A stretch of 64,000 nucleotides of DNA from Actinomycetota bacterium (GTDB taxonomy: Bacteria > Actinomycetota > Acidimicrobiia > Spongiisociales > UBA11373), in contig JAHLKU010000003.1 in NCBI GenBank assembly GCA_020444505.1, positions 21,824 through 85,823 of the forward strand. The letters run 5' to 3'. The notes below the pieces were generated by a model. It was not told where the DNA came from and did not search any database. It worked only from the letters and a program-made list of their open reading frames with translations. Made by a program: the position numbers and the translations under genes. Below are positions 1 to 64,000 of this stretch, in pieces. Numbering within the stretch: position 1 is the first letter of the stretch; each line of letters opens with the position of its first letter.

Positions 1-1
1 A

Positions 2-277
2 GAGCAGCAACGGGTGGCGATCGCCAGGGCGCTGGCCAAGCAGCCGCCGATCCTCCTGTGCGACGAGCCCACCGGTGAGCTCGACTTCGAGACCGGCAGG
101 ATGATCCTGGCCCTGCTGCGCCGCCTGAACCGGGAGAACGGGCAGACGGTGCTGCTGGTGACCCACAACGCGGCCGTCGCCGGCATGGCCGACCGGGTGG
201 TGCGGCTCCGGTCCGGGGCGGTCGTCGAGGACCGCGCCATCCCCGAGCCGGTCGATGCGGGGGAGCTGACGTGGTAG
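2..277 (+). CDS. ABC transporter ATP-binding protein, C-terminal fragment (MacB/FtsE-like); 5' end lies outside the window
   Basis: Translation contains the ABC signature/Walker B/H-loop region (LLCDEPTGELD ... LLVTHN). The frame is open to the window edge. It overlaps the downstream FtsX-type permease gene by 7 bp. Confidence 0.8.
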   Translation, partial: EQQRVAIARALAKQPPILLCDEPTGELDFETGRMILALLRRLNRENGQTVLLVTHNAAVAGMADRVVRLRSGAVVEDRAIPEPVDAGELTW

Positions 278-2601
278 CGCCGCTCACCTCCAAGCTGTGG
301 CGCGACATCCGGCGCCAGAAGGCGCAGTTCGCCGCCGTGGCCCTCACCGTGTTCCTCGGGGTGACGCTGTTCGCCGCCGCCTACGACTCCTATCAGAACC
401 TCACCGCGTCCTACGACGCGACCGCCACCGAGTACCGCTTCGCCAACCTGACCATGCAGGGCGGGGACGTCGAGGGGTTCGCCGCGCAGGCGGCGGCCAC
501 CGACGGCGTCGAGCAGGCCGGCACCCGCACGGTCGCCGACCTCCCGATGGAGGTGGACGGCGTCAAGTTCCTCGGGCGCGTCGTGGGCGTGCCCGACGGC
601 GGAGCGATCAACCGCGTCGCCAGCACGCTCTCCGCCGGTGGGACGGGCGGCGGGATCCGGGTGGAGAAGCACATGGCCGACCACTTCGGGCTGCAACCGG
701 GCGCGGCGATCACCGTCGCCGGGACCCGGCTCGTCGTGGACGACGTCGTGACCTCTCCCGAGTACATCTGGCCGGCGAGGAGCCGCCAGGACCTCTTCAC
801 CACCGGCGACAACTTCGGGGTGGTGTTCGTCCCCGAGGCGACGGCCCGGGACCTGGCGGGGACCGGCCCCACCGAGGCGCTCGTCTACTTCGACGGCGGG
901 GAGGCCGATCCGGACCTGGAGGCGTCGCTGTCGGACGCCGCCCGCAGCGCAGGGGCCACCGCGGTGTTCAGCCGCGCCGACCAGCCGTCCAACGCCGCCC
1001 TCGACGAGGACCTCAAGGGGTTCCAGGAGATGGCGTTGTTCTTCCCCATCCTGTTCCTGAGCGCCGCCGGCATGGCGGCGTACGTGATGATCAGCCGCCT
1101 GGTGTGGGCCCAGCGGCCCCAGATCGGCGTGCTGCTCGCCAACGGGTTCCGGACCCGGTCGGTGCTGCGGCACTACCTGGGCTACGGACTGGTGCCGGGC
1201 CTGCTCGGCGCGGTGCCGGGCGCCGTCGCCGGGGTGCTGCTGGCGCGCCTGATCACCGGGCTCTACACGGGCATGCTCGCCATCCCCGTCACCGAGATCG
1301 GGTTCTACCCCTTCACCCTGGTGATCGGCGTCGCCGTCGGACTGGCGGCCGCGGCGCTGGCCGCGCTCGCCCCGGCGCTGCTGGCGTCGCGGGTGCAGCC
1401 TGCAGAGGCCATGCGGGGCGGCACCCCGCCCGGCGGGGGCAAGCCGAGCGTGCTGGAGCGGATCGTCCCTCCGCTGGGGCGGCTCCCGATCCGGTGGCGC
1501 ATGGCACTGCGGGGCGTGGGGCGCAACCGCCGCCGCACGCTGTACACCATGCTCGGCGTGGTGCTGTCGCTGACGCTCGTGCTGGTGTCCTGGGGCATGA
1601 TCGACACGGTCGGCCACGTCCTGGACCTGCAGTACGTCGAGATCCAGCAGGAGGACGCCTCGGTCCGGTTCTCCGGGCCGGTCGGCGAGGGCCAGGTAGG
1701 GCTGTTGGAGGGCGTCGAGGGGGTCGCCGCCGCCGAACCCGCCCTGGAGGCACCGGTGACGATCCAGGGGGGCGGCGGCGCCTACGACACGCTGCTGGTC
1801 GCCCTCCCGGCCGACACCGCGATGCACCGGTTCCTGCTCGACGACGGCTCCTGGGGCACCCTGCCGGCGTCCGGGGTCTTCATGGGAGGCGGCATCGGCA
1901 GGGAGTTGGGCATTCGCGCCGGCGACGTGGTCACGCTGTCGAGCGCCGACCTGGGCGCCAGCGTGGACGTCCCGGTGGTGGCCCTGCTCGACGAGCCGCT
2001 GGGGTCGGTGGTGTACGCCTCGCGCGAGTTCGTCGCCGCCGGGGTCGGGCAGGTCCCGGCCACCTCGGCGCTGATCGCGTACTCCGACGGGGCCGACCCG
2101 GCCGCGGTGCGGGAGGCGGTGACGGCGTTGCCCTCGGTGCAGGCGTTCGAGGACGCCGGCGCGGTCTACCGGATGGTGCAGGACTACATGGTGCTCTTCT
2201 ACGGTTTCGTCGGGATCATGCTGGTGTTCGGCGGGGCGATGGCCTTCGCCCTCATCTTCAACTCGATGACCGTCAACATCGCCGAGAGGAAGCGGGAGGT
2301 GGCCACCCTGCTGGCGGTCGGTGTGCGCCGCCGCACGATCTCGCGGCTGATCACCGTCGAGAACCTGGTGGTGGCCGCCGCCGCCGTCCCCTTCGGGCTG
2401 GTGATCGGCACGTTCGTGTCGGCGCAGGCGATGGCCAGCTTCCAGAGCGACATGTTCTCCTTCGCCCTGTACATCCGGCCCCTCACCTACGCCGTCTCGG
2501 CGGCGGCGATCCTGGTGGTCGCGCTGCTGTCGGCGGTGCCGGGGTTGCGGGCGCTTCGCCGCATCTCCATCCCGGAGGTGATCAAGGAGCGCTCCACCTG
2601 A
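271..2601 (+). CDS. ABC transporter permease, FtsX-like family (MacB-type, two FtsX modules)
   Basis: 776-aa ORF with a GTG start overlapping the upstream ATPase gene. It has multiple hydrophobic segments and a large extracytoplasmic domain, typical of MacB/FtsX permeases. The overlapping 770-aa ORF at 297..2609 is an Arg/Gly-rich out-of-frame artefact. Confidence 0.8.
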   Translation: MVAPLTSKLWRDIRRQKAQFAAVALTVFLGVTLFAAAYDSYQNLTASYDATATEYRFANLTMQGGDVEGFAAQAAATDGVEQAGTRTVADLPMEVDGVKFLGRVVGVPDGGAINRVASTLSAGGTGGGIRVEKHMADHFGLQPGAAITVAGTRLVVDDVVTSPEYIWPARSRQDLFTTGDNFGVVFVPEATARDLAGTGPTEALVYFDGGEADPDLEASLSDAARSAGATAVFSRADQPSNAALDEDLKGFQEMALFFPILFLSAAGMAAYVMISRLVWAQRPQIGVLLANGFRTRSVLRHYLGYGLVPGLLGAVPGAVAGVLLARLITGLYTGMLAIPVTEIGFYPFTLVIGVAVGLAAAALAALAPALLASRVQPAEAMRGGTPPGGGKPSVLERIVPPLGRLPIRWRMALRGVGRNRRRTLYTMLGVVLSLTLVLVSWGMIDTVGHVLDLQYVEIQQEDASVRFSGPVGEGQVGLLEGVEGVAAAEPALEAPVTIQGGGGAYDTLLVALPADTAMHRFLLDDGSWGTLPASGVFMGGGIGRELGIRAGDVVTLSSADLGASVDVPVVALLDEPLGSVVYASREFVAAGVGQVPATSALIAYSDGADPAAVREAVTALPSVQAFEDAGAVYRMVQDYMVLFYGFVGIMLVFGGAMAFALIFNSMTVNIAERKREVATLLAVGVRRRTISRLITVENLVVAAAAVPFGLVIGTFVSAQAMASFQSDMFSFALYIRPLTYAVSAAAILVVALLSAVPGLRALRRISIPEVIKERST

Positions 2602-2640
2602 GCGGGTAGCGTGGCGGGAGAGCGAGCGGAGGAGCCGCAC

Positions 2641-3108
2641 ATGCCGACAGCCCCGGCGCGCACTCCCGCCCGGCGTCTCGCCGACACCCGGGCGCTGCTG
2701 GCGGAGGGCGTCGACTGCTGGGTGGCGACCGCCTCGGCGGGCGGTGAGCCGTACCTGGTCCCGTTGTCGTACGCCTGGCAGGACGGTGCGGTCCTGATGG
2801 CCACGCCCGGCCGGTACCGCACCGTTCGGAACCTCCGGGCCCGCCCCGAGGTGCGGCTGGCGTTCGGGTCGTTCCGCGACGTGGTGATCGCCGACGGCGT
2901 CGCCGAGATCGCCGAGGTGGCCGATCTGACCGACGGCGACCTCGACCGATTCGCCGGGCAGGCGGGCTGGGACCCGCGTGCCTCGGAGGGGAACGTGATC
3001 ATCCGGGTGCGGCTGCAGCGGGTGCTGGCGTGGCGCCAGGAGAACGAACTGGAGGGCCGGGTGCTGATGCGGGACGGGCACTGGATCGACGAGGAGGTGG
3101 CGAGATGA
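2641..3108 (+). CDS. pyridoxamine 5'-phosphate oxidase family protein (PPOX class, likely F420/FMN-binding split-barrel)
   Basis: About 155 aa with PNPOx-like split-barrel motifs (CWVATASAGGEPYLVPLSYAW ... RNLRARPEVRLAF). ATG at 2641 is preceded by GGAGGA. The track's 2611 start is an upstream GTG. Confidence 0.65.
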   Translation: MPTAPARTPARRLADTRALLAEGVDCWVATASAGGEPYLVPLSYAWQDGAVLMATPGRYRTVRNLRARPEVRLAFGSFRDVVIADGVAEIAEVADLTDGDLDRFAGQAGWDPRASEGNVIIRVRLQRVLAWRQENELEGRVLMRDGHWIDEEVAR

Positions 3109-4124
3109 GACGCCGGGTGCTGGGAGGCTCGGGCATCGTGGTGAGCGAGCTGGCGCTGGGGACGATGGTCTTCGGCGAGGGCCCGCCCCGGGGCACCGAT
3201 CCGCAGGACGCAGCGGCCATCATCCGCCGCTACCTGGAGGCGGGCGGCAACCACCTGGACACCGCCGACGTCTACGCCGGGGGGCGGTCCGAGGAGATCG
3301 TGGGCGAGGCCATCGCCGGCATCCGGGACCAGGTGGTGCTGGCCACCAAGGTGCGGTTCACCACCGGCCCCGGCCCCAACGACCGGGGCCTGTCGCGCCT
3401 CCACATCGTCCGCGGTGTCGAGGACAGCCTGCGGCGGCTGCGCACCGACCACGTGGACCTGCTCTACATGCACACCTGGGATCCGCTCACTCGCATCGAG
3501 GAGTCGCTGCGGGCGTTCGACGACCTGGTGTCGGGCGGCAAGGTGCGGGCGATCGGTGTGTCCAACTTCACGGCCTGGCAGGTGATGAAGTCGCTGGGGA
3601 TCAGCGACCGGTACGGGTGGGCCCGGTTCACCGCCGCCCAGTACCAGCACAGCCTGGTGGTGCGCGACGTCGAGCGGGAGTTCGTGGGGCTGTGCGAGGG
3701 CGAGGGCATCGGCATGGTGCCCTGGAGCCCGCTGGGCGGGGGCTTCCTCAGCGGCAAGTACCGCTCGGGGGATCGGCCCACCGACCCGGCCGCCGGCCGC
3801 CTCGCGACCCAACCGGACGACGACGAGGAGGCCTGGGACCGGCGCGACACCGAGCGCAACTGGGCCATCCTCGCCGAGGTGGAGCGGGTGGCGGCCGAGG
3901 TGGAGGCCACCCCGTCCCAGGTGGCGCTGGCCTGGCTGCTGACCAAGCCGGTCGTGTCGTCGGTGATCGTCGGGGTGCGGACGATGGCGCAGCTCGACGA
4001 CAACCTCGGTGCGGCCGGGCTCGACCTGCCGGCCGGGGCGGTGGCGGCGCTGGACGAGGCCAGCGCTCCCGGCTGGGGGTACCCGTACCGGTTCCTGGGC
4101 CTCTACGGGAGCAGGACGCCGTGA
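3105..4124 (+). CDS. aldo/keto reductase family oxidoreductase
   Basis: The N-terminus (LGGSGIVVSELALGTMVFG ... GGNHLDTADVYAGGRSEEIVG) and the remainder are typical AKR. The start overlaps the previous stop (ATGA). Confidence 0.85.
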   Translation: MRRRVLGGSGIVVSELALGTMVFGEGPPRGTDPQDAAAIIRRYLEAGGNHLDTADVYAGGRSEEIVGEAIAGIRDQVVLATKVRFTTGPGPNDRGLSRLHIVRGVEDSLRRLRTDHVDLLYMHTWDPLTRIEESLRAFDDLVSGGKVRAIGVSNFTAWQVMKSLGISDRYGWARFTAAQYQHSLVVRDVEREFVGLCEGEGIGMVPWSPLGGGFLSGKYRSGDRPTDPAAGRLATQPDDDEEAWDRRDTERNWAILAEVERVAAEVEATPSQVALAWLLTKPVVSSVIVGVRTMAQLDDNLGAAGLDLPAGAVAALDEASAPGWGYPYRFLGLYGSRTP

Positions 4125-4315
4125 CGCTCGTCCTCTGGCTGCTGCTGGCGATCGTGTCGCTGCCGCTGGCGATCCTGGCGTTGATCCTCTGGCCGATCGT
4201 GTGGCTGCTGAGCATCCCGTTCCGGCTGGTCGGCATCTCGGTGCGGGGCGTGCTCGACCTGGTGGAGGCGGTCGTACGCCTCCCCGCCCGGCTGCTGGGC
4301 GGGGGAGGGCGCTAG
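4121..4315 (+). CDS. small hydrophobic membrane protein (hypothetical, 64 aa)
   Basis: GTG start overlapping the AKR stop (GTGA). It has two predicted TM helices (LVLWLLLAIVSLPLAILALILWPIVWLLSIPF). It is in the frame of an otherwise spurious 232-aa track ORF. Confidence 0.35.
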   Translation: MTLVLWLLLAIVSLPLAILALILWPIVWLLSIPFRLVGISVRGVLDLVEAVVRLPARLLGGGGR

Positions 4316-4361
4316 CCGCCGTCTTGGCTCGGCAGCCGGTTCGTGCTGGACTGCGTTCACC

Positions 4362-5297
4362 ATGACCACGCGCGTCTCCGACCGGCTCGTCTGGGCGGTC
4401 GTCCTCCTCATCACCTTCGGGTGGGGCACGCTCCCGGTGCTGATCCGGGTGGCGCTGCGGGAGGACCTGCGCCCGCTGGTCATCGCCGCAGCACCCTCGA
4501 TCGTGGCGGCCGTCGCCCTGGCGCTGTTCCTGGTGGCGACGCGGCGCCTCCACTCGATCGGCTCCACCGAGGTCCGCATCGGGCTGGCGCTGGCGGCGTT
4601 GAGTGTGGTGCTGCCCAACCTGCTCCGCCCCCTGGCTGCCGAGCACGCGTCGGCGGGGTTCCTGGGGCTCACCTCGGCGCTGGTGCCGCTGACCACGGTG
4701 TTGCTGGCGCACTTCGTCCTCGCCGACGAACGGCTGAAGGCCGCCACGGCGGGCGGCCTGCTGCTCGGCCTGGCCGGCGTGGCGACCCTGGTGCTGTCGG
4801 GCGACTCCGGCCTCGGCGCCAAGGGCAACGTGGTGCTGGCGGCCGCCTACGCGATGGGGAGCGTGCTGTCGGTGTCGCTGTCGGCGGTGTTCGCCAAGCG
4901 CTTCGCCGGCCGGTACTCGGTGATGGGCGTGTCGTGGGTGCAGTTCGCCGCGGGGGCGGCGGTCCTGACCGCGGCAGCGCTGGTGTGGGAGGGGGTGCCG
5001 CCCAATCCGACACTGCTGGGGTGGGGCAGCCTCGTCTTCCTGGGCCTGCTCTGCACGTTCATGCCGGTGGTGCTCTTCTACTGGCTGCTGCAGCACGTCA
5101 CCGTCACCTACTCCACCATCATCGGGTATCTGATCCCGCTGGTGTCGGTGGTGGTGGGGTGGCTGTTCCTGGACGAGACCGTGGGGTGGGGGATCCTCCT
5201 CGGCGGCATCCTGATCCTCGGCGGGGTGGTCGTGACCGACCTCATCCGGGTCCGTGACGCCCGCCGGGAGCGGGCGGCCGCCGGCCGAACCCTCTGA
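4362..5297 (+). CDS. DMT superfamily (EamA-like) transporter
   Basis: 311 aa with about 10 TM segments and an EamA-like duplicated architecture. Confidence 0.75.
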   Translation: MTTRVSDRLVWAVVLLITFGWGTLPVLIRVALREDLRPLVIAAAPSIVAAVALALFLVATRRLHSIGSTEVRIGLALAALSVVLPNLLRPLAAEHASAGFLGLTSALVPLTTVLLAHFVLADERLKAATAGGLLLGLAGVATLVLSGDSGLGAKGNVVLAAAYAMGSVLSVSLSAVFAKRFAGRYSVMGVSWVQFAAGAAVLTAAALVWEGVPPNPTLLGWGSLVFLGLLCTFMPVVLFYWLLQHVTVTYSTIIGYLIPLVSVVVGWLFLDETVGWGILLGGILILGGVVVTDLIRVRDARRERAAAGRTL

Positions 5298-5378
5298 TGG
5301 CGGTGGCGCGCTGCGCTGCGATGGGGTAGGGTGACCCGGACTTGGTCTGATGGTAAGACCAACCCTCTGGGAGGCACG

Positions 5379-6656
5379 ATGCGACAGCCGCTCCGTCTCG
5401 ACGTGCACACCGTCGAGATCGACCAGATCCGCTTCGGGGACCACACCGGGGTGGACGACGGAGCCCTCGTCGTCGACCGCGACGCCCTGGCGGCCCTGAT
5501 CCTCGAGGACCCCCGGATCGCCGGCGTGGACGTCCGGATCGCCCAGCCCGGCGACGACATCCGCATCATCGGGTGCCTGGACGCCGTCGAGCCCCGCTGC
5601 AAGGTGGGAGATGGGTCGGTGTTCCCCGGGTTCCTCGGCGGCATGGAGACCGTCGGGGAGGGCGAGACCCTCCGCCTCGGCGGGGTGGCGGTGCTGGCGT
5701 CGAGCCGGTACCCGCAGCCGTTCTCAGGGCTGCTCCAGGCCCGCGAGGCGGTGGTGGACATGCGGGGGCCCACCGCCAACCTCAGCCCCTTCGGGCGGAC
5801 GCTCAACCTGGTGCTGGCCTACACCCCCAACCCCGACATCGACAACGAGGACTACGACGACGCCATCCGCCGCAGCAACCTGAGGGTGGCCGAGCACCTG
5901 GCTACGCAGGCGCTCGACGCCCCCCGCGCCTCCACCACCACGTTCGACATCTCCGAGCAGGACCCCGACCTCCCCAACGTGGTGTACTTCTACCAGTTGC
6001 AGGGCCAGGGCCCCATGGCCGACACCTACCTCTACGGCCGGGTCATCCACAACCTGGTGCCCACGGTGATGCACCCCAACGAGGCGCTCGACGGTGCCAT
6101 CGTGTGCGGGGTGTACGTGTACGGGTGCTACAAGAACGTCACCTACCTGCACCAGAACAACCCGATCATCTGGGAGTTGCAGCGCCGCCACGGCAAGGAG
6201 TTGAACTTCGCCGGGGTCGTCATCAACCGGGGCCACAACTACACCCAGGAGGACAAGGAGCGGTCCTCGCGGTGGGCGGCCAAGCTGATCGAGTTCCTCG
6301 AAGCCGACGGCGCCGTGTTCACCGCCGAGGGCGGCGGCAACTCGGCGATCGACATGATGCTCGCGGTCCAGTACCTGGAGCAGGCCGGGGTGGAGACCGC
6401 GGTGGTGTCCTCGGAGGCCGCCGGCGAGGACGGCTACGACTTCCCGCTCTTCTACACCGTGCCCGAGGCGGACGCCATCGTCAGCGTCGGGTCGGAGGAC
6501 GAGGTGTTCGACATGCCGGAGGTGGCCGAGGTCATCGGCGGCGACACGCTGTTGGACGGCCAGCCCGCCGCCGGGCCGTACCGGCTCAAGATGTACTTCC
6601 AGTTCTGCGGCACCCAGCAGGTCGGCGGCAACGTGCTCGTGGGGAGGGTCCACTGA
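5379..6656 (+). CDS. grdE: glycine/sarcosine/betaine reductase component B proprotein (GrdE/GrdG/GrdI family; alpha/gamma subunits, pyruvoyl enzyme precursor)
   Basis: N-terminus MRQPLRLDVHTVEIDQIRFGD ... DVRIAQPGDDIRIIGCLDAVEPRCKV parallels GrdE family N-termini. GGGAGG RBS upstream of ATG 5379. The stop overlaps the grdB start (TGATG). Confidence 0.75.
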   Translation: MRQPLRLDVHTVEIDQIRFGDHTGVDDGALVVDRDALAALILEDPRIAGVDVRIAQPGDDIRIIGCLDAVEPRCKVGDGSVFPGFLGGMETVGEGETLRLGGVAVLASSRYPQPFSGLLQAREAVVDMRGPTANLSPFGRTLNLVLAYTPNPDIDNEDYDDAIRRSNLRVAEHLATQALDAPRASTTTFDISEQDPDLPNVVYFYQLQGQGPMADTYLYGRVIHNLVPTVMHPNEALDGAIVCGVYVYGCYKNVTYLHQNNPIIWELQRRHGKELNFAGVVINRGHNYTQEDKERSSRWAAKLIEFLEADGAVFTAEGGGNSAIDMMLAVQYLEQAGVETAVVSSEAAGEDGYDFPLFYTVPEADAIVSVGSEDEVFDMPEVAEVIGGDTLLDGQPAAGPYRLKMYFQFCGTQQVGGNVLVGRVH

Positions 6657-7966
6657 TGGTGAGGGTCGCCCACTACATCAACCAGTTCTTCGCCGGCATC
6701 GGCGGCGAAGACAAGGCCGACCACCCCTTCGAGGTGCGCGAGGGCGCCGTCGGGCCCGGCCGGGCCGTGGAGATGGCGGGCGGTGGCGACGTGGAGATCG
6801 TCCAGACCCTGGTCTGCGGCGACAACGCCTTCCACGCCGACACCGAGGGCACCCTGGCAGCGATCGAGGCGGCCCTCGCCGAGAGCAAGCCGGACCTGCT
6901 CATCGCCGGCCCCGGGTTCAACGCCGGGCGGTACGGCCTGGCGTGCGCCGCGGTGTGCGCCGTCGCCACCGAGAAGCTGGGCATCCCGGCGCTCACCGGC
7001 GTGTACGTCGACGCCCCCGCCGTGGACGTGTACCGCAGCCGGGTGGTGATGGTGCCGACCGGCGACAGCGCGGCGGGGATGAAGGACGCCGTCGAGGGCA
7101 TGCTCCGGGTGGGCCTGCGCCTGGCGGCAGGGGAGCCGCTCGGTCCCGCCGAGGAGGACGGGCGCATCCCCATGGGCTTCCGCAAGGCCGTGGTCACCGA
7201 GACCCCGGTGGCGGCCCGGGTCGTGGACATGCTGATGGCCAAGCTGCGGGGCGAGCCGTTCACCAGCGAGGTCGCCCTGCCCGAGCCGGCCGAGGCGGTG
7301 CCGCCGGCGCCGCCGGTGGCCGACCTGTCCGGGGCGGTGGTGGCGGTGGTCACCGACGGCGGCCTGGTGCCGGTGGGCAACCCCGACGGCATCGAGTCGT
7401 CGAGCGCCACGAAGTGGGCCCGCTACCCGATCGACGACCTGGTCCGCAACGACGACCCCTCGTTCATGTCCATCCACGCCGGGTACGACTCGCAGTGGGT
7501 GGACGCCGACCCCGACCGCCTGGTGCCCATCGACGCCCTGCTGGACCTGGAGGCCGAGGGCGTGATCAAGGAGGCGCACCCCTACTACTACGTCACCACC
7601 GGCACCGGCACCACCGTCACCCACGCCGAGCGGATGGGGGAGGAGATCGCCAAGCAGTTGATCTCCGACGGCGTCCACGCCGTGCTGGTCACCAGCACCT
7701 GAGGCACCTCCACGCGTTGCGGTGCAACGCTCGCAAAGATGATCGAGAAGGCCGGCATCCCGGCGGCACACCTGGCGGCGATGACGTCGATGGCCAAGAT
7801 CGCCGGGTCGAACCGGATCATCTCCTCCGGCCTCATCCCCCATCCGGTCGGCGACCCGTCGCGCTCTCCGGAGGAGGAGCTGAAGTGGCGCACCGGGCAG
7901 GTCCGCAAGGCCCTGAACGCCGCGGCGACGCCGCTCGACGAGGCCCTGATCTTCCCGGACTGGTAA
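6656..7966 (+). CDS. grdB: glycine/sarcosine/betaine reductase selenoprotein B (GrdB/GrdF/GrdH family) with in-frame UGA (Sec) at 7700..7702
   Basis: The ORF 6656..7702 ends in ...VLVTST-UGA. Read-through continues in frame (UGTSTRCGATLAKMIEKAGIPAAH ... PHPVGDPSRSPEEELKW...) into track ORF 7739..7966. The total is 436 codons, the typical GrdB size. The flanking motif STU-GT-x-TRCGAT matches the family Sec site. A SECIS-like hairpin lies at 7714..7730. Confidence 0.8.
7714..7730 (+). promoter_or_regulatory. SECIS-like stem-loop downstream of grdB UGA (GCGTTGC-GGU-GCAACGC)
   Basis: Perfect 7-bp inverted repeat beginning 11 nt after UGA 7700..7702, with GGUG in the apical region. Spacing and position match bacterial SECIS elements. 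Confidence 0.55.
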
Positions 7967-7982
7967 TCGAGTGAGGGACGCC

Positions 7983-9410
7983 ATGATCCAACCCGCCATC
8001 CTCCACACCGCCTACGCCCTGGCCCACGCGCCGGACTTCGTCCGCTACGGCTCCAAGCCCACCAGGGAGCTGCCGGCCAACCCCGGGCTGCTGGAGGAGA
8101 TGACGGCGGCGCTGCGGCCCTGGGACGAGGTGGTGGCCTACCCGCCGAACCAGGTGTTCATCGGCAACCTGAGCCCCGACGAGCTCGCCGCCACCCCGCG
8201 GCCCTGGTACGAGCACCTGGTCCCCGACGCCTCGCCCATCGGCCCGTGGGGGCGCATCGTCACCCAGGCGGCGCTCTACGGCCTCATGAAGCTGTGCGAC
8301 GACTTCGACCTCCTGACGATCACCGAGGCGGTCGCCGCCGAGGCCCGCGAGGAGCTCACCCGCTTCGAGCACCGGCGGGACCGCATCACCGGCGTCCCGC
8401 CGGAGGACCTGGCGGCGCTCATCGGCAAGCACGACGGCCTCACCCTGTACCACCGCGGCGAGGTCGCGGGGTTCCTGCGCACCGCCCACGAGCAGGACCC
8501 CTCGCTGGACGCCCATGTGCTGTTCGAGAACCTGGCCTGCAAGGCGACGGCGGTGCTGGCCGTCAACGACGCGTTCGATGGTGGCCCCATCGGCCCCGAA
8601 GACGTCGACTACCTGCTCAACACCGGCGAGGAGGCCGTCGGCGACCGCTACCAGCGCGGCGGCGGCAGCCTGTCCAAGGCCGTCGGCGAGGTGGTGGGGT
8701 GCCTCAACGCCACCGGGTCGGACATCAAGGCGTTCTGCTCGGCCCCGGTGCACGCCATCATCTCCGCCTCGGCGATGGTGGCCTCCGGCCTCCACAAGTA
8801 CGTGGTGGTGCTCGGGGGCGGGTCGCAGGCGAAGATGGGCATGAAGTTCCGGGCCCACCTCCGCAACGGCGTCCCGGTGATGGAGGACTGCCTGGCGTCG
8901 ATGGCGTTCGTCGTCGGGCCGGACGACGGCACCGGCATGCGGGTGCGGCTCGACGTCACCGGCAAGCATCCCATCGGCGCCGGGTCGTCGGCCCAGCACG
9001 TGTACCAGGCGCTGGTGGTGGAGCCGCTGGAGCGGGCCGGCATGACCATGACCGACGTGGACCGCTACGCCGTCGAGATGCACAACCCCGAGATCACCGA
9101 ACCGGGCGACAGCGGCGACGTCCCCAAGACCAACTACCGCACGCTGGCGGCGATGGCGGTGCTGCGGGGCGAGATCGAGCGGGACCAGATGGACGAGTTC
9201 TCCGCCACCCACGGCATGCCCGGGTTCTCGCCCACCCAGGGCCACATCCCCGCCGGGGTGCCGTTCCTCGGCCACGCCCTGGCGGCCATGCGGCGCGGCG
9301 AGATGGACAACGCGATGATCGTCGCCAAGGGCAGCCTGTTCCTCGGCCGGATGACGCAACTCGTCGACGGGGTGTCGTTCCTCGTCGAGGCGCCGTCCGA
9401 GCCGTCGTGA
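7983..9410 (+). CDS. grdC: glycine reductase complex component C, beta-subunit-like protein (GrdC family, thiolase/FabH-like fold)
   Basis: Motifs PNQVFIGNLSPDELA, QRGGGSLSKA, GCLNATGSDIKAFCSAPVHA, YAVEMHNPEITEP, GHIPAGVPF and GSLFLGRMTQLVDGVSF resemble the GrdC family. ATG 7983 is preceded by GAGGGA. The track start at 7971 is an upstream GTG. Confidence 0.65.
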   Translation: MIQPAILHTAYALAHAPDFVRYGSKPTRELPANPGLLEEMTAALRPWDEVVAYPPNQVFIGNLSPDELAATPRPWYEHLVPDASPIGPWGRIVTQAALYGLMKLCDDFDLLTITEAVAAEAREELTRFEHRRDRITGVPPEDLAALIGKHDGLTLYHRGEVAGFLRTAHEQDPSLDAHVLFENLACKATAVLAVNDAFDGGPIGPEDVDYLLNTGEEAVGDRYQRGGGSLSKAVGEVVGCLNATGSDIKAFCSAPVHAIISASAMVASGLHKYVVVLGGGSQAKMGMKFRAHLRNGVPVMEDCLASMAFVVGPDDGTGMRVRLDVTGKHPIGAGSSAQHVYQALVVEPLERAGMTMTDVDRYAVEMHNPEITEPGDSGDVPKTNYRTLAAMAVLRGEIERDQMDEFSATHGMPGFSPTQGHIPAGVPFLGHALAAMRRGEMDNAMIVAKGSLFLGRMTQLVDGVSFLVEAPSEPS

Positions 9411-9447
9411 CCGTGATGGATCGAGCAGAGGAAGGAGGTGCACTGCA

Positions 9448-9915
9448 ATGGATCTGAAGGGAAAGCGCATCGTCGCCATCGGCGAGCGCGAGGGCATCAA
9501 CGGCCCCAGCCTGAAGCTGCTCGCCGAGTCGGCGGGTGCGACGGTGGTCTTCAGCGTCACCCAGTGCTTCGTCTGAACGGCTGGTGGAGCCATGGACCTG
9601 GACGACCAGGCGAACGTGAGTCGCCTGGCCGAGGAGTCCGGGACCGACGACATGCTCGTCGTCCTGGGCCAGCCGGATCCCAACAGTGCGGGCCTCTTCG
9701 CAGAGACCGTCACTCGAGGCGATCCGACCTGGGCAGGTCCGTTGGCCGGAGTCCCGTTGGGGCTCCCCGTGTATCACATCCTCGAAGAGGAGATCAAGGA
9801 GTCGATGGACCCCGACCTGTATCAGGAGCACGTGGGCCTGATGGAGTTGTCGGCGGACGTCGACGAGATCGTGAAGTGGGTCAAGTTCTACCGCGAGGGC
9901 GGCGGCGAGGCCTGA
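9448..9915 (+). CDS. grdA: glycine/sarcosine/betaine reductase selenoprotein A (GrdA) with in-frame UGA (Sec) at 9574..9576
   Basis: Strong RBS GAAGGAGG 8 nt upstream of ATG 9448. The N-terminal ORF MDLKGKRIVAIGEREGINGP ... VVFSVTQCFV ends at UGA. It continues in frame as TAGGAMDLDDQ ... ETVTRGDPTWAGPLAGVPLGLPVYHILEEEIKE (track ORF 9592..9915). The CFV-U-TA(A/G)GAMDL motif is the canonical GrdA Sec site. Confidence 0.85.
9579..9591 (+). promoter_or_regulatory. candidate SECIS apical hairpin downstream of grdA UGA (GGCU-GGUGG-AGCC); uncertain
   Basis: Short 4-bp stem with a GGUGG loop starting 2 nt after the UGA. Alternative stems exist at 9597..9610 and 9606..9628. The exact SECIS fold cannot be resolved by eye. 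Confidence 0.25.
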
Positions 9916-9931
9916 CAGTCAGGAGACGACG

Positions 9932-11395
9932 ATGTCCCAGGAGATCATGAAGCTCGACATGTTCGTCCACGGCGAGTGGCGCGCCGGATCGACCGGCGAC
10001 GTCGTCGAGGTGATGAACCCGGCCAAGGACGAGGTGCTCGCCACCGTGCCCGACGGCGGCGCCGAGGACCTCGACGCCGCGATGGCGTCGGCGGCCGAGG
10101 GCCTGAAGGTGTGGCGCGCCACCCATCCCCGCACGCGGGCCCAGGTCATCGCCAAGATGGCCGCGACCCTGCAGGAGCGGGCCCAGGAGTACGCCGAGTT
10201 GTACAGCCTCAACTCGGGCGGCTCGATCGGCACCGGGCTGTGGACCATGTACGACGTGGCCGGCCGGCGCTTCGAGTACTACGCCGGGCTCGCCGACAAG
10301 GTCCGGGGCGACACGTTCGTCACCCCCGGCGAGTTCCTCAGCTACACGCTGCGGGAGCCGGTGGGCATCACCGGGCACATCATCCCGTGGAACGGGCCGC
10401 TGTGGATCGGCAGCCGCACCATCGCCCCGGCGCTGGCCGCAGGGAACTCGGTGGTCGTGAAGCCGTCGAGCGAAGCGCCCGTCACCCTGCTCAAGTTCGC
10501 CGAGATGGCCGTGGAGTGCGGCCTGCCGCCCGGGGTGCTCAACGTGGTCACCGGCCGGGGCAGCGGCATGGGCGACCTGTTCACCCGCCACGAGGCCCTC
10601 GACGGCATCTACTTCACCGGGTCCACGTGGACCGGGCGGAAGATCCTCGCGAACACCGCGACCACCAACGTGCGGACGGTGATGGAACTGGGCGGCAAGT
10701 CGCCCAACATCGTGTTCGCCGACGCCGACATGGAGGCTGCCCTCGACGGGGCGATCATGGCGATCTTCGCCAACTCGGGGCAGATCTGCGTGGCCGGGTC
10801 CCGGCTGCTGGTGCAGGCGTCCATCCACGACGAGTTCGTGGAGCGCCTCGCCGCCAAGGCCGCCGAGATCACCATCGGCGGCCCCGAGGCGAACGCCCTC
10901 ATGGGCCCGCTGATCACCTCCGCCCAGCGCGAGAAGGTGCTCGAGTACATCGCCTCCGGCAAGGAGGAGGCCGACCTGGTGACCGGCGGCGGCGTCCCGG
11001 ACGACCCGGCGCTGCAGAAGGGCTACTTCGTGGCGCCGACGATCTTCGACGGCGTGCCCAACACCGCCCGGATCGCCCGCGAGGAGATCTTCGGGCCGGT
11101 GCTCTCCGTCACCTCGTTCGAGGACTTCGACGAGGCGATCACCCTGGCCAACGACACCGAGTACGGCCTGGCGTCGGCGGTGTGGACCGGCGACGTCGCC
11201 ACGGCGCACAACGCAGCACAGGCGCTGGAGGCCGGCCAGGTGTACATCAACCACTACTACACGGCCGCCTTCGAGACGAGCCGGTCGCCGTACAAGGCGA
11301 GCGGCCACGGCATGAGCGAGGGCCCCGACGCCATCTACGAGTACCTCAACCAGAAGGCCGTCAGCGTCAAGCTGGGCGAAGGCGAGGGGTGGTAG
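9932..11395 (+). CDS. NAD(P)-dependent aldehyde dehydrogenase family protein
   Basis: 487 aa with an ALDH catalytic Cys motif (GQICVAGSRLLV), ELGGKSP, and the N-terminal Rossmann GxxxxG region. Confidence 0.85.
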   Translation: MSQEIMKLDMFVHGEWRAGSTGDVVEVMNPAKDEVLATVPDGGAEDLDAAMASAAEGLKVWRATHPRTRAQVIAKMAATLQERAQEYAELYSLNSGGSIGTGLWTMYDVAGRRFEYYAGLADKVRGDTFVTPGEFLSYTLREPVGITGHIIPWNGPLWIGSRTIAPALAAGNSVVVKPSSEAPVTLLKFAEMAVECGLPPGVLNVVTGRGSGMGDLFTRHEALDGIYFTGSTWTGRKILANTATTNVRTVMELGGKSPNIVFADADMEAALDGAIMAIFANSGQICVAGSRLLVQASIHDEFVERLAAKAAEITIGGPEANALMGPLITSAQREKVLEYIASGKEEADLVTGGGVPDDPALQKGYFVAPTIFDGVPNTARIAREEIFGPVLSVTSFEDFDEAITLANDTEYGLASAVWTGDVATAHNAAQALEAGQVYINHYYTAAFETSRSPYKASGHGMSEGPDAIYEYLNQKAVSVKLGEGEGW

Positions 11396-11418
11396 CGCAC
11401 CGGGCAGCGGAAGCGTGT

Positions 11419-11438
11419 ATGGTCTGACCATAAGACCA
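11419..11438 (+). promoter_or_regulatory. FadR-type GntR operator-like palindrome ATGGTCtGACCAT with a third GACCA half-site
   Basis: Perfect 6-1-6 palindrome containing the TGGTCnGACCA core, in a relatively AT-rich 97-bp gap upstream of the adh-like gene (GTG 11492). The related site 5343..5361 lies upstream of grdE. Confidence 0.5.
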
Positions 11439-11491
11439 AGACGGCCCGCGGTGGCAGGCGCCGCGGCCGACCGAGACGATCTGGAGGCGTT

Positions 11492-12511
11492 GTGAAGGTT
11501 GCAGTGTTCACCGGGGTAGGCAGCGTGGAGATCCGGGAGGAACCGGATCCGGTGGCCGGCCCCCAGCAGGTCGTCATCGAGGTGGCCGCGTGCGGGATCT
11601 GCACGTTCGAGCGGCGCCTCTTCGCGGGCGACAAGCAGTGGTACCCGGTGAACCCGGGTCACGAGGCCTCCGGCACGGTCGTCGCCGTCGGCGAGGCGGT
11701 CGACGGTCTCCCCGGCTCGCCGCAGGTGGGCGACCGGGTCACCTTCGACCTCCTCACCCGCTGCGGCACCTGCAACCAGTGCCGCCGGGGCAAGTCGTCG
11801 CTGTGCCGGATGCGGCAGGGCCGCGTTCTCAGCGACGGCACGGTCTCGTTCGGTGGGTTCGCCGGCAAGGTCGCCATCGACGCCAAGTCGGTGTACCCGA
11901 TCGGCGATGCCCCGTTCACCCACGCCGCCATGGGCGAGCCGATCGCCTGCTGCGTGCACTCCATCCGCCAGGGCGGCCTGCTGCCCCGCGACCGGGTGGC
12001 CATCATCGGCGGCGGCCTGATGGGCCGCCTCCACCTGGCGCTGGCCCGCCTGGAGGGCGCCGGCCCGATCGGCGTCATCGACGTCTCGGAGCAGCGCCTC
12101 GCCGAGGCGACCGCCGCCGGCGCCGACTGGGTGGCCACCCCCGAGACCGCCCTCGAGGTGGGCGGCAAGCAGGACGTGGTCTTCGTCACCGCCATGGCAG
12201 GGGTGGACCTGGCCGTGGAGATGGCCGACCTCGGCGGCACGGTGGTCCTGTACAGCGCATTCGACAAGGACCTGCCGGCCACCGTCGGCGCGGACAAGTC
12301 GCACCGCGAGGAGGTCGCCATCGTCGGGGCCTTCAGCCAGGAGCCCGCCGACTGGCGCACCGGCTCGGCCCACATCCGCAGCGGCGTCATCGCCGACGCC
12401 CTCGATGCGCTGGTCACCGCCGAGTACCCGTTCTCCCAGGTGGAGGACGCCCTCAAGCTGGTGACCTCCGAGCCCACGTACCGCGTGTTCGTCGAGCCCG
12501 AGAGCGAGTGA
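11492..12511 (+). CDS. zinc-dependent alcohol dehydrogenase (MDR family; threonine/sorbitol dehydrogenase-like)
   Basis: Catalytic Zn ligands (C..H..E) and a structural Zn motif CGTCNQCRRGKSSLC. Rossmann motif GGGLMG. GTG start with GGAGG upstream. Confidence 0.8.
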   Translation: MKVAVFTGVGSVEIREEPDPVAGPQQVVIEVAACGICTFERRLFAGDKQWYPVNPGHEASGTVVAVGEAVDGLPGSPQVGDRVTFDLLTRCGTCNQCRRGKSSLCRMRQGRVLSDGTVSFGGFAGKVAIDAKSVYPIGDAPFTHAAMGEPIACCVHSIRQGGLLPRDRVAIIGGGLMGRLHLALARLEGAGPIGVIDVSEQRLAEATAAGADWVATPETALEVGGKQDVVFVTAMAGVDLAVEMADLGGTVVLYSAFDKDLPATVGADKSHREEVAIVGAFSQEPADWRTGSAHIRSGVIADALDALVTAEYPFSQVEDALKLVTSEPTYRVFVEPESE

Positions 12512-13824
12512 TGCCGGCAGAGGTCGTCGCCGGCGTCGACGTGGGCAGCAGTGCGGCGCGCGCCGTCGCGATCGATCGCGACGGCGCCGTGGTGGCCTCC
12601 TCCCGGGCCCCGTACCCCGCACACGACGGCAGCCTGGCCGGCGAGGTGGACCCCGCGGTCTGGCTCGCCGGCCTCGTCGCCGCCCTCGACGGGCTCGGTG
12701 CGCGGCCCCTGGCGCTCGGCGCCGGCGGCCACGGCCCCACCACGGTCGCCTCGACCGGCGAGCTGGCGCTGACGTTCCGCCACCCCGCCGGCGCCACCGA
12801 GGGCCCGGTGGGCCAGCACGCCGCCCACCTGCGGGTGTTGCGGGACCGCCTCGGCGACCACGTCGAGCCCCGCCAGATGTGGGACCACCTGCTGGCCCGT
12901 CTCGGTGGGGACCCCTCCACGCAGAGCATGTGGCCGGGTGAGGAGCCCCTGGAAGGCTTCGGGTCGCCGATCCCGGCCGGCACCGCCGTCGGGACCAGCG
13001 CCGGCGACCACGGCGAGCCGGAGGGGATGACCCTGGTGCCCGGCGCCAACGACGCCTACATGACCTCGTGGGCGTCGGCCATCGACACCCCCGGCCGGGC
13101 CTTCGACCCGGGCGGCAAGACCGGCGGGCTCGGCGTGGCGATCCGCGCCGAGGGGGAGCACGCCGAGATCGCCAAGTTCGGCATGCCGAGCCACGTGCCG
13201 GGCGTCGCCATCGTGGGGGGCCCGGTGGCCAGCCACGGGGCGATGATGGACTGGTGGTCGGCCGTCACCGGCCGCCCCGTCGCGGAACTGCTGGACCTGG
13301 CCGCCGACGTCGAGCCCGGCTCGCACGGCGTGATGGTGCTGCCGTTCCTCGAGGGGGAGCGTGCGCCCCGCTGGAACCTGGGCCTGCGGGCCGAGATCAC
13401 CGGCATCGGCGCCGAGACCGGCGTCGGAGTGCTGACCAGGGCGCTGGTGGAGTCCACGGCCTACGGCCTCGCCCACATCGCCCGCGACCTGGCCGGGCAC
13501 GGCATCGCGCTGGAGCGGGTCGTGTCGAGCGGCGGCCCGGCCCGCAGCCCGCTGTGGACGTCGATCAAGGCTGCTGTGCTGGACGTGCCGGTGGATGTGC
13601 CGGACTGCGACGAGATGAGCGCCTACGGGGCGGCTCTGGCCGCCGGGGCGGCGCTGGGATGGTGGCCGCGCCCGGGGGAGGGGGTCCCCGGCGACTGGCC
13701 GATGCCGGAGGTGACCACCTACGAGCCGAAGCCGCTCGAGGTGTATCGCAAGGGATTGGACCGGTTCATCGAACTCGGCGACGAGGCGGTGGCCCGGCTC
13801 GAGAGAAGCCAACCGAACGAGTAA
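12511..13824 (+). CDS. FGGY-family carbohydrate kinase (xylulokinase/LsrK-like)
   Basis: N-terminal VAGVDVGSSAARAVAID and C-terminal FGGY motifs (SGGPARSPLWTSIKAAVLDVPV ... AYGAALAAG). The start overlaps the upstream stop. Confidence 0.75.
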   Translation: MPAEVVAGVDVGSSAARAVAIDRDGAVVASSRAPYPAHDGSLAGEVDPAVWLAGLVAALDGLGARPLALGAGGHGPTTVASTGELALTFRHPAGATEGPVGQHAAHLRVLRDRLGDHVEPRQMWDHLLARLGGDPSTQSMWPGEEPLEGFGSPIPAGTAVGTSAGDHGEPEGMTLVPGANDAYMTSWASAIDTPGRAFDPGGKTGGLGVAIRAEGEHAEIAKFGMPSHVPGVAIVGGPVASHGAMMDWWSAVTGRPVAELLDLAADVEPGSHGVMVLPFLEGERAPRWNLGLRAEITGIGAETGVGVLTRALVESTAYGLAHIARDLAGHGIALERVVSSGGPARSPLWTSIKAAVLDVPVDVPDCDEMSAYGAALAAGAALGWWPRPGEGVPGDWPMPEVTTYEPKPLEVYRKGLDRFIELGDEAVARLERSQPNE

Positions 13825-13833
13825 GGAGAACGC

Positions 13834-14607
13834 ATGGAATACATGTCCTCGGCCATCGGGGCCGCCAAGACCCGCCGGGCCTCCCGGTTCCTCGAGGAGG
13901 ACGGCCGCGGCTTCCTGGTGGCCATCGACATGCAGTCGGCGTCGGGATCGGGCCCCGACCTGGACGTCGTCGAGAAGATCGCAGCCGGCGGCCCCAACGG
14001 CATCCTGGTGTCCTGGCAGATCGCTCGCCGCTACCCCGAGGCGTTCCGCAACTGCGGCATGATCCTCCGCATCGACGGCACCACCACGATGCTCGGGAAC
14101 TACGGCGCCGGCGACCAGTTCGCCCAGATGTACGAGATCGAGATGGCCGCCCGCATCGGCGCCGACGCCGTGGTCTGCATGGCGTTCCCCGGCGCCGACG
14201 ACGACGTCGTCGGCATGCGCAAGCTGGTCGCCATGGTCAACGAGGCCGAGAAGGTCGGCATGCCGGTGATCGCCGAGTCGATCCCCGGGTCGTGGGCCAA
14301 GACCGTCCCGTGGGACGCCGAGCACATCGCCAAGGCCGCCCGCATCTGCGTCGAGGTGGGCGCCGACGCCATCAAGACGATGATGCCGGAGGACCCCTCG
14401 GAGATCCCCGATGTCATCGCCAACATCGAGGCCCCGGTGTTCTGCCTGGGCGGTCCGAAGAAGGAGACCGAGGACGAGGCGGTCGAGTACGCCCGCACCG
14501 TCGTGGCCGCCGGTGCCAGCGGCATCGCCTTCGGCAGGAACGTGTTCGGGGCCAAGGACCCGACCGCCATGGTGCAGCGCCTGTACGAAGCCGTCCACGG
14601 CGCCTGA
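13834..14607 (+). CDS. class I aldolase, DhnA/FbaB family (DeoC/LacD-type TIM barrel; LsrF-like)
   Basis: 257 aa with DhnA-family motifs (GFLVAIDMQ ... RIDGTTTML ... GADAVVCMAFPG ... GMPVIAE ... FCLGGPKKETEDEAVEYARTVVAAGASGIAFGRNVF). Confidence 0.7.
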   Translation: MEYMSSAIGAAKTRRASRFLEEDGRGFLVAIDMQSASGSGPDLDVVEKIAAGGPNGILVSWQIARRYPEAFRNCGMILRIDGTTTMLGNYGAGDQFAQMYEIEMAARIGADAVVCMAFPGADDDVVGMRKLVAMVNEAEKVGMPVIAESIPGSWAKTVPWDAEHIAKAARICVEVGADAIKTMMPEDPSEIPDVIANIEAPVFCLGGPKKETEDEAVEYARTVVAAGASGIAFGRNVFGAKDPTAMVQRLYEAVHGA

Positions 14608-14618
14608 GGAGGAGCGAC

Positions 14619-15134
14619 ATGGCAGAAGAAGCCTTCACCGAAGCCTGCGTCGAGGTGATGGCGCGCACCGCCTCGGCGGTCGCCATCCTGACGCTGGAGG
14701 ACGGCGACGGCGAGAAGCATGGCATGACGATCACGTCGCTGTCGTCGGTCTCGTCGGAGCCGCCGTCGGTGGTGGTCTGTGTGGGCGAGGGCGCCTCGTC
14801 GCACCGCTGGCTCGTGCCAGGCGCCCGGTTCGGCGTGAGCCTGCTGGGCGCCGGCCAGGTGCCGTACTCCCTGGGGTTCTCCTGGGCGAAGTCCGACGAC
14901 CCGTTCGCCGACTTCCCGTGGGAGCGCGCCGAGGACGGCACGCCCTGGCTCAGCGAGGCCGCCGCCCACATGATCTGTGAGGTGGAGCAGGTGACCCCGT
15001 ACCACGGCAGCGCCGTGGTCATGGCCCGCGTGGTCGGCTGTGGGGTGCACAAGGACGAGACCCTGGTCTACTGGCGACGCAAGTACTTCGACGGCCTCAC
15101 CGAGGCCGAAGGAGGGGTGACCGGCACGTGGTGA
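14619..15134 (+). CDS. flavin reductase family protein (HpaC/RutF-like)
   Basis: 171 aa with flavin-reductase-like domain motifs (AVAILTLEDGDG ... GMTITSLSSVSSEPPSVVVCV). GAGGAGGAG RBS. It lies in the frame of a largely spurious 688-aa track ORF. Confidence 0.7.
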   Translation: MAEEAFTEACVEVMARTASAVAILTLEDGDGEKHGMTITSLSSVSSEPPSVVVCVGEGASSHRWLVPGARFGVSLLGAGQVPYSLGFSWAKSDDPFADFPWERAEDGTPWLSEAAAHMICEVEQVTPYHGSAVVMARVVGCGVHKDETLVYWRRKYFDGLTEAEGGVTGTW

Positions 15135-15616
15135 CCCCGGGCGGAGGCGCGAGGAGCGGGCCGGGCAGGACCCGGCTGACCCACCTCGCCCTCCGCGTCC
15201 ACGACCTGGAGCGCTCGATCGACTGGTACGAGCGGTACACGCCGATGCGCACCCTCAAGCGCTTCTCGGACGCCTACGGCGTGGGTGCCTGGCTGGCCGA
15301 CCCGGCCGACGGCGCGTGTCCGTTCACCATGGCCCTGTCGCAGTTCGACCCGGACAAGGATCCCTTCGCCTACGCCCCGGCTGCGGTGCTGGGACCCTTC
15401 GCCCACCTCGGGTTCGAGGTCGGCAGCCGCGACCAGGTGGATGCCATCGCCGCGATGGCCGAGGCGGAGGGCATCCTCAGCTACCCGGTCACCGAGATGC
15501 CGTATCCCATCGGGACGATCTGCTTCGTGGAGGACCCCGACGGCAACACCGTCGAGTTCTCCTTCGGGCAGGGCACCTATCCGATCTGGGACGAGGAGTG
15601 GGGGAGCGAAGCATGA
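15128..15616 (+). CDS. VOC family protein (glyoxalase/bleomycin-resistance/dioxygenase fold)
   Basis: LTHLALRVHDLERSIDWYERY ... GFEVGSRDQVDAI ... FVEDPDGNTVEF are typical VOC beta-alpha-beta-beta-beta motifs. The exact start is uncertain. Confidence 0.65.
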   Translation: MVTPGGGARSGPGRTRLTHLALRVHDLERSIDWYERYTPMRTLKRFSDAYGVGAWLADPADGACPFTMALSQFDPDKDPFAYAPAAVLGPFAHLGFEVGSRDQVDAIAAMAEAEGILSYPVTEMPYPIGTICFVEDPDGNTVEFSFGQGTYPIWDEEWGSEA

Positions 15617-16386
15617 GTGCCGACCGCCCCTTCGGGCCCGTGGAACGAGCCACCGTCCCCGAGCAGGTGCGCGACGACATCCACCGCCGCATCATCAGCG
15701 GCGAGATCCCGCCCGGCTCGCCGCTGCCGGCGGAGCGGGTGCTGGCGGAGCAGTTCGCCGTCGCCCGCACCTCGGTGCGGGAGGCCATCCAGGGGCTCAT
15801 CGCCCTCGGCGTCATCGAGCGGCGCGGGAACCGCTCCTACGTCGCCGAGCGCCTCCCCGACGCCGAGCTGCACCGCCCCGACGGCAGCAAGCGCTCATTG
15901 CGCGAGGCCCTGGAGGCGCACCACGTGCTGGAGCGCTCGCTGTTCGAGATGGCGGCCGCCCGGGCCACGATGCGGGAGCGCTCCGAGGCCCTGGCGCTGG
16001 CCCGCCGCCCCGCCCCCGCCGACGTCGGGGAGTTCCTCATCGTCGAGCGCCAGTTCCACGCCGCCATCGCCGGGGCGTGTGACAACCCGGTGCTGGTGGA
16101 GGTGTACGGCCGGATCATGGACGTGCTCATGGGCACCGACGAGGTGGTGGCCCTCGTGCTGGGGGTGGCGCCCGGCGAGGACCCGGCGCCCGCGATAGCC
16201 AAGGCCGCCTCCGAGCACCTGCGCATCGCCGAGGCGTACGTGGACCAGGACCTCACGAGGATGATGGAGGAGTGGGAGCACCACCGCGGGCCTTCGGCCT
16301 GGCGGCAGGCGGGCCGGGTGCGCCGCCCGGCCGGCCCCACCAGGGCGAGGGAGGCCTGGGGGCTCGAGAGGACGGTGGGGTCGTGA
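15613..16386 (+). CDS. GntR family transcriptional regulator, FadR subfamily (FCD domain)
   Basis: N-terminal winged HTH (PLPAERVLAEQFAVARTSVREAIQGLIALGVIERRGNRSYV) followed by an all-helical FCD-like domain. The start overlaps the upstream stop (ATGA). Confidence 0.75.
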   Translation: MSADRPFGPVERATVPEQVRDDIHRRIISGEIPPGSPLPAERVLAEQFAVARTSVREAIQGLIALGVIERRGNRSYVAERLPDAELHRPDGSKRSLREALEAHHVLERSLFEMAAARATMRERSEALALARRPAPADVGEFLIVERQFHAAIAGACDNPVLVEVYGRIMDVLMGTDEVVALVLGVAPGEDPAPAIAKAASEHLRIAEAYVDQDLTRMMEEWEHHRGPSAWRQAGRVRRPAGPTRAREAWGLERTVGS

Positions 16387-16511
16387 CCGGGGAGTGGCGC
16401 ACCCGTGTCCCCACGCCGGACGGCTCCGGATGGCGCCGCCGGGACGAAGACGTTGCCGCGAACGACACGGAATCGAGGAGTACCTGCACACACCCGGGAG
16501 CCCGCACGGCT

Positions 16512-16533
16512 CCGCCGGTGCCGTCACCGGCGG
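16512..16533 (+). other. GC-rich hairpin (CCGCCGGTG-ccgt-CACCGGCGG) in the gntR–bmp intergenic region
   Basis: Perfect 9-bp stem with a 4-nt loop, about 40 nt upstream of the BMP lipoprotein start. It could be a terminator for the upstream operon or a regulatory leader structure. Confidence 0.4.
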
Positions 16534-16573
16534 GCCGGGCTCCCAGAGCAACCGATTGGGAGGAACACCGACC

Positions 16574-17734
16574 ATGAGACGACTTGGTATCAAGTTGGTG
16601 GCGCTCATCGCCGTCCTGGGGCTGATCGCAGCCGCATGCGGCGACGACGACGCCGACACGACGGCCGCGCCGTCGACGACCGAGGCCGCTACGACGACCG
16701 AGGCCGCGACGACGACCGAGGCCGCGACGACGACCGAGGCCGCGACGACGACCGAGGCGATGGCCAACCCCGCCGACTTCAACGGCGACGGCGTGGTCCG
16801 CATCGGTGTGGCCACCGACGGCCCGCGCGACGACGGCGCCTACTACCAGGCGCTGGTGGAGAGGGTCGAGCGGATCTCGGCGGACAACGGCTTCGAAGCG
16901 CCGGTGGTCGTCGACGAGATCGACACGGCCAACTCCCGCGTCGAGCTGGAGAACCTGGCCGCCCAGAACGTGGACATCATCGCCATCGGCTCGGAGGCCG
17001 TGGCGCGGGACAACGAGGATCTCTTCACCACCTACGACGAGATCTTCTGGTACTGCAACTGCGGGTCCGGCTATGCCGACACCCCGGGCCTCCTCCGCAG
17101 CGCCGACAGCGGCGCCGAGCTGAACATCTCGGCCGGCTATGCCGCCGGGCTGCTGCTCCAGGAGCGTGGTGGCGACAGCGTGGCCTTCCTGGGCTGCTGT
17201 GACCTCCCCTTCGAGTTCGAGTCCCTGTGGGGCTTCGAATTCGGCCTGGCGCAGGTGGACCCGACGTTCACCGTCACCTACACGCCGACCGGCCAGTTCC
17301 CGTACGACTTCAACAACGTCGCCGGTGCGACGGAGGCGTACAACAACGCGGTCGCCGAGGGTGCGGATGCGGTCTACCCGTTCCTGGGCGGGGCGCACGA
17401 GCCCATCGTGCAGCTCGCCAATGCGGACGGGCTGATCGTGAACACGGCCGGTTCGTCGCAGGGTTGTGAGCGCGACGACCTCGACTACGACTTCGAGGTC
17501 ATGTTCGACGCCGGCGACTACCTCGAGCCGCTGTTCGAGGAGATCCTGGCCGGGACGGCCGAAGAGGGCACCGCCCGCTACTTCACCGTGGGCATCGACC
17601 CGCAGGTGGGTGCGGTGTTCTGCGACGCCACCCCCGAGCAGGTGCAGATGCTGGCGGACTTCAACGCCCGCATCGGGGCCGGCGACTTCGCCGACAAGAT
17701 CTACGAGATCCTGTCCGAGGCGTACGGCTTCTAG
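16574..17734 (+). CDS. BMP-family ABC transporter substrate-binding lipoprotein (PnrA-like; nucleoside/purine-type)
   Basis: Lipoprotein signal (LIAAAC lipobox), low-complexity (TTTEAA)n linker, then a BMP/PnrA-like periplasmic binding fold. Confidence 0.75.
   Translation: MRRLGIKLVALIAVLGLIAAACGDDDADTTAAPSTTEAATTTEAATTTEAATTTEAATTTEAMANPADFNGDGVVRIGVATDGPRDDGAYYQALVERVERISADNGFEAPVVVDEIDTANSRVELENLAAQNVDIIAIGSEAVARDNEDLFTTYDEIFWYCNCGSGYADTPGLLRSADSGAELNISAGYAAGLLLQERGGDSVAFLGCCDLPFEFESLWGFEFGLAQVDPTFTVTYTPTGQFPYDFNNVAGATEAYNNAVAEGADAVYPFLGGAHEPIVQLANADGLIVNTAGSSQGCERDDLDYDFEVMFDAGDYLEPLFEEILAGTAEEGTARYFTVGIDPQVGAVFCDATPEQVQMLADFNARIGAGDFADKIYEILSEAYGF
16673..16762 (+). repeat. five tandem 18-bp repeats (ACGACGACCGAGGCCGCG) encoding the (TTTEAA)n linker of the lipoprotein
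   Basis: Direct tandem repeat visible in the DNA and as EAATTT x4-5 in the protein, between the lipobox and the binding domain. Confidence 0.9.
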
Positions 17735-17744
17735 CCGCTCGATT

Positions 17745-17780
17745 GCCCGTGGCGGGCGCCTCCGGGCGCCCGCCACGGGC
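17745..17780 (+). other. perfect 16-bp-stem intercistronic hairpin between the SBP and ATPase genes
   Basis: GCCCGTGGCGGGCGCC-tccg-GGCGCCCGCCACGGGC immediately after the SBP stop (17734) and before the ATPase RBS. Confidence 0.6.
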
Positions 17781-17814
17781 CCGACCGACACCCGAGGGAG
17801 GAGCCACGACGACC

Positions 17815-19389
17815 ATGCCGGCCGAACACAGCGGTGACGCACCGGTCCTGCAGTTGCGGGAGATGACGAAGCGCTACGGCGAGGTCGTCGCGTGCGACCA
17901 CGTCGACCTCGACCTGCATCGCGGCGAGATCCACGGGATCCTCGGCGAGAACGGGGCGGGCAAGTCCACCCTCATGAAGATGGTCATCGGCCTGGCGCTG
18001 CCGGACGCCGGGACCATCCGCCTCGACGGGGAGGCGGTGCGCTTGCACGACCCCGTCCAGGCCGCCCGGCACGGCATCGGCATGGTCCACCAGCACTACA
18101 GCCTGGTGGGCGCCCTGACCGTGTGGGAGAACGTGGCGCTCGGAGAGAAGGGCGCCCTCGACCCCGGGTCCACCCGCGACCGGGTCGTCGAGATCACCGA
18201 GCGGTACGGCCTCGAGGTCGACCCGGACGCCTACGTCCGCGACCTCACCGCCGGCGTCCGCCAGCGGGTCGAGATCATCAAGTGCCTCCGTCACGAGCCG
18301 CGCATCATCATCCTGGACGAGCCCACCGCGGTGCTCACGCCGGCGGAGTCGGAGCACCTGTTCGAGGTGCTGGGCGAAGGCGTGCGGCGCGAGGGGTGGG
18401 CGGTGGCCCTGGTGAGCCACAAACTGGACGAGGTGCTCGCCGCCACCGATCGCATCACCATCATGCGCAACGGCCTGGTGGTGGACCGGGTGGCCACCGC
18501 GGACGCCGACGCCCACTCGCTCGCCAGGGAGATGGTGGGCCGCGAGGTCACCCTCCGCACCGGGGCGGCGGCGATCGGTTCGGTGGAGGCTCCCGCTGCG
18601 GCCGCCGGGGAGGCGGCAGAGGTGAAGGGCGAGCCGATCCTGGAGGTGCGCGACGCCGCCACCCGCGCCGCCGACGGCAGGGTGCTGCTCGACGGCCTCT
18701 CGCTGGAGGTGCACCCCGGCGAGGTGGTGGGTGTCGCCGGCGTCGAGGGGAACGGCCAGACGCCGCTGGTCAGGGTGCTGGAGAGCCTTCTCCGCCTGGA
18801 GACCGGCAGCGTCCGGGTGGACGGAGAGGAGATCCCCACCTGCAGGGCAGGTGCCATGGGGGCCGCCGGCATCGCCGTCATCCCCGCCGACCGGCACCAC
18901 TCGGGGTGCGTGCCCGACATGACGGTCGCCGAGAACCTGGTGCTCGGGTCGGTGGACCGGTTCGCCGAGTGGGGCCTGCTGAAGCGGGAGGACATCAAGG
19001 CGCACGCCAGGGTGCTGATCGAGGAGTTCGACATCCACTGCCCGTCGTGCGACACGCCGCTCGGCCAGTTGTCGGGCGGGAATCAGCAGCGGGTGGTGCT
19101 GGCCCAGGCCCTGTCGGTGGGCCCCAAAGTGCTGGTGGCCCACCAGCCCACCAGGGGCCTCGACGTCGGGGCCATCGAGTACATCGGGGGGCGCATCACG
19201 GCGGCCGCCGAGTCGGGGATCGGGGTGCTGCTCCTGTCCACCGACCTGGGCGAGATCGCCGCCCTCTCCGACCGCATCGTCGTCATCTACGAGGGCAGGA
19301 TCATCGGGGAGATGAGCCGGGCCGAGTTCGACATGGAGCGCCTCGGCCTGCTGATCGGCGGCTCCACCGCCGGGGAGGACGCCGCATGA
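17815..19389 (+). CDS. ABC transporter ATP-binding protein with duplicated ATPase domains (sugar/nucleoside CUT2-type)
   Basis: Two Walker A (GENGAGKST; GVEGNGQT), two signature (LSGG) and Walker B motifs. GAGGGAGG RBS. Confidence 0.85.
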   Translation: MPAEHSGDAPVLQLREMTKRYGEVVACDHVDLDLHRGEIHGILGENGAGKSTLMKMVIGLALPDAGTIRLDGEAVRLHDPVQAARHGIGMVHQHYSLVGALTVWENVALGEKGALDPGSTRDRVVEITERYGLEVDPDAYVRDLTAGVRQRVEIIKCLRHEPRIIILDEPTAVLTPAESEHLFEVLGEGVRREGWAVALVSHKLDEVLAATDRITIMRNGLVVDRVATADADAHSLAREMVGREVTLRTGAAAIGSVEAPAAAAGEAAEVKGEPILEVRDAATRAADGRVLLDGLSLEVHPGEVVGVAGVEGNGQTPLVRVLESLLRLETGSVRVDGEEIPTCRAGAMGAAGIAVIPADRHHSGCVPDMTVAENLVLGSVDRFAEWGLLKREDIKAHARVLIEEFDIHCPSCDTPLGQLSGGNQQRVVLAQALSVGPKVLVAHQPTRGLDVGAIEYIGGRITAAAESGIGVLLLSTDLGEIAALSDRIVVIYEGRIIGEMSRAEFDMERLGLLIGGSTAGEDAA

Positions 19390-20495
19390 CCGCCCGCACC
19401 GACACGCTCCTCGACCCCAGGGTCCGCAGCGGGCTCGAGATGGCCGGGCTGTACGTGCTCAGCCTCGCCGGCGCCCTGCTGCTGTCCGGTCTGCTGGTGG
19501 CCGCCACCGGCAACTCGGCGTTCAAGGTGTTCGGCGCCCTCCTCGACGGCGCCTTCCTCGCCCCCGGCCGCTGGGGCCAGACCCTGGTCGTGGCCGCCCC
19601 GATGCTGCTGGTGGCGCTCGGCATGGTGGTCGGCGTCAAGGCCGGCTTCTTCAACATCGGCCAGGAGGGACAGCTGCTCATCGGCGCCATGGCCATGGCA
19701 TGGGTGGGCACCCGGTGGCCCGGCCCCGGCCCGCTGCTGCTGTTCGTGGGGCTGGCACTGTCGATGGCATTCGGGGGCGGCTGGGCCGGCCTCGCCGCGC
19801 TGATGCGATTCCGGCGGGGGGTCCCGGAGGTGATCTCGACGCTGCTGCTGGTGTTCGTCGCCGCGCAGTTCAGCGGGTACGCCATCACCGCCGACTGGCT
19901 GTTGCGGGACCTGGACACCACCGGCCCGACCCGGTCGGTGAGCAGCGCCCCGCTGGACGAGGCCATCCGGCTGCCGGTGCTCCGCATCTTCGGCAACGAG
20001 TTCAACTGGGGCATCGTCATCGCCCTGGCGCTGGCGGTGCTGCTCGCCGTGGCGCTGGTGCGGTCGGTATGGGGGTTCCGGCTCCGCATGCTGGGCCACA
20101 ACCCGGCCGTCGCCCAGAAGGCAGGCGTCGCCTCCACCCGCATGGGCAGCCTCGCCCTGTTCCTGTCCGGCGGGCTCGCCGGGCTGGCCGGGGCGGTGAT
20201 GCTGGCCGGCGGCTCGTCGGGCTTCCGGGTCACGTCGGGGTTCTCGCAGAACTTCGGGTGGCAGGGCCTGCTGGTGGCCCTGCTGGCCCGCAGCAGCCCG
20301 ATCCTGGCCATCCCGATGGCCATCGTGTTCGCCGCGCTCCGCACCGGGAGCGGCTTCCTGGCCGCCACCGGGGTGGACCGCAAGATCGTCGACGTGGTGC
20401 AGGCGTTGCTGGTGTTGGCGCTGCTGATCCCACCGGCGGTCCAGTTCATCCGCGATCGCCGCAAGGCGCTGGCGATGGCCGGAGAGGAGGCATAG
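19386..20495 (+). CDS. ABC transporter permease (CUT2/BMP-system type)
   Basis: Polytopic membrane protein. The start overlaps the ATPase stop (ATGA). Confidence 0.8.
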   Translation: MTARTDTLLDPRVRSGLEMAGLYVLSLAGALLLSGLLVAATGNSAFKVFGALLDGAFLAPGRWGQTLVVAAPMLLVALGMVVGVKAGFFNIGQEGQLLIGAMAMAWVGTRWPGPGPLLLFVGLALSMAFGGGWAGLAALMRFRRGVPEVISTLLLVFVAAQFSGYAITADWLLRDLDTTGPTRSVSSAPLDEAIRLPVLRIFGNEFNWGIVIALALAVLLAVALVRSVWGFRLRMLGHNPAVAQKAGVASTRMGSLALFLSGGLAGLAGAVMLAGGSSGFRVTSGFSQNFGWQGLLVALLARSSPILAIPMAIVFAALRTGSGFLAATGVDRKIVDVVQALLVLALLIPPAVQFIRDRRKALAMAGEEA

Positions 20496-20496
20496 C

Positions 20497-21492
20497 GTGG
20501 GCGGGTTCTTCGAATCGCTGGGCGACCTCTTCCGGGCCCTGTTCGAGGTGTTCACCTCGGCGACCATGTACGGCAGCGCGGTGCGTCTCGGCGCCCTGCT
20601 GGCGTTCGCCGCGATCGGTGAGATGGTTGCCGAGAAGGCAGGCACCATCAACATCTCGGTGGAGGGCTCGCTGCTCGCCGGCGCCTTCACCGGCACGCTG
20701 GCCTACCACCAGACCGGCTCCACCGCCCTCGGCCTGCTGGCCGGGGTGGCCGGCGGGCTGATCATCTCCTGGATCCAGGCCAACATGAGCCATCGCCTCA
20801 CCGCCGACCAGTTCGTGGTGGGGCTCACCGCCAATGTGCTGGTGCTGGGCGTGGCCGGCTTCCTCAACGGCGTCATCGACCCGAAGGCGGCGAGCGCCGG
20901 GATCCTCGAGATCCCGCTGCTGTCGGACATCCCGTTGATCGGCCCCGCCCTGTTCGGGCAGCGCTGGCCGCTGTACCTGCTGTACCCGATCATCCCGCTG
21001 ACCTGGTGGCTGCTGTACCGCACCCGCTGGGGCCTGGAGGTGCGGGCGGTGGGGGAGAACCCGCAGGCCGCCGACGTGTCCGGCATCGACGTCAACAAGC
21101 GGCGGCGCCAGTCGATCTACTACGGCGGCATCCTCGCCGGCCTCGGCGGCGCGTTCATCGTGCTGGGCCCGATCGGGTCGTTCGAGACCGGCATCATCGG
21201 CGGGCGGGGCTTCATCGCCATCGCCGCCGTCTACTTCGGCGGATGGCGCCTCGGCGGCGTGGTGCTGGGGTCGTTCCTGTTCGGCCTGGCCGACGGGTTC
21301 CGCCTGGCGCTGCCGTCGGTGATCGCCAACGTGGACCCGCCGCTGGAGGGGGCGATGATCGACGGCCTCTCCAACGCCTCGTTCCTGGCGGCGCTGCCGT
21401 ACGTGCTGACCCTGCTGGTGATGTACCTGATCACCAAGGAGTTCCGCCAACCGGCGGCTCTGTCCCAGCCGTTCATCCGCGGGCTGCGGTAG
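20497..21492 (+). CDS. ABC transporter permease (second permease of the BMP system)
   Basis: Polytopic membrane protein with a GTG start 1 nt after the previous stop. Confidence 0.8.
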   Translation: MGGFFESLGDLFRALFEVFTSATMYGSAVRLGALLAFAAIGEMVAEKAGTINISVEGSLLAGAFTGTLAYHQTGSTALGLLAGVAGGLIISWIQANMSHRLTADQFVVGLTANVLVLGVAGFLNGVIDPKAASAGILEIPLLSDIPLIGPALFGQRWPLYLLYPIIPLTWWLLYRTRWGLEVRAVGENPQAADVSGIDVNKRRRQSIYYGGILAGLGGAFIVLGPIGSFETGIIGGRGFIAIAAVYFGGWRLGGVVLGSFLFGLADGFRLALPSVIANVDPPLEGAMIDGLSNASFLAALPYVLTLLVMYLITKEFRQPAALSQPFIRGLR

Positions 21493-21574
21493 GAATCCAC
21501 CGGGAGTCGGGGTGGTGCCCCTCCCCCGGGGGACGGTGCACCGGACGTGCGGGCCCGCCCCGGAGGGCGCGCCC

Positions 21575-22348
21575 TCACCCTTCCAGGGCCAGCAGGGCCG
21601 CCCCGTGGGCGCCGGTCAACTGGGGATGCTCGGGGACGATCACCTCGGTGTCGAGCGCCTCGCCGATCATCGCCCGGACCCCGGCGTTGCGGGCCACGCC
21701 GCCCGACATCATCAGCGGCGGTTCCCAGCCGACGGTGCGGACCATGGCGACCAGGCGCACCGTCAGCGAGCGGTGGAGGCCCTTGAGGATGGCGTCCACC
21801 TCGGCGCCGCGGGCGAGCAGCGAGATGATCTCCGACTCGGCGAAGACGGTGCAGGTGGAGGTGATCTGCTCCTCGCTGCCGGGGGCAGCCACCCGGCCGC
21901 CGAGGTCGGCGACGTCCAGGCCGAGGCGGCCGGCGGTGTACTCCAGGAACCGGCCGGTGCCGGCGGCGCACTTGTCGTTCATCACGAAGTCCGCCGGCCG
22001 GCCGTCGGGGCCGATGCGGATGACCTTGCTGTCCTGGCCGCCGATGTCCACCAGGGTCCCGGCCCGGCCCAGGTCGTCGAACACGCCCCTGGCGTGGCAC
22101 GTGATCTCGGTGACCCGCCGGTCGGCGCACTCCACCAGGCGGCGGCCGTAGCCGGTGGCGACGCAGCGGGCGCCGGGGGCCACGTCGTGGGCGGAGCGCA
22201 GGCCGTCGAGCATCGCCGCCGTCTGGTCGGCGATGCGGGGGAGGGCCTGCTCCAGGGCGGTGGCGACGACGGCGCCGGAGGGGTCCACCGCCACCGCCTT
22301 GCAGGTGGTGGACCCGGCGTCGATGCCGATGCCGGCGATGGCGGTCAC
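21575..22348 (-). CDS. 2-hydroxyacyl-CoA dehydratase activator ATPase (BadF/BadG/BcrA/BcrD/HgdC family)
   Basis: N-terminus [22 protein letters not shown] (ASKHA-fold phosphate-1 motif), then ...[14 protein letters not shown] ... [11 protein letters not shown] start overlapping the upstream stop (GTGA). The long N-terminal extension in track ORF 21575..23596 is spurious. Confidence 0.8.
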
Positions 22349-23655
22349 GACATCATCTCCACGAACGCCTCCAGGCGGGTGGTGGCCTGCTCCTCGGCGT
22401 AGGAGCGAGGGTCGTTGTGGTCGGCCTCCAGCAGCAGCGCAGGCACCCCCACGTCGGCGACCAGCCGGTCGCGCTGGTCGATCTGGCCCAGCGAGTACGG
22501 CTTGCACGACCGGTCGCTGTGCAGGATCACCCCGTCGATGGAGAACTCCTCCACCATGCGGCGCATCGCCGCCAGTTTGTGGCCGGTGGAGCGGTTGAGG
22601 ATCGGGTGCAGGTACACCCGGGCCATCGCCTCGAACGGCTCGGCCGGGTCCATCATCTCGGCCAGTTCGCCCCAGGCATGGGTGTAGGTGCTGGCCACCA
22701 CGTTCACGCCCCGCTCCGCCAGCCAGCGCGACAGCGGGCCGATGCGGTACCAGATGGGGAGGTTGTCCCACAGCACCCGGAGCCGCTCGTCCTTCACCGC
22801 CCCGACGCCCCGTGCGATGCGCTCGTCCAGTTCGGCCAGCAGCGACTCGTAGAAGGCCACGGTGGCCTGGTCGCCGCGCAGGTCGACGATCGGGCCCAGG
22901 TTCACGAACGAGTCGAAGGCGGTCAGCGGCGACGGGCGGTGGCGGGCCCGCTCCAGGATCTCCAGCCACAGGTCGCTGGCCTGCTTCGCCCTCGCCACCA
23001 CCGCCGTGAACCCGTCGAGCGAGAACTCCCGGCCGGCCGCCGCCTCGGCGGCCGGCACCATGTCCTCCAGCTGCCGCCGCACGAAGTCCACCTGGTGCGG
23101 CTCGGCGGCGTCGCCGTACAGGAACGGGGTGTCCACCAGCACCAGGGGGCAGCCGAAGTGGTCGGCGAGCACCCGGTACCAGTAGAGGACCGTCTGACAG
23201 ATGTTCGTGCAGCACAGCAGCAGGTCGGGCGGTGGGAGGCTTCCCACCGGCGTGTCGCCCGACAGCAGCGAGCCGAGGTCGGTGCGGGCGTACGAGCAGA
23301 GGTCGCGGGAGTACCCGGCGTCCTCGGCGGCCGACGACAGCGCCTCGGCCCGGCGGCGGGCCCCGCACAGCGCGGCGTGGTTCTCGGGGTAGACCAGGTG
23401 GTACCCGAGCGCCTTCAGGATCTCGGTGGGCGCCCCGCTCGTCACCCATGCCACCGGCCTGCTGCCCGACACCGAGCGGCCCGCCAGGTAGTGGCGGCTC
23501 ATCATCTCCCGCATGCGGATGGTGCTGCGCAACGGCGGGTTGAGGGGGCTGCCGGGGTCGGGCGCCCGCCGGTCGTAGCGGCGCTCGGCCCGCCACCGCT
23601 GCACCCGCAGGGCCGCCGACCCGGCGCCGAGGCGGAGGCGGTGGCCCATCGTCAT
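22345..23655 (-). CDS. 2-hydroxyacyl-CoA dehydratase family protein, subunit (HgdA/BcrB-like D-component)
   Basis: 436 aa with conserved Cys residues (e.g. ...[11 protein letters not shown]...) typical of the HgdAB/BcrBC [4Fe-4S] dehydratase family. Confidence 0.7.
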
Positions 23656-24728
23656 GCCAGCGTCTCCACGAACGCCTCGATGCGGGTGATCACCCGGTGC
23701 CCCAGCTCGCCGCCCAGCTCCACCTCGACGTGGGCCACGGGGTAGCCGGCGTCGCCCAGGTGGCGGCGCAGCAGCGGCACGTCGAACAGCTCCGGCTCGC
23801 AGAACGCCACGTCGTAGATCAGCATCCCCTTCGCCCCGGCGGCCGCCATCCGCCCGGCCAGCGCCGCGGCGCGCGCGGCGATCGGCGTGCCCCGGGTGGG
23901 GTCGGGCGGGGAGCCGAGCAGGCGGTCGGCCAGGCGCTCGATCGGGTCGGCGGCGTCCGACGGCGGGTAGAGGCGCCGCGCCCCGGCGGCCAGGTCGTCG
24001 GCCACCACCCGGGCCCCCGCCTCGGCCAGGTGGTCGAACAGGCTCATCGGCTCCGGCACGATGCCCGACAGCAACAGCCCGATCCCGCTCGGCGCCGTGC
24101 CGCGGGGCACGGCGGCCGCCGCCTCCACGAACTCCTCGGCGGCCAGGTACTCGCGGCTGCGGACCACCTCGTAGAACTCACGGTCGCCCACCGCCAGTGC
24201 CTCCCGGTCCCGGTAGAGGGCCGCCAGCGTCTCGTCGGCCGCCTCCTCGGCGGCGAGCGCATCCGCCCAGCCGGCATCGGTGGGCCGCCCCCCGGCGATC
24301 CCAGCCAGGCGGTCCGACAGCCGGCGCAACTCGGCGACCAGGTACTCGCGGTCGGTGGGCCGGCCCGCCCGGGGCAGGTACAGGGTCAGGACGTGCTGGG
24401 AGGGCTGCAGGAAGTCGCCGGCCACCGACCCCATGCCCTGCAGCGCGTCGCAGGTGTGGGGGACCAGCAGCACGCCGGCCCGCTCCAGGCCGCCCCGCAG
24501 CAGGAACGACGTCGCCCGCACCACGATGTCGCAGGTGTACGCCTGGAAGTGGCGGCCGCCCTCGTCCCGGGGCACGCCCGGCGGCCCCCACACCTCCACC
24601 GGGTGGAAGCCGTGTGCCCGCAGCAGGGCCCTCGGGTAGTGGTAGGGGAGCACGGCGGCGATCCGCTGCCCGCGCGCCTCGGCCCGGGCGATCGCCTCGC
24701 TGCGGCTGGGCCTGTGGGTGACGGTCAC
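23652..24728 (-). CDS. 2-hydroxyacyl-CoA dehydratase family protein, second subunit (HgdB-like)
   Basis: 358 aa, same family. The stop overlaps the start of the downstream subunit (ATGA). Together with 21575..22348 it forms a three-gene operon. Confidence 0.65.
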
Positions 24729-24847
24729 GGCCTCCCCTCGGTCGGCGCCATTCTGGCGCAGCGGGCGGCGCGGTGTGGGAGCGGGCGCATACGCGGGCGG
24801 CCTGCGGGGCGGGTAGGGTGCGGCCGAAACGACCAGGAGGGACGGCG

Positions 24848-25788
<941 letters not shown>

Positions 25789-25789
<1 letters not shown>

Positions 25790-26979
25790 TGCGCGCCGCC
25801 GTCCTGATCGCGCTCAAGGACCTGCGCCAGCGGGTGCGGGACAAGAGCTTCTTCCTGTGGGGGATCGTCGCCCCGGTCGGCCTGGCCGCCATCTTCAGCC
25901 TGCTGCTCGGCAGCGTGGCCGACGGCGACTCGATCAGCACCACCTTCGGGGCGGTGGACCTCGACGGCGGCGAGCAGGGCCGGGTGTTCGTCGAGGAGGT
26001 GCTGGGCGCCGTCGAGGACGCCGGGGTGGTGGACGGCATCGAGGTGTACGGCTCGCGGGACGCGGCCGAAGCGGAGGTGAGCACGGGCGCCCTGGATGCC
26101 GCGTTCGTGATCCCGGAGGGCTTCACCGCCGCCGTCGCCTCCGGCGGCGAGACCGCCATCGAGGTGATCGGCTACATCGACAGCCCCATCGGCACCGAGG
26201 TGGCCCGGTCGATCGCCACCCGGTACGTGGGCGAGGTCAACGGGGTCGGCGCCGCCATCGGCACGGTCGCCGCCCTCGAAGGGGCGATGCCGTCCCAGGC
26301 GGATCTCGACGAGATGGTGTCGGGGATCCTGCAGATCTCCTCGCCGCTGCGGGTGGGCACGATCGAGGCGGCCGACAAGGAACTCGAGTCGTCCACCTTC
26401 TACTCGGCGGCCATGGCGGTGATGTTCCTGTTCCTGATCGTGCAGTTCGGCGTGCTCGGCCTGCTGGAGGAGCGCGAGAACGGCACGCTCAACCGCCTCC
26501 TGGCCGCCCCGATGCGGCGGTTCTCGGTGGTGCTGGGCAAGGCGCTCACCTCGTTCACCATCGGCGTGCTGTCGATGACGGCGGTCATCGTCATCACCAC
26601 CTTCGCCCTCGGCGCCGACTGGGGCGACCCGATCGGCGTGGCGGTGCTGGTGCTGGCCGGGGTCATCGCCGCCCTCGGCCTGATGATGATGGTGGCGGCG
26701 TTCGCCAGGACGGCGGAGCAGGCGGCGAACCTGCAGGCGATCTTCGGGTTCCTGCTGGCCATGCTGGGCGGCGCGTTCTTCCCCGTGGCCGCGGCCGGCG
26801 GGCTCGTCGAGACGCTGAGCAAGATCACCCCGCACGCATGGTTCCTGCGGGGCCTCGGCGACCTCGCCGGCGGTGCCGGGCTCTCGGGCATCGTCGGGGC
26901 GCTGTGGCCGATCCTGCTGTTCGCCGCCGTCACCGGCGGTCTGGCGGCGATCCGCCTGCGGAAGGTGGTGGCGCCGTGA
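25789..26979 (+). CDS. ABC-2 type transporter permease
   Basis: N-terminal TM, large extracytoplasmic loop, C-terminal six-TM ABC-2 fold. ATGA overlap with the ATPase gene. Confidence 0.8.
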
Positions 26980-28151
26980 CCAAGGTGCTCGCCATCGGGG
27001 TGGTCAACACGAAGCGGTTCCTGCGGGAGAAGGCCAACCTGTTCTTCGTGTTCGTGTTCCCGATCCTGATCGTGCTGATGATCGGGGCCTTCTTCGGCGG
27101 CGGGCTCAGCTCCACGGTGGGCGTGTACGCCCCCGGCGACGGGGAGCTGTCGAAGGCGCTGGTGCAGGGCATCGACGACCTCGAAGAGGTGAAGGTGCGC
27201 GAGTACGGCAGCGAGGCGGCCCTGATCGACGGGGTGCAGCGCGGCGGGGTGCAGGGCGGCCTGGTGGTGCCCGCCGACTACGACGAGCGCCTCGCCGCAG
27301 GCGAGACGGTCGAGGTCGGGTACGTGGCCAGGCCGGACCAGACCGGCATCCTGCTGGGCGAGACCGTGAACGGCGTGGTGCAGCGGCAGGCCAACCTGGT
27401 GCGCGCCGCGCGGTTCGCCGCCGCCCGCGCCGGCGTCCCCTACGAGGACGCCCTGCCGGTGGCGATGGTGGTGGCGCCCGGCACCGAGCGGGTGACGGTG
27501 ACCACCACCGAAGCCGGCGCCGAGGACTCGCTGACCGCCGAGTTCGAGGGGCTGGGCGCCTTCGACCTCGGCGCGCACCAGGAGCTGATCCTGTTCATGT
27601 TCCTCACCTCGCTGGCGGGCTCGGCGGCCCTCATCCAGACCCGGCAACTGGGCGTGGCGCGCCGGATGCTGTCCACCCCCACCGGCACCGGCACGATCCT
27701 GGCGGGGGAGACGCTCGGCCGCTTCAACGTCGCGCTGGTGCAGGGCCTCTACATCGTCGGTGGCACGGTGCTGCTGTTCCGGGTGGACTGGGGCGACCCG
27801 CTGGGTGCCCTGGCCGTGGTGGTGGCGTTCTCGCTGGTCGGGGCGGCCGCCGGCATCCTGATGGGGGCGGTGTTCAGCAACGACTCGCAGGCGGGCGGCC
27901 TGGGCGTCCTCATCGGCCTCGGCCTGGCGGCGCTCGGGGGGTGCATGGTCCCGATCGAGATCTTCCCCGCCGGCATGCAGGCGGTGGCGAGGGCGACCCC
28001 GCACGCCTGGGCGGTGGACGCCTTCTCCGAGATGGTGCGGCGTGACGGGGGCCTCGTCGACATCCTGCCCAACCTGGGCGTGCTGCTGGCCTTCGCCGCC
28101 GTGCTGATGCTGCTCGGGACCTGGCGCCTGCGGCGGGTGCTGACCCGGTAG
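26976..28151 (+). CDS. ABC-2 type transporter permease (second)
   Basis: Same architecture as the preceding permease. GTG start overlapping the previous stop. Confidence 0.75.
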   Translation: MTKVLAIGVVNTKRFLREKANLFFVFVFPILIVLMIGAFFGGGLSSTVGVYAPGDGELSKALVQGIDDLEEVKVREYGSEAALIDGVQRGGVQGGLVVPADYDERLAAGETVEVGYVARPDQTGILLGETVNGVVQRQANLVRAARFAAARAGVPYEDALPVAMVVAPGTERVTVTTTEAGAEDSLTAEFEGLGAFDLGAHQELILFMFLTSLAGSAALIQTRQLGVARRMLSTPTGTGTILAGETLGRFNVALVQGLYIVGGTVLLFRVDWGDPLGALAVVVAFSLVGAAAGILMGAVFSNDSQAGGLGVLIGLGLAALGGCMVPIEIFPAGMQAVARATPHAWAVDAFSEMVRRDGGLVDILPNLGVLLAFAAVLMLLGTWRLRRVLTR

Positions 28152-28251
28152 CGCCGGATCGGCGGCCGGGCGGCCCGCCCCTGGTACCGTGACGGCGGCT
28201 CCCGGCCCCCCGTATCACCTCGCGGGCCCGGTGCCGCCCCTCACAGGATGG

Positions 28252-29487
28252 ATGACGATGACCAGCAACGACCGGCCGACCTTCGGTGACCTCGGCGTGG
28301 CGGACGACCTCGTCGAGGCCCTCGCCGGGACGGGCATCACCGAGCCCTTCCCGATCCAGGCGCTGACGATCCCCGACGCCATGGCCGGCCGCGATGTCTG
28401 CGGCCAGGCGCAGACCGGGTCGGGGAAGACCCTCGCCTTCGGCCTGCCCCTGGTGGAGCGGGCCCGTCCGGCGGCGCCGTCGGCGCCGACGGCGCTGGTG
28501 CTGGTGCCGACCCGTGAGCTGTGCCTGCAGGTGGCCGCCGAGGTGGGCCGCCTCGCCGGGGCGCGCGGCCTGGGCCTCGCCGCCGTGTACGGCGGCGCCC
28601 CCATGTCGGGCCAGATCAAGAAGGTGCGCGACGCCGCGGTGGTGGTGGCCACGCCCGGCCGCCTCATCGACATGGCCGACCGCCGCCACCTCTCGCTCGC
28701 CGACGTCGGCATCGTCGTGGTGGACGAGGCCGACCAGATGGCCGACATGGGCTTCCTGCCGCAGGTGCACGCCGTGATGCGCCTGGTCGGCGGCGGCCAC
28801 CAGACGATGCTGTTCTCGGCCACGCTCGACGGCGCGGTGGGGGCGCTGATCCGTTCCTACATGGACGACCCGGTCCGCTACGAGGCGCCCGACAGCGAGG
28901 AGGTGGTGGACACGCAGGAGCACCGCTTCCTGCAGGTGCACTACATGGACAAGCCGAGGGTGGTGGCCGCCATCGCCGAGCACGTGGACCGCGTGCTGGT
29001 GTTCGTCGGCACCAAGCGCAACGCCGACCGGGTGTCCTCAGATCTCCGCGCCGAGGGGGTGGACGCCACCGCCATCCACGGCGATCGGCGCCAGAGCGAC
29101 CGCGAGAAGGCCCTGAGCCGGTTCTCGAAGGGAGACCTGAAGGTGCTCGTCGCCACGAACGTCGCCGCCAGGGGCCTGCACATCGACGACGTGGACGTGG
29201 TGATCCACTACGACCCACCGCAGGACTACAAGAGCTTCATCCACCGCTCCGGGCGCACCGCCCGGGCCGGCGAGGAGGGCCTGGTGGTCACGCTGGTGGA
29301 GTGGGACCAGATCCAGGAGGTGGAGCGCCTGCAGCGCGCCTCCGGCCTCCACCAGGAGATCGTCAAGATGTACAGCAACGACCCCCGCCTCGCCGATCTG
29401 GTGGCCTTCGAACCTCCCCGCCGTGAGTTCAAGCGGGCCAGCGACGCCGACCTGTCTCGCAGGGCCGGCCGCCGCCGGAGGCGCTGA
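28252..29487 (+). CDS. DEAD-box ATP-dependent RNA helicase
   Basis: Q-motif, AQTGSGKT (motif I), VVDEAD (motif II), SAT and HRSGRTAR motifs, and an Arg-rich C-tail. The start could be 28252 or 28258. Confidence 0.9.
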   Translation: MTMTSNDRPTFGDLGVADDLVEALAGTGITEPFPIQALTIPDAMAGRDVCGQAQTGSGKTLAFGLPLVERARPAAPSAPTALVLVPTRELCLQVAAEVGRLAGARGLGLAAVYGGAPMSGQIKKVRDAAVVVATPGRLIDMADRRHLSLADVGIVVVDEADQMADMGFLPQVHAVMRLVGGGHQTMLFSATLDGAVGALIRSYMDDPVRYEAPDSEEVVDTQEHRFLQVHYMDKPRVVAAIAEHVDRVLVFVGTKRNADRVSSDLRAEGVDATAIHGDRRQSDREKALSRFSKGDLKVLVATNVAARGLHIDDVDVVIHYDPPQDYKSFIHRSGRTARAGEEGLVVTLVEWDQIQEVERLQRASGLHQEIVKMYSNDPRLADLVAFEPPRREFKRASDADLSRRAGRRRRR

Positions 29488-29524
29488 CGCCACGCGGCGG
29501 CGTCCGAGCCGCGAGAATCCCGCC

Positions 29525-30328
29525 ATGGACGCCGCCGCGTACCTGGACTACCTGGAGCGCCTCGTCGCCGACCTGGGGGAGGACCCGCGGGTGCGCGGCG
29601 TGCTCGCCTTCGGTTCGACCGCAGCCACCACCCACGAGCCCGACCGGTGGTCCGACCACGACCTGGGACTGGTGGTGGAGCAGGGCAGCGAGGAGGCGTT
29701 CCGCACCGATCCGTCCTGGCTGCCCGACCACGGCCGCCTGCTGCTGTGGATGCGCGAGGACCGGCGGAGCGTGAAGGGCGTCTTCGACGACGGGCACCAG
29801 GTCGAGGCGGCGGTGATCCCCCCCGAGGACCTGGCCCGGGTGCCCCTGGGCGCGGTCCGGGTGTTGCTCGACAAGGGCGGTGTGGCCGCCGCACTCCGGC
29901 AGCCGGGGAGGCCCGACCCGGCCGACGCCCGCAGGCCGGAGTCCCACCTGGTGGGCCAGTTCGTCACCGCGCTGCTGGTCGGCCTCGGGCGCTACGCCCG
30001 CGGCGAGGTGCTCAGCGGCGAGCAGTTCGTCAAGGTGCATGCGGCCGGGCACCTGCTCGCCCTGCTGCCGGCGGTGGCCCCGCCCGAGGACCCGGAGGCG
30101 CCGGACCCGGCCGACCCGTGGCGGCGGGTGGAGCGCGCCTACCCGGAGATCGCAGCGGAGGTGGCCGCGGCGCTCGACGCGGACGTGCCCCGGGCCGCGC
30201 TCGGCCTGCTGGCGGCGGCGGAGGCGTCGGTGATGCCGGCGGTGGGGGCCTGGCCGTCCGGGGTGGCGGCGATCGTGCGGCGGCGGGCGACCGGCCTCCT
30301 GGCGGCGCGGCAGACCCGGCGCCGGTAG
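29525..30328 (+). CDS. ANT(6)-like aminoglycoside nucleotidyltransferase family protein (MNT fold + C-terminal helical domain)
   Basis: Pol-beta-type NTase motif AFGSTAATTHEPDRWSDHDLGLVV. A later segment (RVPLGAVRVLLDKGGV) resembles AadK/ANT(6) proteins. Confidence 0.55.
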   Translation: MDAAAYLDYLERLVADLGEDPRVRGVLAFGSTAATTHEPDRWSDHDLGLVVEQGSEEAFRTDPSWLPDHGRLLLWMREDRRSVKGVFDDGHQVEAAVIPPEDLARVPLGAVRVLLDKGGVAAALRQPGRPDPADARRPESHLVGQFVTALLVGLGRYARGEVLSGEQFVKVHAAGHLLALLPAVAPPEDPEAPDPADPWRRVERAYPEIAAEVAAALDADVPRAALGLLAAAEASVMPAVGAWPSGVAAIVRRRATGLLAARQTRRR

Positions 30329-30367
30329 GCGCCGGGCCGGTCGTCTCGTGCTGTCCTCAGACGGTGC

Positions 30368-30586
30368 TCACCCCGCAGCAGCCAGGTCCACCGCACCGCA
30401 GCACGGGCACAGGGTGTCGGCCCCGGCGGTCCGGCGATCGGCCACACAGGCCGTGCAGTAGACCTTGCCGCAGGAGCGGCATTGCGCCCAGTCGGCCCCG
30501 GTGTCCCGGGGGTCCCGGCCGCAGCGGCAGCACGTGCTGTTGAGGGTCGCCGTGGCGGCGACGGAGGAGCAGGGTCGTTCGGTCAT
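30368..30586 (-). CDS. small cysteine-rich (11 Cys/72 aa) putative zinc-ribbon protein
   Basis: Four CxxC-like pairs (CCRC, CRSC, CTAC, CPCC). Strong GC3 codon bias consistent with real coding. GGGAGAAGG upstream of the ATG. Confidence 0.45.
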   Translation of the reverse strand: MTERPCSSVAATATLNSTCCRCGRDPRDTGADWAQCRSCGKVYCTACVADRRTAGADTLCPCCGAVDLAAAG

Positions 30587-30673
30587 GTGCCTTCTCCCGG
30601 TCAGCCGACATCGTCCTCCCGGGGGCGAGGTGCGGCCAAGGGGCTTTGGTCACCTCTGTGGACGGGGCGGCGG

Positions 30674-32092
30674 TCAGGCCGGGTCGTGGGGGAGCGAGCC
30701 GCGGGCGGCCCGGAGGAAGGCGTAGGGGGTCTCGAAGCGGAAGTTGGAGGCCCGGGATGTGTAGACGTCGGCGTAGCGCTCCACCTGGCGGGCGAACAGG
30801 CTCTTGTCGTTGCCGCTGCGCATCAGCGGCCCCCAGGCCTCGTTGCGGAGGCGGCCGGCGGCCCTGGCGAGCGGGGCGATCTCCTCGTCGAGGGCGACGA
30901 TCTCGGCCCGGAGGTCCTCGACGGCCCTGGTGAGGGCGCGATGGCCCTCACCGGCGGCCATGGCGTGCTGGCGCTCCAGGCGGAGCAGCGAGAGGCGGCG
31001 CTGCAGGTCTTCCTTCCGGGTCATCTGCGCCTGCAGGTCGTGCTCGGTGGGGACGAACTCGCTCTGGTCGAGGATCTCCGACTCCAGCTCGCGGATGATG
31101 AGCGCCGTCCGCCACCGCAGCAGCGTCTTGGACACGTGCACGTCGGCGAACAGGTGGTCGCCCACGTAGAGGATCTGGTCGCCGGAGAGCCCGAGCGACT
31201 CCTCGAGGTCGGCGGCGTTGCCCCCGAAGTAGACGGCCCCCGGAGCGATGGCCCCGGGGTGGGGGCGGAGCAGCCCGCGCTCCTCGTCCACCACCTCGAA
31301 CCACGGCGCCGACCCCTCGAAGAACCCCGGCTTGGACGACGACACGATCACCACCTCGAACAGGTCGCGCCAGGTGGTGCCGGCGGGGAGGTGGGGGTCG
31401 AGGGCGTAGGCCATCATCCGCTTCGTGTAGTCCCATCCCGAGTTGGTGATGAGCAGCAGGCGCTTCCCGGCGCCGTGCTGGTCCACCAGGGCGGCCGCCA
31501 TGTCGGGGTCGTGGACCACGTAGCGCTCGGGGTCGGCGGTGATCTTGTCCTTCAGGGCGCCCTCCATGTGCGCCTCGTCGATGGTCTCGCGCACCGCCCG
31601 GTACACGTCGGTGTAGGACATGCCCTTGGGGAGGAGGCCCTCGTCGAGGAGGTCGACCAGCTGGGCGAACAGGTGGGCCTCGGAGAGCGAGAACAGCGTG
31701 TTGAGGAATACGAAGCGGTCCTCGGCGAGATTCACGACGGTGCCGTGGTAGGCCCGGCGGAGCCGGTCGTAGTCGAGCGGCTCGGTGCCGTGCGACGCCT
31801 TGATGACGTACCCGAAACGGGTCGGCTTCACCAGGTTGCCGAGCTCGAGGTCGAGGGTGAGCCCCCGGATGACGGTGGCGGGGTCGAAGGCGAGGCCGTC
31901 CACCGGCCAGCCCCTGGCGGCGAGGGCGGCGCGTGCGGCCTCGTACGCGCCCCGCTCCCACTCCTCCACGCGGTAGTGGATGAGGGTGTAGTCCATGTCG
32001 TAGCCGATGGCCCGGATGCTGCGCAGGTTGAGCGTGCGGTTGGCGTAGATGCGCCGCTCGGGGGGGACGGCGGGCGGGGGGGAGGATTCCAT
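30674..32092 (-). CDS. HAD-superfamily cytosolic 5'-nucleotidase (cN-II/PF05761-like)
   Basis: N-terminal HAD motif I (IGYDMDYTLIHY), a HAD core (LLLITNSGWDYT ... YVGDHLFADV) and a C-terminal coiled tail, as in 5'-nucleotidase domain proteins. Confidence 0.7.
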   Translation of the reverse strand: MESSPPPAVPPERRIYANRTLNLRSIRAIGYDMDYTLIHYRVEEWERGAYEAARAALAARGWPVDGLAFDPATVIRGLTLDLELGNLVKPTRFGYVIKASHGTEPLDYDRLRRAYHGTVVNLAEDRFVFLNTLFSLSEAHLFAQLVDLLDEGLLPKGMSYTDVYRAVRETIDEAHMEGALKDKITADPERYVVHDPDMAAALVDQHGAGKRLLLITNSGWDYTKRMMAYALDPHLPAGTTWRDLFEVVIVSSSKPGFFEGSAPWFEVVDEERGLLRPHPGAIAPGAVYFGGNAADLEESLGLSGDQILYVGDHLFADVHVSKTLLRWRTALIIRELESEILDQSEFVPTEHDLQAQMTRKEDLQRRLSLLRLERQHAMAAGEGHRALTRAVEDLRAEIVALDEEIAPLARAAGRLRNEAWGPLMRSGNDKSLFARQVERYADVYTSRASNFRFETPYAFLRAARGSLPHDPA

Positions 32093-32135
32093 GGCTGCAT
32101 GCTAGGGCTGCAGGGATCCCCTCCAGCCGGGCACG

Positions 32136-32222
32136 TCGATCGAGTGATTCGATGGTCTGAAGTACTTGAGCAACGAGTTGCACGGTCGGTAGAACCATGA
32201 TACTGTTCGACACAGATCGAAC
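32136..32222 (+). promoter_or_regulatory. divergent promoter/operator region with TCGATCGA palindrome, ATGGTCTGA half-site and GTTCGA-N6-TCGAAC inverted repeat
   Basis: About 50% GC island between the divergently transcribed 5'-nucleotidase (minus, start 32092) and the ArsR-family gene (plus, start 32241). Confidence 0.4.
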
Positions 32223-32240
32223 GCCGTCAAGGAGATCGAC

Positions 32241-33326
32241 ATGACCACCACCACGCCCAAGGTCCGGGACTTCACCACCGCCGATCAGGGCCTGCGCGTC
32301 GACGTCGCCTCGGGTGAGGCGTTCGAGCTGCTGTTGAGCCTGTACGCCCTCTCCGGAGAGGAGGACCCCGCCGCATTCGAGATCGGGTCCGACTGGTTCG
32401 AGGGGGTCGAGGAACGGGCCGGGGCCGACCTGGTGGCCGAGTTGCGCGAGTACGGCGATTGGTCGGTGTGGCTGGCGCTGCTGGGCGAGGCCTTCGGCCT
32501 CGGCGCCCCGCACACCGTGGAGCGGCTGCTGGAGCACCTGGACACCGTCGATCCCGTGGTGCTGCGCCGGGGGCTCCTCGAAGTGGGGGCCTGCCACGCC
32601 AGCGAGACGGTGGACGCCGGGCAAGTGGACGCCGTCGCCGCCGGGGACCCGGAGGCCGTGGCCTCCGCCGCCGAGTGGTGCGACAAGTGCCCCGGCCTGC
32701 TCCGTCTGCTGCAGATGCCGCCGGAGGAGAGCAGGGATCGCCTCGCCGCCATGCTGCGCCGCTTCGCCGAGGCAGGGCCGATCCCCGACGGGGTGGGCCG
32801 CACGCTGGAGCGGGACGCCGAGCACAAGCGGTCGCTGGCCCGCAGGGTCGAGCCGGTCCGCCTGGTGGAGAAGGCGACCAACGGGATCACGGTGGCGCCC
32901 CACCCCGGGTTGGAGGGGGTCGTGCTGGTGCCCTCGGTGGTCCTCCGGCCCTGGGTGATCATCGCCGAACGGGCCGGGACGCAGATCCTGTGCTACTCGG
33001 TGGACGAGGAGATCCTGGGCAGCGACCCCGACGCCCCGCCCACCTGGCTGGTGCAGTTCTACAAGGCGCTGGGCGACGAGCGCCGGTTGGCGATCCTGCG
33101 GCGCCTGGCCGAGGGCCCCGCCGGGCTGAGCGACCTGGCGGAGATGCTCGACCTCGCCAAATCCACGGTGCACCACCACGTCCGCCAGCTGCGGACGGCC
33201 GGCCTGGTCCGGGTGACGGTGGGTGCGGACAAGGAGTACTCGCTGCGGATGGGCGCCGTCCCGGAGGCGACCCGGATGCTGGAAGGGTTCCTGGGGACGA
33301 TCGACGACGAGATGGGAGACCACTGA
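32241..33326 (+). CDS. ArsR/SmtB-family transcriptional regulator with a large (~250 aa) uncharacterised N-terminal domain
   Basis: C-terminal winged HTH (LGDERRLAILRRLAEGPAGLSDLAEMLDLAKSTVHHHVRQLRTAGLVRV). The N-terminal domain (with a CDKC pair) has no recognisable family. Confidence 0.7.
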   Translation: MTTTTPKVRDFTTADQGLRVDVASGEAFELLLSLYALSGEEDPAAFEIGSDWFEGVEERAGADLVAELREYGDWSVWLALLGEAFGLGAPHTVERLLEHLDTVDPVVLRRGLLEVGACHASETVDAGQVDAVAAGDPEAVASAAEWCDKCPGLLRLLQMPPEESRDRLAAMLRRFAEAGPIPDGVGRTLERDAEHKRSLARRVEPVRLVEKATNGITVAPHPGLEGVVLVPSVVLRPWVIIAERAGTQILCYSVDEEILGSDPDAPPTWLVQFYKALGDERRLAILRRLAEGPAGLSDLAEMLDLAKSTVHHHVRQLRTAGLVRVTVGADKEYSLRMGAVPEATRMLEGFLGTIDDEMGDH

Positions 33327-33520
33327 TGTACGCACACATGCACACGACCATGGTCCGTGCCCTGCAGGCCGAGCGCCGGGCGGCGGTCGAGCGGAGTGCC
33401 GGCTTGCGCACCGCCCGGGCGGCTCCGGTGGGGGATGCGCTCGCCCGGCCGGTGTTGCCGGCGCCGACGGCGGCGTGCGACCCGCACGACGACGCCCCGG
33501 TGACCCGGCGGGCCGCGTAG
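33326..33520 (+). CDS. small hypothetical protein (64 aa), translationally coupled to the ArsR-family gene
   Basis: ATG overlaps the upstream stop (TGATG). Good GC3 bias. No recognisable family. Confidence 0.25.
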   Translation: MYAHMHTTMVRALQAERRAAVERSAGLRTARAAPVGDALARPVLPAPTAACDPHDDAPVTRRAA

Positions 33521-33555
33521 CCGTCCCGCCGCCCCACCGGGGGCACGGACTCCTC

Positions 33556-33586
33556 CCTCCGCCGCAGCCGTGTGCTGCGGCGGAGG
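33556..33586. terminator. bidirectional intrinsic-terminator-like hairpin (CCTCCGCCGCAG-ccgtgtg-CTGCGGCGGAGG)
   Basis: Perfect 12-bp GC-rich stem with a 7-nt loop, between the convergent ArsR-operon (plus) and mscS (minus) genes. No U-tract, as is common in high-GC actinobacteria. Confidence 0.55.
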
Positions 33587-33853
33587 CGCGTCCGGGAAGG
33601 TTCACGGACGGTTCCCCGGCCCGTCACACCGGGTTCACCCTGGCCCCGTACCGTGGCCGCCGTCGACCAGACCCGGGCACCGAACGAACTCCGCCATGGT
33701 TCGCCGGCCGGGGGCAGCCTCCCTCCCGGGTGCCCCGCTCGGACCGGTTCGCCGGGAATGGGAGATCGGCGCCGCAGCCCACGGGTTGCGGCGCTGTCGC
33801 GTCCGGCACGCCCCGGGCGGGGCCGCCGCCTGCGAGACCGGCGGCTGCCGGGC

Positions 33854-34969
33854 CTAGCCGGTGCCCTCGGGGGCGCCGCGCGACTCGAAGTCCTCGACCG
33901 GGTGCTCCGGTTGCACCGGGGCGCGGGAGGGCGTGTCCTCCGGCTGGGAGGTGTGCAGCCACACGGTGCGCTGCGGGAACGGGATCTCGATCCCCTGGCG
34001 ATCGAAGGCGGCCTTGAGGCGCTTGCGGACCTCGCGTGCGGTGGCCCACTGCTCGCCGGGCTCCACCTTCAGGACGAGCCGGATGGCGATCGACGAGGCG
34101 CCGAACGACTCGACGCCCCAGATCTCGGGCTCCTCGAGCACGGTGGCGGTGTCCAGGTCGTCCTGCCACACGCCGTCGGCCACCTCCTTGATCACCGACA
34201 CGGCGAAGGGGATGTCGGTGTCGTAGGCGACCTCCACGTCGAGGACGGCCCGCGCCCACTGCTGCGACTTGTTGCCGACGCGCCGGATCTCGCCATTGGG
34301 GACGAACCACACCGTCCCGTTGACGTCGCGGAGGCGGGTGGTGCGGAGGCGGATCTCCTCGACCACGCCGGCGGCGTCGCCGACGTCGATGATGTCGCCG
34401 ACCCCGTACTGGTCCTCCACGAGCATGAAGATGCCGCTGAGGAAGTCCCTGACGAGCGTTTGGGCACCGAAGCCGAGGGCCACGCCGGCGATCCCGGCAC
34501 TGGCGATCAGCGGTCCGAGCGACACGTCGAACTCCGCCAGCGCCATCATCAGCGCCACCGTGTAGATGACGAGCGAGGCGACACTGCGGAGCACCGTGCC
34601 GAGCGCCTGGGCGCGCTGCTTGCCCCGTTCGGCCTGGTCGGCGATGAGGCGGGCCTTCTTCATGGCCCGGTGGAGGGACTGGGTGAAGCGCCCGTCCTCC
34701 ACCTCCTCCTCGTGCCGCTCGGAGGCCCTGGCCTCGCGGTCGGTGACGAGGCGCTGGACGAAGCCGTCGATGGCGCGCCGGACGATGCGGTTCAGAACCC
34801 ACGCGGCGAACAGGAACACCACGGCCATCACCGGCTTGGTGGCGACCTGGGCGAACTCCGCCGCCCCGGCGTTGCCGGTCAGGTCGTAGACCCACTTGCA
34901 CAGGATGCCGGGCTCGGCGCCGCAGGCATCGGTGAGGCCGGCGGTGGTCTGCATCAGGGCCACGAGCAT
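33854..34969 (-). CDS. mscS: mechanosensitive ion channel, MscS family
   Basis: N-terminal TM helices plus the conserved MscS beta-domain (GVALGFGAQTLVRDFLSGIFMLVEDQYGVGDIIDVGDAAGVVEEIRLRTTRLRD). Confidence 0.9.
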   Translation of the reverse strand: MLVALMQTTAGLTDACGAEPGILCKWVYDLTGNAGAAEFAQVATKPVMAVVFLFAAWVLNRIVRRAIDGFVQRLVTDREARASERHEEEVEDGRFTQSLHRAMKKARLIADQAERGKQRAQALGTVLRSVASLVIYTVALMMALAEFDVSLGPLIASAGIAGVALGFGAQTLVRDFLSGIFMLVEDQYGVGDIIDVGDAAGVVEEIRLRTTRLRDVNGTVWFVPNGEIRRVGNKSQQWARAVLDVEVAYDTDIPFAVSVIKEVADGVWQDDLDTATVLEEPEIWGVESFGASSIAIRLVLKVEPGEQWATAREVRKRLKAAFDRQGIEIPFPQRTVWLHTSQPEDTPSRAPVQPEHPVEDFESRGAPEGTG

Positions 34970-35054
34970 GGGTGTCCTCCTGCCGTCGTCGGCACGACGC
35001 TACCGCGGACGGCGCCGCAGACCTAGGCTGACGGCCTCCCGGGGACGGAGCGCC

Positions 35055-35894
35055 ATGCCCATGGATGCCCATCGCGAGGCCAATCGCCGCAACTGGGACG
35101 ACCGCGTCCCCATCCACCTGGGCAGCGAGGAGTACGCCGTCGAGCGCTTCGTCGCCGACCCGGGGCACCTCAGCAGCGTCGTCGAGTTCGACCGGGAGGT
35201 GCTGGGCGACGTGGCCGGGCTGCGGCTGCTGCACCTGCAGTGCCACTTCGGCAAGGACACGCTCTCGTGGGCGCGCCTCGGCGCCGAGGTGACCGGGGTG
35301 GACTTCTCCGAGCGGGCGGTGGCGGAGGCCAGGAGGCTCGCCGAGCGCTCCGGCGTGCCCGGCCGGTTCGTGACCGCCGAGGTGTACGACGCAGGGGAGG
35401 CCCTGGCGGGGGAGCGGTTCGACGTCGTGTACACCGGCGTCGGGGCGATCAACTGGCTGCCCGACATCGCAGGGTGGGCGCGGGTCGCCGCCGGGCTGCT
35501 CGACCCGGGCGGCAGGCTGTACGTGCGGGAGGGCCACCCGGTGCTGTGGAGCCTCGACTGGCGCGAGGACGACGACGAGCTGTCCATCCGGTTCCCCTAC
35601 TTCGAGACCCGGGACCCGGTGGAGTGGGTGGAGGACCACACCTACGCCGGCGAGGGGACGCTGGCCAATCCCACCCAGTACGAGTGGAACCACGGCATCG
35701 GCGAGATCGTCACCGCGGTGCTCGACGCCGGGCTCGAGGTGCGCATGCTGCGCGAGCACCGCGAACTGGAGTGGCAGGGCCTGCCGCACATGGAGGAGGG
35801 CCCCGACGGGCGGTGGCGGCTGCCTCCCGCCCAGCGCGACCTGGTGCCGCTGATGTTCAGCCTGCTGGCCGTGCGGCCCGCCGCCGGGGGGTAG
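35055..35894 (+). CDS. class I SAM-dependent methyltransferase
   Basis: Motif I-like LHLQCHFGKD...GAEVTGVDFSERAV and a Rossmann-fold MTase layout. The start is the ATG at 35055 within a longer track ORF. Confidence 0.65.
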   Translation: MPMDAHREANRRNWDDRVPIHLGSEEYAVERFVADPGHLSSVVEFDREVLGDVAGLRLLHLQCHFGKDTLSWARLGAEVTGVDFSERAVAEARRLAERSGVPGRFVTAEVYDAGEALAGERFDVVYTGVGAINWLPDIAGWARVAAGLLDPGGRLYVREGHPVLWSLDWREDDDELSIRFPYFETRDPVEWVEDHTYAGEGTLANPTQYEWNHGIGEIVTAVLDAGLEVRMLREHRELEWQGLPHMEEGPDGRWRLPPAQRDLVPLMFSLLAVRPAAGG

Positions 35895-35933
35895 GGTCGG
35901 CGCGAAGCCCGGTGGATCCCCCGGAGGTGCGCC

Positions 35934-37451
35934 ATGATCCCCACCGACCACCACCCGCCCGACTGCCTCACCACCCGAGACGGCCGCCTGTTCATCGAGG
36001 ACTGCGACACCGTCGCCCTCGTCGAGGAGTTCGGCAGCCCGATCTTCGCCTTCTCGGAGCGGCAGATCACCGAGAACTACACCCGGTTCCGCGACGCCTT
36101 CGCCGCCGGGTGGGAGCACGGGCCGGTCGACGTGATGCCGGCCATGAAGGCCAACACGATCCTGGCGATCCGCCGGCTGCTCACCAACCTCGGCGCCGGC
36201 GCCGACCTCTACTCGCCGGAGGAACTGGAGGGGGCGCTCCGCACCGGCGTGGACCCGGAGCGGACCTCGGCCAACGGCGGCGGCAAGAGCCGCGAGCACC
36301 TGCGGCGGTGCATCGAGGCGGGGGTGCGGATCACGGTGGAGGACCTCCACGAGATCGACTGGATCCAGGAGGAGGCGGCGGCGCTGGGGGCCACCGCCAG
36401 GATCCGGCTGCGGGTGAAGCCGGCGCTGCCCAACCTGTGGCGCCGCACGGACTTCTCCCAGCTCTGGGTGCCCATCGACCTGGGCGTCCAGGTGTACAAG
36501 TCGGGCATCCCGCCCGAGTACCTGGTCGACCTGGGCCGCAAGGCGTTCGCCGCCCCCAACGTGGAACTGGTCGGCCTGCACTTCCATGCCGGCCGCCACC
36601 ACCCGAGCCTGTGGTTCTGGCAGGGGATGATGGTGCGCTTCGCCCGCCTGGTGGGCGAGCTGTGCCGGGCGTGGGACGGCTGGAAGCCGCAGGAGATCGA
36701 CATCGGCGGCGGCATGGCCAGCCGGCGCGACCCGCACAACAAGGAGTTCGGCCGCTGGGAGTTCCTGCTCACCGCCGCCGGCTACCCGTTCCTGGTGGGG
36801 CTGCGGGGCCTGGGCGAGCAGGTGTACCACACGCTGCTGGGCAAGATCGTCAACGCCCTGCGCGAGTACCCCGACCCCAGGGGCGTGCCCACCATCGAGC
36901 AGTACGCCGCCACCATCACCGGCACGCTCAGCCGCGAGCTGCAGGCCCAGGGCGTCGCCCTGGACGGCGTCCGGCTGCAGACCGAGCCGGGGCGCAGCCT
37001 GTACGGCGACACCGCCGTCCACCTGTCGAAGGTGAAGGTGGTCAAGGAGCAGACGCAGCCGATCCCCTACACCTGGGTGCTGCTCGACACCACCTACTTC
37101 TTCCTCGCCGGCGGCGTCTACGAGAAGAACCGGCACCCCTACCTGGTGGCGAACAAGGCCGACGAGCCGGCCGACCTGCTCGCCGACATCGTCGGGCATT
37201 CCTGCTACGCCGACCAGATCGTGCTCGGCGCCAAGCTGCCCCGGGTGGAGCCGGGCGACGTGATGGCGATCCTCGAGGCCGGCGCCTACCAGGAGTCGTC
37301 GGCGTCGAACTTCAACGCCCTGCCCCGGCCGGCCACCGTGCTGGTGCGCGGCGACCGGGCCGAACTGATCAAGAGGAGCGAGACGATCGACGAGATCTAC
37401 GGGCGCGACATCGTGCCGGCCCGGCTGGGGGAGCAAGGGGCCGGAGCGTGA
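35934..37451 (+). CDS. PLP-dependent decarboxylase, Orn/DAP/Arg decarboxylase family (fold type III)
   Basis: N-terminal TIM-barrel PLP-binding region (PIFAFSERQITENYTRFRDAF ... AMKANT) and C-terminal beta-sandwich with motifs (EPGRSLYG ... GAYQES). It is longer than canonical LysA. Confidence 0.7.
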   Translation: MIPTDHHPPDCLTTRDGRLFIEDCDTVALVEEFGSPIFAFSERQITENYTRFRDAFAAGWEHGPVDVMPAMKANTILAIRRLLTNLGAGADLYSPEELEGALRTGVDPERTSANGGGKSREHLRRCIEAGVRITVEDLHEIDWIQEEAAALGATARIRLRVKPALPNLWRRTDFSQLWVPIDLGVQVYKSGIPPEYLVDLGRKAFAAPNVELVGLHFHAGRHHPSLWFWQGMMVRFARLVGELCRAWDGWKPQEIDIGGGMASRRDPHNKEFGRWEFLLTAAGYPFLVGLRGLGEQVYHTLLGKIVNALREYPDPRGVPTIEQYAATITGTLSRELQAQGVALDGVRLQTEPGRSLYGDTAVHLSKVKVVKEQTQPIPYTWVLLDTTYFFLAGGVYEKNRHPYLVANKADEPADLLADIVGHSCYADQIVLGAKLPRVEPGDVMAILEAGAYQESSASNFNALPRPATVLVRGDRAELIKRSETIDEIYGRDIVPARLGEQGAGA

Positions 37452-37840
37452 CCTCCGACGCCGGCACCTGGGTGGTGGCGGCCCTCATGGTGGTGGCGGC
37501 CCTGGTCATCGGGCTGTTCTGGATCACCTGGTTCCGCCGGGACCACGACGAGGCCTGGCTGCCGGAGGGCTACGAGACCCACGAGGCCCCCTTCGTGTGG
37601 ACCGACGTGCCGCTGGCGGTGCTGCTGGTGGCCGCCGCGGTGCTGCTGGTGCTGGAGGAGCCGCTGGGAGAGCGGCTGGCGCTGGTGGCCGCCGGGGCGC
37701 TGGCGTTCCTCGGTGTGCTCGACACCGCCTACTTCGCCCGCACCGGCATGTTCCGCCGGGAGCGCGACGGCCTCGCCAACCTGGGCGTGGTCTCCGGGGT
37801 GCTGCTGCTGAGCGCCATCCTGCTGGTGAGGTACCTGTGA
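37448..37840 (+). CDS. small integral membrane protein (130 aa, hypothetical)
   Basis: GTG overlaps the decarboxylase stop (GTGA). Four predicted TM helices. Confidence 0.45.
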   Translation: MTSDAGTWVVAALMVVAALVIGLFWITWFRRDHDEAWLPEGYETHEAPFVWTDVPLAVLLVAAAVLLVLEEPLGERLALVAAGALAFLGVLDTAYFARTGMFRRERDGLANLGVVSGVLLLSAILLVRYL

Positions 37841-38649
37841 GCTTCGGGGGCCGCCACGCCGTCGTGACCGGGGGATCGTCGGGGATCGGCCTGGCCACGG
37901 TCCGGATGCTGGTGGCCGACGGGGCGAGGGTGTCGGTCATCGCCCTCGACGACGGGTACCTGGCGGCGCTGGCGGCCGACCCGCCGACGGGGGAGCACCC
38001 GGTGCACCTGGAGGCGGCCGACGTCTCCGACCGTGCGCAGGCCGAGGCGGCGGTGACGGCGTGCGTTGCCGCCCACGGGCCGTGCGACGTGCTCATCACC
38101 TGTGCGGGGATCGTCCTGCCGGGCTACTTCGAGGACCTCGACGTGGCCGAGTTCGAGCGCGAGATGGCCGTCAACTACCTGGGCACCCTGTACGCAGTGA
38201 AGGCGGTGGTGCCCTCGATGCTGGAGCGGGGCGGGGGGGCGATCGCCTGCATCTCGTCCACGGCAGGGCTGATCCCGGTGTTCGGGTACACCGCCTACGG
38301 GCCGACGAAGTACGCGGTCCGGGGCCTGTGTGAGATCCTCCGCAACGAGATGAAGCCGCGGGGCATCACCGTGTCGGCGGTGTACCCGTCCGACGTGGAC
38401 ACCCCGCAACTGGCGTTCGAGGAGCCGCACAAGCCTGCGGAGTTGCGGGCCGTGGCGGGGACGGTGAAGCCGGTGAGCGCCGAGCAGGTGGCGGCGGCGA
38501 TCCTGGAGGGGATCCGCAAGGGCTCGGCGGTGATCTACCCGGAGGCGAAGACACGCTTCCTGGCGAGGGTCGCGGGGGCGTTCCCCGGCCTGACGAGGTC
38601 CATCCTGGACCGGATCGTCGGCAGGGCCCGGCGCAGGCGGCTCACCTGA
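37837..38649 (+). CDS. SDR family oxidoreductase (short-chain dehydrogenase/reductase)
   Basis: TGGSSGIG cofactor motif, catalytic YxxxK (YGPTKYA) and NAG-like CAG motif. GTG overlaps the previous stop. Confidence 0.85.
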   Translation: MSFGGRHAVVTGGSSGIGLATVRMLVADGARVSVIALDDGYLAALAADPPTGEHPVHLEAADVSDRAQAEAAVTACVAAHGPCDVLITCAGIVLPGYFEDLDVAEFEREMAVNYLGTLYAVKAVVPSMLERGGGAIACISSTAGLIPVFGYTAYGPTKYAVRGLCEILRNEMKPRGITVSAVYPSDVDTPQLAFEEPHKPAELRAVAGTVKPVSAEQVAAAILEGIRKGSAVIYPEAKTRFLARVAGAFPGLTRSILDRIVGRARRRRLT

Positions 38650-38668
38650 CGGGGGAGGCCTCCCGGGA

Positions 38669-38701
38669 CAACATTGTGCTATCATAACTAGCACAATGTT
38701 G
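38669..38701 (+). promoter_or_regulatory. AT-rich perfect 13-bp inverted repeat CAACATTGTGCTA-N7-TAGCACAATGTTG overlapping the start codon of the YtrA-like GntR gene (putative autoregulatory operator)
   Basis: Striking low-GC palindrome in a ~70% GC background. The right arm contains the ATG at 38696. It is preceded by a GGGAGGCCTCCC palindrome (38653..38664) just after the SDR stop. Confidence 0.6.
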
Positions 38702-39046
38702 CTGCGCATCGACCCGTCGAGCGGCGTGCCGCTCTACCTCCAGTTGTCGGCGGCGCTGCGGCGCGCCCTCGCCGAGGGCGAGGTCGATCCGGGCGACCGC
38801 CTGCCCCCGGCGCGCGAGATGGCCGCCTCCCTCGGGGTGAACATGCACACCGTGCTGCGCTCGTACCGCGAACTGCGCGACGAGGGCCTGCTCGACCTCC
38901 GGCGCGGAAGGGGCGCCGTCGTGTGCGAAGGCGCCGGTGGCGACGCCGCCCTCCGGGCGATGGTGTCCGGCCTGGCCGCCGAAGCCCGCCGCCAGGGGCG
39001 CACGCCCGACGAGATCGGAGCCATGATCCGAGAGGAGATGCGATGA
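38696..39046 (+). CDS. GntR-family transcriptional regulator, short YtrA-like (HTH domain only, 116 aa)
   Basis: Winged HTH (GDRLPPAREMAASLGVNMHTVLRSYRELRDEGLLDLRRGRGAVV) with a short C-terminal helix, typical of the YtrA subfamily. Confidence 0.75.
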   Translation: MLLRIDPSSGVPLYLQLSAALRRALAEGEVDPGDRLPPAREMAASLGVNMHTVLRSYRELRDEGLLDLRRGRGAVVCEGAGGDAALRAMVSGLAAEARRQGRTPDEIGAMIREEMR

Positions 39047-39957
39047 AGCGGCTGGCGTTCCTGGTCGGCCCCGGCATCCTGCTGGTGGCCGTTGCGGTCC
39101 CCGCCGTCGCCTTCTGGGGCGACTTCCCCGACCCGATCGCCGTCCACTGGGGCCTGAGCGGGGCGCCGGATGGGGCGCTGGCCCCGGCGGTGCTGTTCGC
39201 CGGCCTCGGCGCGCTGATGGCCGCCGTCTGGTGGGGGGCCGCGCGCGCCGCCGCCCGGGCCACGGTCGAGGCGGGCTCGTACGCCGCAGGGCTGTGGTTC
39301 GTCGGCGGTCTGCTCGCAGCGGTCTCCTGGGTGGTGGCGCTGGCCAATCGCGGCGTCGCCGACTGGCACGATGCCGGCAGGGTCGGGTGGCCGGCGATCG
39401 TGGCCGTCGTGGGCGGCGGCCTGGCGGCGGGCGTGCTCGGCTGGCTGGCCGCCGGGGGCCCCGGGGAAGCGGCGCCGCCCGCTCCCGCCCCGGCGGCGAA
39501 GCCCGATGCCGGCCTGGTGTGGTCGGGGTCGGCGCGTGGCTGGGTCGTGGCCGTCGCGGCCCTCGTCGTCGTCGTGGCGGGCTTCGTGCAGTGGGGATGG
39601 CCGACCGTGGTCCTGGCCGCCGTGGGGGTGGTGCTCCTGGTGTTCTCCGAGGTCCGGCTCACGGTCGGGGCCGACGGCGCCGTCGTCGGACTCGGGCCGC
39701 TGGGCGTGCCGTTCTGGAAGATCCCGCTGGCGGACGTCACCGGTGCCGACGCCGAGCACGTGTCCCCGATGGCCTACGGCGGGTGGGGCTACCGGGGCCG
39801 TCCCGGCGTGCGCGCCGTGGTGATCCGGGGCGGGGACGGGGTTCGCCTCCGGCGCGCTCGCAAGCCCGACCTGATCGTGACGGTGGACGACGCCGAGCGC
39901 GGGGCGGCGGTGGTGAACGCGCTGGTGGGCGCCGGGGCCGATGGGGGCCCCGGCTAG
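39043..39957 (+). CDS. membrane protein (DUF1648/SdpI-like N-terminus) translationally coupled to the YtrA-like regulator
   Basis: ATG overlaps the regulator stop (ATGA). Multiple TM segments, a Trp/Gly-rich membrane domain and a C-terminal soluble region. Confidence 0.5.
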   Translation: MKRLAFLVGPGILLVAVAVPAVAFWGDFPDPIAVHWGLSGAPDGALAPAVLFAGLGALMAAVWWGAARAAARATVEAGSYAAGLWFVGGLLAAVSWVVALANRGVADWHDAGRVGWPAIVAVVGGGLAAGVLGWLAAGGPGEAAPPAPAPAAKPDAGLVWSGSARGWVVAVAALVVVVAGFVQWGWPTVVLAAVGVVLLVFSEVRLTVGADGAVVGLGPLGVPFWKIPLADVTGADAEHVSPMAYGGWGYRGRPGVRAVVIRGGDGVRLRRARKPDLIVTVDDAERGAAVVNALVGAGADGGPG

Positions 39958-40733
39958 ACCCCCTCGGGGCGCCGCGCCACCCACACCACCCACGACAGCA
40001 CCTGCCGGTCGCGACGGTGGTCTTCGGCCCAGCGGCGCTGCTCTTCGCGGTGCTCGTCCGCCCGCGGGCCCTCCCAGGCGGCCGCCGACCCGGCGATGCG
40101 GGCGTCGTATGCCTCGAAGGAGTCGTCGGGCACGACGGTGGGCACGGCATCGGTGAGGCCCAATCCAGCCAGTGCGGCCGCCTGCTCGTCGAGCGACGGC
40201 ATCCGCCCGTGCTCGGCGGCCACCGCGGCGGAGTCGGCGCCGGGCTTCAGCACGAGGTCGCCGATGGCCATCGTGCCGCCGGGGCGGCAGCGCCCTGCCA
40301 CGGCGCGCGCCGTGCCGGTGAACCCGTGCCAGACCCAGGACGCCCCCAGGCAGGTGACGGCATCCCAGTGCCCGGCGGGGTACGCCCTCGCATCGCCCAG
40401 CACCCACCGCAGGTCGGCGTCGGGCACCCGCCGGCGGGCCTCCCGGGCCGCCCGGGAGACGGCCCACGGCGACAGGTCCACCCCGGTGCCGGCCACCGGG
40501 CCGCGTTCGGCGGCACGGATCAGCAGTTCGCCGTGGCCGCAGGCGAGGTCGAGCATGCCGGCGCCCGGGGCGGGCGCCAGCGCGTCGAGCAACCGCTCGA
40601 GGTCGGCGGGGAGCATGGGGTTGCAGATCCGCATGCGATGGTGGAGCGCCTCGAACACCTCGAACCGCTCCCACGAGCCGGTCACGTCGGTGCCGGGGAG
40701 CACCTCCACGCCCGGGGGCAGCCGGGGCGTCAC
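39954..40733 (-). CDS. class I SAM-dependent methyltransferase
   Basis: Motif I (MLDLACGHGEL) and post-I (VDLS). GTG start overlapping the thioesterase stop (GTGA). The longer N-terminal extension in the track (to 40922) overlaps the upstream gene and is rejected. Confidence 0.6.
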   Translation of the reverse strand: MTPRLPPGVEVLPGTDVTGSWERFEVFEALHHRMRICNPMLPADLERLLDALAPAPGAGMLDLACGHGELLIRAAERGPVAGTGVDLSPWAVSRAAREARRRVPDADLRWVLGDARAYPAGHWDAVTCLGASWVWHGFTGTARAVAGRCRPGGTMAIGDLVLKPGADSAAVAAEHGRMPSLDEQAAALAGLGLTDAVPTVVPDDSFEAYDARIAGSAAAWEGPRADEHREEQRRWAEDHRRDRQVLSWVVWVARRPEGV

Positions 40734-41146
40734 CCGTACTCGACCCCGGTGACGGCGAACGTGCCGCCGCCCACCGCGGTCAGGCGCCCGGCGGCCGTGC
40801 GCACCTCGGCGTCGGCGGCGGCGAGGCGCCTGCCCAGCCGCACGATCTCGCCGGTGGCCACCAGGTCCTCGCCCTCCGCAGGCTCGAGCAGCCGGACGCT
40901 GAAGTCCACCGTGGAGATCCACGTGTCGTAGTGCACCGCGGCGGTGAACCAGGCGGCCGTGTCGATGAGGGTGGCGAAGACGCCGCCGTGGACCTGCCCG
41001 AGGCCGTGGTCCAGGAACGGGGCGTGGGCGATGCCGACCACGGCGCGGAGGTCGGCATCGAACCGCAGGGTCATCCCGAGGTGTGCGGCCAGCGGGGCGC
41101 GGCCGAACAGGTCGGTCATGCGGGTGGCGCGGGCGTCGGGTGTCAC
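40730..41146 (-). CDS. PaaI-family hotdog-fold thioesterase
   Basis: 138 aa. The HGGVFATLIDTA motif is typical of PaaI/YbgC-type thioesterases. Confidence 0.75.
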   Translation of the reverse strand: MTPDARATRMTDLFGRAPLAAHLGMTLRFDADLRAVVGIAHAPFLDHGLGQVHGGVFATLIDTAAWFTAAVHYDTWISTVDFSVRLLEPAEGEDLVATGEIVRLGRRLAAADAEVRTAAGRLTAVGGGTFAVTGVEYG

Positions 41147-41177
41147 GACCGGGATCGTACCGGCCCCGGCTCCCGGA

Positions 41178-42119
41178 TCAGACCAGGTCTTCCTCGCGGA
41201 GGCCGAAGGCGGGGTGGCGAAGCTTGGCCAGGGCCCGCTTCTCCAGCTGGCGGATGCGCTCGGGGGTCAGCTTCAGCGACCCGCCGATCTCCTCCAGCGT
41301 GCGCGGGATGCCGTCCTCGCCGAACCCGAAGCGGGCGGTGAGGATGTAGCGCTCCCGCTCGTCGAGGCGGGACACCGCGCTGCGCAGCTCGCGGGCCACG
41401 TCGGCGCGCTCGGCGGCCAGGCCGATGTCGTCGGCGTCGGCGTCGGCGATGAAGTCGGCGAGTTCGGCGCCGTCCTCGCCGACCGGCTGCTCGATGGACA
41501 CCTCGCTGGAGACGGCGAGGGCCCGCTCGACCTGCGCCAGGTCGATGCCGGTCTCCTCGGCGATCTCCTCGGGGCGGGGCTCCCGGCCCAGGATGCCGCG
41601 GAGCGTGGAGGAGGCGGAGCGGATCGTGCCGAGGGTCTCGTGCAGGTGCACCGGGATCCGGACCACCCGGGACTTCTCGGCGACGGCGCGCTGCAGCGCC
41701 TGGCGGATCCACCAGGTGGCGTAGGTGGAGAACTTGAAGCCCTTGCGCCAGTCGAACTTCTCGACGGCCCGGATGAGGCCCAGGTTGCCTTCCTGGACCA
41801 GATCGCCCATCTCGAGCCCGTTGGCGTTGGCGAAGCGGCGGGCGTTGGCGACCACCAGGCGCAGGTTGGAGGCGACGAAGCGGTCCTTGGCCTGGCGCCC
41901 GAGCCGGGCCTCGCGGCGGAGCCGGGTCTGGTCGACCTTGCCGTCGTAGTCGCCGCTCTCGAGCCGCTCGGCGGCCTCGCGGCCGGCCTCGATGGCCTGC
42001 GCCAGTTCGACCTCCTCGTCTGCCGTGAGCAGGTCGTAGCGCCCCATCTCCTCCATGTAGAGGGTGAGGCCGTCGGGAAGCGGCTCCGTGCGCGGTCGTG
42101 CGGTCATCGTGGTCATCAC
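41178..42119 (-). CDS. RNA polymerase sigma-70 family sigma factor (group 1/2-like, regions 1.2–4)
   Basis: Region 2 (NLRLVVANARRF ... DLVQEGNLGLIRAVEKFD ... FSTYATWWIRQ), region 3 and region 4 (LTPERIRQLEKRALAKLR). Confidence 0.9.
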   Translation of the reverse strand: MMTTMTARPRTEPLPDGLTLYMEEMGRYDLLTADEEVELAQAIEAGREAAERLESGDYDGKVDQTRLRREARLGRQAKDRFVASNLRLVVANARRFANANGLEMGDLVQEGNLGLIRAVEKFDWRKGFKFSTYATWWIRQALQRAVAEKSRVVRIPVHLHETLGTIRSASSTLRGILGREPRPEEIAEETGIDLAQVERALAVSSEVSIEQPVGEDGAELADFIADADADDIGLAAERADVARELRSAVSRLDERERYILTARFGFGEDGIPRTLEEIGGSLKLTPERIRQLEKRALAKLRHPAFGLREEDLV

Positions 42120-42213
42120 TGGCTAGAACGACCGGGTGGGGCCGGAGATTCCCGGTTTTCGCGCCGTCCGGCACTCCTAGGCTGCCCGGGTAGGGAGTGA
42201 GGAGGAGACGGGC

Positions 42214-43110
42214 ATGGCCGACATCGTGGTGGTGGGGAGCCTGAACGAGGACACCACGGTCCGTGTCGCCCATCTCCCGCACCCCGGCGAGACCGTGCTC
42301 GGCCAGGGGCATTTCTCCGATGCCGGTGGCAAGGGTGCCAACCAGGCGGTCGCCGCCGCCCGGCTGGGCGCCGCCGTGGCCATGATCGGGATGGTGGGCG
42401 CCGACGCCCAGGGCGCCCGGCTGCTGGCGGGGCTCCGCGCCGCCGGGGTGGACACGGCGGCGGTCGGCAAGTCGCCCGAAGCCGCGACCGGCCTGGCGCT
42501 GATCACCGTCGACGAGCACGGCGAGAACATGATCGTGGTCAGCCCCGGGGCCAACGCCGTCCTCCGCCCCGCCGACGTGGCCGCCGCCGGCCTGGTCGAG
42601 GAGGCCGGCATCACGCTGCTGCAACTGGAGATCCGCGCCGACACGGTGCAGGAGGCCGCCGTCAGGAGCCGGGGCACGGTGATCCTGAACCCGGCTCCCG
42701 CCCGCCACCTGGACGCCGCGCTCCTCGCCGAGGTGGACGTCCTGATCCCGAATCGCACCGAACTGGCCGCCCTTGCCGGCGCCCCCGAGCCCGGCACCAT
42801 CGAGGAGGCGGCCGCCCTGGCGGCGGCGATCCGGGGGCCCGGCGCCGTGGTGGTGACCCTCGGTGCCGAGGGGGCGCTGCTGGTGGAGGGCGGCAGGTCG
42901 CTGCACGTGCCCGCGGTGCCGGTGGCGCCGGTGGACCCGACGGGTGCCGGCGACGCGTTCTGCGCCGGCATGGCCGACGCACTGGTGCGGGGCGCCGCCA
43001 TCGACGAGGCCGTGCGGTGGGCGGTGCGGTGCGGAGCCGCCGCCACCACGCGCTGGGGCGCCCAGGCGGCGCTGCCGCGGCGCGCCGACGTGGAGGCGCT
43101 GGCGCCGTGA
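42214..43110 (+). CDS. rbsK: ribokinase (PfkB family)
   Basis: N-terminal GG motif (GGKGANQAVAAARLGA) and C-terminal anion-hole DPTGAGDAF, a classic ribokinase pattern. Confidence 0.85.
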   Translation: MADIVVVGSLNEDTTVRVAHLPHPGETVLGQGHFSDAGGKGANQAVAAARLGAAVAMIGMVGADAQGARLLAGLRAAGVDTAAVGKSPEAATGLALITVDEHGENMIVVSPGANAVLRPADVAAAGLVEEAGITLLQLEIRADTVQEAAVRSRGTVILNPAPARHLDAALLAEVDVLIPNRTELAALAGAPEPGTIEEAAALAAAIRGPGAVVVTLGAEGALLVEGGRSLHVPAVPVAPVDPTGAGDAFCAGMADALVRGAAIDEAVRWAVRCGAAATTRWGAQAALPRRADVEALAP

Positions 43111-44039
43111 CCCGGCGGATCGTGATCGACACCGACCCCGGCCAGGACGACGCCGTCGCCCTGCTGCTCGCCCTCGCATCCCCCGAGCTGGAGGTGGCCG
43201 CCGTCACCGCCGTCGCCGGCAATGTGCCGCTGTCGCGCACCTCGGTCAACGCCCGGGTGGTGTGCGAGCTGGCGGGGCGGCCGGACGTGCCGGTGTATGC
43301 CGGGTGCGACCGGCCCCTGCGACGCGAGCCGTACACCGCCGAGTACGTCCACGGCCCGACGGGGCTGGACGGGGCCGACCTGCCCGAACCGGTCATGCCG
43401 CTCGCCGACGGCCATGCGGTGGACGCCCTGGCCCGTCTGTTGACCGCGGCCGAGCCGGCGTCGGTGACCCTCTGCACCCTGGGGCCGCTCACCAACGTGG
43501 CGACGCTGCTCCGCGACCATCCCGGCGCCGGCCGCGGCCTCGCCGGCATCGTCGCGATGGGCGGGGGGTTCTTCGAGGGAGGCAACACCACGCCGGCAGC
43601 GGAGTTCAACATCTACGTGGACCCCGAGGCCGCCGACATCGTGTTCCGGTCGGGGCTGCCGCTGACGTTGTTCCCGCTCGACGCCACCCACCAGGTGCTG
43701 ATCCTCGACGACCACCTGCGCAGGCTGCGGGCGCTGGGGCGGGTCGGCCGGGCCGTCGCCGGGTGGCTGGAGTTCTACGAACGGTGGGACGTGGCCAAGT
43801 ACGGCTTCGAGGGCGGGCCGCTGCACGACCCCTGCGTGATCGCCTACCTGCTCGCCCCCGGGCTGTTCGGCGGAAAGGACTGCAACGTCCAGATCGAGGT
43901 CGAGTCGCCGCTGACCGTGGGGATGACGGTGGTGGACTGGTGGGGCGTCACCGGGGACCCCGCCAACTGCCACGTGGTGCGCGACGTGGACGCCGAAGGG
44001 TTCTTCGATCTGCTGATCGAGCGTCTCGGCAGGCTGTGA
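43107..44039 (+). CDS. nucleoside hydrolase (inosine-uridine preferring, IU-NH family)
   Basis: N-terminal DTDPGQDD aspartate cluster fingerprint. GTG overlaps the ribokinase stop. Confidence 0.85.
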   Translation: MTRRIVIDTDPGQDDAVALLLALASPELEVAAVTAVAGNVPLSRTSVNARVVCELAGRPDVPVYAGCDRPLRREPYTAEYVHGPTGLDGADLPEPVMPLADGHAVDALARLLTAAEPASVTLCTLGPLTNVATLLRDHPGAGRGLAGIVAMGGGFFEGGNTTPAAEFNIYVDPEAADIVFRSGLPLTLFPLDATHQVLILDDHLRRLRALGRVGRAVAGWLEFYERWDVAKYGFEGGPLHDPCVIAYLLAPGLFGGKDCNVQIEVESPLTVGMTVVDWWGVTGDPANCHVVRDVDAEGFFDLLIERLGRL

Positions 44040-44048
44040 ACCGGGCCG

Positions 44049-44561
44049 TCAGGGTGCCCGCAACGTGCCGTCGGTGAACAGCCGGGGCGGGAGCAGCCAC
44101 CGCAGCCTGCAGGTGCCGGGACCGATCGCCTCCCAGGACGACACCAGGGTCTCCAGCCCCGCTGCGGCCGCGGTGGGCATCCGTACCCTGCCGCCGCCCG
44201 CCAGCACCGACACGGTCTCGGACCAGGTGGGCTCGTGACCGACCACCAGCACCCGGATCGACGGCCCCGGCACCGCCTTGACGGCGGCGAGCACGTCGGC
44301 GGGCCCGCCGCCGTAGAGGTCGTCGACCACCATCACCTCGGCGCTCCACCCGCCGGCTGCGGCGGCCATCTCGGCGGTGGTGAACGCCCGCACCGCCGGC
44401 GAGGTGAGGATGAAGTCCGGCACCCGGCCGGCGGCGGTGAGCACCCGGCCCATGGTGTCGGCGGCGGCCCTGCCCCGGGCCGATAACGGCCGGCGGGCGT
44501 CGAGCTCGAACGACGCCTCCCAGTCGGACTTGGCGTGCCGCATCAGGATCAACTCGGCCAT
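44049..44561 (-). CDS. sixA: phosphohistidine phosphatase SixA (histidine phosphatase superfamily)
   Basis: RHAKS catalytic motif at the N-terminus (LMRHAKSDWE), about 170 aa. The start overlaps the upstream stop. Confidence 0.75.
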   Translation of the reverse strand: MAELILMRHAKSDWEASFELDARRPLSARGRAAADTMGRVLTAAGRVPDFILTSPAVRAFTTAEMAAAAGGWSAEVMVVDDLYGGGPADVLAAVKAVPGPSIRVLVVGHEPTWSETVSVLAGGGRVRMPTAAAAGLETLVSSWEAIGPGTCRLRWLLPPRLFTDGTLRAP

Positions 44562-45193
44562 CACACCATCCCCACCGAGAGGGCGAAGAGCACCTGGGCC
44601 GCGTAGTACAGGGGCAGCCCCACGATGCGGTTGTCGAACCCCCGGGCGACGAACTGGTCCCGGGCCACGAAGAGGTCGGAGACGTAGAACAGGGAGGCAC
44701 CGGTCAGCACCGGCCACGGCGCGCCGCCCGACGACGCCCCGACGGCGGCGGCGACCATGGCCGTGATCACCACCAGGTAGGCGATCACCGGCGGCCGCAG
44801 CCCCCGGGGGACGTGGGGGAGCAGCCATCGGCCGACGGCCGCCGCCACGGCGGCGAGGATCCCGGCGGCCACGACGGCGGCGATGGCCCGGATGCCGAGG
44901 TCCCCGAAGGCGCCGAGGAAGGCGACGTGGGCCGCCAGGAAGGCGCCGAGGCCGGCGGCGAACATCGGGCGGAGATCGATGGACAGCGCCACGTCGCCCA
45001 CCCAGGCCAGGGCGAGGGCCGCGAGCACCCAGCGTCCGTAGGTGGTGTCGGACGCGCCGGAGGCGAGGGCCAGCGCCAGGTAGCCGGCTGAGGCCGCCGC
45101 CTTGGGCCACACCCGCCAACCCTCCCTGGTCCGCTCTCCGACGAGGGTGACGGCCAGCGAGACGGCGACGGCCGCGACCAGGGCGACTTCCAT
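44561..45193 (-). CDS. lysoplasmalogenase family membrane protein (YhhN)
   Basis: 210 aa with 7–8 TM helices and a YhhN-like pattern. Confidence 0.6.
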   Translation of the reverse strand: MEVALVAAVAVSLAVTLVGERTREGWRVWPKAAASAGYLALALASGASDTTYGRWVLAALALAWVGDVALSIDLRPMFAAGLGAFLAAHVAFLGAFGDLGIRAIAAVVAAGILAAVAAAVGRWLLPHVPRGLRPPVIAYLVVITAMVAAAVGASSGGAPWPVLTGASLFYVSDLFVARDQFVARGFDNRIVGLPLYYAAQVLFALSVGMV

Positions 45194-45226
45194 GGCGCCG
45201 AGCCTACCCCTGCGAGGCGGGTGCGC

Positions 45227-46336
45227 TCAGAGGCGCTCCAGCACGTGGTCGAGGGCGGCGGCGAGGCGCTCCACGTCGTCGAGGGCGACGTTGGGGAACA
45301 TGCCGAATCGCACGGTGTTGCCGCCCATCTTCCGGTAGCCGCGGGTGTCGAGGTAGCCGTTCGCCTCCAGGACGTCGGACACCTCGGCGGCGTCGGGACC
45401 CTCGATCTCCAGGCTCACCACGGTGGGGCTGCGATGGGCGGGGTCGGTCACGAAGGGGCGGGCCCGCTCCGATCGCTCCGCCCACTCGTACAGCACGCTC
45501 GATGCCCGGCGGCAGTGCTCGGCGGCGGCGGCCAGGCCGCCCCGGGCGGCCATCCACTCGATCTGGTCGGCCAGCAGGAACAGGGTGGCCAGTGCCGGGG
45601 TGTTGACGGTCTGGTCTCGTCGCGAGGCCGCCAGCGCGGCGGCCAGGTCCAGCATCGCCGGCACCGCCCGCCCGGCGGCGAGGCGCTCGACGCGCTCGAC
45701 GGCGGCGGGGGACAGCAGTGCGAGCCACAGTCCGCCCTCGGCGCCGAAGGCCTTCTGGGGCGAGAAGTAGTACGCGTCGAAGTGCGCGGGATCCACCTCC
45801 ATGGCCCCCGCCGCCGAGGTGGCGTCCACCAGCACCAGGGCGTCTCCCCGGGGGCGGTGGACCGGCATCCACACGCCGGTGGACGTCTCGTTGTGGGTCT
45901 CGGCCACGGCGTCGGCCCCGGTGGCGCCCACCGGGTCGGGGCGCGAGCCCGGCGGGGCGGCGGCCGTGTCGGGAGGGTCCAGATGGGGGGCGGCGGTCAC
46001 CGCGGCGGCGAAGCGGTCGGAGAACGCCCCGAATGTGTAGTGCAGGCTGCGCCGCTCGATCAGGGTGGCGACGGCGGCGTCCCAGAACAGCGTGGCGCCC
46101 CCGTTGCCGAGGGCCACCTCGTAGCCGTCGGGCAGGCCGTAGAGGGCGGCCAGGCCGGCGCGGATGCGGGCGACCACGTCGCGCACGCCGGGGCGGCGGT
46201 GGCTGGTGCCCAGGTAGGTGGCGCCGGTGGCGGCGAGGGCGGAGAGGGCCTCGGTGCGGACCAGCGACGGGCCGGACCCGAAGCGCCCGTCGCGGGGCGT
46301 GAGGCCGGGCGGGAGGGTGATGGCTGCGGGGCTCAC
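45227..46336 (-). CDS. serC: phosphoserine aminotransferase (actinobacterial SerC type)
   Basis: Aligns along its length with mycobacterial SerC ([10 protein letters not shown] ... GTSHR ... LPDGYEVxLGNGGAT ... HNETSTGV ... [18 protein letters not shown] ... YNTPA). Start placed at GTG 46336 to avoid overlapping the divergent aspC-like start. The alternative ATG 46381 is noted. Confidence 0.8.
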
Positions 46337-46379
46337 GATTGCCGATAACCTACCGTCTCGCGCACCTTTGGGGGCTGGC

Positions 46380-47573
46380 ATGAGGAAGATCTCGCTGCGG
46401 CTGGCGGCGATCGAGGAGTCGGCGACCCTGGCCATCACGGCCAAGGCGAAGGCGCTGCGGGCCGCCGGGGAGCCGGTGATCGGGTTCGGCGCCGGGGAGC
46501 CCGACTTCCCGACGCCGCCGCACGTGGTGGAGGCGGCGGTCGCCGCCTGCCGGATGCCGTCGGCGCACAAGTACAGCCCCGCCGCCGGCCTGGGGGACCT
46601 GCGGGAGGCGATCGCCGAGGTCACCGCCCGCGATGCCGGCTACGAGGCCGAAGCGTCCCAGGTGGTGGTGACCAACGGCGCCAAGTTCGCCATCTTCTCC
46701 GCCCTGGCCGCGGTCCTCGACCCGGGTGACGAGGTGCTCATGCCGGCGCCCTACTGGGTGACGTACCCGGAGGCGATCGCGCTGTCGGGCGGGACCATGG
46801 TGCCGGTGGCGACCGACGTGGCGTCGGGGTTCCGGGTCACGGTGGACCAACTGGAGGCGGCCAGGACCCCCAGGACCAAGGCGCTCATCTTCGTCTCGCC
46901 GTCCAATCCCACCGGGGCGGTCTACCCGCCGGAGCGGATCGCTGCGATCGGGCGGTGGGCCGCGGAGCACGGCATCTGGGTGATCACCGACGAGATCTAC
47001 CAGTACCTCGTGTACGGCGACACGCCGTTCGCCTCGATGCCGGTGGTGGCCCCCGAGGTGGCGAGCCACTGCCTGGTGGTCAACGGCGTCTCGAAGACGT
47101 ATGCGATGACCGGCTGGCGGGTGGGGTGGCTGATCGCCCCGCAGGACATCGCCACGGCGGTGACGCGCTTCCAGTCGCACGCCACCTCCAACGTCGACAA
47201 CATCGCCCAGCACGCCGCCCTCGCCGCCCTCCGCGGCGGGCTGGAGCCGGTGGAGGAGATGCGGCTGGCCTTTGACCGGCGCCGCAAGGTGATGCATCGC
47301 ATGTTGTCGGAGACGCCCGGTGTGGAGGTGATCGAGCCGGAGGGGGCGTTCTACGCCTTCCCCTCGGTGGGGGGCCTGCTGGGACGCGACCTGGGCGGGT
47401 CGGCCGCCGCGACCTCGATGGAGCTCGCCGGGCTGCTGCTGGAGCAGGAGAAGATCGCGGTGGTCCCCGGCGAGGCGTTCGGGGCGCCCGGCTACCTCCG
47501 CTTCTCGTTCGCCATGGGCGACGACGACATCGTGGAGGGCCTCGGGCGTCTGCAACGCCTGGCGGCGGGCTGA
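46380..47573 (+). CDS. pyridoxal-phosphate-dependent aminotransferase class I (aspartate aminotransferase-like)
   Basis: N-terminus [46 protein letters not shown] and PLP-lysine region ([13 protein letters not shown]) are typical of AspC-type enzymes. Confidence 0.85.
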
Positions 47574-47577
47574 CCGC

Positions 47578-48006
47578 TCAGCCGGGCCCGGCCAGGATCT
47601 CGAGCGCCTGCCGGTAGCCCTCGGCGCCGTGCCCGGAGATCATCGCCGCGCACGCCGGGGCGGTCACCGAGGTCGCCCGCCACGGTTCCCGTGCCCCGAT
47701 GTCGGACAGGTGCACTTCGATCACCCGCAGCCCGGTGGCCAGCACCGCGTCGTGGAGGGCGTAGGAGGTGTGGGCGAGGGCCCCGGGGTTCATCACCACC
47801 GCGTCGGCGGTCCCGATGGCCCCGTGGAGCCGGTCGATGAGCGCCCCCTCGTGGTTCGACTGGAACGTCTCGATCTCCATGCCGAGGCCGGCCGCCCACG
47901 CCCGGCACCGGTCCTCCAGCTCCGGGAGGGTGGCGGCGCCGTACACCTCGGGCTGGCGGGTGCCCAGCAGGTTCAGGTTGGGGCCGTGGAGCAGCAGCAC
48001 TCGCAT
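47578..48006 (-). CDS. aroQ: type II 3-dehydroquinate dehydratase
   Basis: 142 aa. N-terminus MRVLLLHGPNLNLLGTRQPEVYG and HEGALID ... HLSDI motifs are diagnostic. Confidence 0.9.
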   Translation of the reverse strand: MRVLLLHGPNLNLLGTRQPEVYGAATLPELEDRCRAWAAGLGMEIETFQSNHEGALIDRLHGAIGTADAVVMNPGALAHTSYALHDAVLATGLRVIEVHLSDIGAREPWRATSVTAPACAAMISGHGAEGYRQALEILAGPG

Positions 48007-48015
48007 GGCGCCAGG

Positions 48016-48798
48016 CTATCGGAGCGGGGCCGCGGCGATGCGCTCGGCCAGTGCCAGGGTCTCGGGGTCGAACGCGCCGTCGCCGATCGTGCGGCCCTCG
48101 GCGAACGCCTCCCGGACGGCTTCGAGGACGCTGGCGGTGGTGACGGGGGCGTGGTCGGCGACGGCGCCGGTGGCGGCCGGGTCCCACGCCACGCCGAGCA
48201 CGCCGTACACCGGGGTGAGGGCCCGGTTGACCAGATCGGCTCTGCCGGCCACCACCACGCCCCCCACGAACGTGGCGCCGTCCACCAGGCGCTGGCCGAC
48301 ACCGGCCAGCTTCGCGGCGCCGCCCGCGTTGATGGAGTGCGACCCGGGGCAGTACTCGCCCGGGACCTCGCCGACCCTGGCATCGACGCCCAGCGAGCGG
48401 AGTGCGGCCCTCAGGATGGCGGCGACGGCGTCGAACCGGGCCCGGATGGCGGCTCGCGGCTCGGGGTCGGGGATCGCCCACCCGAAGGCGACGGTCTCCT
48501 CGTGGAACACGGCGGCGCGTCCCCCCGCGAGCCGCAGGTAGCTGCCGAACCCGGCGGCGGCGGCCGCCCGTTTCGCCTCGGCATAGGCGGGGTGCACGGC
48601 GTCGCGGCTCCCGAAGGCCACCACCCGGTCGGGGACGTGGAGCCGCAGCGTCTCGGGCAGCTCCCCGGCCGCGACCCGCTGCAGCAGGGCGCGCGACACC
48701 GCGGTGTCGAAGCGGGGCCTGCCGGGGTGGCGGTCGGTGACGACGGTGAGCTCGGAGGGCACGACACGGGAGCGTACCGGTGCGGGTGGACCACGCAC
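48016..48798 (-). CDS. lipoate–protein ligase family protein (BPL/LPL catalytic domain; LipB/LplA-like)
   Basis: BPL_LPL catalytic-domain pattern (RLAGGRAAVFHEETVAFGWAIP ... KLAGVGQRLVDGATFVGGVVV). The precise start is uncertain. Confidence 0.6.
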   Translation of the reverse strand: MRGPPAPVRSRVVPSELTVVTDRHPGRPRFDTAVSRALLQRVAAGELPETLRLHVPDRVVAFGSRDAVHPAYAEAKRAAAAAGFGSYLRLAGGRAAVFHEETVAFGWAIPDPEPRAAIRARFDAVAAILRAALRSLGVDARVGEVPGEYCPGSHSINAGGAAKLAGVGQRLVDGATFVGGVVVAGRADLVNRALTPVYGVLGVAWDPAATGAVADHAPVTTASVLEAVREAFAEGRTIGDGAFDPETLALAERIAAAPLR

Positions 48799-48857
48799 GC
48801 CGGGGTGCCGACCATAATCCGGGGGAGCCCGGCCGGATGCCGGGCCGAGGAGGCCCC

Positions 48858-49562
48858 GTGCGCCGCATCGCCGCCGCCATCGCCGTCGCCGTCGCCCTCG
48901 CCGCCGCGGGGTGCGGCGACGCGCTCTCGGGGGTCGGGGACTTCTCGAGCGACTTCGTCCACGGGGACCGCACCTCCACCAGCGTGACGGTCGCCGACAC
49001 CGGCCCGGTGCTGCAGATCACCGGCATCACCGGGGCCGTGTGGGTGAACGACGGGCTCGACCTGACGGCCTCCGGGAACCGCGACGTGTTGCTGCGCGAC
49101 ATCTGGGCCCGCAGCGACGGCCAGTCGTCGTACATCCAGTCGGGGCGGGCGGAGATCGCCATGGCCCTGCCGGGGGTGGAGGTCCCGACGCTGATGCCGT
49201 CGTCGGTGACCCACATCAGCAGCCAACTGGTGTTCGACCCCCAGACCGCGCTGCTGGAGGCCTCCACCTCGGCGGCGTTCGGCTACTGGTCGGGCGAGCC
49301 GTACGTGAAGCCGCGCTCGGAGGGGCAGCTGATGGTGCTCCGGGTGGGCCTGGCGACCAGCGAGGAGGCGGCGCAGTTCTCCGACATCTCCGTCTTCAAC
49401 GTGGAGGGCGGGCGGGAGCTCGCCTGGGTGAACGGCGGCTACGTCTACCAGTTGTTCTGCCGCACCGGCGTCATCGAGGAGGCGTGCCTGGCGGTGGCGG
49501 ACTCGTTCCAGCCGCTGACCCTGCTCACCATGCTGGACGCCCCCGCCCCGGCCGGGGGCTAG
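48858..49562 (+). CDS. hypothetical secreted lipoprotein
   Basis: Signal peptide with lipobox (IAVAVALAAAGCG) after GTG 48858, which is preceded by GAGGAGG. No recognisable family. Confidence 0.5.
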   Translation: MRRIAAAIAVAVALAAAGCGDALSGVGDFSSDFVHGDRTSTSVTVADTGPVLQITGITGAVWVNDGLDLTASGNRDVLLRDIWARSDGQSSYIQSGRAEIAMALPGVEVPTLMPSSVTHISSQLVFDPQTALLEASTSAAFGYWSGEPYVKPRSEGQLMVLRVGLATSEEAAQFSDISVFNVEGGRELAWVNGGYVYQLFCRTGVIEEACLAVADSFQPLTLLTMLDAPAPAGG

Positions 49563-49601
49563 CGGGGCGGCCTTCCGGCCCGCCGGCGGTAGAGTCCCGG
49601 G

Positions 49602-50882
49602 GTGCTCCGCCTGCAGATCGCCATCGCCGCAGGGCGCCTCGCCGGCCGGGCCAGCCAGCTGCTCGGGAGGGGCGGCTCGGCGGTCCCCGGCCTCGTCGCC
49701 GAGCGGATCGACCCCCGCCTCATCGACCGGCTGGTGGCCTCCATCCCCCGGGTGGTGGTGGTCACCGGCACCAACGGCAAGACGACCACCACCAAGCTGC
49801 TGGTGGGGATGCTGGAGTCGGCCGGACGGCGGGTGGTCACCAACCCCACCGGCTCCAACCTGGCGCGCGGCGTCGCCACGCGGCTCATCGAGGTGGCACG
49901 GCGCGGCCGGGTGGACACCGACATCGCCGTCTTCGAGGTCGACGAGGCCGCGGTGCGCGCCCTCGGGCCCCGGTTGCGCCCCGCGGTGACCGTGGTCACC
50001 AACCTGGCCCGCGACCAGTTGGACCGCTACGGCGAACTGGACACCACCGCCGCCCACGTCCGCTCGGCGCTCGAGCACGCCGCGATCGCCGTGCTCAACG
50101 CCGACGACCCGATGGTCGCCGGGCTGGCCGGCACCGCCGGGGCCGACCGGTTCTTCGGGGGGTCCGACCCGGTACGGGCCCAGATGCCCGACGACCGCAC
50201 GCTCTACGGCGACGCCGGCGGGCCCCGCCCCGGGCCGGAGCCGTCGGTGCTGGTGCGCGCTGCCGAGCCGGCGGGGGAAGGGCAGCGGGCCGCCCTCACC
50301 GTGGACGGAGAGGACCTCGAGGTGCGGCTGCTCCTGCCCGGCGTGTACAACGCCTACAACGCCGCCGCCGCCGTCGCCGCCGCCACCGCCCTGGGTGTGG
50401 AGGCGGCCGTCGCCGCCGGGGCGGCGGCGGGCGTGGTGCCGGCGTGGGGCCGTGGACAGACCGTCGAGTACCGGGGCCGCAGGGTCCGGCTGCTGCTGGT
50501 GAAGAACCCGGCGGGCTTCAACCAGGCGATCCGCCTGCTGGCCGGAGAGGAGCCGGGTGCGCAGGTGATGATCTCGATCAACGACCACACCGCCGACGGG
50601 CGCGATGTGTCGTGGCTGTGGGACGCCCGGGTGGAGGACCTGGCCGGCACCGGCCACCGCTTCGTGACGTCGGGCACGAGGGCGCTCGACATGGCGGTGC
50701 GCCTCAAGTACGCCGGCGCCGCCGCCGAGTGGGCGGAGCCCGACCCGCGCACCGCCCTCGACCGGTTCGTCGACGGCGTCGCCGCAGGCGGCACGGCCAC
50801 CCTGGTGCCCACCTACACCGCGATGCTCGACCTGCTGCACCTGCTGCAGCCCGACACCCACCGGCGGGAGGCGTGGACGTGA
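49602..50882 (+). CDS. murT: lipid II isoglutaminyl synthase (glutamine-hydrolysing) subunit MurT (Mur ligase family)
   Basis: Mur-ligase central domain P-loop (VVVVTGTNGKTTTTKLL), MurT-specific DUF1727-like C-terminus, and adjacency to gatD. Confidence 0.8.
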   Translation: MLRLQIAIAAGRLAGRASQLLGRGGSAVPGLVAERIDPRLIDRLVASIPRVVVVTGTNGKTTTTKLLVGMLESAGRRVVTNPTGSNLARGVATRLIEVARRGRVDTDIAVFEVDEAAVRALGPRLRPAVTVVTNLARDQLDRYGELDTTAAHVRSALEHAAIAVLNADDPMVAGLAGTAGADRFFGGSDPVRAQMPDDRTLYGDAGGPRPGPEPSVLVRAAEPAGEGQRAALTVDGEDLEVRLLLPGVYNAYNAAAAVAAATALGVEAAVAAGAAAGVVPAWGRGQTVEYRGRRVRLLLVKNPAGFNQAIRLLAGEEPGAQVMISINDHTADGRDVSWLWDARVEDLAGTGHRFVTSGTRALDMAVRLKYAGAAAEWAEPDPRTALDRFVDGVAAGGTATLVPTYTAMLDLLHLLQPDTHRREAWT

Positions 50883-51592
50883 GGCTGGTGATCGCCCATC
50901 TGTACCCCGCCGAGATGAACATCTACGGCGACACCGGCAACGTCATCGCCCTCTCCCGGCGCCTGGAGTGGAGGGGCATCGACGCCGTGGTCGAGCGCAT
51001 CGCCGTGGGCGACCCGTACGACTTCACGGCGGCCGACGTGGTGGTGGCCGGCGGCGGTGAGGATCGCGCCCAGCTGGCGGTGGCCGCCGACCTGCAGCGG
51101 CGCGCCGGTGACATCCGCGAGGCGGTGGCGGCGGGGACGGTGTTCCTCACCATCTGCGGCACCTACCAGTTGTTCGGGCACCGCTTCGTCACCCACGACG
51201 GCGACGAGATGCCGGGCATCGGGGTGTTCGACCTGGAGACCCACGGTGGGGACGAGCGGATGATCGGCAACATCGTGCTCGACACCGAGTGGGGCCCCCT
51301 GGTGGGGTTCGAGAACCACAGCGGCAGGACCTTCCTGGGTGAGGGACAGCAACCGCTGGGGATGGTGCGCAAGGGGTACGGGAACAACGAGCGCGACTTC
51401 GACGAGGGAGCGGTCGCCGCCAACGCCTTCGGTTCGTACCTGCACGGGGCGCTGCTGCCCAAGAACCCGGCGTTCGCCGACGAACTGCTGCGGCGGGCGC
51501 TGGTGCAGCGCCACGGGGACGATGCCGTGCTGGGGCCGCTGGACGACGGGGTGGAGCGGGCGGCAGCCGACGCGGCGGCCACCCGGCCCTGA
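50879..51592 (+). CDS. gatD: lipid II isoglutaminyl synthase glutaminase subunit GatD (class I glutamine amidotransferase, CobQ-like)
   Basis: LVIAHLYPAEMNIYGDTGN ... TICGTYQLFG (catalytic Cys) ... HGALLPKNP. GTG overlaps the murT stop. Confidence 0.8.
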   Translation: MRLVIAHLYPAEMNIYGDTGNVIALSRRLEWRGIDAVVERIAVGDPYDFTAADVVVAGGGEDRAQLAVAADLQRRAGDIREAVAAGTVFLTICGTYQLFGHRFVTHDGDEMPGIGVFDLETHGGDERMIGNIVLDTEWGPLVGFENHSGRTFLGEGQQPLGMVRKGYGNNERDFDEGAVAANAFGSYLHGALLPKNPAFADELLRRALVQRHGDDAVLGPLDDGVERAAADAAATRP

Positions 51593-51595
51593 CGA

Positions 51596-51976
51596 TCAGA
51601 CCGCCAGGGAGGAGGGCCCGTGCCCGGTGTCGTCGATGCCGATGGCGAACTCCAGGCCCTCCGCCGACGAACGCAGCAGGTAGACGGCGTCGATGTTGAC
51701 CCCGGCGTCGGCGAGGCGCCGGGTCATGGCGGCGACCGCACCGGGCTCATGGGGGAGGTGGGTCACCTGCACGGGCCGCTCTTCGAAGGAGATGGCGGCG
51801 TCGCGCAGCACCGTCCGTGCGGTGGGGGCGTCGTCCACCATCAGGCGCACCACCCCGATCTCGTTGACCCCGAACGCGGCCAGCGCCTCGATGTTGACGC
51901 CGGCCTCGGCCAGCTTCTCAGTGAGGCAGGCCAGCATCCCGGGCTGGTTGGCGAGGTGCACCGTGAACTCGGTCAT
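51596..51976 (-). CDS. ACT domain-containing protein (two ACT repeats)
   Basis: 126 aa with duplicated βαββαβ ACT-like segments (LAEAGVNIEALAAFG ... LADAGVNIDAVYLL). Confidence 0.6.
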   Translation of the reverse strand: MTEFTVHLANQPGMLACLTEKLAEAGVNIEALAAFGVNEIGVVRLMVDDAPTARTVLRDAAISFEERPVQVTHLPHEPGAVAAMTRRLADAGVNIDAVYLLRSSAEGLEFAIGIDDTGHGPSSLAV

Positions 51977-52105
51977 GCTCCGATGCTACGCCAGGACGGC
52001 GACGAGTAGCGTGGCGTCCGTGCGATGGACCGAGACCGCCCTGCCGCCCGCCCTCCCCGACGCCGGCGCCCGCATCACCGCCGCGGCGGACCCGGAGCCG
52101 GGCGG

Positions 52106-52651
52106 ATGACCGCCGGACGCCACCGGACGTGGGTGGACGGGAGATGGGCAGAGGTGCCGGTGGCGTCCATGGGCGGCGAGTCGCTGGTCGTGCCGGTGGT
52201 GGCCGCGCTGGTGTTCCCCGACGACCGGCGCGACCGGATCCTGCTGCAGCGCAGGGACAAGCGGGATGCGGTCCGGGGCAGACGGGAGATCCCGATGGGG
52301 CGGTGGCGGGCGGGGGAGACGCCGGAGGAGGCGCTCACCCGCGAGGTGGAGGAGGAGACCGGCCTGCGGGTGGTGGCCGTCGAGGCGCCCGCCGTGCGCC
52401 ACGAGGCGGCGCCCGGCAGGCCGTTCCTGGCCCTGGAGCCGCTCACCGTCACCGTGGGCGTCGCCGGCGCCTACCCGGCCCTCCACCTGTGCTTCGCCTG
52501 CATCGCCGAGGGGGAGCCCCGGGCACTGGAGGGAGAGACGGCCGACCCGGAGTGGGTGCCGGTCGCCCGCCTCGCAGGGTTGCTCTCCTCGCCGGAGGAG
52601 TTCACCGGCCCGGCGCTGGCGATCCTGCGGACCTGGCTGGCGCGCCGCTGA
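52106..52651 (+). CDS. NUDIX hydrolase
   Basis: Nudix box GRWRAGETPEEALTREVEEETGL (Gx5Ex7REVxEExG). Confidence 0.8.
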   Translation: MTAGRHRTWVDGRWAEVPVASMGGESLVVPVVAALVFPDDRRDRILLQRRDKRDAVRGRREIPMGRWRAGETPEEALTREVEEETGLRVVAVEAPAVRHEAAPGRPFLALEPLTVTVGVAGAYPALHLCFACIAEGEPRALEGETADPEWVPVARLAGLLSSPEEFTGPALAILRTWLARR

Positions 52652-52658
52652 CCGCCCG

Positions 52659-53543
52659 CTACGAGGTGGCGTCGAGGAAGGCCACGAGGGCGGCGCCCAC
52701 CTCCTCGCCGGCGTCCTCCTGCAGGAAGTGGCCGGCCCCCTCGATGGTCTGCAGCAGCCCGGCGCCCGGGATGTGCGCGGCGAGGCGCTCGCCCACCCGG
52801 GTGGGGAAGATCGGGTCGCCGGTGGAGAACAGCACCTGGGCGGGGCGGTCCCAGCGCCCCAGGGCCTCCAGGGTCGCGGCCATCGCCGCCGCCCCCGCGT
52901 CGTCCGGCGACGTCGGGACGATCAGCGGGAACCGGTGGGCCCCGGCGAGGTACTCGGGGCCGGGGAAGGGCGCCTCGTAGGCGGCGAGGACGTCGTCGGG
53001 CCAGGGGCGGGCCATCGACCGGCGCATGATGGTGCCGACCGGCAGCACCTCGACCTGCTCGACGAACGCCCGCCACGCCAGGAACCCCTCCGACATCCGG
53101 CCGCTCCCGGTGAACAGGGCGGTGTTGAGGATCGAGAGGCGCGAGAACCGCTCGGGGTGCTCGACGGCGAGGCGCAGCCCGATGGGGCCGCCCCAGTCCT
53201 GGACCACCGCGGCCGCCCCTTCGAGGCCGAGGTGCTCGGCGGCGGCCGCCATCGCCGCCACGTGGCGGTCGTAGGTGTACCAGGAGCGATCGGCGGGCTT
53301 GTCGCTGCGGCCGAAGCCGGGCAGGTCGGGGGCGATCGCCCGGTAGCCGGCGGCGAGGAGGGCGTCGATCACCTTGCGGTAGAGGTAGGACCAGGTGGGC
53401 TCGCCGTGGAACAGCATCACCGGCGGGCCATCGCCCTCGTCCACGTAGTGGAGCCGCAGCCCATCCCAGTCGAGGTACCGGGGCTCCCAGGGCAGCAGGC
53501 CGTCGAACCGGACGTCGGGGGTGCGCAGCGCTTCGACGCTCAC
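52659..53543 (-). CDS. haloalkane dehalogenase-like alpha/beta hydrolase
   Basis: RLHYVDEGDGPPVMLFHGEPTWSYLYR, nucleophile elbow VQDWGGPIG and C-terminal His region, all DhaA/DhlA-like. GTG start overlapping the USP stop. The long N-terminal extension in the track is spurious. Confidence 0.75.
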   Translation of the reverse strand: MSVEALRTPDVRFDGLLPWEPRYLDWDGLRLHYVDEGDGPPVMLFHGEPTWSYLYRKVIDALLAAGYRAIAPDLPGFGRSDKPADRSWYTYDRHVAAMAAAAEHLGLEGAAAVVQDWGGPIGLRLAVEHPERFSRLSILNTALFTGSGRMSEGFLAWRAFVEQVEVLPVGTIMRRSMARPWPDDVLAAYEAPFPGPEYLAGAHRFPLIVPTSPDDAGAAAMAATLEALGRWDRPAQVLFSTGDPIFPTRVGERLAAHIPGAGLLQTIEGAGHFLQEDAGEEVGAALVAFLDATS

Positions 53544-54034
53544 GCCCCGGCGTCCTCCGCCTCCGACGGGCGCGCTGCCGGCACCACCAGCACCGGCCGC
53601 TGCAGGTCGCGCATCACCCGCGCCGACACGCTCTCCCAGTCGTCGAACAACTGCCTGGTCGCGCCCACCACCACCACGTCGGCGTCCATGTCGTCGGCCT
53701 GGGCGATGATGGTCGCCGCCGGGTCCTCGCCCTCGACGTAGCGGACCGAGGCCTCGAGGCCCCTGCCCCGCAGCGCGGCCAGCACCGGCTCGGTGATCCT
53801 CTGGCCCCGCTCGGCCACGTACCGCTCGATGACGGCGTCCTCCTCCTCGGTCCAGTCCGGGGAACTGCCGGTGAGCGGGTGCCACTGTTCGGAGCGGATC
53901 GTGTCCAGGAACGAGCGGGGCACTTCGATCACGGTGATGACGGCGACCCCGCCTCCCTCGCCCACCAGACGCGAGGCGAACTCGGCCACGGGCTCGGGGT
54001 TCAGGACGCCGGCGGTGGCGATCAGCATGCGCAC
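53540..54034 (-). CDS. universal stress protein (UspA family)
   Basis: 164 aa with a USP fold pattern (MLIATAG ... VVVVGATR ... VLVVP). Confidence 0.75.
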   Translation of the reverse strand: MRMLIATAGVLNPEPVAEFASRLVGEGGGVAVITVIEVPRSFLDTIRSEQWHPLTGSSPDWTEEEDAVIERYVAERGQRITEPVLAALRGRGLEASVRYVEGEDPAATIIAQADDMDADVVVVGATRQLFDDWESVSARVMRDLQRPVLVVPAARPSEAEDAGA

Positions 54035-54090
54035 CAGCCCAGGTTATCGACCCGGCCCGGGGTACGCTCCGCTGCCCGTCGGGAGGTGCC

Positions 54091-54603
54091 GTGGAACGCG
54101 ACGTCGCAGCCGAGACCGTCAACCGGGTCCTGTGGAAGATCCCCAACGTCCTCTGCCTGGTCGGGAGCCGGGCCGGGGACCGATGGAACGGGATGACCGC
54201 CTCGTGGGTGACCCAGGTGGCGATGGACCCGGTGCTCGTCGCGGTCGGGATCGACGCCGCGTCCCTCACCCGCGAACTGATCGCCGAGGGCGGTTCGTTC
54301 ACCGTGAACCTGTGGCCGCGCGACGACACCCGCACGTTCGTGAAGTTCTCCAAGCCCGCCGACAAGGACGGCATGACCCTCAACGGCCGGCCGATCCGCG
54401 AGGGCGTCACCGGTGCGCCGGTGTTCGAGGAGGCGGCCGCCTACCTCGACTGTCGGGTGTGGAAGACCGTCGACGCGGGCAGCCACGCGCTCGTGCTCGG
54501 CGAGGTGGTGGACTGCGGGTTCCACGGAGACCCGGAGGCACCCGTGGCCCGGATGGAGGACACGCGCATGAAGTACGGGGGCGTGGCCCGCGGGGGCCAC
54601 TGA
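54091..54603 (+). CDS. flavin reductase family protein (NADH:FMN oxidoreductase RutF-like)
   Basis: Flavin-reductase-like domain (VLCLVGSRAGDRWNGMTASWVTQVAMDPVLVAVGI ... SFTVNL). A paralogous fold to 14619..15134. Confidence 0.7.
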   Translation: MERDVAAETVNRVLWKIPNVLCLVGSRAGDRWNGMTASWVTQVAMDPVLVAVGIDAASLTRELIAEGGSFTVNLWPRDDTRTFVKFSKPADKDGMTLNGRPIREGVTGAPVFEEAAAYLDCRVWKTVDAGSHALVLGEVVDCGFHGDPEAPVARMEDTRMKYGGVARGGH

Positions 54604-54605
54604 GC

Positions 54606-55166
54606 TCAGACGCCTGTGGATCCGTCCCGCAGACAGGCGACGATCGCCGCCCGCTCGGAGCGGCGGAGCGGACGGCTCGGGTGCCGCCACACCGCCTCGG
54701 CGAACCGGCCCGGCCGCACGACGAGCAGGCGGCCCAGCCGGTGGCCGGCTTCGCCGGGGACCGGGCTCACCAGCACCGGGTAGGGGAACACGTCGCCCGG
54801 CAGGTGGGAGAGCCGGGCGCGGAGGGCGGTCGCGGTGCGCAGGGCACGCTTGACCGGTTCCGGGTCGCGTGCGCCGGCGCGTACCAGCCCGAGCCGCTCC
54901 CTGACGGCCCCGGGGCGGGGATCGGGGTCGCGGCACACCGCGAACACGCCGTTGGGCCCGACGGCCGCCAGATCGGCGGTCTCGGGTCCGGCGGCGACGC
55001 CGTCGAGCACGACCCAGTCGCCGGGGAGTGCGCCGAGCGCCTCCACCGCCGTCGGAGGCGGCGCAGCGGCGGGGCCGGGGGGCAGGTGCGGCGCGATCGG
55101 CACCACCCGGGCCAGCGTGGGCGCGGCCGGGGCGTCGACGGTGTGCGGCAGGGGCACCACGGACAT
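54606..55166 (-). CDS. NERD-domain-like protein (putative)
   Basis: Segment ADLAAVGPNGVFAVCRD resembles the NERD (nuclease-related domain) core. Otherwise low complexity. Confidence 0.35.
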   Translation of the reverse strand: MSVVPLPHTVDAPAAPTLARVVPIAPHLPPGPAAAPPPTAVEALGALPGDWVVLDGVAAGPETADLAAVGPNGVFAVCRDPDPRPGAVRERLGLVRAGARDPEPVKRALRTATALRARLSHLPGDVFPYPVLVSPVPGEAGHRLGRLLVVRPGRFAEAVWRHPSRPLRRSERAAIVACLRDGSTGV

Positions 55167-55202
55167 GCCGGTGTGATCGGCGGGTCCCGCGGCGGCCTTG
55201 AG

Positions 55203-56402
55203 TCAGGCGAGCGGGTAGCCGGGCTGGCCCGCCGCCACCCATGCGTCGAAGGCGGCGTCGTTGCCGATGTCCCGCCCTGCCTCGACGGCGGCGACGAAGC
55301 GGTAGTGGAGGAAGTCGGTGTAGGCCTGCACCGGGTCCTCGGTCCGCCGGTGCGGGAGCTCCTGGAGCCGGCGCAGCAGCGGCTCGAACACCTCGACCCG
55401 CCACCGGATGGCGGCGAGGGTCTTGTCCACCGGGCCGCGCTCCCGCAGCCCGGCCTCGTAGTAGTGCAGGTCGGCGAGGATCTGGCGGGCCTGGTGCTCG
55501 GAGGCGTCCACGCCGGTCAGTTCGCGGAGCCGGTGGCGGTGGTAGGTGCGGCCGGTGACGGCCAGGTGGAGGCGGAGCCGACTGCCGCCCTCCTCCGGGA
55601 CCAGGTCCAGGTCGCCCACCTCGAAACCGAGCTGGTTGATGGCGGCGATCCGTCCCTGGATGCGGTAGCGCTCCGACGGGTGCAATACCTCGAGGCGGGT
55701 CACCTCGGCCCACAGGGCGTGGTAGCGCTCGGCGATGGCCTCGCCGAGCGCCAGGTCGGCCTCGTCGATGTCGCGGCCGGAGGCGGCGGCGATGTCGGCC
55801 ATGCCGCCCGCCACGTTCACGATCATGATCTCGATGTCGTCGCGGCGCTGGCCGTCGGAGAGGGCCGGGCGGACCTCGGCCGTCTCGCCGTCCACCATCG
55901 TCACCTGGATCGCCTCGGCGTCGTAGCGGTACAGCACGTTGGAGAGCGAGCAGTCCCCCCAGTAGCACCCCAGCAGGTGCAGTTCGACCAGCAGCCCGGC
56001 GAAGGCGTCGAGCATCTGGTTGCGGCGGGCGCCGAACCCGGCCCCGGACAGCAGTTCCCGGTAGGAGAAGGCGTGATTGAGGTAGACGGTGATGACCGCC
56101 GCCGACCACTCCTCCGACGCATCCACCCAGGGGCGCTCCACCAGGCCCACCGGGACCACGGACGGAGCCTCGAGATCCTCCAGTGCCCGGAGCACCGTGT
56201 ACTCCTGCCGGGCGGCGGCCAGCGGCAACTCCTTGATGGCGTAGATGCCCTGCGCGTAGCCGTAGAACTGCACCTCGTGGCGGCTGATGCCCTTGGGGAG
56301 ATCGATGCGCCTGCGGTGCTCCCACCCCGTCATCGGCCGGTCCCAGGGGAGGTCGAGGAAGTCGGGATGGCCGCTGCGGACGGTCAGATGGGGCGTCGGC
56401 AT
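55203..56402 (-). CDS. DUF4032 domain-containing protein
   Basis: Conserved actinobacterial DUF4032-like sequence (HPDFLDLPWDRP ... WGDCSLSNVLYRYD ...). Start at ATG 56402. The track start at 56552 is an upstream GTG with a low-complexity extension. Confidence 0.55.
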   Translation of the reverse strand: MPTPHLTVRSGHPDFLDLPWDRPMTGWEHRRRIDLPKGISRHEVQFYGYAQGIYAIKELPLAAARQEYTVLRALEDLEAPSVVPVGLVERPWVDASEEWSAAVITVYLNHAFSYRELLSGAGFGARRNQMLDAFAGLLVELHLLGCYWGDCSLSNVLYRYDAEAIQVTMVDGETAEVRPALSDGQRRDDIEIMIVNVAGGMADIAAASGRDIDEADLALGEAIAERYHALWAEVTRLEVLHPSERYRIQGRIAAINQLGFEVGDLDLVPEEGGSRLRLHLAVTGRTYHRHRLRELTGVDASEHQARQILADLHYYEAGLRERGPVDKTLAAIRWRVEVFEPLLRRLQELPHRRTEDPVQAYTDFLHYRFVAAVEAGRDIGNDAAFDAWVAAGQPGYPLA

Positions 56403-56473
56403 GCGGCCATTGTGGTCGCTCGCCGCCGCCGTGGCCTGCACCCGTAGGATGACGGGGTCCCGAGGAGGCAGCG

Positions 56474-58177
56474 ATGACCGGCCCCACGCCACAGGCGCCC
56501 ACCCCGACCTCGCAGCTCGACCGCACCGTCGAGACCCTGCGCGCCGCCGCACCGGCGTGGGCCGGGGCGCCCATCGGCGAGCGGATCGCCCACCTCCGCA
56601 CGCTGCTGCGCCGCACCGCCGAGGTGGGGCCGGCGCTGGTGGATGCGGCGCTGGCGGCCAAGGGCGTGGACGGCCGGTTCGCAGGCGAGGAGTGGGTCGG
56701 CGCCGTGGCGATCCAGGCCCGGGTGCTGCGGGTGCTCATCGACACGCTGGAGGGGATCGAGCGACACGGGCGGGTGCCGATCCCGGCGTCGGCGGTGTCC
56801 ACCCGGCCCGACGGGCAGGTCGTGGTGCGGGTGACCCCCTTCGACGTCTACGACCGGGCGCTGTTCACCGGGTGGAGAGGGGAGGTGTGGCTGGAGCCGG
56901 AGGTGACCCTCGACGGCCTGGACGCCGCGCTCGGAGGCTTCTACACCAAGGGCGGCGCGGCCGAGCCGGGGGTCTCTGCGGTGATGGGTGCCGGCAACGT
57001 GGCCTGCATCGCCCCCACCGACGCCGTCCACAAGCTGTTCGTGGAGGGCAAGGCCGCCGTCGTGAAGCTGAACCCGGTCAACGACTACATCGGCCCGTTC
57101 CTGGAGCGGGTGTTCGCCGACCTCATCGACGCCGGCTGCGTCGGGGTGGCCTACGGGGGCGCCGGCGTCGGCGAGCACCTGGTGCACCACCCCCTGGTCA
57201 CCGACGTCCACCTGACCGGGTCGGCCGCCACCTACGACGCCATCGTCTACGGCACCGGCCCCGAGGGGGCGGCGCGCAAGGAGCGCGGCGAGCGGCTCCT
57301 CGACAAGTCGATCACGGCGGAGCTGGGCAACGTGAGCCCGGTGATCGTGGTGCCGGGGGAGTGGTCTGCCGGCGACCTGCGGTTCCAGGCCGAGCACATC
57401 GCCACGCAGATGAAGCACAACGACGGCTTCAACTGCAATGCCGCCAAGGTGCTGGTCCTGGCTGCGGGGTGGGCGCAGAAGGAGGCGTTCCTGGGGGAGC
57501 TGCGCCGGGTGCTCGGCTTCCTGCCGCCCCGCCCCGCCTACTACCCGGGGGCGATCGAACGATGGGAGGCCTTCACGGCATCGCATCCCGACGTAGAGCT
57601 GCTGGGGCCGGTCGCGCCGGGAAGGGTCCCGGCCACCCTGCTGCTGGGCGTCCCGGCAGGGTCCGGGCACAAGGCGTTCACCGACGAGGCGTTCTGCGCC
57701 GTCACCGCCGTGGTGGAACTGGATGCCGACGGCCCGCAGCGGTTCCTGGAACGGGCCGTCGCCTTTGCCAACGACGAGCTCACCGGGACGCTCAACGCGA
57801 CGATCCTCGCCGACCCCGGTGCCGTTGCCGCCCTCGGCGGCGGGCTGGACGCCGCGGTGGCGGGGCTGCGGTACGGCTCCGTGGGCGTGAACATGTGGGG
57901 CGGGGCCACCTACGCGCTCGGCGCGACCGTCTGGGGCGGCTTCCCCGCCGCCGACGGTGAGCCCACCCCGAGCGGCGTCGGGTTCGTGCACAACGGCCGC
58001 CTCATCGACCGGCCGCAGAAGTCGGTGCTGTGGGCGCCTTTCCGCATCCGGCCCAAGCCGCCGTGGTTCCTCACGCATCGCAACGGCAACCGGGCGATGC
58101 GGCACTTCGCCCGGTTCGAGACGGCGCCCGGGCCGCTGACCCTGGCGAGGGTGGCGGCAGCGTCGTTGCGGGGGTGA
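56474..58177 (+). CDS. aldehyde dehydrogenase family protein (long form, 567 aa, with C-terminal extension)
   Basis: ALDH-like catalytic core (ELGNVSPVIV ... NCNAAKVLVL) with an extra ~80-aa Trp/Pro-rich tail. Confidence 0.6.
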   Translation: MTGPTPQAPTPTSQLDRTVETLRAAAPAWAGAPIGERIAHLRTLLRRTAEVGPALVDAALAAKGVDGRFAGEEWVGAVAIQARVLRVLIDTLEGIERHGRVPIPASAVSTRPDGQVVVRVTPFDVYDRALFTGWRGEVWLEPEVTLDGLDAALGGFYTKGGAAEPGVSAVMGAGNVACIAPTDAVHKLFVEGKAAVVKLNPVNDYIGPFLERVFADLIDAGCVGVAYGGAGVGEHLVHHPLVTDVHLTGSAATYDAIVYGTGPEGAARKERGERLLDKSITAELGNVSPVIVVPGEWSAGDLRFQAEHIATQMKHNDGFNCNAAKVLVLAAGWAQKEAFLGELRRVLGFLPPRPAYYPGAIERWEAFTASHPDVELLGPVAPGRVPATLLLGVPAGSGHKAFTDEAFCAVTAVVELDADGPQRFLERAVAFANDELTGTLNATILADPGAVAALGGGLDAAVAGLRYGSVGVNMWGGATYALGATVWGGFPAADGEPTPSGVGFVHNGRLIDRPQKSVLWAPFRIRPKPPWFLTHRNGNRAMRHFARFETAPGPLTLARVAAASLRG

Positions 58178-58180
58178 CCC

Positions 58181-61100
58181 TCAGCGGGTGGTGAGCCCCT
58201 TGTAGGACTCGACGAACCCGGCGTCGAGCAAGGCCCTGCCCAGCGGGGTCTCGCGGGCGGGCGCCCCGTCGATGGCGGCGATGGTGTGCCGCCGGCCCCT
58301 CGCCCCGCCGCGTTGCAGGGCCGCCGCCAGCGCGGCGGCCACCGGTTCCGGCGAGGCGCCGTCGAACGTGGCCACGCGCCGCCCTCCCCGCTCCACGAAC
58401 GCGGCGAGGCGCCCGCCGTCGAGCACCACCAGCGCCCCGGCGGTGCGCGACGGACGCGCCCGGTCGCGCTCGGGCCACGGCAGCGCCGCGCCGTACGGGT
58501 TTGCGGGGTCGGTGGCGCCGAGCACCACGGCGGGGCCCGGGTCGGCGGGAGCCCGCAGCCGCTCTACCGCCCCGGCGAGGGCGAACTGCGAGCCGCCGAG
58601 GCCCTCGACGAAGTAGCCGCGGCGGACCCGCCCCGCCTCCTCCATGGCGCCGAACACCGGGTAGAGGCCGGCGAACCCGCCGGGGATCGCCTCGGAGAGC
58701 ACCGCATCGCGGACCACGATGCCGTGGCGCTCCAGCAACTGCTCGGCACGGGCTGCGGCGGCGGCGGTGGGGTCGGCGCGGCCCGGCAGGCCCTCTACGA
58801 GCCCCCAGCGGCCGCTGGCGGCGGGAGGCGCCGACGAGGAGGGCAGCGCCGGCCGCCCCGCCGTGCGGCGGTTGCGGCCCGTCAGGCGGGCGCGCAGCGG
58901 AGCGAGGGTGTCGTTGGTGACCTCGCCCGCCCACACCAGGTCCCACAGGGCATCGACGACGGCGTCGGGGTCGCCGCCGCCGGCCGCCTCGTACAGGTCG
59001 CCGAAGAACGATGCGCCCCGCCGCTCGAGGTGGGTGCGGAGGGCGTCGTGGAGCGGCCCGTCCGGCCGGTCCACGTCGAGCGGCCACGCCAGGGTGGCGG
59101 CATGGTCACGCAGGTACAGGGCCACCCGCCCGTCCCCGGCGCCCAGCGGGCCCCTGCCCACCCACACCACCTCGCCTGCTGCGGCGAGGGCGTCGAGCAT
59201 CGCCGGGGCGTAGTCGAGGCGGGCCGCCAGGGCCGACGACTCCAGCGTCGAAGCGGGCAGCGCCGCCCCCTGCAGGCGGCGGACGGCCCGCAGCAGGTCG
59301 TCGGTGGAGCCTCCGCCGTCGCCGATGCCGTGCCAGGAGACGCCGAAGCGGGCGAACGCCGCCGGGTCGGCCGGCTCCACCTCGCTCCGCAGCCGGGCCA
59401 GCGAACGGCGCCGCAGCCGCCGCAACACCCCGGCGTCCACCCACTCCCGGCCCGCCCCTCCCGGGCGGAAGGCGCCCCGGGAGACCCGCCCGGCGCGCTC
59501 CAGCGAGCTCAGGGCGCCGTCCACGACGGCGGGCGGGAGGCCGAGGGACGCGGCCGCCTCCCCGGCGGTGAACGGAGTGTGGGTACGGGCGAAGCGTCCC
59601 ACCACGTCGCCGAGCGGGTCGGCGGGGGAGTCCAGGAACGCATCGGGGACGCCCCGGGGAGGCGGGATGCCCAGGGCGTCGCGCAGCCGCCCGGCGTCCT
59701 CGACGGCGGCCCAGCGGAGTCCGTCACCGGCCCCGATCCGCATCACGCGGTGGCCCTGCTCCAGGGCCTCCAGTGCTTCGTCGAGCGCGCTCGGGTCGTC
59801 GGTGCGGGCGGCGAGGCCGGGGCGGTCGAGGGGGCCCAGGTCGCGGAGCAGGTCGTGGAGGCCGTCTACGCCGCGCGCGGCTCGCTCCGGTGCCAGGTGT
59901 TGCAGTTCGAGCTCTACCTCGGCGATGACGTCGGGCGACAGCAGCTCGCGCAGCTCGGGCTCGCCCAGCAGGTCCCGCAGCAGATCGCGGTCGATGGTGA
60001 GCGCCATGGCCCTCCGCTCGGCCGGAGGGGCGTCGTACTCGTACATGAACGAGGCGATGAAGTCGAAGGTGAGCGACGACGCGAACGGGCTGGAGGCCGG
60101 CAGGTCGACGGTGGTGAGCCGGATGCGGCGGGCGGAGATGTCGCCCAGCACCTCCCGCAGCGCGGGCAGGTCGAAGTGCTCCTGGAGCACCTCCCGGTAG
60201 GCCTCCAGCACGATGGGGAAGCCGGGATGGCGGCGGGCCACTTCCAGCAGCCCGGCCGCCTTGCGGCGCTGCAGCCACAGCGGGGTGCGCCGCCCCGGGC
60301 GCCGGCGGGGCAGCAGCAGGGAGCGGCCGGCCGCCTCCCGGAAGCGCGAGGCGAACAGGGCGGTGGCGCCCACTTCATCGACCACGAGGGGCTCCACCTC
60401 GTCGGGCTCGAGGGCGAGCACCTGCGGCGGCGGGGTCTCGTCGGCGTCGGGGAAGCGGAGGATGATGCCGTCGTCCGACCAGACCGCATCGGCCTCCATG
60501 CCGTGCTCGTCGCGGATGCGGCGGGCCGCCGCCATCGCCCACGGGGCGTGGACCCTGGCGCCGAACGGCGAGAGCAGCACCATTCGCCAGTCGCCGATCT
60601 CGTCGCGGAACCGCTCGACGACGACGGTGCGGTCGGTGGGCAGCGCCCCGGTGGCCTGCCGCTCGTCCTCCAGGTACTGGACCAGGTTGGCGGCGGCCCG
60701 CCGCTCGAGGCGGTACACCGTCTCGAGGCGCTCCCGGGCGTCGGCGGGGGGGAGCGCCCCGATCTCCCGGATGAACGCCCCCAGGGCGCGGCCGGTCTCC
60801 AGCGGGCGCCCCAGCCGGTCGCCGTGCCAGAAGGGCATGCGGGCGGCGGGCCGGCCCGGCGCCGGCGTGACGATGACCCGGTCGTGGCCGATCTCGTCGA
60901 TGCGCCAGGTGGTGGACCCGAGCACGAACACGTCGCCGACCCGGCTCTCGTACACCATCTCCTCGTCGAGTTCGCCCACGCGGCCACCCTCGGGGAGGGT
61001 GACGGTGAACAGGCCGCGGTCGGGGATGGTGCCCGGGTTGGTGACGGCGAGCAGCCGGGCGTTGGGCCGGGCCGACAGGGTGCCCGCCACCCGGTCCCAC

Positions 61101-62560
61101 ACCAGGCGGGGGCGCAACTCGGCGAACTCGTCGGACGGGTAGCGCCCGGAGAGCATGTCGAGCACCGCCTCGAAGGGGCCGCGGCCCAGGTCGGCGTAGT
61201 TGGCGGCCCGCCGCACCATGTCGTAGAGGGCATCCACCTCCCAGTCGTCCTGGCTGACGGCGGCGACCACCTGCTGGGCGAGCACGTCGAGCGGGTTGGC
61301 CGGGATGCGGGTGGCCTCGACCAACCCGTCCTGCATCCGGTCCACCACCAGCGCGGCCTCCAGCAGGTCGCCGCGGTGCTTGGGGAACACCTTCGCCTTG
61401 CTGGGGGCGCCCACCTGGTGCCCCGCCCTGCCCACCCGCTGCAGCCCGCGGGCAACCGAGGTGGGCGACTCCACCAGCACCACCAGGTCGACGGCCTCCA
61501 TGTCCACCCCGAGCTCCAGCGACGAGGTGGCGACCACGCAGCGGAGGTCGCCGCGCTTGAGATCGTCCTCGATGGCCACCCGCTGCTCCCGGCTCACCGA
61601 GCCGTGGTGTGCCTTGGCGACCTCCTCGCCGGCGAGGGCGTTCAGCTCGGCGGCGATGCGCTCCACCAGGCTCCTGCTGTTGGAGAAGACGATCGTGGAG
61701 CGGTGCGCCATCACCTGCTCCAGCAGTTCGGGGTACATCGCCGGCCAGATCGACCGCCTCGGTGGTTCGTCGCCGTCGGCGGGAGCGCCGACGTCGGGGC
61801 GGGTGAGGTCCTCCACCGGCACCACCACCTCGACATCGAGGGCCTTGTCGCGCGGGGCGTCCACCACCGTCACCGGCCGCGGGCTCCGGGTGCCGCCGGC
61901 CACCTCGGCGCCGCCGAGGAACCGGGCGATCTCGTCCAGCGGCCGCTGGGTGGCCGACAGGCCGATCCGCTGCGGCGGGGCGGCGGCGACCTCCTCGAGA
62001 CGCTCCAGGCTGAGCGCCAGGTGGGCGCCCCGCTTGGTCCCCGCCACCGAGTGGATCTCGTCCACCACCACCCACCGGACCGGGGCGAGGATCTCCCGGG
62101 CGGCGCTGGTGAGGATCAGGTAGAGGCTCTCGGGGGTGGTGATGAGCACGTCCGGTGGATGGCGCTGCATGCGCCTGCGGTCGGCGGCGGGGGTGTCGCC
62201 GGTCCGCATCGCGGTCGCAGGCGCGGCCACCTCGACGCCGGCCGCCGCCGCGGCGTTGGCGATGCCGGTGAGCGGCGCCCGCAGGTTGCGCTCGATGTCG
62301 TAGGCCAGCGCCTTCAGCGGAGAGACGTACAGCAATCGCAGCCGCTGCCGTTCTGGTGGGGCCGGCTCGGAGAACAGGCGGTCGAGGCCCCACAGGAAGG
62401 CGGCGAGGGTCTTGCCGGAGCCGGTGGGGGCGTGGATGAGTGTGTGGCCGCCGGCGCCGATGGCCGCCCACCCCTGTTCCTGCGCCGGCGTCGGGGCGGC
62501 GAACGCCGAGGCGAACCACGCCCGCGTGGGGGCGGCGAACAGGTCGAGGGAGCCGGCCAT
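58181..62560 (-). CDS. lhr: ATP-dependent DNA helicase Lhr (long form: Lhr-Core + C-terminal extension)
   Basis: N-terminus FAAPTRAWFASAFAAPTPAQEQGW, motif I HAPTGSGKTLAA, DExH VVVDEIHS, plus the long C-terminal domain typical of actinobacterial Lhr. Start placed at ATG 62560. The upstream 268 codons of the track ORF are Arg/Pro/His low-complexity and rejected. Confidence 0.85.
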   Translation of the reverse strand: MAGSLDLFAAPTRAWFASAFAAPTPAQEQGWAAIGAGGHTLIHAPTGSGKTLAAFLWGLDRLFSEPAPPERQRLRLLYVSPLKALAYDIERNLRAPLTGIANAAAAAGVEVAAPATAMRTGDTPAADRRRMQRHPPDVLITTPESLYLILTSAAREILAPVRWVVVDEIHSVAGTKRGAHLALSLERLEEVAAAPPQRIGLSATQRPLDEIARFLGGAEVAGGTRSPRPVTVVDAPRDKALDVEVVVPVEDLTRPDVGAPADGDEPPRRSIWPAMYPELLEQVMAHRSTIVFSNSRSLVERIAAELNALAGEEVAKAHHGSVSREQRVAIEDDLKRGDLRCVVATSSLELGVDMEAVDLVVLVESPTSVARGLQRVGRAGHQVGAPSKAKVFPKHRGDLLEAALVVDRMQDGLVEATRIPANPLDVLAQQVVAAVSQDDWEVDALYDMVRRAANYADLGRGPFEAVLDMLSGRYPSDEFAELRPRLVWDRVAGTLSARPNARLLAVTNPGTIPDRGLFTVTLPEGGRVGELDEEMVYESRVGDVFVLGSTTWRIDEIGHDRVIVTPAPGRPAARMPFWHGDRLGRPLETGRALGAFIREIGALPPADARERLETVYRLERRAAANLVQYLEDERQATGALPTDRTVVVERFRDEIGDWRMVLLSPFGARVHAPWAMAAARRIRDEHGMEADAVWSDDGIILRFPDADETPPPQVLALEPDEVEPLVVDEVGATALFASRFREAAGRSLLLPRRRPGRRTPLWLQRRKAAGLLEVARRHPGFPIVLEAYREVLQEHFDLPALREVLGDISARRIRLTTVDLPASSPFASSLTFDFIASFMYEYDAPPAERRAMALTIDRDLLRDLLGEPELRELLSPDVIAEVELELQHLAPERAARGVDGLHDLLRDLGPLDRPGLAARTDDPSALDEALEALEQGHRVMRIGAGDGLRWAAVEDAGRLRDALGIPPPRGVPDAFLDSPADPLGDVVGRFARTHTPFTAGEAAASLGLPPAVVDGALSSLERAGRVSRGAFRPGGAGREWVDAGVLRRLRRRSLARLRSEVEPADPAAFARFGVSWHGIGDGGGSTDDLLRAVRRLQGAALPASTLESSALAARLDYAPAMLDALAAAGEVVWVGRGPLGAGDGRVALYLRDHAATLAWPLDVDRPDGPLHDALRTHLERRGASFFGDLYEAAGGGDPDAVVDALWDLVWAGEVTNDTLAPLRARLTGRNRRTAGRPALPSSSAPPAASGRWGLVEGLPGRADPTAAAAARAEQLLERHGIVVRDAVLSEAIPGGFAGLYPVFGAMEEAGRVRRGYFVEGLGGSQFALAGAVERLRAPADPGPAVVLGATDPANPYGAALPWPERDRARPSRTAGALVVLDGGRLAAFVERGGRRVATFDGASPEPVAAALAAALQRGGARGRRHTIAAIDGAPARETPLGRALLDAGFVESYKGLTTR

Positions 62561-62644
62561 GGCGGCAGCGTACCGGGGACCGCCGACACGGCGTCGGCAG
62601 CGACGGCGCCCGCCGGATGCCATCATGAGGGAGTGAGGAAGCCG

Positions 62645-63109
62645 TTGCTCGCCGTCGGGATGGCGGTCGTGATCTGGGTGGTGTTCCTGCCCGGCATGCT
62701 GGTGAACAACCGCACCGGATCGTGGACGCCGCCCTGGCGGCCGTGGTTCCTGGTGGTGCTGGGCGCGGCGACGCTCGCGGTGGGGTGCTGGCTGATCTGG
62801 CGGGCGGCCGTGCAGTTGCAGGACGCAGGGATCTCGCCGTTCGCGGCGCACCCCGGGCCGGTCCTGCTCACCGACGGCCTGTACGCCCGGGTCCGGAACC
62901 CCATGGACCTGGGCACCACCCTGACGGCGCTGGCGCCGGCCGTGGCCGTCGACCTCTCGGTGGTGTGGATCGTGCCGTTCGCCGCCTTCGTCTACTACGC
63001 CATGGGCCGCGGCCCGCTGGAGCACTCCTATCTGCACGAGGCGTTCGGCGAGCAGTGGGAGGACTACCGGGCGGCCGTGCCGTTGTGGACGCCGCTCTGG
63101 ACCAGGTGA
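62645..63109 (+). CDS. isoprenylcysteine carboxyl methyltransferase (ICMT)/phospholipid methyltransferase family membrane protein
   Basis: Multi-TM protein with the ICMT family C-terminal motif (GLYARVRNPMDLG ... EHSYLHEAFGEQWEDY). The start is ambiguous (TTG 62645, ATG 62660 or GTG 62633). It lies in the frame of the tail of a spurious 1607-aa antisense track ORF. Confidence 0.6.
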   Translation: MLAVGMAVVIWVVFLPGMLVNNRTGSWTPPWRPWFLVVLGAATLAVGCWLIWRAAVQLQDAGISPFAAHPGPVLLTDGLYARVRNPMDLGTTLTALAPAVAVDLSVVWIVPFAAFVYYAMGRGPLEHSYLHEAFGEQWEDYRAAVPLWTPLWTR

Positions 63110-64000
63110 GCGGGCGCACTGCCGGCGGCACGGACGTGTCGGTGGTGATCGCCACCTACGACCGTCCCGACACCCTGGCCGTCGCCCTCGACTCGGTGCT
63201 CCGCCAGACGGCCGGGCCGCGGGAGGTGGTGGTAGTCGGGGACGGGTGCGACGACCGGACCGCCGAGGTCGTGGCCGGGACGGGTGGGCCGGTTCGCTAC
63301 CTCGACCTCCCGTTCCGCTGCGGTGAGCAGGCCATCCCCAACGCGGCGGGGTCGGCCATCGCACGGGGGGAGGTCATCGCCTACCTGAATCACGACGACG
63401 TGTGGCTCCCCGATCACCTCGAGCACTCGCTCGCCGCCATGCACGGCTCGGGAGCGGCCTGGCATCTCGGCGCGGCGCTGTTCGCGTTGCGCAAGGAGGG
63501 ATCGGCGGTGCCCCGATTCACCGATCGCACGCCGGAAGGCCGGTCGATCGGCGAGGCCTTCCACCGCACCCACCGCTATCTGGAGCCGGTCAGCACCTGG
63601 CTGGTGAGCAGGGCGGCGCTCGCCGGCGTCGGGTGGTGGCGCCCCGCTCGCCGGTTGTACCGGACGCCCACGCAGGACCTGGCACTCCGGCTGTGGCGAT
63701 CGGCGGGTGCGCCCTCGCTCTCCGACCGGCCGACCGTGTTGAAGGCGGCGGGGGGAGGCACGCGCCCGGCGAAGGGCAGTGGTGGGGCGATCCCCTCGTA
63801 TCGCCAGCCCTCGGCGTGGCATGCCGACATCGCCGCTGCGATGCGGTCCGGATCGCTCCGCGCTGCGTTCCCACCCCTCGACGGCGCCCGCCTCGATCGG
63901 GGCTCGCATGTCGCTGCCGACCCGGGCGGGCCGCCGCGATGGATGCGCCCGGTGGCCGAACGGTTGATCGGGCGGCGCGCAGCCGGGCTGTACCGGCGCA
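63106..64000 (+). CDS. family-2 glycosyltransferase, partial (runs off the 3' end of the window)
   Basis: GTG overlaps the ICMT stop (GTGA). N-terminal GT-A motif VSVVIATYDRPDTLAVALDSVLRQT ... VVVGDGCDD. The frame has no stop to position 64000. It is absent from the ORF track because it is incomplete. Confidence 0.6.
   Translation, partial: MSGRTAGGTDVSVVIATYDRPDTLAVALDSVLRQTAGPREVVVVGDGCDDRTAEVVAGTGGPVRYLDLPFRCGEQAIPNAAGSAIARGEVIAYLNHDDVWLPDHLEHSLAAMHGSGAAWHLGAALFALRKEGSAVPRFTDRTPEGRSIGEAFHRTHRYLEPVSTWLVSRAALAGVGWWRPARRLYRTPTQDLALRLWRSAGAPSLSDRPTVLKAAGGGTRPAKGSGGAIPSYRQPSAWHADIAAAMRSGSLRAAFPPLDGARLDRGSHVAADPGGPPRWMRPVAERLIGRRAAGLYRR

Follow-up and report, generated by a model that had tools for sequence, protein, structure and literature searches.

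A gene block in the 64-kb window analysed here (the whole stretch of DNA under study, from an uncultured Acidimicrobiia bacterium) combines genes for a Grd-type selenoprotein system with a polyol-cleavage module, a regulator and an importer. On balance, we lean towards the view that this regulon imports a heterocycle and breaks down its N-linked polyol chain (the most probable substrate being riboflavin, through its ribityl chain, or a close ribitylated relative), and that it is a counterpart of the riboflavin-induced fin (‘flavin induced neighbourhood’) genes of Clostridium scindens (J Bacteriol 2026, PMC13492142). The gene families, synteny, shared operator, modular architectures and atypical Grd features described below are computational observations.

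Gene organization and regulation

Genes in the window were called by GC3 frame analysis and translation, and families were assigned with Pfam and NCBIfam. The block lies entirely on the + strand, in the order grdE-B-C-A, ALDH, ADH, FGGY kinase, aldolase, flavin reductase, VOC, GntR and BMP-type ABC importer. The grd genes encode a GrdE-like component B subunit of the non-pyruvoyl type (5379–6656; PF09338, 401 bits), a GrdB-family selenoprotein B (6656–7966; PF07355, 436 bits; TIGR01918, 465 bits, above cut-off), the thioester-forming component C beta subunit GrdC (7983–9410; NF040746, 595 bits versus a cut-off of 450) and selenoprotein A, GrdA (9448–9915; NF040748, 198 bits versus 130). Seven genes follow, for an NAD(P)-dependent aldehyde dehydrogenase (ALDH), whose gene closes the grd transcription unit (9932–11395; PF00171, 524 bits), a Zn-dependent polyol-type ADH of the MDR family (11492–12511; ADH_N and ADH_zinc_N), an FGGY-family kinase whose N-terminal domain is divergent (12511–13824; FGGY_C, 91 bits), a DhnA/DeoC-type class I (Schiff-base) aldolase (13834–14607; PF01791), an NAD(P)H:flavin reductase-like protein (14619–15134; PF01613, 102 bits), a VOC/glyoxalase-fold protein (15128–15616; PF00903) and a GntR-family regulator with an FCD domain (15613–16386; PF00392 and PF07729).

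An initial annotation had described these seven co-oriented genes, and all of its family assignments are borne out. It rightly noted that the ALDH gene follows grdA closely, although the gap is 16 nt and not 17 bp, but the uniform 4-bp overlaps it reported do not exist: ALDH and ADH are 96 nt apart, ADH and kinase overlap by 1 nt, kinase and aldolase are separated by 9 nt and aldolase and flavin reductase by 11 nt, and overlaps of 7 and 4 nt join flavin reductase to VOC and VOC to GntR. The unit is also larger than 9932–16386, with an EamA/DMT permease gene (4362–5297; Pfam EamA) upstream and the importer (16574–21492) downstream. The latter comprises a BMP/PnrA-family lipoprotein SBP (16574–17734; lipobox and weak Bmp match), a double ATPase (17815–19389; Pfam ABC_tran) and two permeases (19386–20495 and 20497–21492; Pfam BPD_transp_2).

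A motif search revealed two operator-like palindromes of the FadR type in the 64 kb, versus 0.05 expected. Palindrome 1 (TGGTCTGATGGTAAGACCA, 5343–5361) lies 18 nt before the grdE start and just 3′ of a TAGGGT −10-like hexamer, and it is kept at the same place in six relatives (L001, L003, L006, L008, L010 and L012). Palindrome 2 (TGGTCTGACCATAAGACCA, 11420–11438), located within the ALDH–ADH spacer, overlaps a TATGGT −10-like hexamer and precedes the ADH start by 53 nt. In 2.24 Mb of fetched DNA, sites for the 17-nt motif occur only upstream of grdE, the ADH gene and, in some relatives only, the SBP gene, and they are confined to loci that carry the GntR gene; the GntR/FCD protein is presumed to bind them. 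Given this restricted placement, the block looks like a single GntR/FCD-controlled regulon of two transcription units, or three in some relatives. The initial annotation had named placement in an unrelated, well-defined pathway with an independent promoter as grounds for doubting a link to grd. The module does have its own promoter-like site, which counts against part of that annotation's interpretation; the operator there is common to grdE and ADH.

Conservation and modularity

The full block is conserved in at least seven other Acidimicrobiia contigs (the six relatives above and the P0030 contig), with GrdB 68–79% identical, and because it recurs with different flanks the arrangement is not a matter of chance. 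The hosts are Acidimicrobiia of high GC content, which come from sponges, sediments and groundwater. Neighbourhood comparison, which the initial annotation had recommended, finds orthologous grd genes linked to the module across Acidimicrobiia orders. A unit consisting of EamA, ADH, FGGY kinase, aldolase, SBP and ABC genes occurs without grd in L088–L090; EamA is the first gene in both versions, and grd is embedded in the module, flanked by EamA and ADH. In L005 and L013, grdEBCA is inserted with no ALDH gene nearby, which counts against our preferred reading.

ALDH orthologues (61–62% identity) lie directly behind grdA in L016 and L091, and this recurrence in three lineages would fit a sequence in which an aldehyde is oxidized to an acid that is passed to Grd. 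In L091, orthologous grdEBCA and ALDH genes (62–66% identity) are joined to a PTS, two Zn-ADHs, a DeoC aldolase and EamA, where the PTS, ADH and aldolase set is non-orthologous and the Zn-ADHs and aldolase are only 29–33% identical to those of the window; L091 is an independent assembly of grd and ALDH with other polyol parts. Together with the conserved linkage and the shared operator, these patterns support the proposal that the module feeds Grd. Overall, the original observation is confirmed and its interpretation is partly supported.

Some neighbouring genes are flavin-related, which favours our preferred reading. The P0030 contig encodes a Lum_binding protein within a transporter operon adjoining grdE, and both it and L091 carry genes for a HutI-like amidohydrolase and a luciferase-like monooxygenase. 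In L096 and L097, a Rieske dioxygenase, amidases and a HutI-like amidohydrolase surround the aldolase/ADH/FGGY set, resembling a published lumichrome pathway (PMC12746152). VOC genes also adjoin more distant sets of this kind in L095 and L096, and the VOC protein may be an isomerase or lyase. The flavin reductase, itself one of the flavin-related neighbours, accompanies ALDH, VOC and GntR where the architecture is long.

Atypical features of the Grd proteins

Both selenocysteine codons are evident as in-frame TGA triplets, at 7700–7702 in grdB (TST-U-GTSTRC) and at 9574–9576 in grdA (CFVU). The grdB TGA is kept in all homologues examined, and a 7-bp hairpin begins 14 nt after it. Alignment at the pyruvoyl-forming site, taken from PMC9908766, places Val-Tyr in the window GrdE at the position of Asn-Cys. 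This protein falls below every NCBIfam equivalog cut-off, and GrdB and GrdE miss those for betaine and sarcosine; all substrate-specific equivalog cut-offs are missed. GrdB carries UxxSxxC (Ser or Gly across the clade), a TTGTGT motif is present as in the sarcosine reductase subunit GrdF, and the glycine GrdB motif TxGNxTxV is absent. By these sequence criteria the system is non-canonical, and the missing pyruvoyl Cys and the TTGTGT motif would fit an N-substituted, non-Schiff-base substrate. An N-carboxymethyl heterocycle (carboxymethylflavin) is more likely than glycine or betaine to be the acid reduced.

In classical systems GrdD makes acetyl phosphate. Its gene adjoins grdC at none of the 16 clade loci versus 44 of 46 classical loci, and likewise trxB and trxA adjoin at none of the 16 versus 31 and 36 of the 46. 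That no GrdD or thioredoxin genes are found near the window’s grd genes counts against the reading we favour.

Enzymes and importer

The best NCBIfam match of the ALDH is betaine-aldehyde dehydrogenase (BADH; 468 bits, cut-off 668), and against PDB structures it is generic, ALDH1/2/BADH-like and equally close to ALDH1/2. We count this nearest named family against a flavin substrate. Among named families the Zn-ADH comes nearest to scyllo-inosose DH, Tdh and galactitol-1-P 5-DH but reaches none of their cut-offs, and the kinase best matches xylulokinase (119 bits versus a cut-off of 380). Lys181 of the aldolase aligns with the Schiff-base Lys177 of the T. tenax FBP aldolase, and the family is compact (218 matches).

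An AF2 model of the SBP (pLDDT 92.5) was searched with Foldseek, and every match is a BMP-family protein that binds nucleosides, heterocycles or riboflavin (TM 0.72–0.80). The ligands of these proteins are N-heterocycles that may or may not bear ribose or ribityl, and riboflavin-bound RfuA is among the matches; the SBP is no nearer RfuA than nucleoside binders (TM 0.77 versus 0.80), and the fold does not reveal which ligand is bound. The nearest NCBIfam family of the importer is the BMP-type ‘putative B6 ABC transporter’, below cut-off. EamA probably exports a released N-compound such as lumichrome, or else imports.

Proposed pathway and alternatives

A fin-like anaerobic pathway is the best reading of these data, and from them we infer the substrate and every chemical step. 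The BMP-type ABC system would import the compound, the Zn-ADH would oxidize the penultimate (4′) hydroxyl and, before or after this, the FGGY kinase would phosphorylate the terminal (5′) hydroxyl, giving a ketose-1-phosphate-like chain. The class I aldolase could then cut C2′–C3′ to yield DHAP and N-CH2-CHO (10-formylmethylflavin), which ALDH would convert to N-CH2-COOH (10-carboxymethylflavin). The GrdE/GrdB/GrdA selenoprotein system would reductively cleave the N-CH2 bond, a step for which no pyruvoyl Schiff base should be needed, since this nitrogen is fully substituted. GrdC would receive the two-carbon unit as a thioester (acetyl unit) and the freed lumichrome would leave through EamA, while the flavin reductase may hold the flavin reduced or give electrons. 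Versions without grd and ALDH would end at the formylmethyl or hydroxyethyl stage. It counts against this reading that natural riboflavin is scarce, which makes it surprising that many Acidimicrobiia should devote a regulon to its breakdown.

The same chemistry might instead serve a ribitylated lumazine, a deazaflavin (FO or F420 fragments) or another N-alkyl-polyol heterocycle, again through DHAP and N-CH2-CHO, then N-CH2-COOH and Grd dealkylation. We consider this possible, if rather unlikely. The structural evidence applies equally, F420 is made by Actinobacteria, and Asn-Cys is retained in only six of the 150 nearest GrdE-like representatives, such that the Cys-less proteins form a large radiation, which implies many substrates. 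However, experimental backing for this enzyme combination exists only for riboflavin, and we found no specific pointer to another compound. More doubtful is a route in which a choline-like alcohol, or a polyol bearing an amino or trimethylammonio group, gives rise to aminoacetaldehyde or betaine aldehyde; ALDH would oxidize this aldehyde to glycine or betaine, from which a reductase of the betaine type would yield acetyl phosphate and an amine. The BADH match agrees with it, as do sister clusters L007 and L092, whose MttB, MtmB and corrinoid proteins would use methylamines. It is also in favour of a betaine route that the pyruvoyl Cys is missing both from the window GrdE and from the second GrdE paralogue of L078, which we take to be the betaine subunit GrdI; GrdI is unprocessed. 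Yet this Cys is needed for glycine and sarcosine, no curated glycine, betaine or sarcosine cut-off is reached, the BADH score is below threshold with ALDH1/2 equally close, the SBP family binds heterocycles and nucleosides and not quaternary amines, ring-degrading genes recur around the module, and we know of no natural 1-deoxy-1-ammonio-pentitol. The earlier idea of an amino-alcohol oxidized by ADH and ALDH together is also unsupported, as the Zn-ADH belongs to the kinase/aldolase unit that is present without grd elsewhere.

That same independence of the module, the ALDH-less L005 and L013 and the electron-sink role of classical grd operons would suit mere redox coupling, wherein two co-regulated systems act on unrelated substrates and betaine or sarcosine takes up the reductant from ADH and ALDH, in a pairing akin to the Stickland reaction. 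We judge this improbable: a second substrate has no transporter in the cluster, the grd genes interrupt the module, orthologous ALDH genes follow grdA in three lineages, and L091 and the Lachnospiraceae fin neighbourhood each arrived at the same combination independently. An Lsr-like autoinducer-2 system, with an LsrK-type kinase and an LsrF-type thiolase, is hardly credible. LsrK, LsrF and LsrACD do share their broad families with the FGGY kinase, the DhnA-family protein and the ABC importer (CUT2-type), and the resemblance of the kinase/aldolase pair to polyol-phosphate cleavage modules, first noted in the initial annotation, holds. However, the AI-2 kinase model gives the kinase 38 bits where the cut-off is 528, the aldolase scores 98 versus 297 for LsrF and is nearer the ADH-synthase subfamily, LsrG and LsrR are absent, and the SBP is of the BMP and not the LsrB type; these failed family tests effectively refute it.

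Comparison with known systems

With the classical glycine, sarcosine and betaine reductases (GrdA, GrdB/E, GrdF/G, GrdH/I and GrdC/D with TrxA/TrxB), the window shares GrdA (with its CFVU motif), GrdC, a selenoprotein of the GrdB family and its partner of the GrdE family, each of which scores as a member of its family. It differs in gene order (E-B-C-A versus E-A-B-C-D) and in having Val-Tyr and UxxSxxC where the classical proteins have Asn-Cys and UxxCxxC. The importer resembles the spirochete riboflavin importer RfuABCD and PnrA/BmpD in its BMP-fold lipoprotein, double ATPase and two BPD_transp_2 permeases, yet identity to solved BMP SBPs, RfuA included, is only 14–19% at TM 0.77–0.80.

Ketose-1-phosphate pathways of the L-fucose/L-rhamnose type use an FGGY kinase, an aldolase and an aldehyde dehydrogenase that acts on the released aldehyde. 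Phosphorylation next to a keto group, aldol cleavage to DHAP plus an aldehyde and oxidation of that aldehyde are common to both. In these pathways, however, an isomerase forms the keto group from an aldose and the aldolase is class II, whereas in the window a dehydrogenase would form it from the polyol chain, the aldolase is class I DhnA-type, and the aldehyde would stay on nitrogen for transfer to a selenoprotein reductase. Riboflavin is also converted to lumichrome, as proposed here, in aerobic catabolism (RcaE; the Lum pathway of Nocardioides simplex, PMC12746152). The RcaE monooxygenase takes off the intact ribityl chain in an oxidative step, as ribose, whereas the cluster has no monooxygenase gene and its enzymes would split the chain into C3 and C2 pieces without oxygen.

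The fin neighbourhood comprises a kinase, class I aldolase, Zn-ADH, ALDH, Grd-family subunits and the permeases finA/F, and its pathway is based on transcriptomics and comparative genomics, without enzymology; the long form is linked to lumichrome and the short form, found in Faecalicatena fissicatena, to hydroxyethylflavin (PMC13492142). The likeness is one of enzyme families and logic, and not of compared Fin protein sequences: both systems have long versions with ALDH and Grd and short versions without them, and in both a triose would be released before a two-carbon stub is cut from nitrogen. The window has an FGGY kinase, BMP-type ABC importer and GntR/FCD regulator where fin has a RibF-like kinase, RibU and a sugar-binding regulator, differences that weigh against the parallel. 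It also holds flavin reductase and VOC genes, unlike fin, and a complete grdE-B-C-A set with two selenocysteine codons, whereas two Grd-family genes are named for fin, and its host is a high-GC member of the Acidimicrobiia rather than of the Lachnospiraceae.

Gene content and organization of the cluster

Because the DNA of the window ranges from 70 to 78% G+C, its genes were called from third-position GC and the calls were then checked by translation. All genes between 271 and 21492 are located on the + strand. Genes for an FtsX-type permease, a PNPOx-like protein, an aldo/keto reductase and a 64-aa membrane protein precede the gene for an EamA permease (4362-5297), which is followed by a grdE-like gene (5379-6656), grdB (6656-7966, with an in-frame TGA at 7700-7702), grdC (7983-9410) and grdA (9448-9915, with an in-frame TGA at 9574-9576). 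The catabolic genes that come next code for an ALDH (9932-11395), a Zn-ADH (11492-12511), an FGGY kinase (12511-13824), a DhnA/DeoC class I aldolase (13834-14607), a flavin reductase (14619-15134), a VOC protein (15128-15616) and a GntR/FCD regulator (15613-16386; PF00392 and PF07729). The families that the initial annotation had assigned to these seven genes were each confirmed by Pfam and NCBIfam searches. A BMP-type substrate-binding lipoprotein (SBP; 16574-17734) and the ABC ATPase and two permeases of the same importer (up to 21492) complete the series, and thus the functional unit is larger than the interval 9932-16386 first delimited. The linkage of the module to grdA is real, although the contiguity is less tight than had been described, with gaps of 16 nt between grdA and ALDH and 96 nt between ALDH and ADH. 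The GrdB protein is 100% identical to a database GrdB from an 'Actinobacteria bacterium' MAG.

Several neighbouring features merit mention. The PNPOx/F420-type split-barrel protein, aldo/keto reductase and 64-aa protein genes (2641-4315) are coupled by 4-nt overlaps directly upstream of EamA; the latter two genes also occur in the closest relatives, L001 and L003, and the PNPOx-like gene also in L003. Convergent with the importer, on the - strand (21575-24839), are genes for a BcrAD/BadFG-type activator ATPase and two HGD-D proteins. These constitute a 2-hydroxyacyl-CoA dehydratase/benzoyl-CoA reductase-like radical enzyme set, which is typical of strict anaerobes, unexpected in Acidimicrobiia, and consistent with an anaerobic lifestyle of the host. 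A PfkB-family sugar kinase gene that overlaps an inosine-uridine nucleoside hydrolase gene (42181-44036) looks like a separate nucleoside/ribose salvage pair. The remaining genes of the window are housekeeping and unrelated genes.

No selenocysteine machinery was found in the rest of the 64-kb window, and a tRNA scan of the window returned no tRNA, hence no tRNA-Sec. Same-frame adjacent ORFs at 45227, 48016 and 55203 were considered as further selenoproteins and ruled out as ordinary gene junctions. Rfam searches of the window and of the 187-nt leader preceding the SBP gene revealed neither a riboswitch nor any other RNA family, and scans for E. coli-type promoters and terminators were uninformative in this DNA of 72% GC.

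A Grd system distinct from glycine reductase

The proteins encoded by the four grd genes, which are arranged in the order E-B-C-A, imperfectly reflect the characteristics of known glycine, sarcosine and betaine reductases. GrdA carries the CxxU redox motif as CFV-U and scores 198 bits against NF040748 (cut-off 130), and both GrdA and GrdC exceed their NCBIfam cut-offs. GrdB does so only for the broad 'various_sel_PB' subfamily, falling short of the models for glycine (TIGR01917, 413 bits, cut-off 602), sarcosine (NF040794, 475 bits, cut-off 800) and betaine GrdH (NF040795, 449 bits, cut-off 775); the score for a further sarcosine reductase model, NF040793, was 305 bits with a cut-off of 780. 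GrdE is below the cut-off of all NCBIfam models. Hairpins located 3' of both TGA codons are plausible SECIS elements, yet they fold no better than shuffled sequence.

The most conspicuous departure is in GrdE. Published evidence indicates that the pyruvoyl cofactor of Clostridium difficile GrdE arises from Cys242 (PMC9908766). The alignment at this site is unambiguous, with classical proteins reading SGN/CVSACDKN (the slash marking the processing site) versus CGVYVYGCYKN in the window and SGVYVYACYKN in its relatives, such that the pyruvoyl-forming Asn-Cys is Val-Tyr in the window protein and throughout its clade. The missing processing Cys is reminiscent of GrdI, although the residues differ, being VY in the window and SF both in the second GrdE paralogue of the classical locus L078, which we take to be a GrdI, and in P0475. 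The betaine-specific GrdI is likewise unprocessed, and Schiff-base formation with primary or secondary amines requires a pyruvoyl group. Given that the window GrdE has no pyruvoyl site, the nitrogen of the Grd substrate is therefore probably fully substituted.

Other attributes are also unusual. The selenocysteine motif of GrdB is U-GT-S/G-TR-C in this clade (Ser in the window), as opposed to the classical U-GT-C-TR-C. Diagnostic motifs have been described for the glycine type (AHGGxD and TxGNxTxV) and for GrdF, the sarcosine subunit (IHGGYDR...TTGTGT) (Nobu et al. 2022, PMC9751293). The glycine-type motifs are absent from the window GrdB, which has the TTGTGT that defines GrdF together with IHAGYDS, so the GrdF motif is kept only in part. 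With queries from the classical locus L017, tblastn searches for GrdD, TrxB and TrxA found none in the 64-kb window or in any of 16 clade loci, versus adjoining GrdD, TrxB and TrxA genes in 44, 31 and 36, respectively, of 46 classical loci; copies may lie elsewhere in the genome. These features show that it is not a glycine reductase.

A scan of 1.84 billion representative proteins was used to place the window GrdE among its nearest 150 GrdE-like representatives (P0361-P0510). Only six of these retain Asn-Cys, and the Cys position is mostly aromatic (NY in 28, DY in 12, NF in seven, HY in seven and VY in four). This makes the window protein part of a large and so far unstudied radiation of 'glycine reductase component B' proteins without the Cys.

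Conservation and modular forms of the cluster

The cluster is a real, conserved and apparently co-regulated system. Homologues of GrdB were traced to contigs and GTDB species genomes, and every locus was mapped with the window proteins. A long form that extends from grdE-B-C-A through ALDH, ADH, FGGY kinase, aldolase, flavin reductase, VOC and GntR to the SBP gene is present in L001, L003, L006, L008, L010 and L012, and the contig of protein P0030 matches it through GntR, with a different ABC transporter located upstream of grdE in place of the BMP-type SBP. The GrdB proteins of the long form are 68-79% identical to that of the window and the flanking genes differ among loci; the linkage of the module to orthologous grd genes thus recurs in relatives. 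In L004, L009 and L011 the long form breaks off beyond ALDH. Two loci of Ca. Spongiisociaceae (Acidimicrobiia), L005 and L013, proceed from grdEBC(A) directly to ADH-FGGY-aldolase-SBP, without ALDH, flavin reductase, VOC or GntR, and another Spongiisociaceae locus (L014) has grdEBCA without the catabolic module. In L005, about 3 kb (12885-15800) lie between grdC and grdA and hold retropepsin-like (gag-asp_proteas), radical SAM and LRV-repeat genes on mixed strands, so the grd operon has apparently been interrupted by an insertion.

Among 71 classical grd loci of Clostridia, Tissierellia, Synergistota and others (GrdB 45-49% identical), none has a homologue of the ALDH, ADH, FGGY kinase or aldolase within 10 kb. 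A metagenome scan with the aldolase profile recovered mostly distant DhnA aldolases, none linked to grd, and literature searches on glycine reductase in Acidimicrobiia, grdB with FGGY, and betaine reductase in sponge symbionts returned nothing relevant.

A short form, EamA-ADH-FGGY-aldolase-SBP-ABC, occurs without grd in L088, L089 and L090 (aldolase 59-62% identical), two of which are on contigs of 2.8 and 4.1 Mb. Given that such forms exist, the uptake/ADH/kinase/aldolase unit is complete in its own right and is probably the older part. In one sub-lineage, it acquired grdEBCA (with or without ALDH) between EamA and ADH, and flavin reductase-VOC-GntR between the aldolase and SBP genes. A metagenome contig of 43% G+C (L099, 4096-13995) has genes for a HutC-type GntR, Zn-ADH, DhnA aldolase, BMP-type SBP, ABC ATPase, two permeases, RpiR and FGGY kinase, and no grd; thus, the generic module also exists outside Actinomycetota.

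L091 (65% G+C; GrdB 61-63% identical) carries GntR/UTRA, a mannose-family PTS (EIIA/B/C/D), Zn-ADH, DeoC aldolase, EamA and a second Zn-ADH, then grdE-B-C-A, SDR, ALDH, HutI-like amidohydrolase, luciferase-like monooxygenase, HPr and EI. Because a PTS transports and phosphorylates in one step, it stands in for both the ABC importer and the FGGY kinase. The Grd proteins and ALDH of L091 are 62-66% identical to those of the window, versus 30-33% for the ADHs and 29% for the aldolase, and therefore the functional combination has been built at least twice from different parts. Such repeated assembly would be difficult to account for if the aldolase product did not pass to ALDH and Grd. An orthologous ALDH also directly follows grdA in L016, from Anaerolineales.

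A shared predicted operator

A palindrome, TGGTCTGA(YSR)TAAGACCA, occurs exactly twice in the 64-kb window (chance expectation 0.05), located 18 nt before grdE and 53 nt before ADH. Across 2.24 Mb of compared loci, the motif is restricted to long-form loci, where it invariably precedes both grdE and ADH and lies on the coding strand in each case, with an additional copy before the SBP gene in L006, L008, L010, L012 and L093. It was not found in the loci that lack the GntR gene (L005, L013 and L088-L090), where only a TACGGT -10-like hexamer is left upstream of ADH. The core, TGGTC-N-GACCA, has the shape of a FadR-type operator, and the regulator itself is a FadR-subfamily GntR protein on the basis of PF00392 and PF07729, with predicted TGGTCTGACCA-type sites at its putative target promoters. 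For the initial annotation, an independent promoter would have counted against a functional link. The ADH gene does have its own promoter-like site, and ALDH is part of the grd rather than the ADH transcription unit; however, the ADH site and the grd promoter have a predicted operator in common, which speaks for a single regulon and not against the link.

Characteristics of the catabolic enzymes and importer

The enzymes of the module are far from any characterised protein. The aldolase scores 97 bits against MJ0400 and 66 bits against LsrF, and the kinase about 50 bits against gluco-, xylulo- and glycerol kinases. The nearest relatives of the ADH are an uncharacterised dehydrogenase, galactitol-1-phosphate 5-dehydrogenase and threonine dehydrogenases, and searches of PDB sequences with the kinase, ADH and ALDH returned generic relatives only.

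The aldolase has the DhnA/DeoC class I motif (G)AD-x-[IV]-K, in which the Schiff-base Lys (GADAIK181) is invariant in 16 homologues and aligns with Lys177 of Thermoproteus tenax FBP aldolase and its MJ0400 counterpart. Where the T. tenax enzyme has its catalytic Tyr146 (Tyr in MJ0400), the family has an invariant Ile within E-S-I-P, and the usual DhnA motif 'D-H' is replaced by 'D-M-Q'; therefore, its proton-transfer chemistry may differ.

The importer, with its BMP-fold lipoprotein, fused double ATPase and two BPD_transp_2 permeases, belongs to the BMP/PnrA family. Its SBP, which has more than 1000 homologues in the protein database, is 62-68% identical between loci with and without grd, which suggests that both forms probably import one ligand. 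The AF2 model of the SBP (pLDDT 92.5) matches BMP-family proteins only (TM 0.72-0.80), whose solved ligands are nucleosides (PnrA, BmpD, Lbp), N-heterocycles (AtzT) and riboflavin (RfuA, 4IIL). When PDB sequences were searched with a profile, just two weak matches emerged, RfuA being one of them. Between the lipobox and the folded domain, an 18-nt tandem repeat (16674-16758; 4.7 copies, 98% matches) encodes a Thr/Glu/Ala-rich linker, (TTEAAT)n, whose length varies among homologues. BMP-family SBP and ABC importer genes also directly follow grdD in about 21 of 46 classical Clostridia and Tissierellia grd operons (among L017-L087), with ATPases about 40% identical to that of the window; this recurrent association of glycine reductase with a nucleoside-type importer may reflect purine fermentation.

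Neighbouring genes likewise suggest a heterocycle that bears a polyol chain. One gene of the operon codes for a flavin reductase. The P0030 contig has a Lum_binding (riboflavin/lumazine-binding) gene that overlaps the beginning of the ABC transporter gene immediately upstream of grdE, beside a divergent HutI-like amidohydrolase gene and one for a luciferase-like monooxygenase; the syntenic locus L008 is without that inserted block, and the amidohydrolase/monooxygenase pair recurs in L091. The aldolase/ADH/FGGY set that comes next in similarity, in L096/L097 (47%, 56% and 45% identity), is surrounded by genes for Rieske dioxygenase alpha and beta subunits, a ferredoxin-domain protein, DUF1989, formamidase/acetamidase, a HutI-like amidohydrolase, an MFS transporter and a VOC protein.

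A proposed pathway and its alternatives

On the basis of these characteristics, we judged breakdown of the side chain of riboflavin, or of a close ribitylated heterocycle, to be a somewhat probable function of the cluster. The BMP-type ABC system would import the compound, after which the Zn-ADH would oxidise the 4'-hydroxyl and the FGGY kinase phosphorylate the 5'-hydroxyl, in either order; viewed from its 5' end, the chain would then resemble a ketose 1-phosphate. The class I aldolase, forming a Schiff base at C4', could cut the C3'-C2' bond to yield DHAP and 10-formylmethylflavin, which ALDH would convert to 10-carboxymethylflavin. This product may be bound by GrdE/GrdB without a Schiff base, whereupon the GrdB selenol would take the carboxymethyl group, displacing N10 and freeing lumichrome. 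GrdA and GrdC would turn the carboxymethyl group into an acetyl thioester, and lumichrome would exit via EamA. The scheme accounts for the Cys-less GrdE and for two-carbon flavin catabolites known from gut and photochemical studies.

The same scheme could operate unchanged on another N-polyol heterocycle, which we consider unlikely. We assign a lower probability still to a route from an amino- or ammonio-polyol to betaine. The ALDH, which an NCBIfam lead had suggested to be a betaine aldehyde dehydrogenase, does match BADH weakly, but it is equally close to ALDH1/2, and PDB ranking did not bear out the lead. Sister grdE-B-C-A clusters in L007 and L092 (GrdB 61-63% identical, with a Cys-less GrdE as in the window and a UxxGxxC GrdB) adjoin genes for MttB-family and MtmB methyltransferases, a corrinoid protein, OCD/mu-crystallin, Ldh_2, HpcH/HpaI aldolase, Fe-ADH and an NMT1-type ABC importer, which suggests that a methylated amine such as betaine is their substrate. 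For the window, however, the betaine route is disfavoured by the SBP family and by the ring-degrading genes that recur nearby.

Pure redox coupling of the module and Grd is improbable, as it does not explain why an orthologous ALDH follows grdA, why grd was inserted within the module or why the combination was assembled independently. An analogy with the Lsr autoinducer-2 system, based on the likeness of the kinase and aldolase to LsrK and LsrF, can be given almost no weight because the family tests failed: the kinase scores 38 bits against an AI-2 kinase cut-off of 528 and the LsrF model 98 against 297, the cluster has no LsrG-like gene, and the BMP-fold SBP ranks LsrB 45th (TM 0.54). Thus, the central proposal of the initial annotation, that the module enzymes generate the substrate of an atypical Grd system, is supported, whereas the glycine and betaine substrates it suggested are not.

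We also entertain, more tentatively, a broader view of these distinct selenoprotein reductases, in which the large uncharacterised GrdB/GrdE clade without pyruvoyl and GrdD would comprise oxygen-independent N-dealkylases of N-carboxymethyl compounds. One branch, in Acidimicrobiia widespread in sponges and sediments, would complete a new anaerobic pathway for riboflavin (or a ribityl-heterocycle) that converts the side chain to DHAP and an acetyl unit via the FGGY kinase and DhnA aldolase; sister branches with MttB/MtmB or PTS would act on other substrates. If so, the chemistry of the glycine reductase family, known for small amines (and fluoride), would come to include the detachment of a carboxymethyl group from the nitrogen of a ring, which fits the loss of the pyruvoyl cofactor. 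'Glycine reductase' labels in metagenomes would often be misleading, given that most GrdE-like proteins near that of the window lack the pyruvoyl Cys.

Comparison with known flavin pathways

Clostridium scindens converts riboflavin to lumichrome anaerobically, and high riboflavin induces a single gene neighbourhood, finA-K (PMC13492142, July 2026). It encodes permeases (finA/F), a RibF-like riboflavin kinase/FAD synthetase (finB), a class I aldolase (finC), a Zn-dependent ADH (finD), a regulator (finE), an ALDH (finG) and two glycine/betaine/sarcosine-reductase-family proteins (finHI). Faecalicatena fissicatena, whose short fin neighbourhood lacks finGHI, makes hydroxyethylflavin, and the authors proposed that a triose is removed first and that FinHI then cuts the two-carbon remainder from the ring nitrogen (PMC13492142).

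Compared by enzyme families, the window likewise has a class I aldolase, Zn-ADH, ALDH, Grd-family subunits and permease, all contiguous, and the Acidimicrobiia cluster shares both this rare combination and the dichotomy of long and short forms (window-type versus L088-L090). Its kinase, importer and regulator are of other types; the sole kinase of the cluster is of the FGGY family, and the window proteins that were scanned include nothing RibF-like. The cluster is therefore best filed as a putative non-orthologous variant of the fin-type anaerobic pathway. If this view is correct, a pathway so far proposed for a few gut Lachnospiraceae would have an earlier origin and a much broader distribution that takes in environmental and sponge-associated Actinomycetota, and would gain an explicit, testable chemical scheme that explains the long-known formylmethylflavin, hydroxyethylflavin and carboxymethylflavin. 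The aerobic lumichrome pathway of Nocardioides employs several amidohydrolases and a Rieske dioxygenase (PMC12746152), and a gene set of this kind surrounds the module in L096/L097.

Follow-up and report, generated by a model that had tools for sequence, protein, structure and literature searches.

A conserved 19-nt FadR-type element upstream of an ADH-kinase-aldolase operon is a probable operator of an FCD-GntR regulator in an Acidimicrobiia-like MAG

Background

Several described operators of the FadR subfamily resemble the site analysed here. Site 1 of the experimentally proven operator of Corynebacterium glutamicum LldR, TtgTGGTCTGACCAtgA, lies in the cgl2917-lldD promoter at positions -4 to +13, where it binds one dimer and promotes the cooperative binding of a further dimer to a neighbouring, weaker site (PMC2602784). 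The LldR operator is quoted as an example of the FadR-subfamily consensus TNGTNNNACNA. Close packing is known also from E. coli NanR, several dimers of which crowd on the (GGTATA)3 operator, where each dimer contacts a consensus box through one wHTH and non-consensus DNA through the other; the cooperativity of NanR relies on a 32-residue N-terminal extension (PMC8012715). On statistical grounds, Suvorova et al. (2015) reported extra half-sites 7-12 nt from the centres of GntR palindromes in 13 FadR ortholog groups, with about half the score (PMC4494728). The spacing of the half-sites is GT-N3-AC in the FadR type and GT-N4-AC in the HutC type.

Here we describe an element of this kind in a 64-kb stretch of DNA, analysed as a whole and called the window below. 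An initial annotation made from the letters alone had read a palindrome between an aldehyde dehydrogenase gene and an alcohol dehydrogenase gene as an operator. We compared the site with related loci, with the regulator encoded nearby and with the described systems.

Results

Gene content of the cluster

The gene map was obtained from GC3 frame analysis and from Pfam and NCBIfam searches, and all genes lie on the plus strand:

4362-5297, plus strand, EamA
5379-6656, plus strand, GrdE-like
6656-7966, plus strand, GrdB-like (Sec)
7971-9410, plus strand, reductase component C beta (NCBIfam reduct_C_beta, 595 bits, above the cut-off)
9448-9915, plus strand, GrdA-like (Sec)
9932-11395, plus strand, aldehyde dehydrogenase (aldh), betaine-aldehyde-dehydrogenase-like
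11396-11491, gap holding the site
11492-12511, plus strand, Zn-ADH (adh; Pfam)
12508-13824, plus strand, FGGY kinase (Pfam)
13834-14607, plus strand, DeoC/LacD-type aldolase (Pfam)
about 14607-15134, plus strand, flavin reductase (flr; Pfam)
15128-15616, plus strand, VOC/glyoxalase (voc; Pfam)
15613-16386, plus strand, gntR, with GntR wHTH and FCD (Pfam)
from 16574, plus strand, Bmp-type ABC transporter

The upstream operon, which runs from the GrdE-like gene to aldh (5379-11395), ends just before the site. From adh to gntR, the junction sequences show that all neighbouring genes overlap or are separated by a few nucleotides, and these genes can reasonably be taken as a single transcription unit. 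The ATG of gntR overlaps the stop codon of voc as ATGA, which couples gntR translationally to voc. If adh to gntR is one transcription unit and the site is its operator, gntR would be autoregulated.

Two genes of the upstream operon appear to encode selenoproteins. The GrdB-like gene has an in-frame TGA at 7700-7702 (...VLVTST-U-GTSTRCG...), apparently read through as in a selenoprotein, and directly after it the Rfam model SECIS_4 matches positions 7703-7739 with 28.3 bits (E = 0.007), which does not reach the gathering score of 38. The TGA of the GrdA-like gene (9574-9576) lies inside the canonical CFV-U-TAGGAMD motif. The operon holds a single component-C-like subunit (7971-9410); we saw no gene for component C alpha among its members, and the ALDH follows GrdA instead. 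The B subunits score far below the equivalog cut-offs for sarcosine, betaine and glycine. A selenium-dependent complex of the glycine/sarcosine/betaine-reductase type beside ADH-kinase-aldolase genes looks unusual for a 73% GC Acidimicrobiia-like MAG, and a literature search combining Acidimicrobiia with glycine reductase found no paper.

Anatomy of the site

The signals considered in and around the two operator regions of the window are as follows:

5304..5332, plus strand, putative promoter of the grdE operon, inferred from a -35 TGGCGC (5304-5309), a 17-nt spacer and a -10 TAGGGT (5327-5332)
5343..5361, minus strand, sister operator (site 1), TGGTCTGATGGTAAGACCA, upstream of the grdE-like gene, in the opposite orientation
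11418..11423, plus strand, -10-like TATGGT (TAnnnT) of a putative internal adh promoter, overlapping the left arm of the operator
11420..11438, plus strand, conserved 19-nt element TGGTCTGACCRTMWGWCCR, here site 2 with the sequence TGGTCTGACCATAAGACCA, palindrome and third half-site GACCA
11483..11487, plus strand, GGAGG, ribosome-binding site of adh, assigned from the sequence

The plus strand around the site reads gtgtATGGTCTGACCATAAGACCAAgac. Just as the initial annotation had described, positions 11419-11431 (ATGGTCTGACCAT) are a perfect 13-nt palindrome of the form 6-1-6, ATGGTC-T-GACCAT, followed by AA and by a further GACCA at 11434-11438. Its core, GT-CTG-AC, is a FadR-type box. The proposed FadR consensus core could be confirmed as well, as TGGTC-T-GACCA fits the FadR-subfamily consensus GTM-N0-1-KAC, in its longer form NyGTM-N0-1-KACNy, or TNGTNNNACNA, reading GT-C-T-G-AC. 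The third GACCA has its centre at 11436 and the palindrome at 11425, a distance of 11 nt. The 19-nt element contains three half-sites, namely the perfect box TGGT-CTG-ACCA and the extra GACCA, and within it GTCTGACCA is directly repeated with an offset of 8 nt.

The gap reported between aldh and adh exists and extends from 11396 to 11491, between the aldh stop codon TAG (11393-11395) and the adh start codon GTG (11492). Its length is 96 nt and not 97, and calling it low in GC was generous, with 68.8% vs 73.1% for the window, which is only slightly lower. The adh start lies 54 nt downstream of the 11420-11438 site. The reverse complement of site 1, TGGTCTTACCATCAGACCA, is identical to site 2 at 17 of 19 positions.

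The 11-nt core TGGTCNGACCA with up to one mismatch was found 4 times in the window against 3.0 expected, which is no enrichment, and the 13-mer, again with up to one mismatch, once against 0.08 expected. The frame TGGTCT-N7-AGACCA has two exact copies in the 64 kb against 0.00 expected from 100 shuffles; these are sites 1 and 2, both intergenic and both located before operons of one cluster. Because the 11-nt core occurs at chance frequency, the significance of the site rests on the 19-nt element and its conservation and not on the short palindrome. A third exact core, TGGTCCGACCA, at 29648-29658 was considered as a further operator and rejected, as it lies inside a coding sequence, lacks the extended 19-nt frame and is probably there by chance.

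Conservation and co-occurrence with gntR

We scanned the genome collection with the ADH protein and obtained 24 loci, 20 from Acidimicrobiia/Actinomycetota MAGs with an ADH identity of 64-80% and 4 that are distant. Orthologs were mapped by tblastn, and a PWM built from the adh-upstream sites was applied with a threshold of 14 bits. The gntR ortholog is present together with flr, voc and aldh in 12 loci (L001-L010, L018, L019); eight others (L011-L017, L020) keep adh-FGGY kinase-DeoC aldolase-bmp-ABC and have no gntR. Conservation in related genomes, to which the initial annotation had tied its reading, was seen in all 12 of the gntR-bearing loci and in none of the 12 that lack gntR (matches above 14 bits), a pattern confounded with phylogeny, as the gntR-bearing loci are the closer relatives, also sharing flr, voc and aldh. 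Every PWM match is intergenic, located before grdE, adh or bmp, or before aldh/EamA where the gene order differs.

The adh-upstream element occurs in 11 of the 12 gntR-bearing loci (it was lost in L002) and additionally in L027, and the grdE-upstream site is conserved in L001-L005, L018 and L019. The 5343 site and the adh site are equally conserved, so the adh site cannot be given the rank of the primary operator. A third operator, GTTGGTCTGACCATCAGTCCAAC, lies between gntR and bmp in seven loci (L004 12635, L005 15076, L007 8126, L008 8100, L018 15009, L019 12061 and L027 10864); it was sought in the corresponding gap of the window (16387-16573) and is absent there, as it is from the closest relative, L001.

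We aligned 30 sites from 14 loci, which gave the consensus TGGTCTGACCRTMWGWCCR with T3, G4, G5, T6, C7, A10, C11, T14, G17 and C19 invariant. The third half-site, which the initial annotation had pointed out in this one sequence, is present in 30 of the 30 sites and is as conserved as the palindrome. The functional unit is the element of 19 nt, not the 13-nt palindrome alone. Between the window and L001 a block of 29 nt around the site is identical and the flanks differ, the upstream flank being diverged and carrying an indel. The site tracks adh and not aldh: in L006 it follows riboflavin-synthesis genes, and in L010 it is separated from aldh by 4 kb and several unrelated genes and still stands before adh.

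L002 differs from the other gntR-bearing loci. It keeps gntR and the grdE operator, and the adh-upstream operator (6249-6328) is reduced to the remnant AATGACCAAC. The genes from grd to gntR probably form one operon in this locus. As L002 has the regulator without the site, the adh site is dispensable in at least one lineage.

A metagenome scan with the 19-mer pattern returned at least 80 loci with a GC content of 32-74%. Using an HMM of the regulator family, we found an FCD-GntR gene on 25 of 80 contigs among the matches listed, and on 12 of 25 among the matches listed that have at least 1.5 kb on both sides; the gene is usually less than 1.5 kb from the site. Judged by its sequence, the element belongs to a broad class of predicted FCD-GntR operators.

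The regulator

The product of gntR has 257 aa, and Pfam recognises in it a GntR domain (62.4 bits, 3.2e-17) and an FCD domain (46 bits, 8.3e-12), both above the cut-offs. The locus encodes an all-helical FCD effector domain together with the GntR wHTH, and the FCD domain assigns the regulator to the FadR subfamily. In the homolog search, which returned many orthologs, the regulator was 100% identical to a database protein (P0001), which comes from an Actinobacteria MAG and is annotated there simply as a GntR-family regulator. The alignment of the wHTH begins near residue 15 of 257, leaving ~14 residues before the wHTH, and the domain aligns well with PdhR and Rv0494.

We considered the protein as an ortholog of NanR, LldR, GlcC, PdhR or FadR and rejected all of them, as all scores are far below the NCBIfam cut-offs. 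The best match was NanR with 73.5 bits vs 260; LldR gave 63.4 vs 311, PdhR 52.8 vs 330 and FadR 30 vs 189. The label "repressor for pyruvate dehydrogenase complex" (PdhR), which JGI gives to orthologs, was also discarded as an automatic transfer. PDB sequence searches gave weak family-level matches only, with no close solved homolog or DNA complex; the match to 2DI3 (E = 4.3e-8) covers the N-terminal part only.

The homolog search revealed also a group of 238-aa paralogs, 44-47% identical to the regulator. In the recognition helix and wing they hardly differ from the window regulator (VARTSVREA...ERRGNRSYVAERLPD), and their FCD domains are different. These paralogs (L025 9796-12020, L028 4910-5982) belong to a separate cluster with Rieske oxygenases, VOC, cupin, hydantoinase A/B and AMP-ligase, and in that unrelated cluster several copies of the three-box element flank them, e.g. 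TATGGTCTGACCATCAGTCCACC and AGTGGTCTGACCAACTGACCATA. The paralog clusters and the metagenome contigs extend the match between this wHTH type and this motif type beyond a single synteny block. Cross-regulation is possible if such a paralog occurs in the genome of the window. Apart from gntR, the 64-kb window yielded a single GntR-family gene, a YtrA-like ORF at about 38690-39046 (about 115 aa, MLLRIDPSSGVPLYLQL...), which we rejected as a binder of the site, being a short YtrA-type protein, and no other FadR-type gene was detected there.

Promoter context

In most relatives the left arm of the adh-class site is preceded by TGC, which gives TGCTATGGT, similar to an extended -10 (TGnTATGGT). The window and L001 read GTGTATGGT, which lacks the TGn, and no convincing -35 is found in them. 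The relatives lacking gntR keep TGCTACGGT at the same place before adh, without the rest of the operator, which suggests that TATGGT/TACGGT may be the ancestral -10 of the adh promoter and that the operator was built over it. The initial annotation had put a probable internal promoter into the gap. This is plausible, given the fit to TAnnnT, TGCTATGGT in relatives and the loci L006 and L010, where adh is not preceded by aldh and the site is kept, but the signals in the window are weaker, with no TGn or -35, and we consider an internal promoter in the window about equally likely to be present or absent. A promoter and terminator scan of 11000-11900 with sigma-70 rules of the E. coli type found neither, such rules being uninformative for a 73% GC actinomycete.

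The hexamers and spacing of the putative grdE promoter are the same in L001, and operator 1 lies at about +4 to +22 relative to it. The bmp-class sites of relatives come with textbook actinobacterial promoters, TGGAC-N17/18-TAnnnT, the operator being located about 10 nt downstream of the -10.

An RNA element was rejected as a reading of the site, where an Rfam scan of 4000-18000 was empty; with a spacer of 1 nt, the palindrome has no way to fold into an RNA hairpin and must act as DNA. Immediately downstream of the operator, in the would-be 5′UTR of adh, there is a GC-rich stem-loop at 11442-11469 (GGCCC-GCGGTG...GCCGCGGCC). Its folding energy is no better than that of shuffled sequences (z = -1.2), and relatives have hairpins of different sequences there. 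In the relatives without gntR, TGCTACGGTCATTCC is found before adh. In two of them, L014 and L020 (locus position about 9935-9975, about 60 nt upstream of adh), an inverted repeat GGTCATTC-N10-GAATGACC, with one mismatch in L020, includes that sequence and may be the operator of another regulator.

Discussion

The regulator of the FadR subfamily (GntR wHTH + FCD) at 15613-16386 probably uses the element at 11420-11438 as its operator. That the element is an operator is, on sequence grounds, a prediction in which we have high confidence, as against the promoter claim. What we observed is the sequence of the element, how it is conserved, that it co-occurs with the regulator, and which family the regulator belongs to; from these we infer binding, stoichiometry, repression as against activation, the transcription start and the effector. 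The idea of the initial annotation, an operator for adh-kinase-aldolase-flr-voc-gntR with autoregulation by the last gene, appears well founded in view of the regulator family, the core consensus and the conservation.

Without ligand, a dimer of the regulator would occupy the perfect box TGGTCTGACCA, and a second dimer or subunit, bound cooperatively, would probably contact the third half-site GACCA, 8 nt further. The bound protein would occlude the internal promoter, the left arm coinciding with the -10-like TATGGT. It would also block read-through from the upstream grd-aldh operon, as is expected from the lack of a terminator between aldh and the site. The grd-aldh operon would be controlled through its own operator copy (5343-5361), just downstream of its putative promoter. 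Binding of a pathway metabolite to the FCD domain would release the repressor and induce adh-kinase-aldolase-flr-voc together with gntR, a negative autoregulation.

This picture includes an internal promoter, and it is possible, though in our view rather doubtful, that there is none and that the site is a roadblock or second operator only. In that case, grdE to gntR would form one transcript from 5304-5332, and the repressor at 11420-11438 would stop the polymerase or stabilise repression together with site 1. Such a long transcript is favoured by the gap of only 96 nt with no terminator found (the 11442-11469 hairpin, with z = -1.2, lacks significance), by the absence of TGn and -35 from the window and L001, and by L002, where the site is lost and the genes are probably transcribed as one operon. 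A promoter at the site is favoured by TATGGT fitting TAnnnT and TGCTATGGT in relatives, by L006 and L010, in which the adh operon stands by itself and has the site in the DNA upstream of it, and by the gntR-less relatives, which keep TGCTACGGT before adh. The roadblock is compatible with the operator function proposed above.

The identity of the protein and the sign of its effect can also be read differently. We consider it unlikely that the main binder of the site is a paralogous FCD-GntR from another part of the genome. Motifs of this type are widespread, and in the 44%-identical paralog, which comes with the same motif in other clusters, the recognition helix and wing are nearly unchanged, but in the 24 scanned loci the motif is present exactly where the gntR of the cluster is present, and the 64-kb window encodes no other FadR-type protein. 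Some FadR-subfamily members activate transcription, and the regulator might be an activator at the site, as FadR is at fabA. This is very improbable, as in all three site classes the operator either overlaps the -10 or follows a clear -35/-10 pair at about +4 to +25, and these are the positions of repressors such as LldR (-4 to +13) and NanR. A chance palindrome, or a HutC/DasR-type dre-like site unrelated to the cluster regulator, is effectively refuted by conservation. It is true that the 11-nt core alone occurs at chance frequency and that TGGTCT-GACCA resembles the DasR dre, TGGTCTAGACCA; the 19-nt frame is nevertheless highly non-random and conserved, the spacing is GT-N3-AC and not the GT-N4-AC of HutC, the regulator has an FCD and not a UTRA domain, and no HutC/UTRA regulator is encoded in the cluster.

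With the site as an operator of the FCD-GntR repressor, the data would provide a regulatory map for an uncultured Acidimicrobiia cluster, in which two operons in the window and three in relatives would be tied to one autoregulated repressor. A single regulon would link the selenocysteine-containing glycine/sarcosine/betaine-reductase-like module, the ADH-kinase-aldolase module and, in relatives, the ABC transporter, and sharing a regulon supports the view that the Grd-like module, the ADH-kinase-aldolase module and the transporter act on one substrate. The defined DNA-protein pair offers a route to the pathway inducer via ligands that release the regulator from the 19-nt DNA.

A broader proposal is more speculative, and we put it forward only tentatively. 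The regulator and its paralogs may form an uncharacterised, widespread FCD-GntR clade (metagenome contigs of 32-74% GC) whose operator would be an obligate three-box element of 19 nt, TGGTCTGACC-RTMWG-WCCR, bound cooperatively by two dimers in a NanR-like manner without the N-terminal extension. The paralogs would have one DNA specificity and different ligand domains, and the regulator-operator pair would gate a selenoprotein Grd-type reductase pathway. If true, several catabolic clusters per genome could be cross-wired, and the ligand of the regulator would be a direct handle on the substrate of the Grd-type pathway.

Comparison with known systems

The operator is nothing new in principle, being a textbook FadR-type box with a known kind of extra half-site, and it involves no new mechanism. 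A literature search for the 19-mer or its halves led to the LldR paper only. The LldR operator has an identical 11-nt core (TGGTCTGACCA), 12 of the 13 palindrome nucleotides match (gTGGTCTGACCAt), and LldR is likewise a FadR-subfamily regulator (PMC2602784). In contrast, the window regulator is not an LldR equivalog (63 bits vs 311, and only E = 4.3e-8 for PDB 2DI3), the LldR regulon consists of lactate permease and lactate dehydrogenase whereas the cluster in the window has no lactate genes, and the extra box here is a single half-site 8 nt away and not a second palindrome. The E. coli FadR/PdhR boxes (TGGTnnnACCA type) have the same symmetry and the same GT-N3-AC spacing, but the regulon described here lacks both pdh and fad genes.

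NanR is similar in being a FadR-subfamily repressor and in its repeated boxes, which follow each other closely downstream of the RNA polymerase site. It differs in its GGTATA repeats, where the boxes here are inverted and direct TGGTC/GACCA, and in the 32-residue extension, which the window regulator does not have. The extra half-sites of Suvorova et al. are the nearest parallel to the third box, which belongs to a FadR-subfamily site and lies 11 nt from the palindrome centre (PMC4494728). Their half-sites are weaker, whereas the third box (T14, G17, C19, C20) varies no more than the palindrome among our 30 sites.

Follow-up and report, generated by a model that had tools for sequence, protein, structure and literature searches.

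In this study, we identified, in a 64,000-nt stretch of Acidimicrobiia DNA (the window), a three-gene operon whose products probably form a ketyl-radical enzyme of the 2-hydroxyacyl-CoA dehydratase (HAD) type, with two components and activation by ATP. A GC3 frame plot combined with codon-position likelihood gave three consecutive minus-strand genes in the order beta subunit, alpha subunit and activase (Table 1), flanked on either side by plus-strand genes. An earlier note on this DNA had placed two dehydratase subunits and an ATP-dependent activator at 21575-24728; the frame plot and gene call reproduced these limits exactly, and the Pfam and TIGR00241 matches revealed two HGD-D paralogs and one activase. 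The genes had also been described as chained by ATGA and GTGA. The junctions, gcATGAcg between beta and alpha and tcGTGAcc between alpha and the activase, confirm both 4-nt overlaps. The stoichiometric expression proposed in the same note found no such support, as it had been deduced from the overlaps only and characterised systems need their activase in no more than catalytic amounts (PMC11574389).

Table 1. Features of the dehydratase-type operon (positions in the window)
Feature	Position	Strand	Product	Basis
Beta subunit, HadC/BzdN-type HGD-D paralog	23652..24728	-	358 aa	PF06050 7.9e-42 (Pfam)
Alpha subunit, HadB/BzdO-type catalytic HGD-D paralog	22345..23655	-	436 aa	PF06050 1.4e-71 (Pfam)
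Activase, HadI/HgdC-type ASKHA ATPase	21575..22348	-	257 aa, GTG start	BcrAD_BadFG 3.1e-53 (Pfam)
119-bp divergent intergenic region, operon vs DrrA-type ABC gene	24729..24847	.		sequence read

The GC content of the window is 70-78%, mostly about 73%. A GGGGAGG motif stands just upstream of the GTG of the beta gene, inside the divergent intergenic region, and the promoter of the operon is presumably located in this region. Neither a sigma-70 consensus match nor a terminator was detected around the operon, and no Rfam element or riboswitch was found in 20000-26500. The lone hairpin around the operon lies within a gene and is at chance level.

HadBC with its activase HadI of Clostridioides difficile (PDB 3O3M/3O3N, 4EHT) gave the best sequence match to all three proteins. 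The activase passed the NCBIfam model TIGR00241 ('acyl-CoA dehydratase activase'; 229.9 bits, cut-off 125.4) and, among the PDB sequences, matched HadI (4eht, 195 bits) ahead of MbdQ (172 bits), HgdC (1hux, 168 bits) and DCCP-R (146 bits). The beta subunit matched HadC (3o3m_B, 90 bits) and then BzdN (66 bits), while the alpha subunit matched HadB (3o3m_A, 227 bits) ahead of BzdO and MbdO (both 124 bits) and DCCP (41 bits), a first place that HadB holds partly because dehydratase models are few. The AlphaFold model of alpha (pLDDT 84) also had HadB 3o3m_A as its best fold match, with a TM of 0.89, an rmsd of 2.7 A and about 30% identity in the structural alignment; the TM was 0.81-0.83 to BzdO and MbdO and about 0.72 to DCCP. 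The closeness of the alpha fold to BzdO and MbdO is nearly that to HadB. None of the proteins reached the equivalog cut-off for any characterised dehydratase (HadB model NF052455, 265 bits against 750; HadC model NF052456, 80 bits against 700), and relatives at 40-51% identity are equally distant from HadB, with the nearest cluster representatives at 234-310 bits. Judged by sequence, the operon is not orthologous to any characterised dehydratase.

Component D of the predicted enzyme is encoded by two side-by-side, overlapping PF06050/IPR010327 genes, whose products would form a heterodimer. Each subunit carries one predicted three-Cys [4Fe-4S] site, as in the alpha-beta HGD-D pair HadBC and as expected of a HAD. 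In alpha, the predicted substrate-binding site comprises Cys120, Cys153 and Cys384, which align with the HadB ligands and with BzdO Cys95/128/380; in beta, the predicted electron-storing site comprises Cys66, Cys93 and Cys310, which align with the HadC ligands and with the proximal BzdN Cys73/100/327 (the BzdO [4Fe-4S] ligands and BzdN proximal ligands used for the alignment are listed in PMC11971306). These three are the only Cys of beta, and all are invariant in 71 members of the clade to which the operon belongs. Alpha Cys97/120/149/153/384 and Glu91 are likewise invariant (65 clade members), Glu91 being the conserved counterpart of HadB Glu55 and BzdO Glu65. The activator is a single TIGR00241/IPR008275 activase that has ASKHA motifs for ATP binding and two Cys to bridge the cluster, again as expected of a HAD and resembling HadI, a single activase of the homodimer type with two cluster Cys. 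The bridging residues Cys127 and Cys166, which share their residue numbers with the cluster ligands of HgdC (1HUX), are invariant in 66 clade members, as are Cys84 and the DxGGQD and STCxVFAESE motifs.

A rival possibility is that the operon encodes an ATP-dependent reductase like the benzoyl-CoA reductases (BCRs) or the double-cubane cluster protein (DCCP), which would use up electrons stoichiometrically in the reduction of a small molecule or of an acyl-CoA that is aromatic or hard to reduce for other reasons. Class I BCRs (BzdNOPQ/MbdONPQ; PDB 8S02, 9G87, 9GAI) share with the operon the superfamily, the fold (the TM of 0.81-0.83 given above), the alpha [4Fe-4S] ligands, the Glu65 equivalent and ATP-driven electron injection via an ASKHA ATPase. 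Moreover, the CoA ligase that accompanies some relatives (see below) is a partner typical of anaerobic aromatic-acid pathways, and one related locus, L086, holds two activase-like genes, as in BCRs. However, every BCR equivalog model stayed far under its cut-off (TIGR02260 BcrB 174/486 bits, BzdO 122/449, BzdN 56/454, BcrC 48/421). The [8Fe-9S] double cubane of class I BCRs is held by six Cys of the N/gamma-type subunit, whereas beta has only three: the distal positions BzdN Cys36/263/293 are Pro, Ala and Asp, and by both alignment to BzdN and Cys count the six-Cys pattern is absent from beta. The catalytic His131 of BzdO, which lies beside the aqua-[4Fe-4S] cluster, is replaced by Val156 in alpha, and HadB likewise has Val there. 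Class I BCRs also have a heterodimer of two different ATPase subunits (BcrA/D, BzdP/Q), whereas the operon has one activase gene; the ligase of the relatives is FadD/PimA-like rather than a benzoate-CoA ligase; and genes for a dienoyl-CoA hydratase, dehydrogenase or ring hydrolase were not recurrent among 121 immediate neighbours of related loci. As for DCCP and DCCP-R (Carboxydothermus hydrogenoformans; PDB 6ENO, 7YYL), they are distant homologs with the same ATP-driven reductase logic, but DCCP is a single-gene homodimer with six Cys per monomer, whereas the operon would give a heterodimer whose subunits each show a three-Cys pattern, and these subunits scored only 67 and 48 bits with the DCCP model NF040772 (cut-off 350). 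We therefore regard a reductase of either type as very unlikely.

The earlier note had left the choice among Hgd/Had, Bcr and other families to be settled and had named BCR-like subunits as the case against a dehydratase. The proteins fall on the dehydratase side, with HadB, HadC and HadI as best PDB matches and HadB as best fold for the alpha model, and the contrary case did not hold, the double-cubane Cys set and the class I BCR His both being missing. From its predicted cluster sites and gene content, the operon groups with the HAD architecture and not with class I BCRs or double-cubane proteins. Clade members bear the JGI label 'bcr-type benzoyl-CoA reductase subunit B', which implies the reductase.

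If the operon does encode a HAD-type enzyme, its reaction would be expected to follow the family mechanism (drawn from PMC11574389). By homology, the activase would be a homodimer in which Cys127 and Cys166 of both monomers bridge one [4Fe-4S] cluster; it would accept an electron from ferredoxin or flavodoxin in the reduced state and, on ATP hydrolysis, would inject it into the beta cluster at Cys66/93/310. The electron would then pass to the alpha cluster at Cys120/153/384, whose fourth iron would bind the acyl-CoA substrate. One-electron reduction of the thioester would give a ketyl radical, from which the 2-hydroxyl would be expelled and in which the 3-proton would be acidified, with Glu91 as the likely base. 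The product would be a 2-enoyl-CoA and the electron would be recycled, so that ATP would be spent on activation alone. As a HAD, the enzyme would be expected to perform a reversible syn-dehydration of an (R)-2-hydroxyacyl-CoA, with ATP and electrons used in substoichiometric amounts.

The genomic context of the operon differs from that of the known systems. In the had operon, the dehydratase genes are accompanied by a hadA-type CoA-transferase, ldhA, acdB and etfBA, and the had, fld, hgd and lcd loci contain, or have nearby, the cognate CoA-transferase together with an (R)-2-hydroxyacid dehydrogenase and in many cases an acyl-CoA dehydrogenase/ETF. The operon lacks the had context, and its relatives pair with an AMP-forming ligase instead. 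HgdAB with HgdC of Acidaminococcus fermentans (PDB 1HUX) has the same design of component D plus component A, a likeness drawn from this design and from the activase, which aligns with HgdC over the full length; however, the operon is without the glutaconate CoA-transferase (gctAB) and glutaconyl-CoA decarboxylase context of the Hgd system. Features of alpha that HadB lacks are a conserved N-terminal helix of about 37 aa, with the clade-specific helix at residues 3-29, and the invariant Cys97. The hosts differ as well, being clostridia for Had and uncultured Actinomycetota, Myxococcota, Chloroflexota and similar groups for the clade.

Members of the clade share 57-87% identity across phyla, which makes it a tight group, and it is present in at least 552 species genomes. 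All of the 80 best matches came from metagenome-assembled genomes (MAGs), spread over groups that include Actinomycetota, Myxococcota, Chloroflexota and WOR-3; Binatia, Acidimicrobiia and Calditrichota also belong to the lineages with the clade. In 85 loci, we clustered the six-frame ORFs within about 10 kb to either side of the module and assigned the 121 immediate neighbours to Pfam families. The HGD-D gene pair was kept in all 85 loci, the beta-alpha-activase order in 81-85 of them and a single activase gene in 81, L086 being the only locus with two activase-like genes. No CoA-transferase or 2-hydroxyacid dehydrogenase family was recurrent among the 121 immediate neighbours. Several candidate links were rejected. 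A TPP enzyme, an SDR, an epimerase, a LuxR regulator and a sulfatase occurred only in closely related Myxococcota MAGs; PEP carboxylase, an ACT protein, ROK, a sugar ABC system and FGGY were confined to three Actinomycetota genomes that are close relatives, with neighbours at 74-89% identity. Among the genes that flank the operon in the window, the DrrA-type ATPase had matches in L070, L073 and L081 only, more than 7 kb from the module and at 30-49% identity, as for a generic ABC domain. The other flanking genes of the window (Bmp-type ABC, ABC-2, FGGY, DeoC) had no match near the module in related loci. A literature search on this clade, on HADs of Acidimicrobiia/Actinobacteria and on ligase-linked HADs returned nothing specific.

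That the clade is so uniform across phyla and set apart from everything characterised might mean that the HAD architecture serves a different ketyl-type reaction here, on a substrate other than a 2-hydroxyacyl-CoA, such as the elimination of another alpha leaving group or a radical isomerisation; if so, this would be a new reaction class within the family. The clade-specific invariant N-terminal helix, Cys97 and Cys149 fit this idea, as do hosts not known for amino-acid fermentation (Myxococcota, Binatia, Acidimicrobiia) and a genomic context that is otherwise uninformative. Nevertheless, the catalytic hallmarks shared with HadB are all kept (an open-iron site with three Cys, the Glu, and a Val where BzdO has its His), no positive evidence speaks for other chemistry, and a new substrate is a more parsimonious assumption than a new reaction, which makes a different reaction unlikely.

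The sole neighbour that recurred across phyla in the 85 loci was a FadD-like AMP-forming acyl-CoA ligase. This AMP-binding ligase, of about 557 aa, adjoins the module in 17-18 loci and lies within 10 kb of it in 22-23. In NCBIfam it is closest to long-chain fatty-acid and dicarboxylate CoA ligases (FadD/PimA-like) and not to aromatic-acid ligases. Direct adjacency is confined to a subclade at 62% identity or less; among the Actinomycetota loci, the ligase was found in L035 only, 6.8 kb from the module, and tblastn gave no match to it in the 64-kb window. Neither a ferredoxin/flavodoxin gene nor an enoyl-CoA-consuming enzyme was found adjoining the operon. Since clade relatives often share the operon with a FadD-like AMP-forming ligase, the substrate of the predicted dehydratase is most likely an aliphatic 2-hydroxy acid, with a ligase and not a CoA-transferase as its activating enzyme. 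This in turn points to a catabolic role that feeds beta-oxidation and not to an energy-conserving Stickland branch of the clostridial style. More tentatively, the beta-alpha-activase module, whether linked to the FadD-like ligase or not, may represent a functionally distinct, ligase-fed class of HAD-type radical enzymes that has spread horizontally in lineages of soil, sediment and groundwater that do not ferment amino acids (Actinomycetota/Acidimicrobiia, Myxococcota, Binatia, Chloroflexota, WOR-3, Calditrichota) and acts on a substrate beyond the four known, for example medium-/long-chain or dicarboxylic 2-hydroxy acids. Such a class would let these organisms process 2-hydroxy acids by a route that needs no oxygen, in place of alpha-oxidation.

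The earlier note had also pointed to a Grd selenoprotein cluster on the opposite strand, 12 kb away, and this cluster is real: Gly_reductase, GRDB and GRDA Pfam matches lie on the plus strand, in-frame TGA codons occur in the canonical motifs VTST*GTSTRCG and CFV*TAGG, and the distance from the end of GrdA (9915) to the end of the activase (21575) is 11.7 kb. From this co-occurrence it had drawn a Stickland-like fermentation, in which the operon would provide the reductive-branch dehydratase and would work with the nearby Grd system: an amino acid would be converted via a 2-oxo acid to a 2-hydroxy acid, a CoA-transferase would form the thioester, the dehydratase the enoyl-CoA, and an acyl-CoA dehydrogenase/ETF would reduce the latter. 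A HAD-type enzyme and real Sec-containing GrdA/GrdB do occur within one 64-kb stretch, which also contains a class I/II aminotransferase (46380-47573), and both enzyme systems are typical of anaerobes (PMC11574389). However, when most of the genes called in the 64-kb window were surveyed with Pfam, no CoA-transferase, (D-)2-hydroxyacid dehydrogenase, acyl-CoA dehydrogenase or ETF came up, and these pathway families recurred nowhere among the 121 immediate neighbours. PFOR and hydrogenase, anaerobic markers that the earlier note had suggested looking for along with the cognate CoA-transferase and 2-hydroxyacid dehydrogenase, were absent from the same survey. The operon is transcriptionally separate from the Grd genes, with an ABC importer operon in between, and none of the 85 related loci has a Grd homolog within about 10 kb of the module, so the proximity of Grd is particular to this genome. 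Where the module has a partner, it is a ligase that consumes ATP, which would defeat the energy economy of the clostridial pathway. With no pathway partner found by the Pfam survey of the window, none recurrent among the immediate neighbours of the related loci and no Grd near the related modules, the Stickland reading is unsupported, and we consider it improbable.

In summary, the operon is predicted to encode an oxygen-sensitive iron-sulfur "radical dehydratase" with its ATP-driven activator, and it is a member of a widespread subgroup. Together with the Sec-containing Grd system, it argues for an at least facultatively anoxic, low-potential metabolism in this genome, although the pathway is not defined thereby. 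In textbooks, HAD-type enzymes mark the fermentation of amino acids by clostridia. In MAG reconstructions, the labels 'hgdA' or 'bcr-type benzoyl-CoA reductase subunit B' are not in themselves evidence for Stickland fermentation or aromatic degradation. The specificity of the ligase can be screened first, so the ligase-linked relatives offer a route to the substrate. Our study uncovered a tightly conserved HAD branch without a characterised member that occurs widely among environmental lineages such as uncultured Actinomycetota, Myxococcota and Chloroflexota, where it forms a self-contained module with an acyl-CoA ligase as its sole recurrent partner.

In this study, the GC content of the window (70-78%) filled the raw ORF lists with shadow frames, and genes were called with a GC3 frame plot and a codon-position likelihood method. 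Both resolved the same three consecutive minus-strand genes, β, α and activase, at exactly the coordinates that the earlier note had given (table below). The Pfam matches, HGD-D twice and BcrAD_BadFG once, bear out its family-level call of two dehydratase subunits plus an activator, and the ATGA and GTGA overlaps that it described are real: the β/α junction reads gcATGAcg and the α/activase junction tcGTGAcc, each a 4-nt overlap. Plus-strand genes lie on either side, with a Bmp-type ABC importer operon downstream (convergent, ending at 21492) and a DrrA/ABC-2 exporter operon upstream (divergent, starting at 24848). Searches around the operon for a sigma-70 consensus, for terminators and for Rfam elements gave no match.

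Coordinates of the features discussed, in the window and in related loci
Feature	Sequence	Position	Strand	Description
GrdE-like	Window	5403-6656	+	Pfam survey
GrdB	Window	6656-7966	+	Sec, in-frame TGA 7700-7702 (VTST*GTSTRCG)
GrdC-like	Window	7971-9410	+	DUF5940+ACP_syn_III
GrdA	Window	9448-9915	+	Sec, in-frame TGA 9574-9576 (CFV*TAGG)
Activase	Window	21575-22348	-	257 aa, GTG start; BcrAD_BadFG 3.1e-53 (Pfam)
α	Window	22345-23655	-	436 aa; HGD-D (PF06050) 1.4e-71 (Pfam)
α N-terminal extension	Window	23515-23655	-	α residues 1-47
β	Window	23652-24728	-	358 aa; HGD-D (PF06050) 7.9e-42 (Pfam)
MurT/GatD pair	Window	49602-51592	+	Peptidoglycan amidation
Lhr-type large helicase	Window	58181-62560	-	
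TPP-dependent enzyme	L017	6925-8673	-	583 aa
Module with PEP carboxylase and PFOR	L008	12350-21344		Nanopelagicales MAG
Tandem activase-like ORFs	L086	7044-8692		284 and 265 aa
220-aa ORF after α, then GT4 glycosyltransferase	L038	5246-7106		220-aa ORF with no Pfam match

The activase passed NCBIfam TIGR00241 'acyl-CoA dehydratase activase' (229.9 bits, cut-off 125.4). Neither α nor β reached any NCBIfam equivalog cut-off: α scored (bits/cut-off) 265/750 for HadB, 174/486 for BcrB, 122/449 for BzdO and 67/350 for the double-cubane cluster protein (DCCP), and β 80/700 for HadC, 56/454 for BzdN, 48/350 for DCCP and 48/421 for BcrC. Among solved structures, the top sequence matches were HadB for α (227 bits; BzdO and MbdO of class I benzoyl-CoA reductases [BCRs], 124), HadC for β (90 bits; BzdN 66) and HadI for the activase (195 bits; MbdQ 172, HgdC 168). 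The AlphaFold model of α (pLDDT 84, pTM 0.88) superposed best on HadB (TM 0.89, rmsd 2.7 Å), with TM 0.81-0.83 for BzdO/MbdO and ~0.72 for DCCP; the predicted fold by itself discriminates only weakly among them.

In the 2025 BzdNO structure (PMC11971306), the [8Fe-9S] double cubane of BzdN is held by Cys36/73/100/263/293/327 and the aqua-[4Fe-4S] cluster of BzdO by Cys95/128/380, with Glu65 and His131 as acid/base residues; 2-hydroxyacyl-CoA dehydratases (HADs) combine an α-β component D, one [4Fe-4S] per subunit, with a separate activase (PMC11574389). In HMMER alignments of the window proteins to solved structures, α Cys120/Cys153/Cys384 align with BzdO Cys95/Cys128/Cys380 and α Glu91 with BzdO Glu65 (HadB Glu55), whereas the position of BzdO His131 is occupied by Val156 in α and by Val also in HadB. 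Similarly, β Cys66/Cys93/Cys310 align with the proximal BzdN ligands Cys73/Cys100/Cys327, but the distal ligands Cys36/Cys263/Cys293 are replaced by Pro/Ala/Asp. β has three cysteines in total, each invariant in 71 clade members; α Cys97/120/149/153/384 and Glu91 are invariant in 65, and the activase cluster cysteines Cys127 and Cys166, together with its ASKHA motifs, in 66. Because of these cysteine patterns, the change of His131 to Val and the single activase gene, the operon, judged by sequence, matches the HAD design and not that of class I BCR or DCCP. The choice among Hgd/Had, Bcr and other families raised by the earlier note thus falls on the dehydratase-architecture side, by ligand pattern and single activase. 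The JGI auto-annotation of many clade members, 'bcr-type benzoyl-CoA reductase subunit B', is contradicted by the cysteine pattern, the His131 position, the single ATPase gene and the model cut-offs.

By the HAD scheme (PMC11574389), reduced ferredoxin or flavodoxin would pass an electron to the activase dimer, and ATP hydrolysis would push it to the β cluster and then to the α cluster. Acyl-CoA at the open iron of α would be reduced to a ketyl, the 2-hydroxyl expelled and the acidified 3-proton taken by Glu91, yielding 2-enoyl-CoA, with the electron returned and reused. By sequence, every ligand and motif needed by the scheme is present and conserved, and BCR and DCCP features are absent. We consider 2-hydroxyacyl-CoA dehydration, with the substrate left unspecified, to be the probable reaction; a different ketyl-type reaction is unlikely, and a net reductase, to which the BCR label would point, very unlikely.

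The operon is a member of a large orphan clade of a known family. α has the same sequence as NCBI MCB2222850.1, 'MAG: 2-hydroxyacyl-CoA dehydratase family protein [Actinobacteria bacterium]', and the finding already carries this generic annotation. The 120 best homologues listed (61-87% identity to α) come from Acidimicrobiia, Actinomycetota, Myxococcales/Deltaproteobacteria, Nitrospirae, Acidobacteria and Nanopelagicales MAGs. When each GTDB species was scanned through a single genome, at least 552 genomes yielded confirmed relatives; the best 80 (57-78% identity) are without exception MAGs, from Actinomycetota, Myxococcota, Binatia, Anaerolineae/Thermoflexales, WOR-3, Calditrichaceae, Melioribacteraceae, Desulfurellales, Schekmanbacteria and Acidobacteriota. 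At the 50% identity level of a clustered library, about three representatives stand for the clade (60%, 51% and 48% identity; 583-434 bits), and a continuum starts beneath them at 43% identity and 361 bits. The relatives that come next lie at the same distance from HadB (234-310 bits) as α itself, and therefore the whole sequence region is uncharacterised. Hallmarks of the clade are the additional invariant Cys97 and Cys149 and a conserved N-terminal extension of α of ~37 aa, absent from HadB, with invariant G12 and R20 and a long helix predicted by AlphaFold at residues 3-29 (pLDDT ~90), which might contact β or the activase. Elsewhere in the window, MurT/GatD and the Lhr-type helicase, typical of Gram-positives and Actinomycetota, fit the taxonomic label of the MAG.

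To survey gene context, six-frame ORFs from 85 related loci (~10 kb each side) were clustered. β and α occur in all 85 and the activase in 81, the remainder being mostly contig ends. The sole family recurring across phyla near this module is a ~557-aa protein (AMP-binding plus AMP-binding_C in Pfam), found either immediately upstream in the same direction, often with an overlap into β, or immediately downstream in convergent orientation; it adjoins the module in 17-18 loci and lies within 10 kb in 22-23. A Pfam census of the 121 immediate neighbours found AMP-binding in 17 and every other family in at most three, with CoA-transferase and 2-hydroxyacid dehydrogenase not among the recurrent families. 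The top NCBIfam matches of the ligase were long-chain-fatty-acid--CoA ligases (up to 528 bits) and the PimA dicarboxylate ligase rather than aromatic-acid ligases; on the PRK06187 subfamily model it scored 440-447 bits, slightly below the cut-off of 476. Direct adjacency is limited to a subclade at ≤62% identity. The window belongs to a subclade of Actinomycetota and Myxococcota in which the module occurs by itself, with the ligase 5.6-7.8 kb off in four of the loci; none was found in the window.

Two other sets of neighbours were rejected as partners and read as lineage synteny only. One, in related Myxococcota MAGs, comprises a TPP enzyme, SDRs and a sulfatase; in L017-L025, the TPP-dependent enzyme is divergent and adjoins the module, best matches acetolactate synthase large subunit (310 bits; oxalyl-CoA decarboxylase 223) and is possibly a 2-hydroxyacyl-CoA lyase-type partner, seen in closely related genomes only. 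The other, in three Actinomycetota genomes with flanking proteins 74-89% identical, comprises PEP carboxylase, an ACT protein, ROK, FGGY and a sugar ABC system. Immediately downstream of the L008 module is PEP carboxylase, and a PFOR that might supply reduced ferredoxin follows after another 4 kb; the related L006 and L007 have PEP carboxylase and the ACT-domain protein near the module, and these shared neighbours may be synteny only, the genomes being close relatives. The genes that flank the operon in the window recur beside the module in no related locus, the sole matches being DrrA-type ATPases more than 7 kb away in three loci (30-49% identity). In a MAG labelled Parcubacteria group (L086; α 58% identical), two tandem activase-like ORFs lie upstream of β rather than one downstream of α, a BCR-like arrangement seen in one of the 85 loci. 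In three Anaerolineae/Thermoflexales MAGs (L038, L054, L061), a conserved 220-aa ORF follows α, succeeded by a GT4 glycosyltransferase in L038 and L061, and no activase was found at the locus.

The earlier note had read the operon as Stickland-like amino-acid fermentation beside a Grd selenoprotein cluster. The cluster is real, with Sec codons in GrdB and GrdA, and lies on the opposite strand across a gap of 11.7 kb (~12 kb in the note). Following Grd in the same direction as far as 21492 is a string of catabolic and ABC genes (aldehyde dehydrogenase, Zn-ADH, FGGY kinase, DeoC aldolase, flavin reductase, glyoxalase, GntR and the Bmp-type importer), unusual company for Grd. Two oxygen-sensitive low-potential systems in one window are a fair hint of anoxic capability. 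However, Grd is on the other strand, none of the related loci has a Grd homologue within ~10 kb of the module, and a Pfam survey of most called window genes found no GrdD, thioredoxin, CoA-transferase, 2-hydroxyacid dehydrogenase, acyl-CoA dehydrogenase/ETF, PFOR or hydrogenase gene. A Stickland role for the operon is therefore improbable; the specific pathway is not supported, and that physiological story exceeds the evidence.

Among characterised HADs, the had, fld, hgd and lcd loci contain a CoA-transferase within the operon. Such a transferase conserves thioester energy, whereas an AMP-forming ligase costs two ATP equivalents, and for this reason the ligase would be a better fit for a catabolic entry reaction than for a fermentative redox branch. 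'hgd' and 'bcr' labels in MAGs carry a risk of over-interpretation. The most useful outcome of this work is the recognition of this risk and of the ligase as a clade-wide partner.
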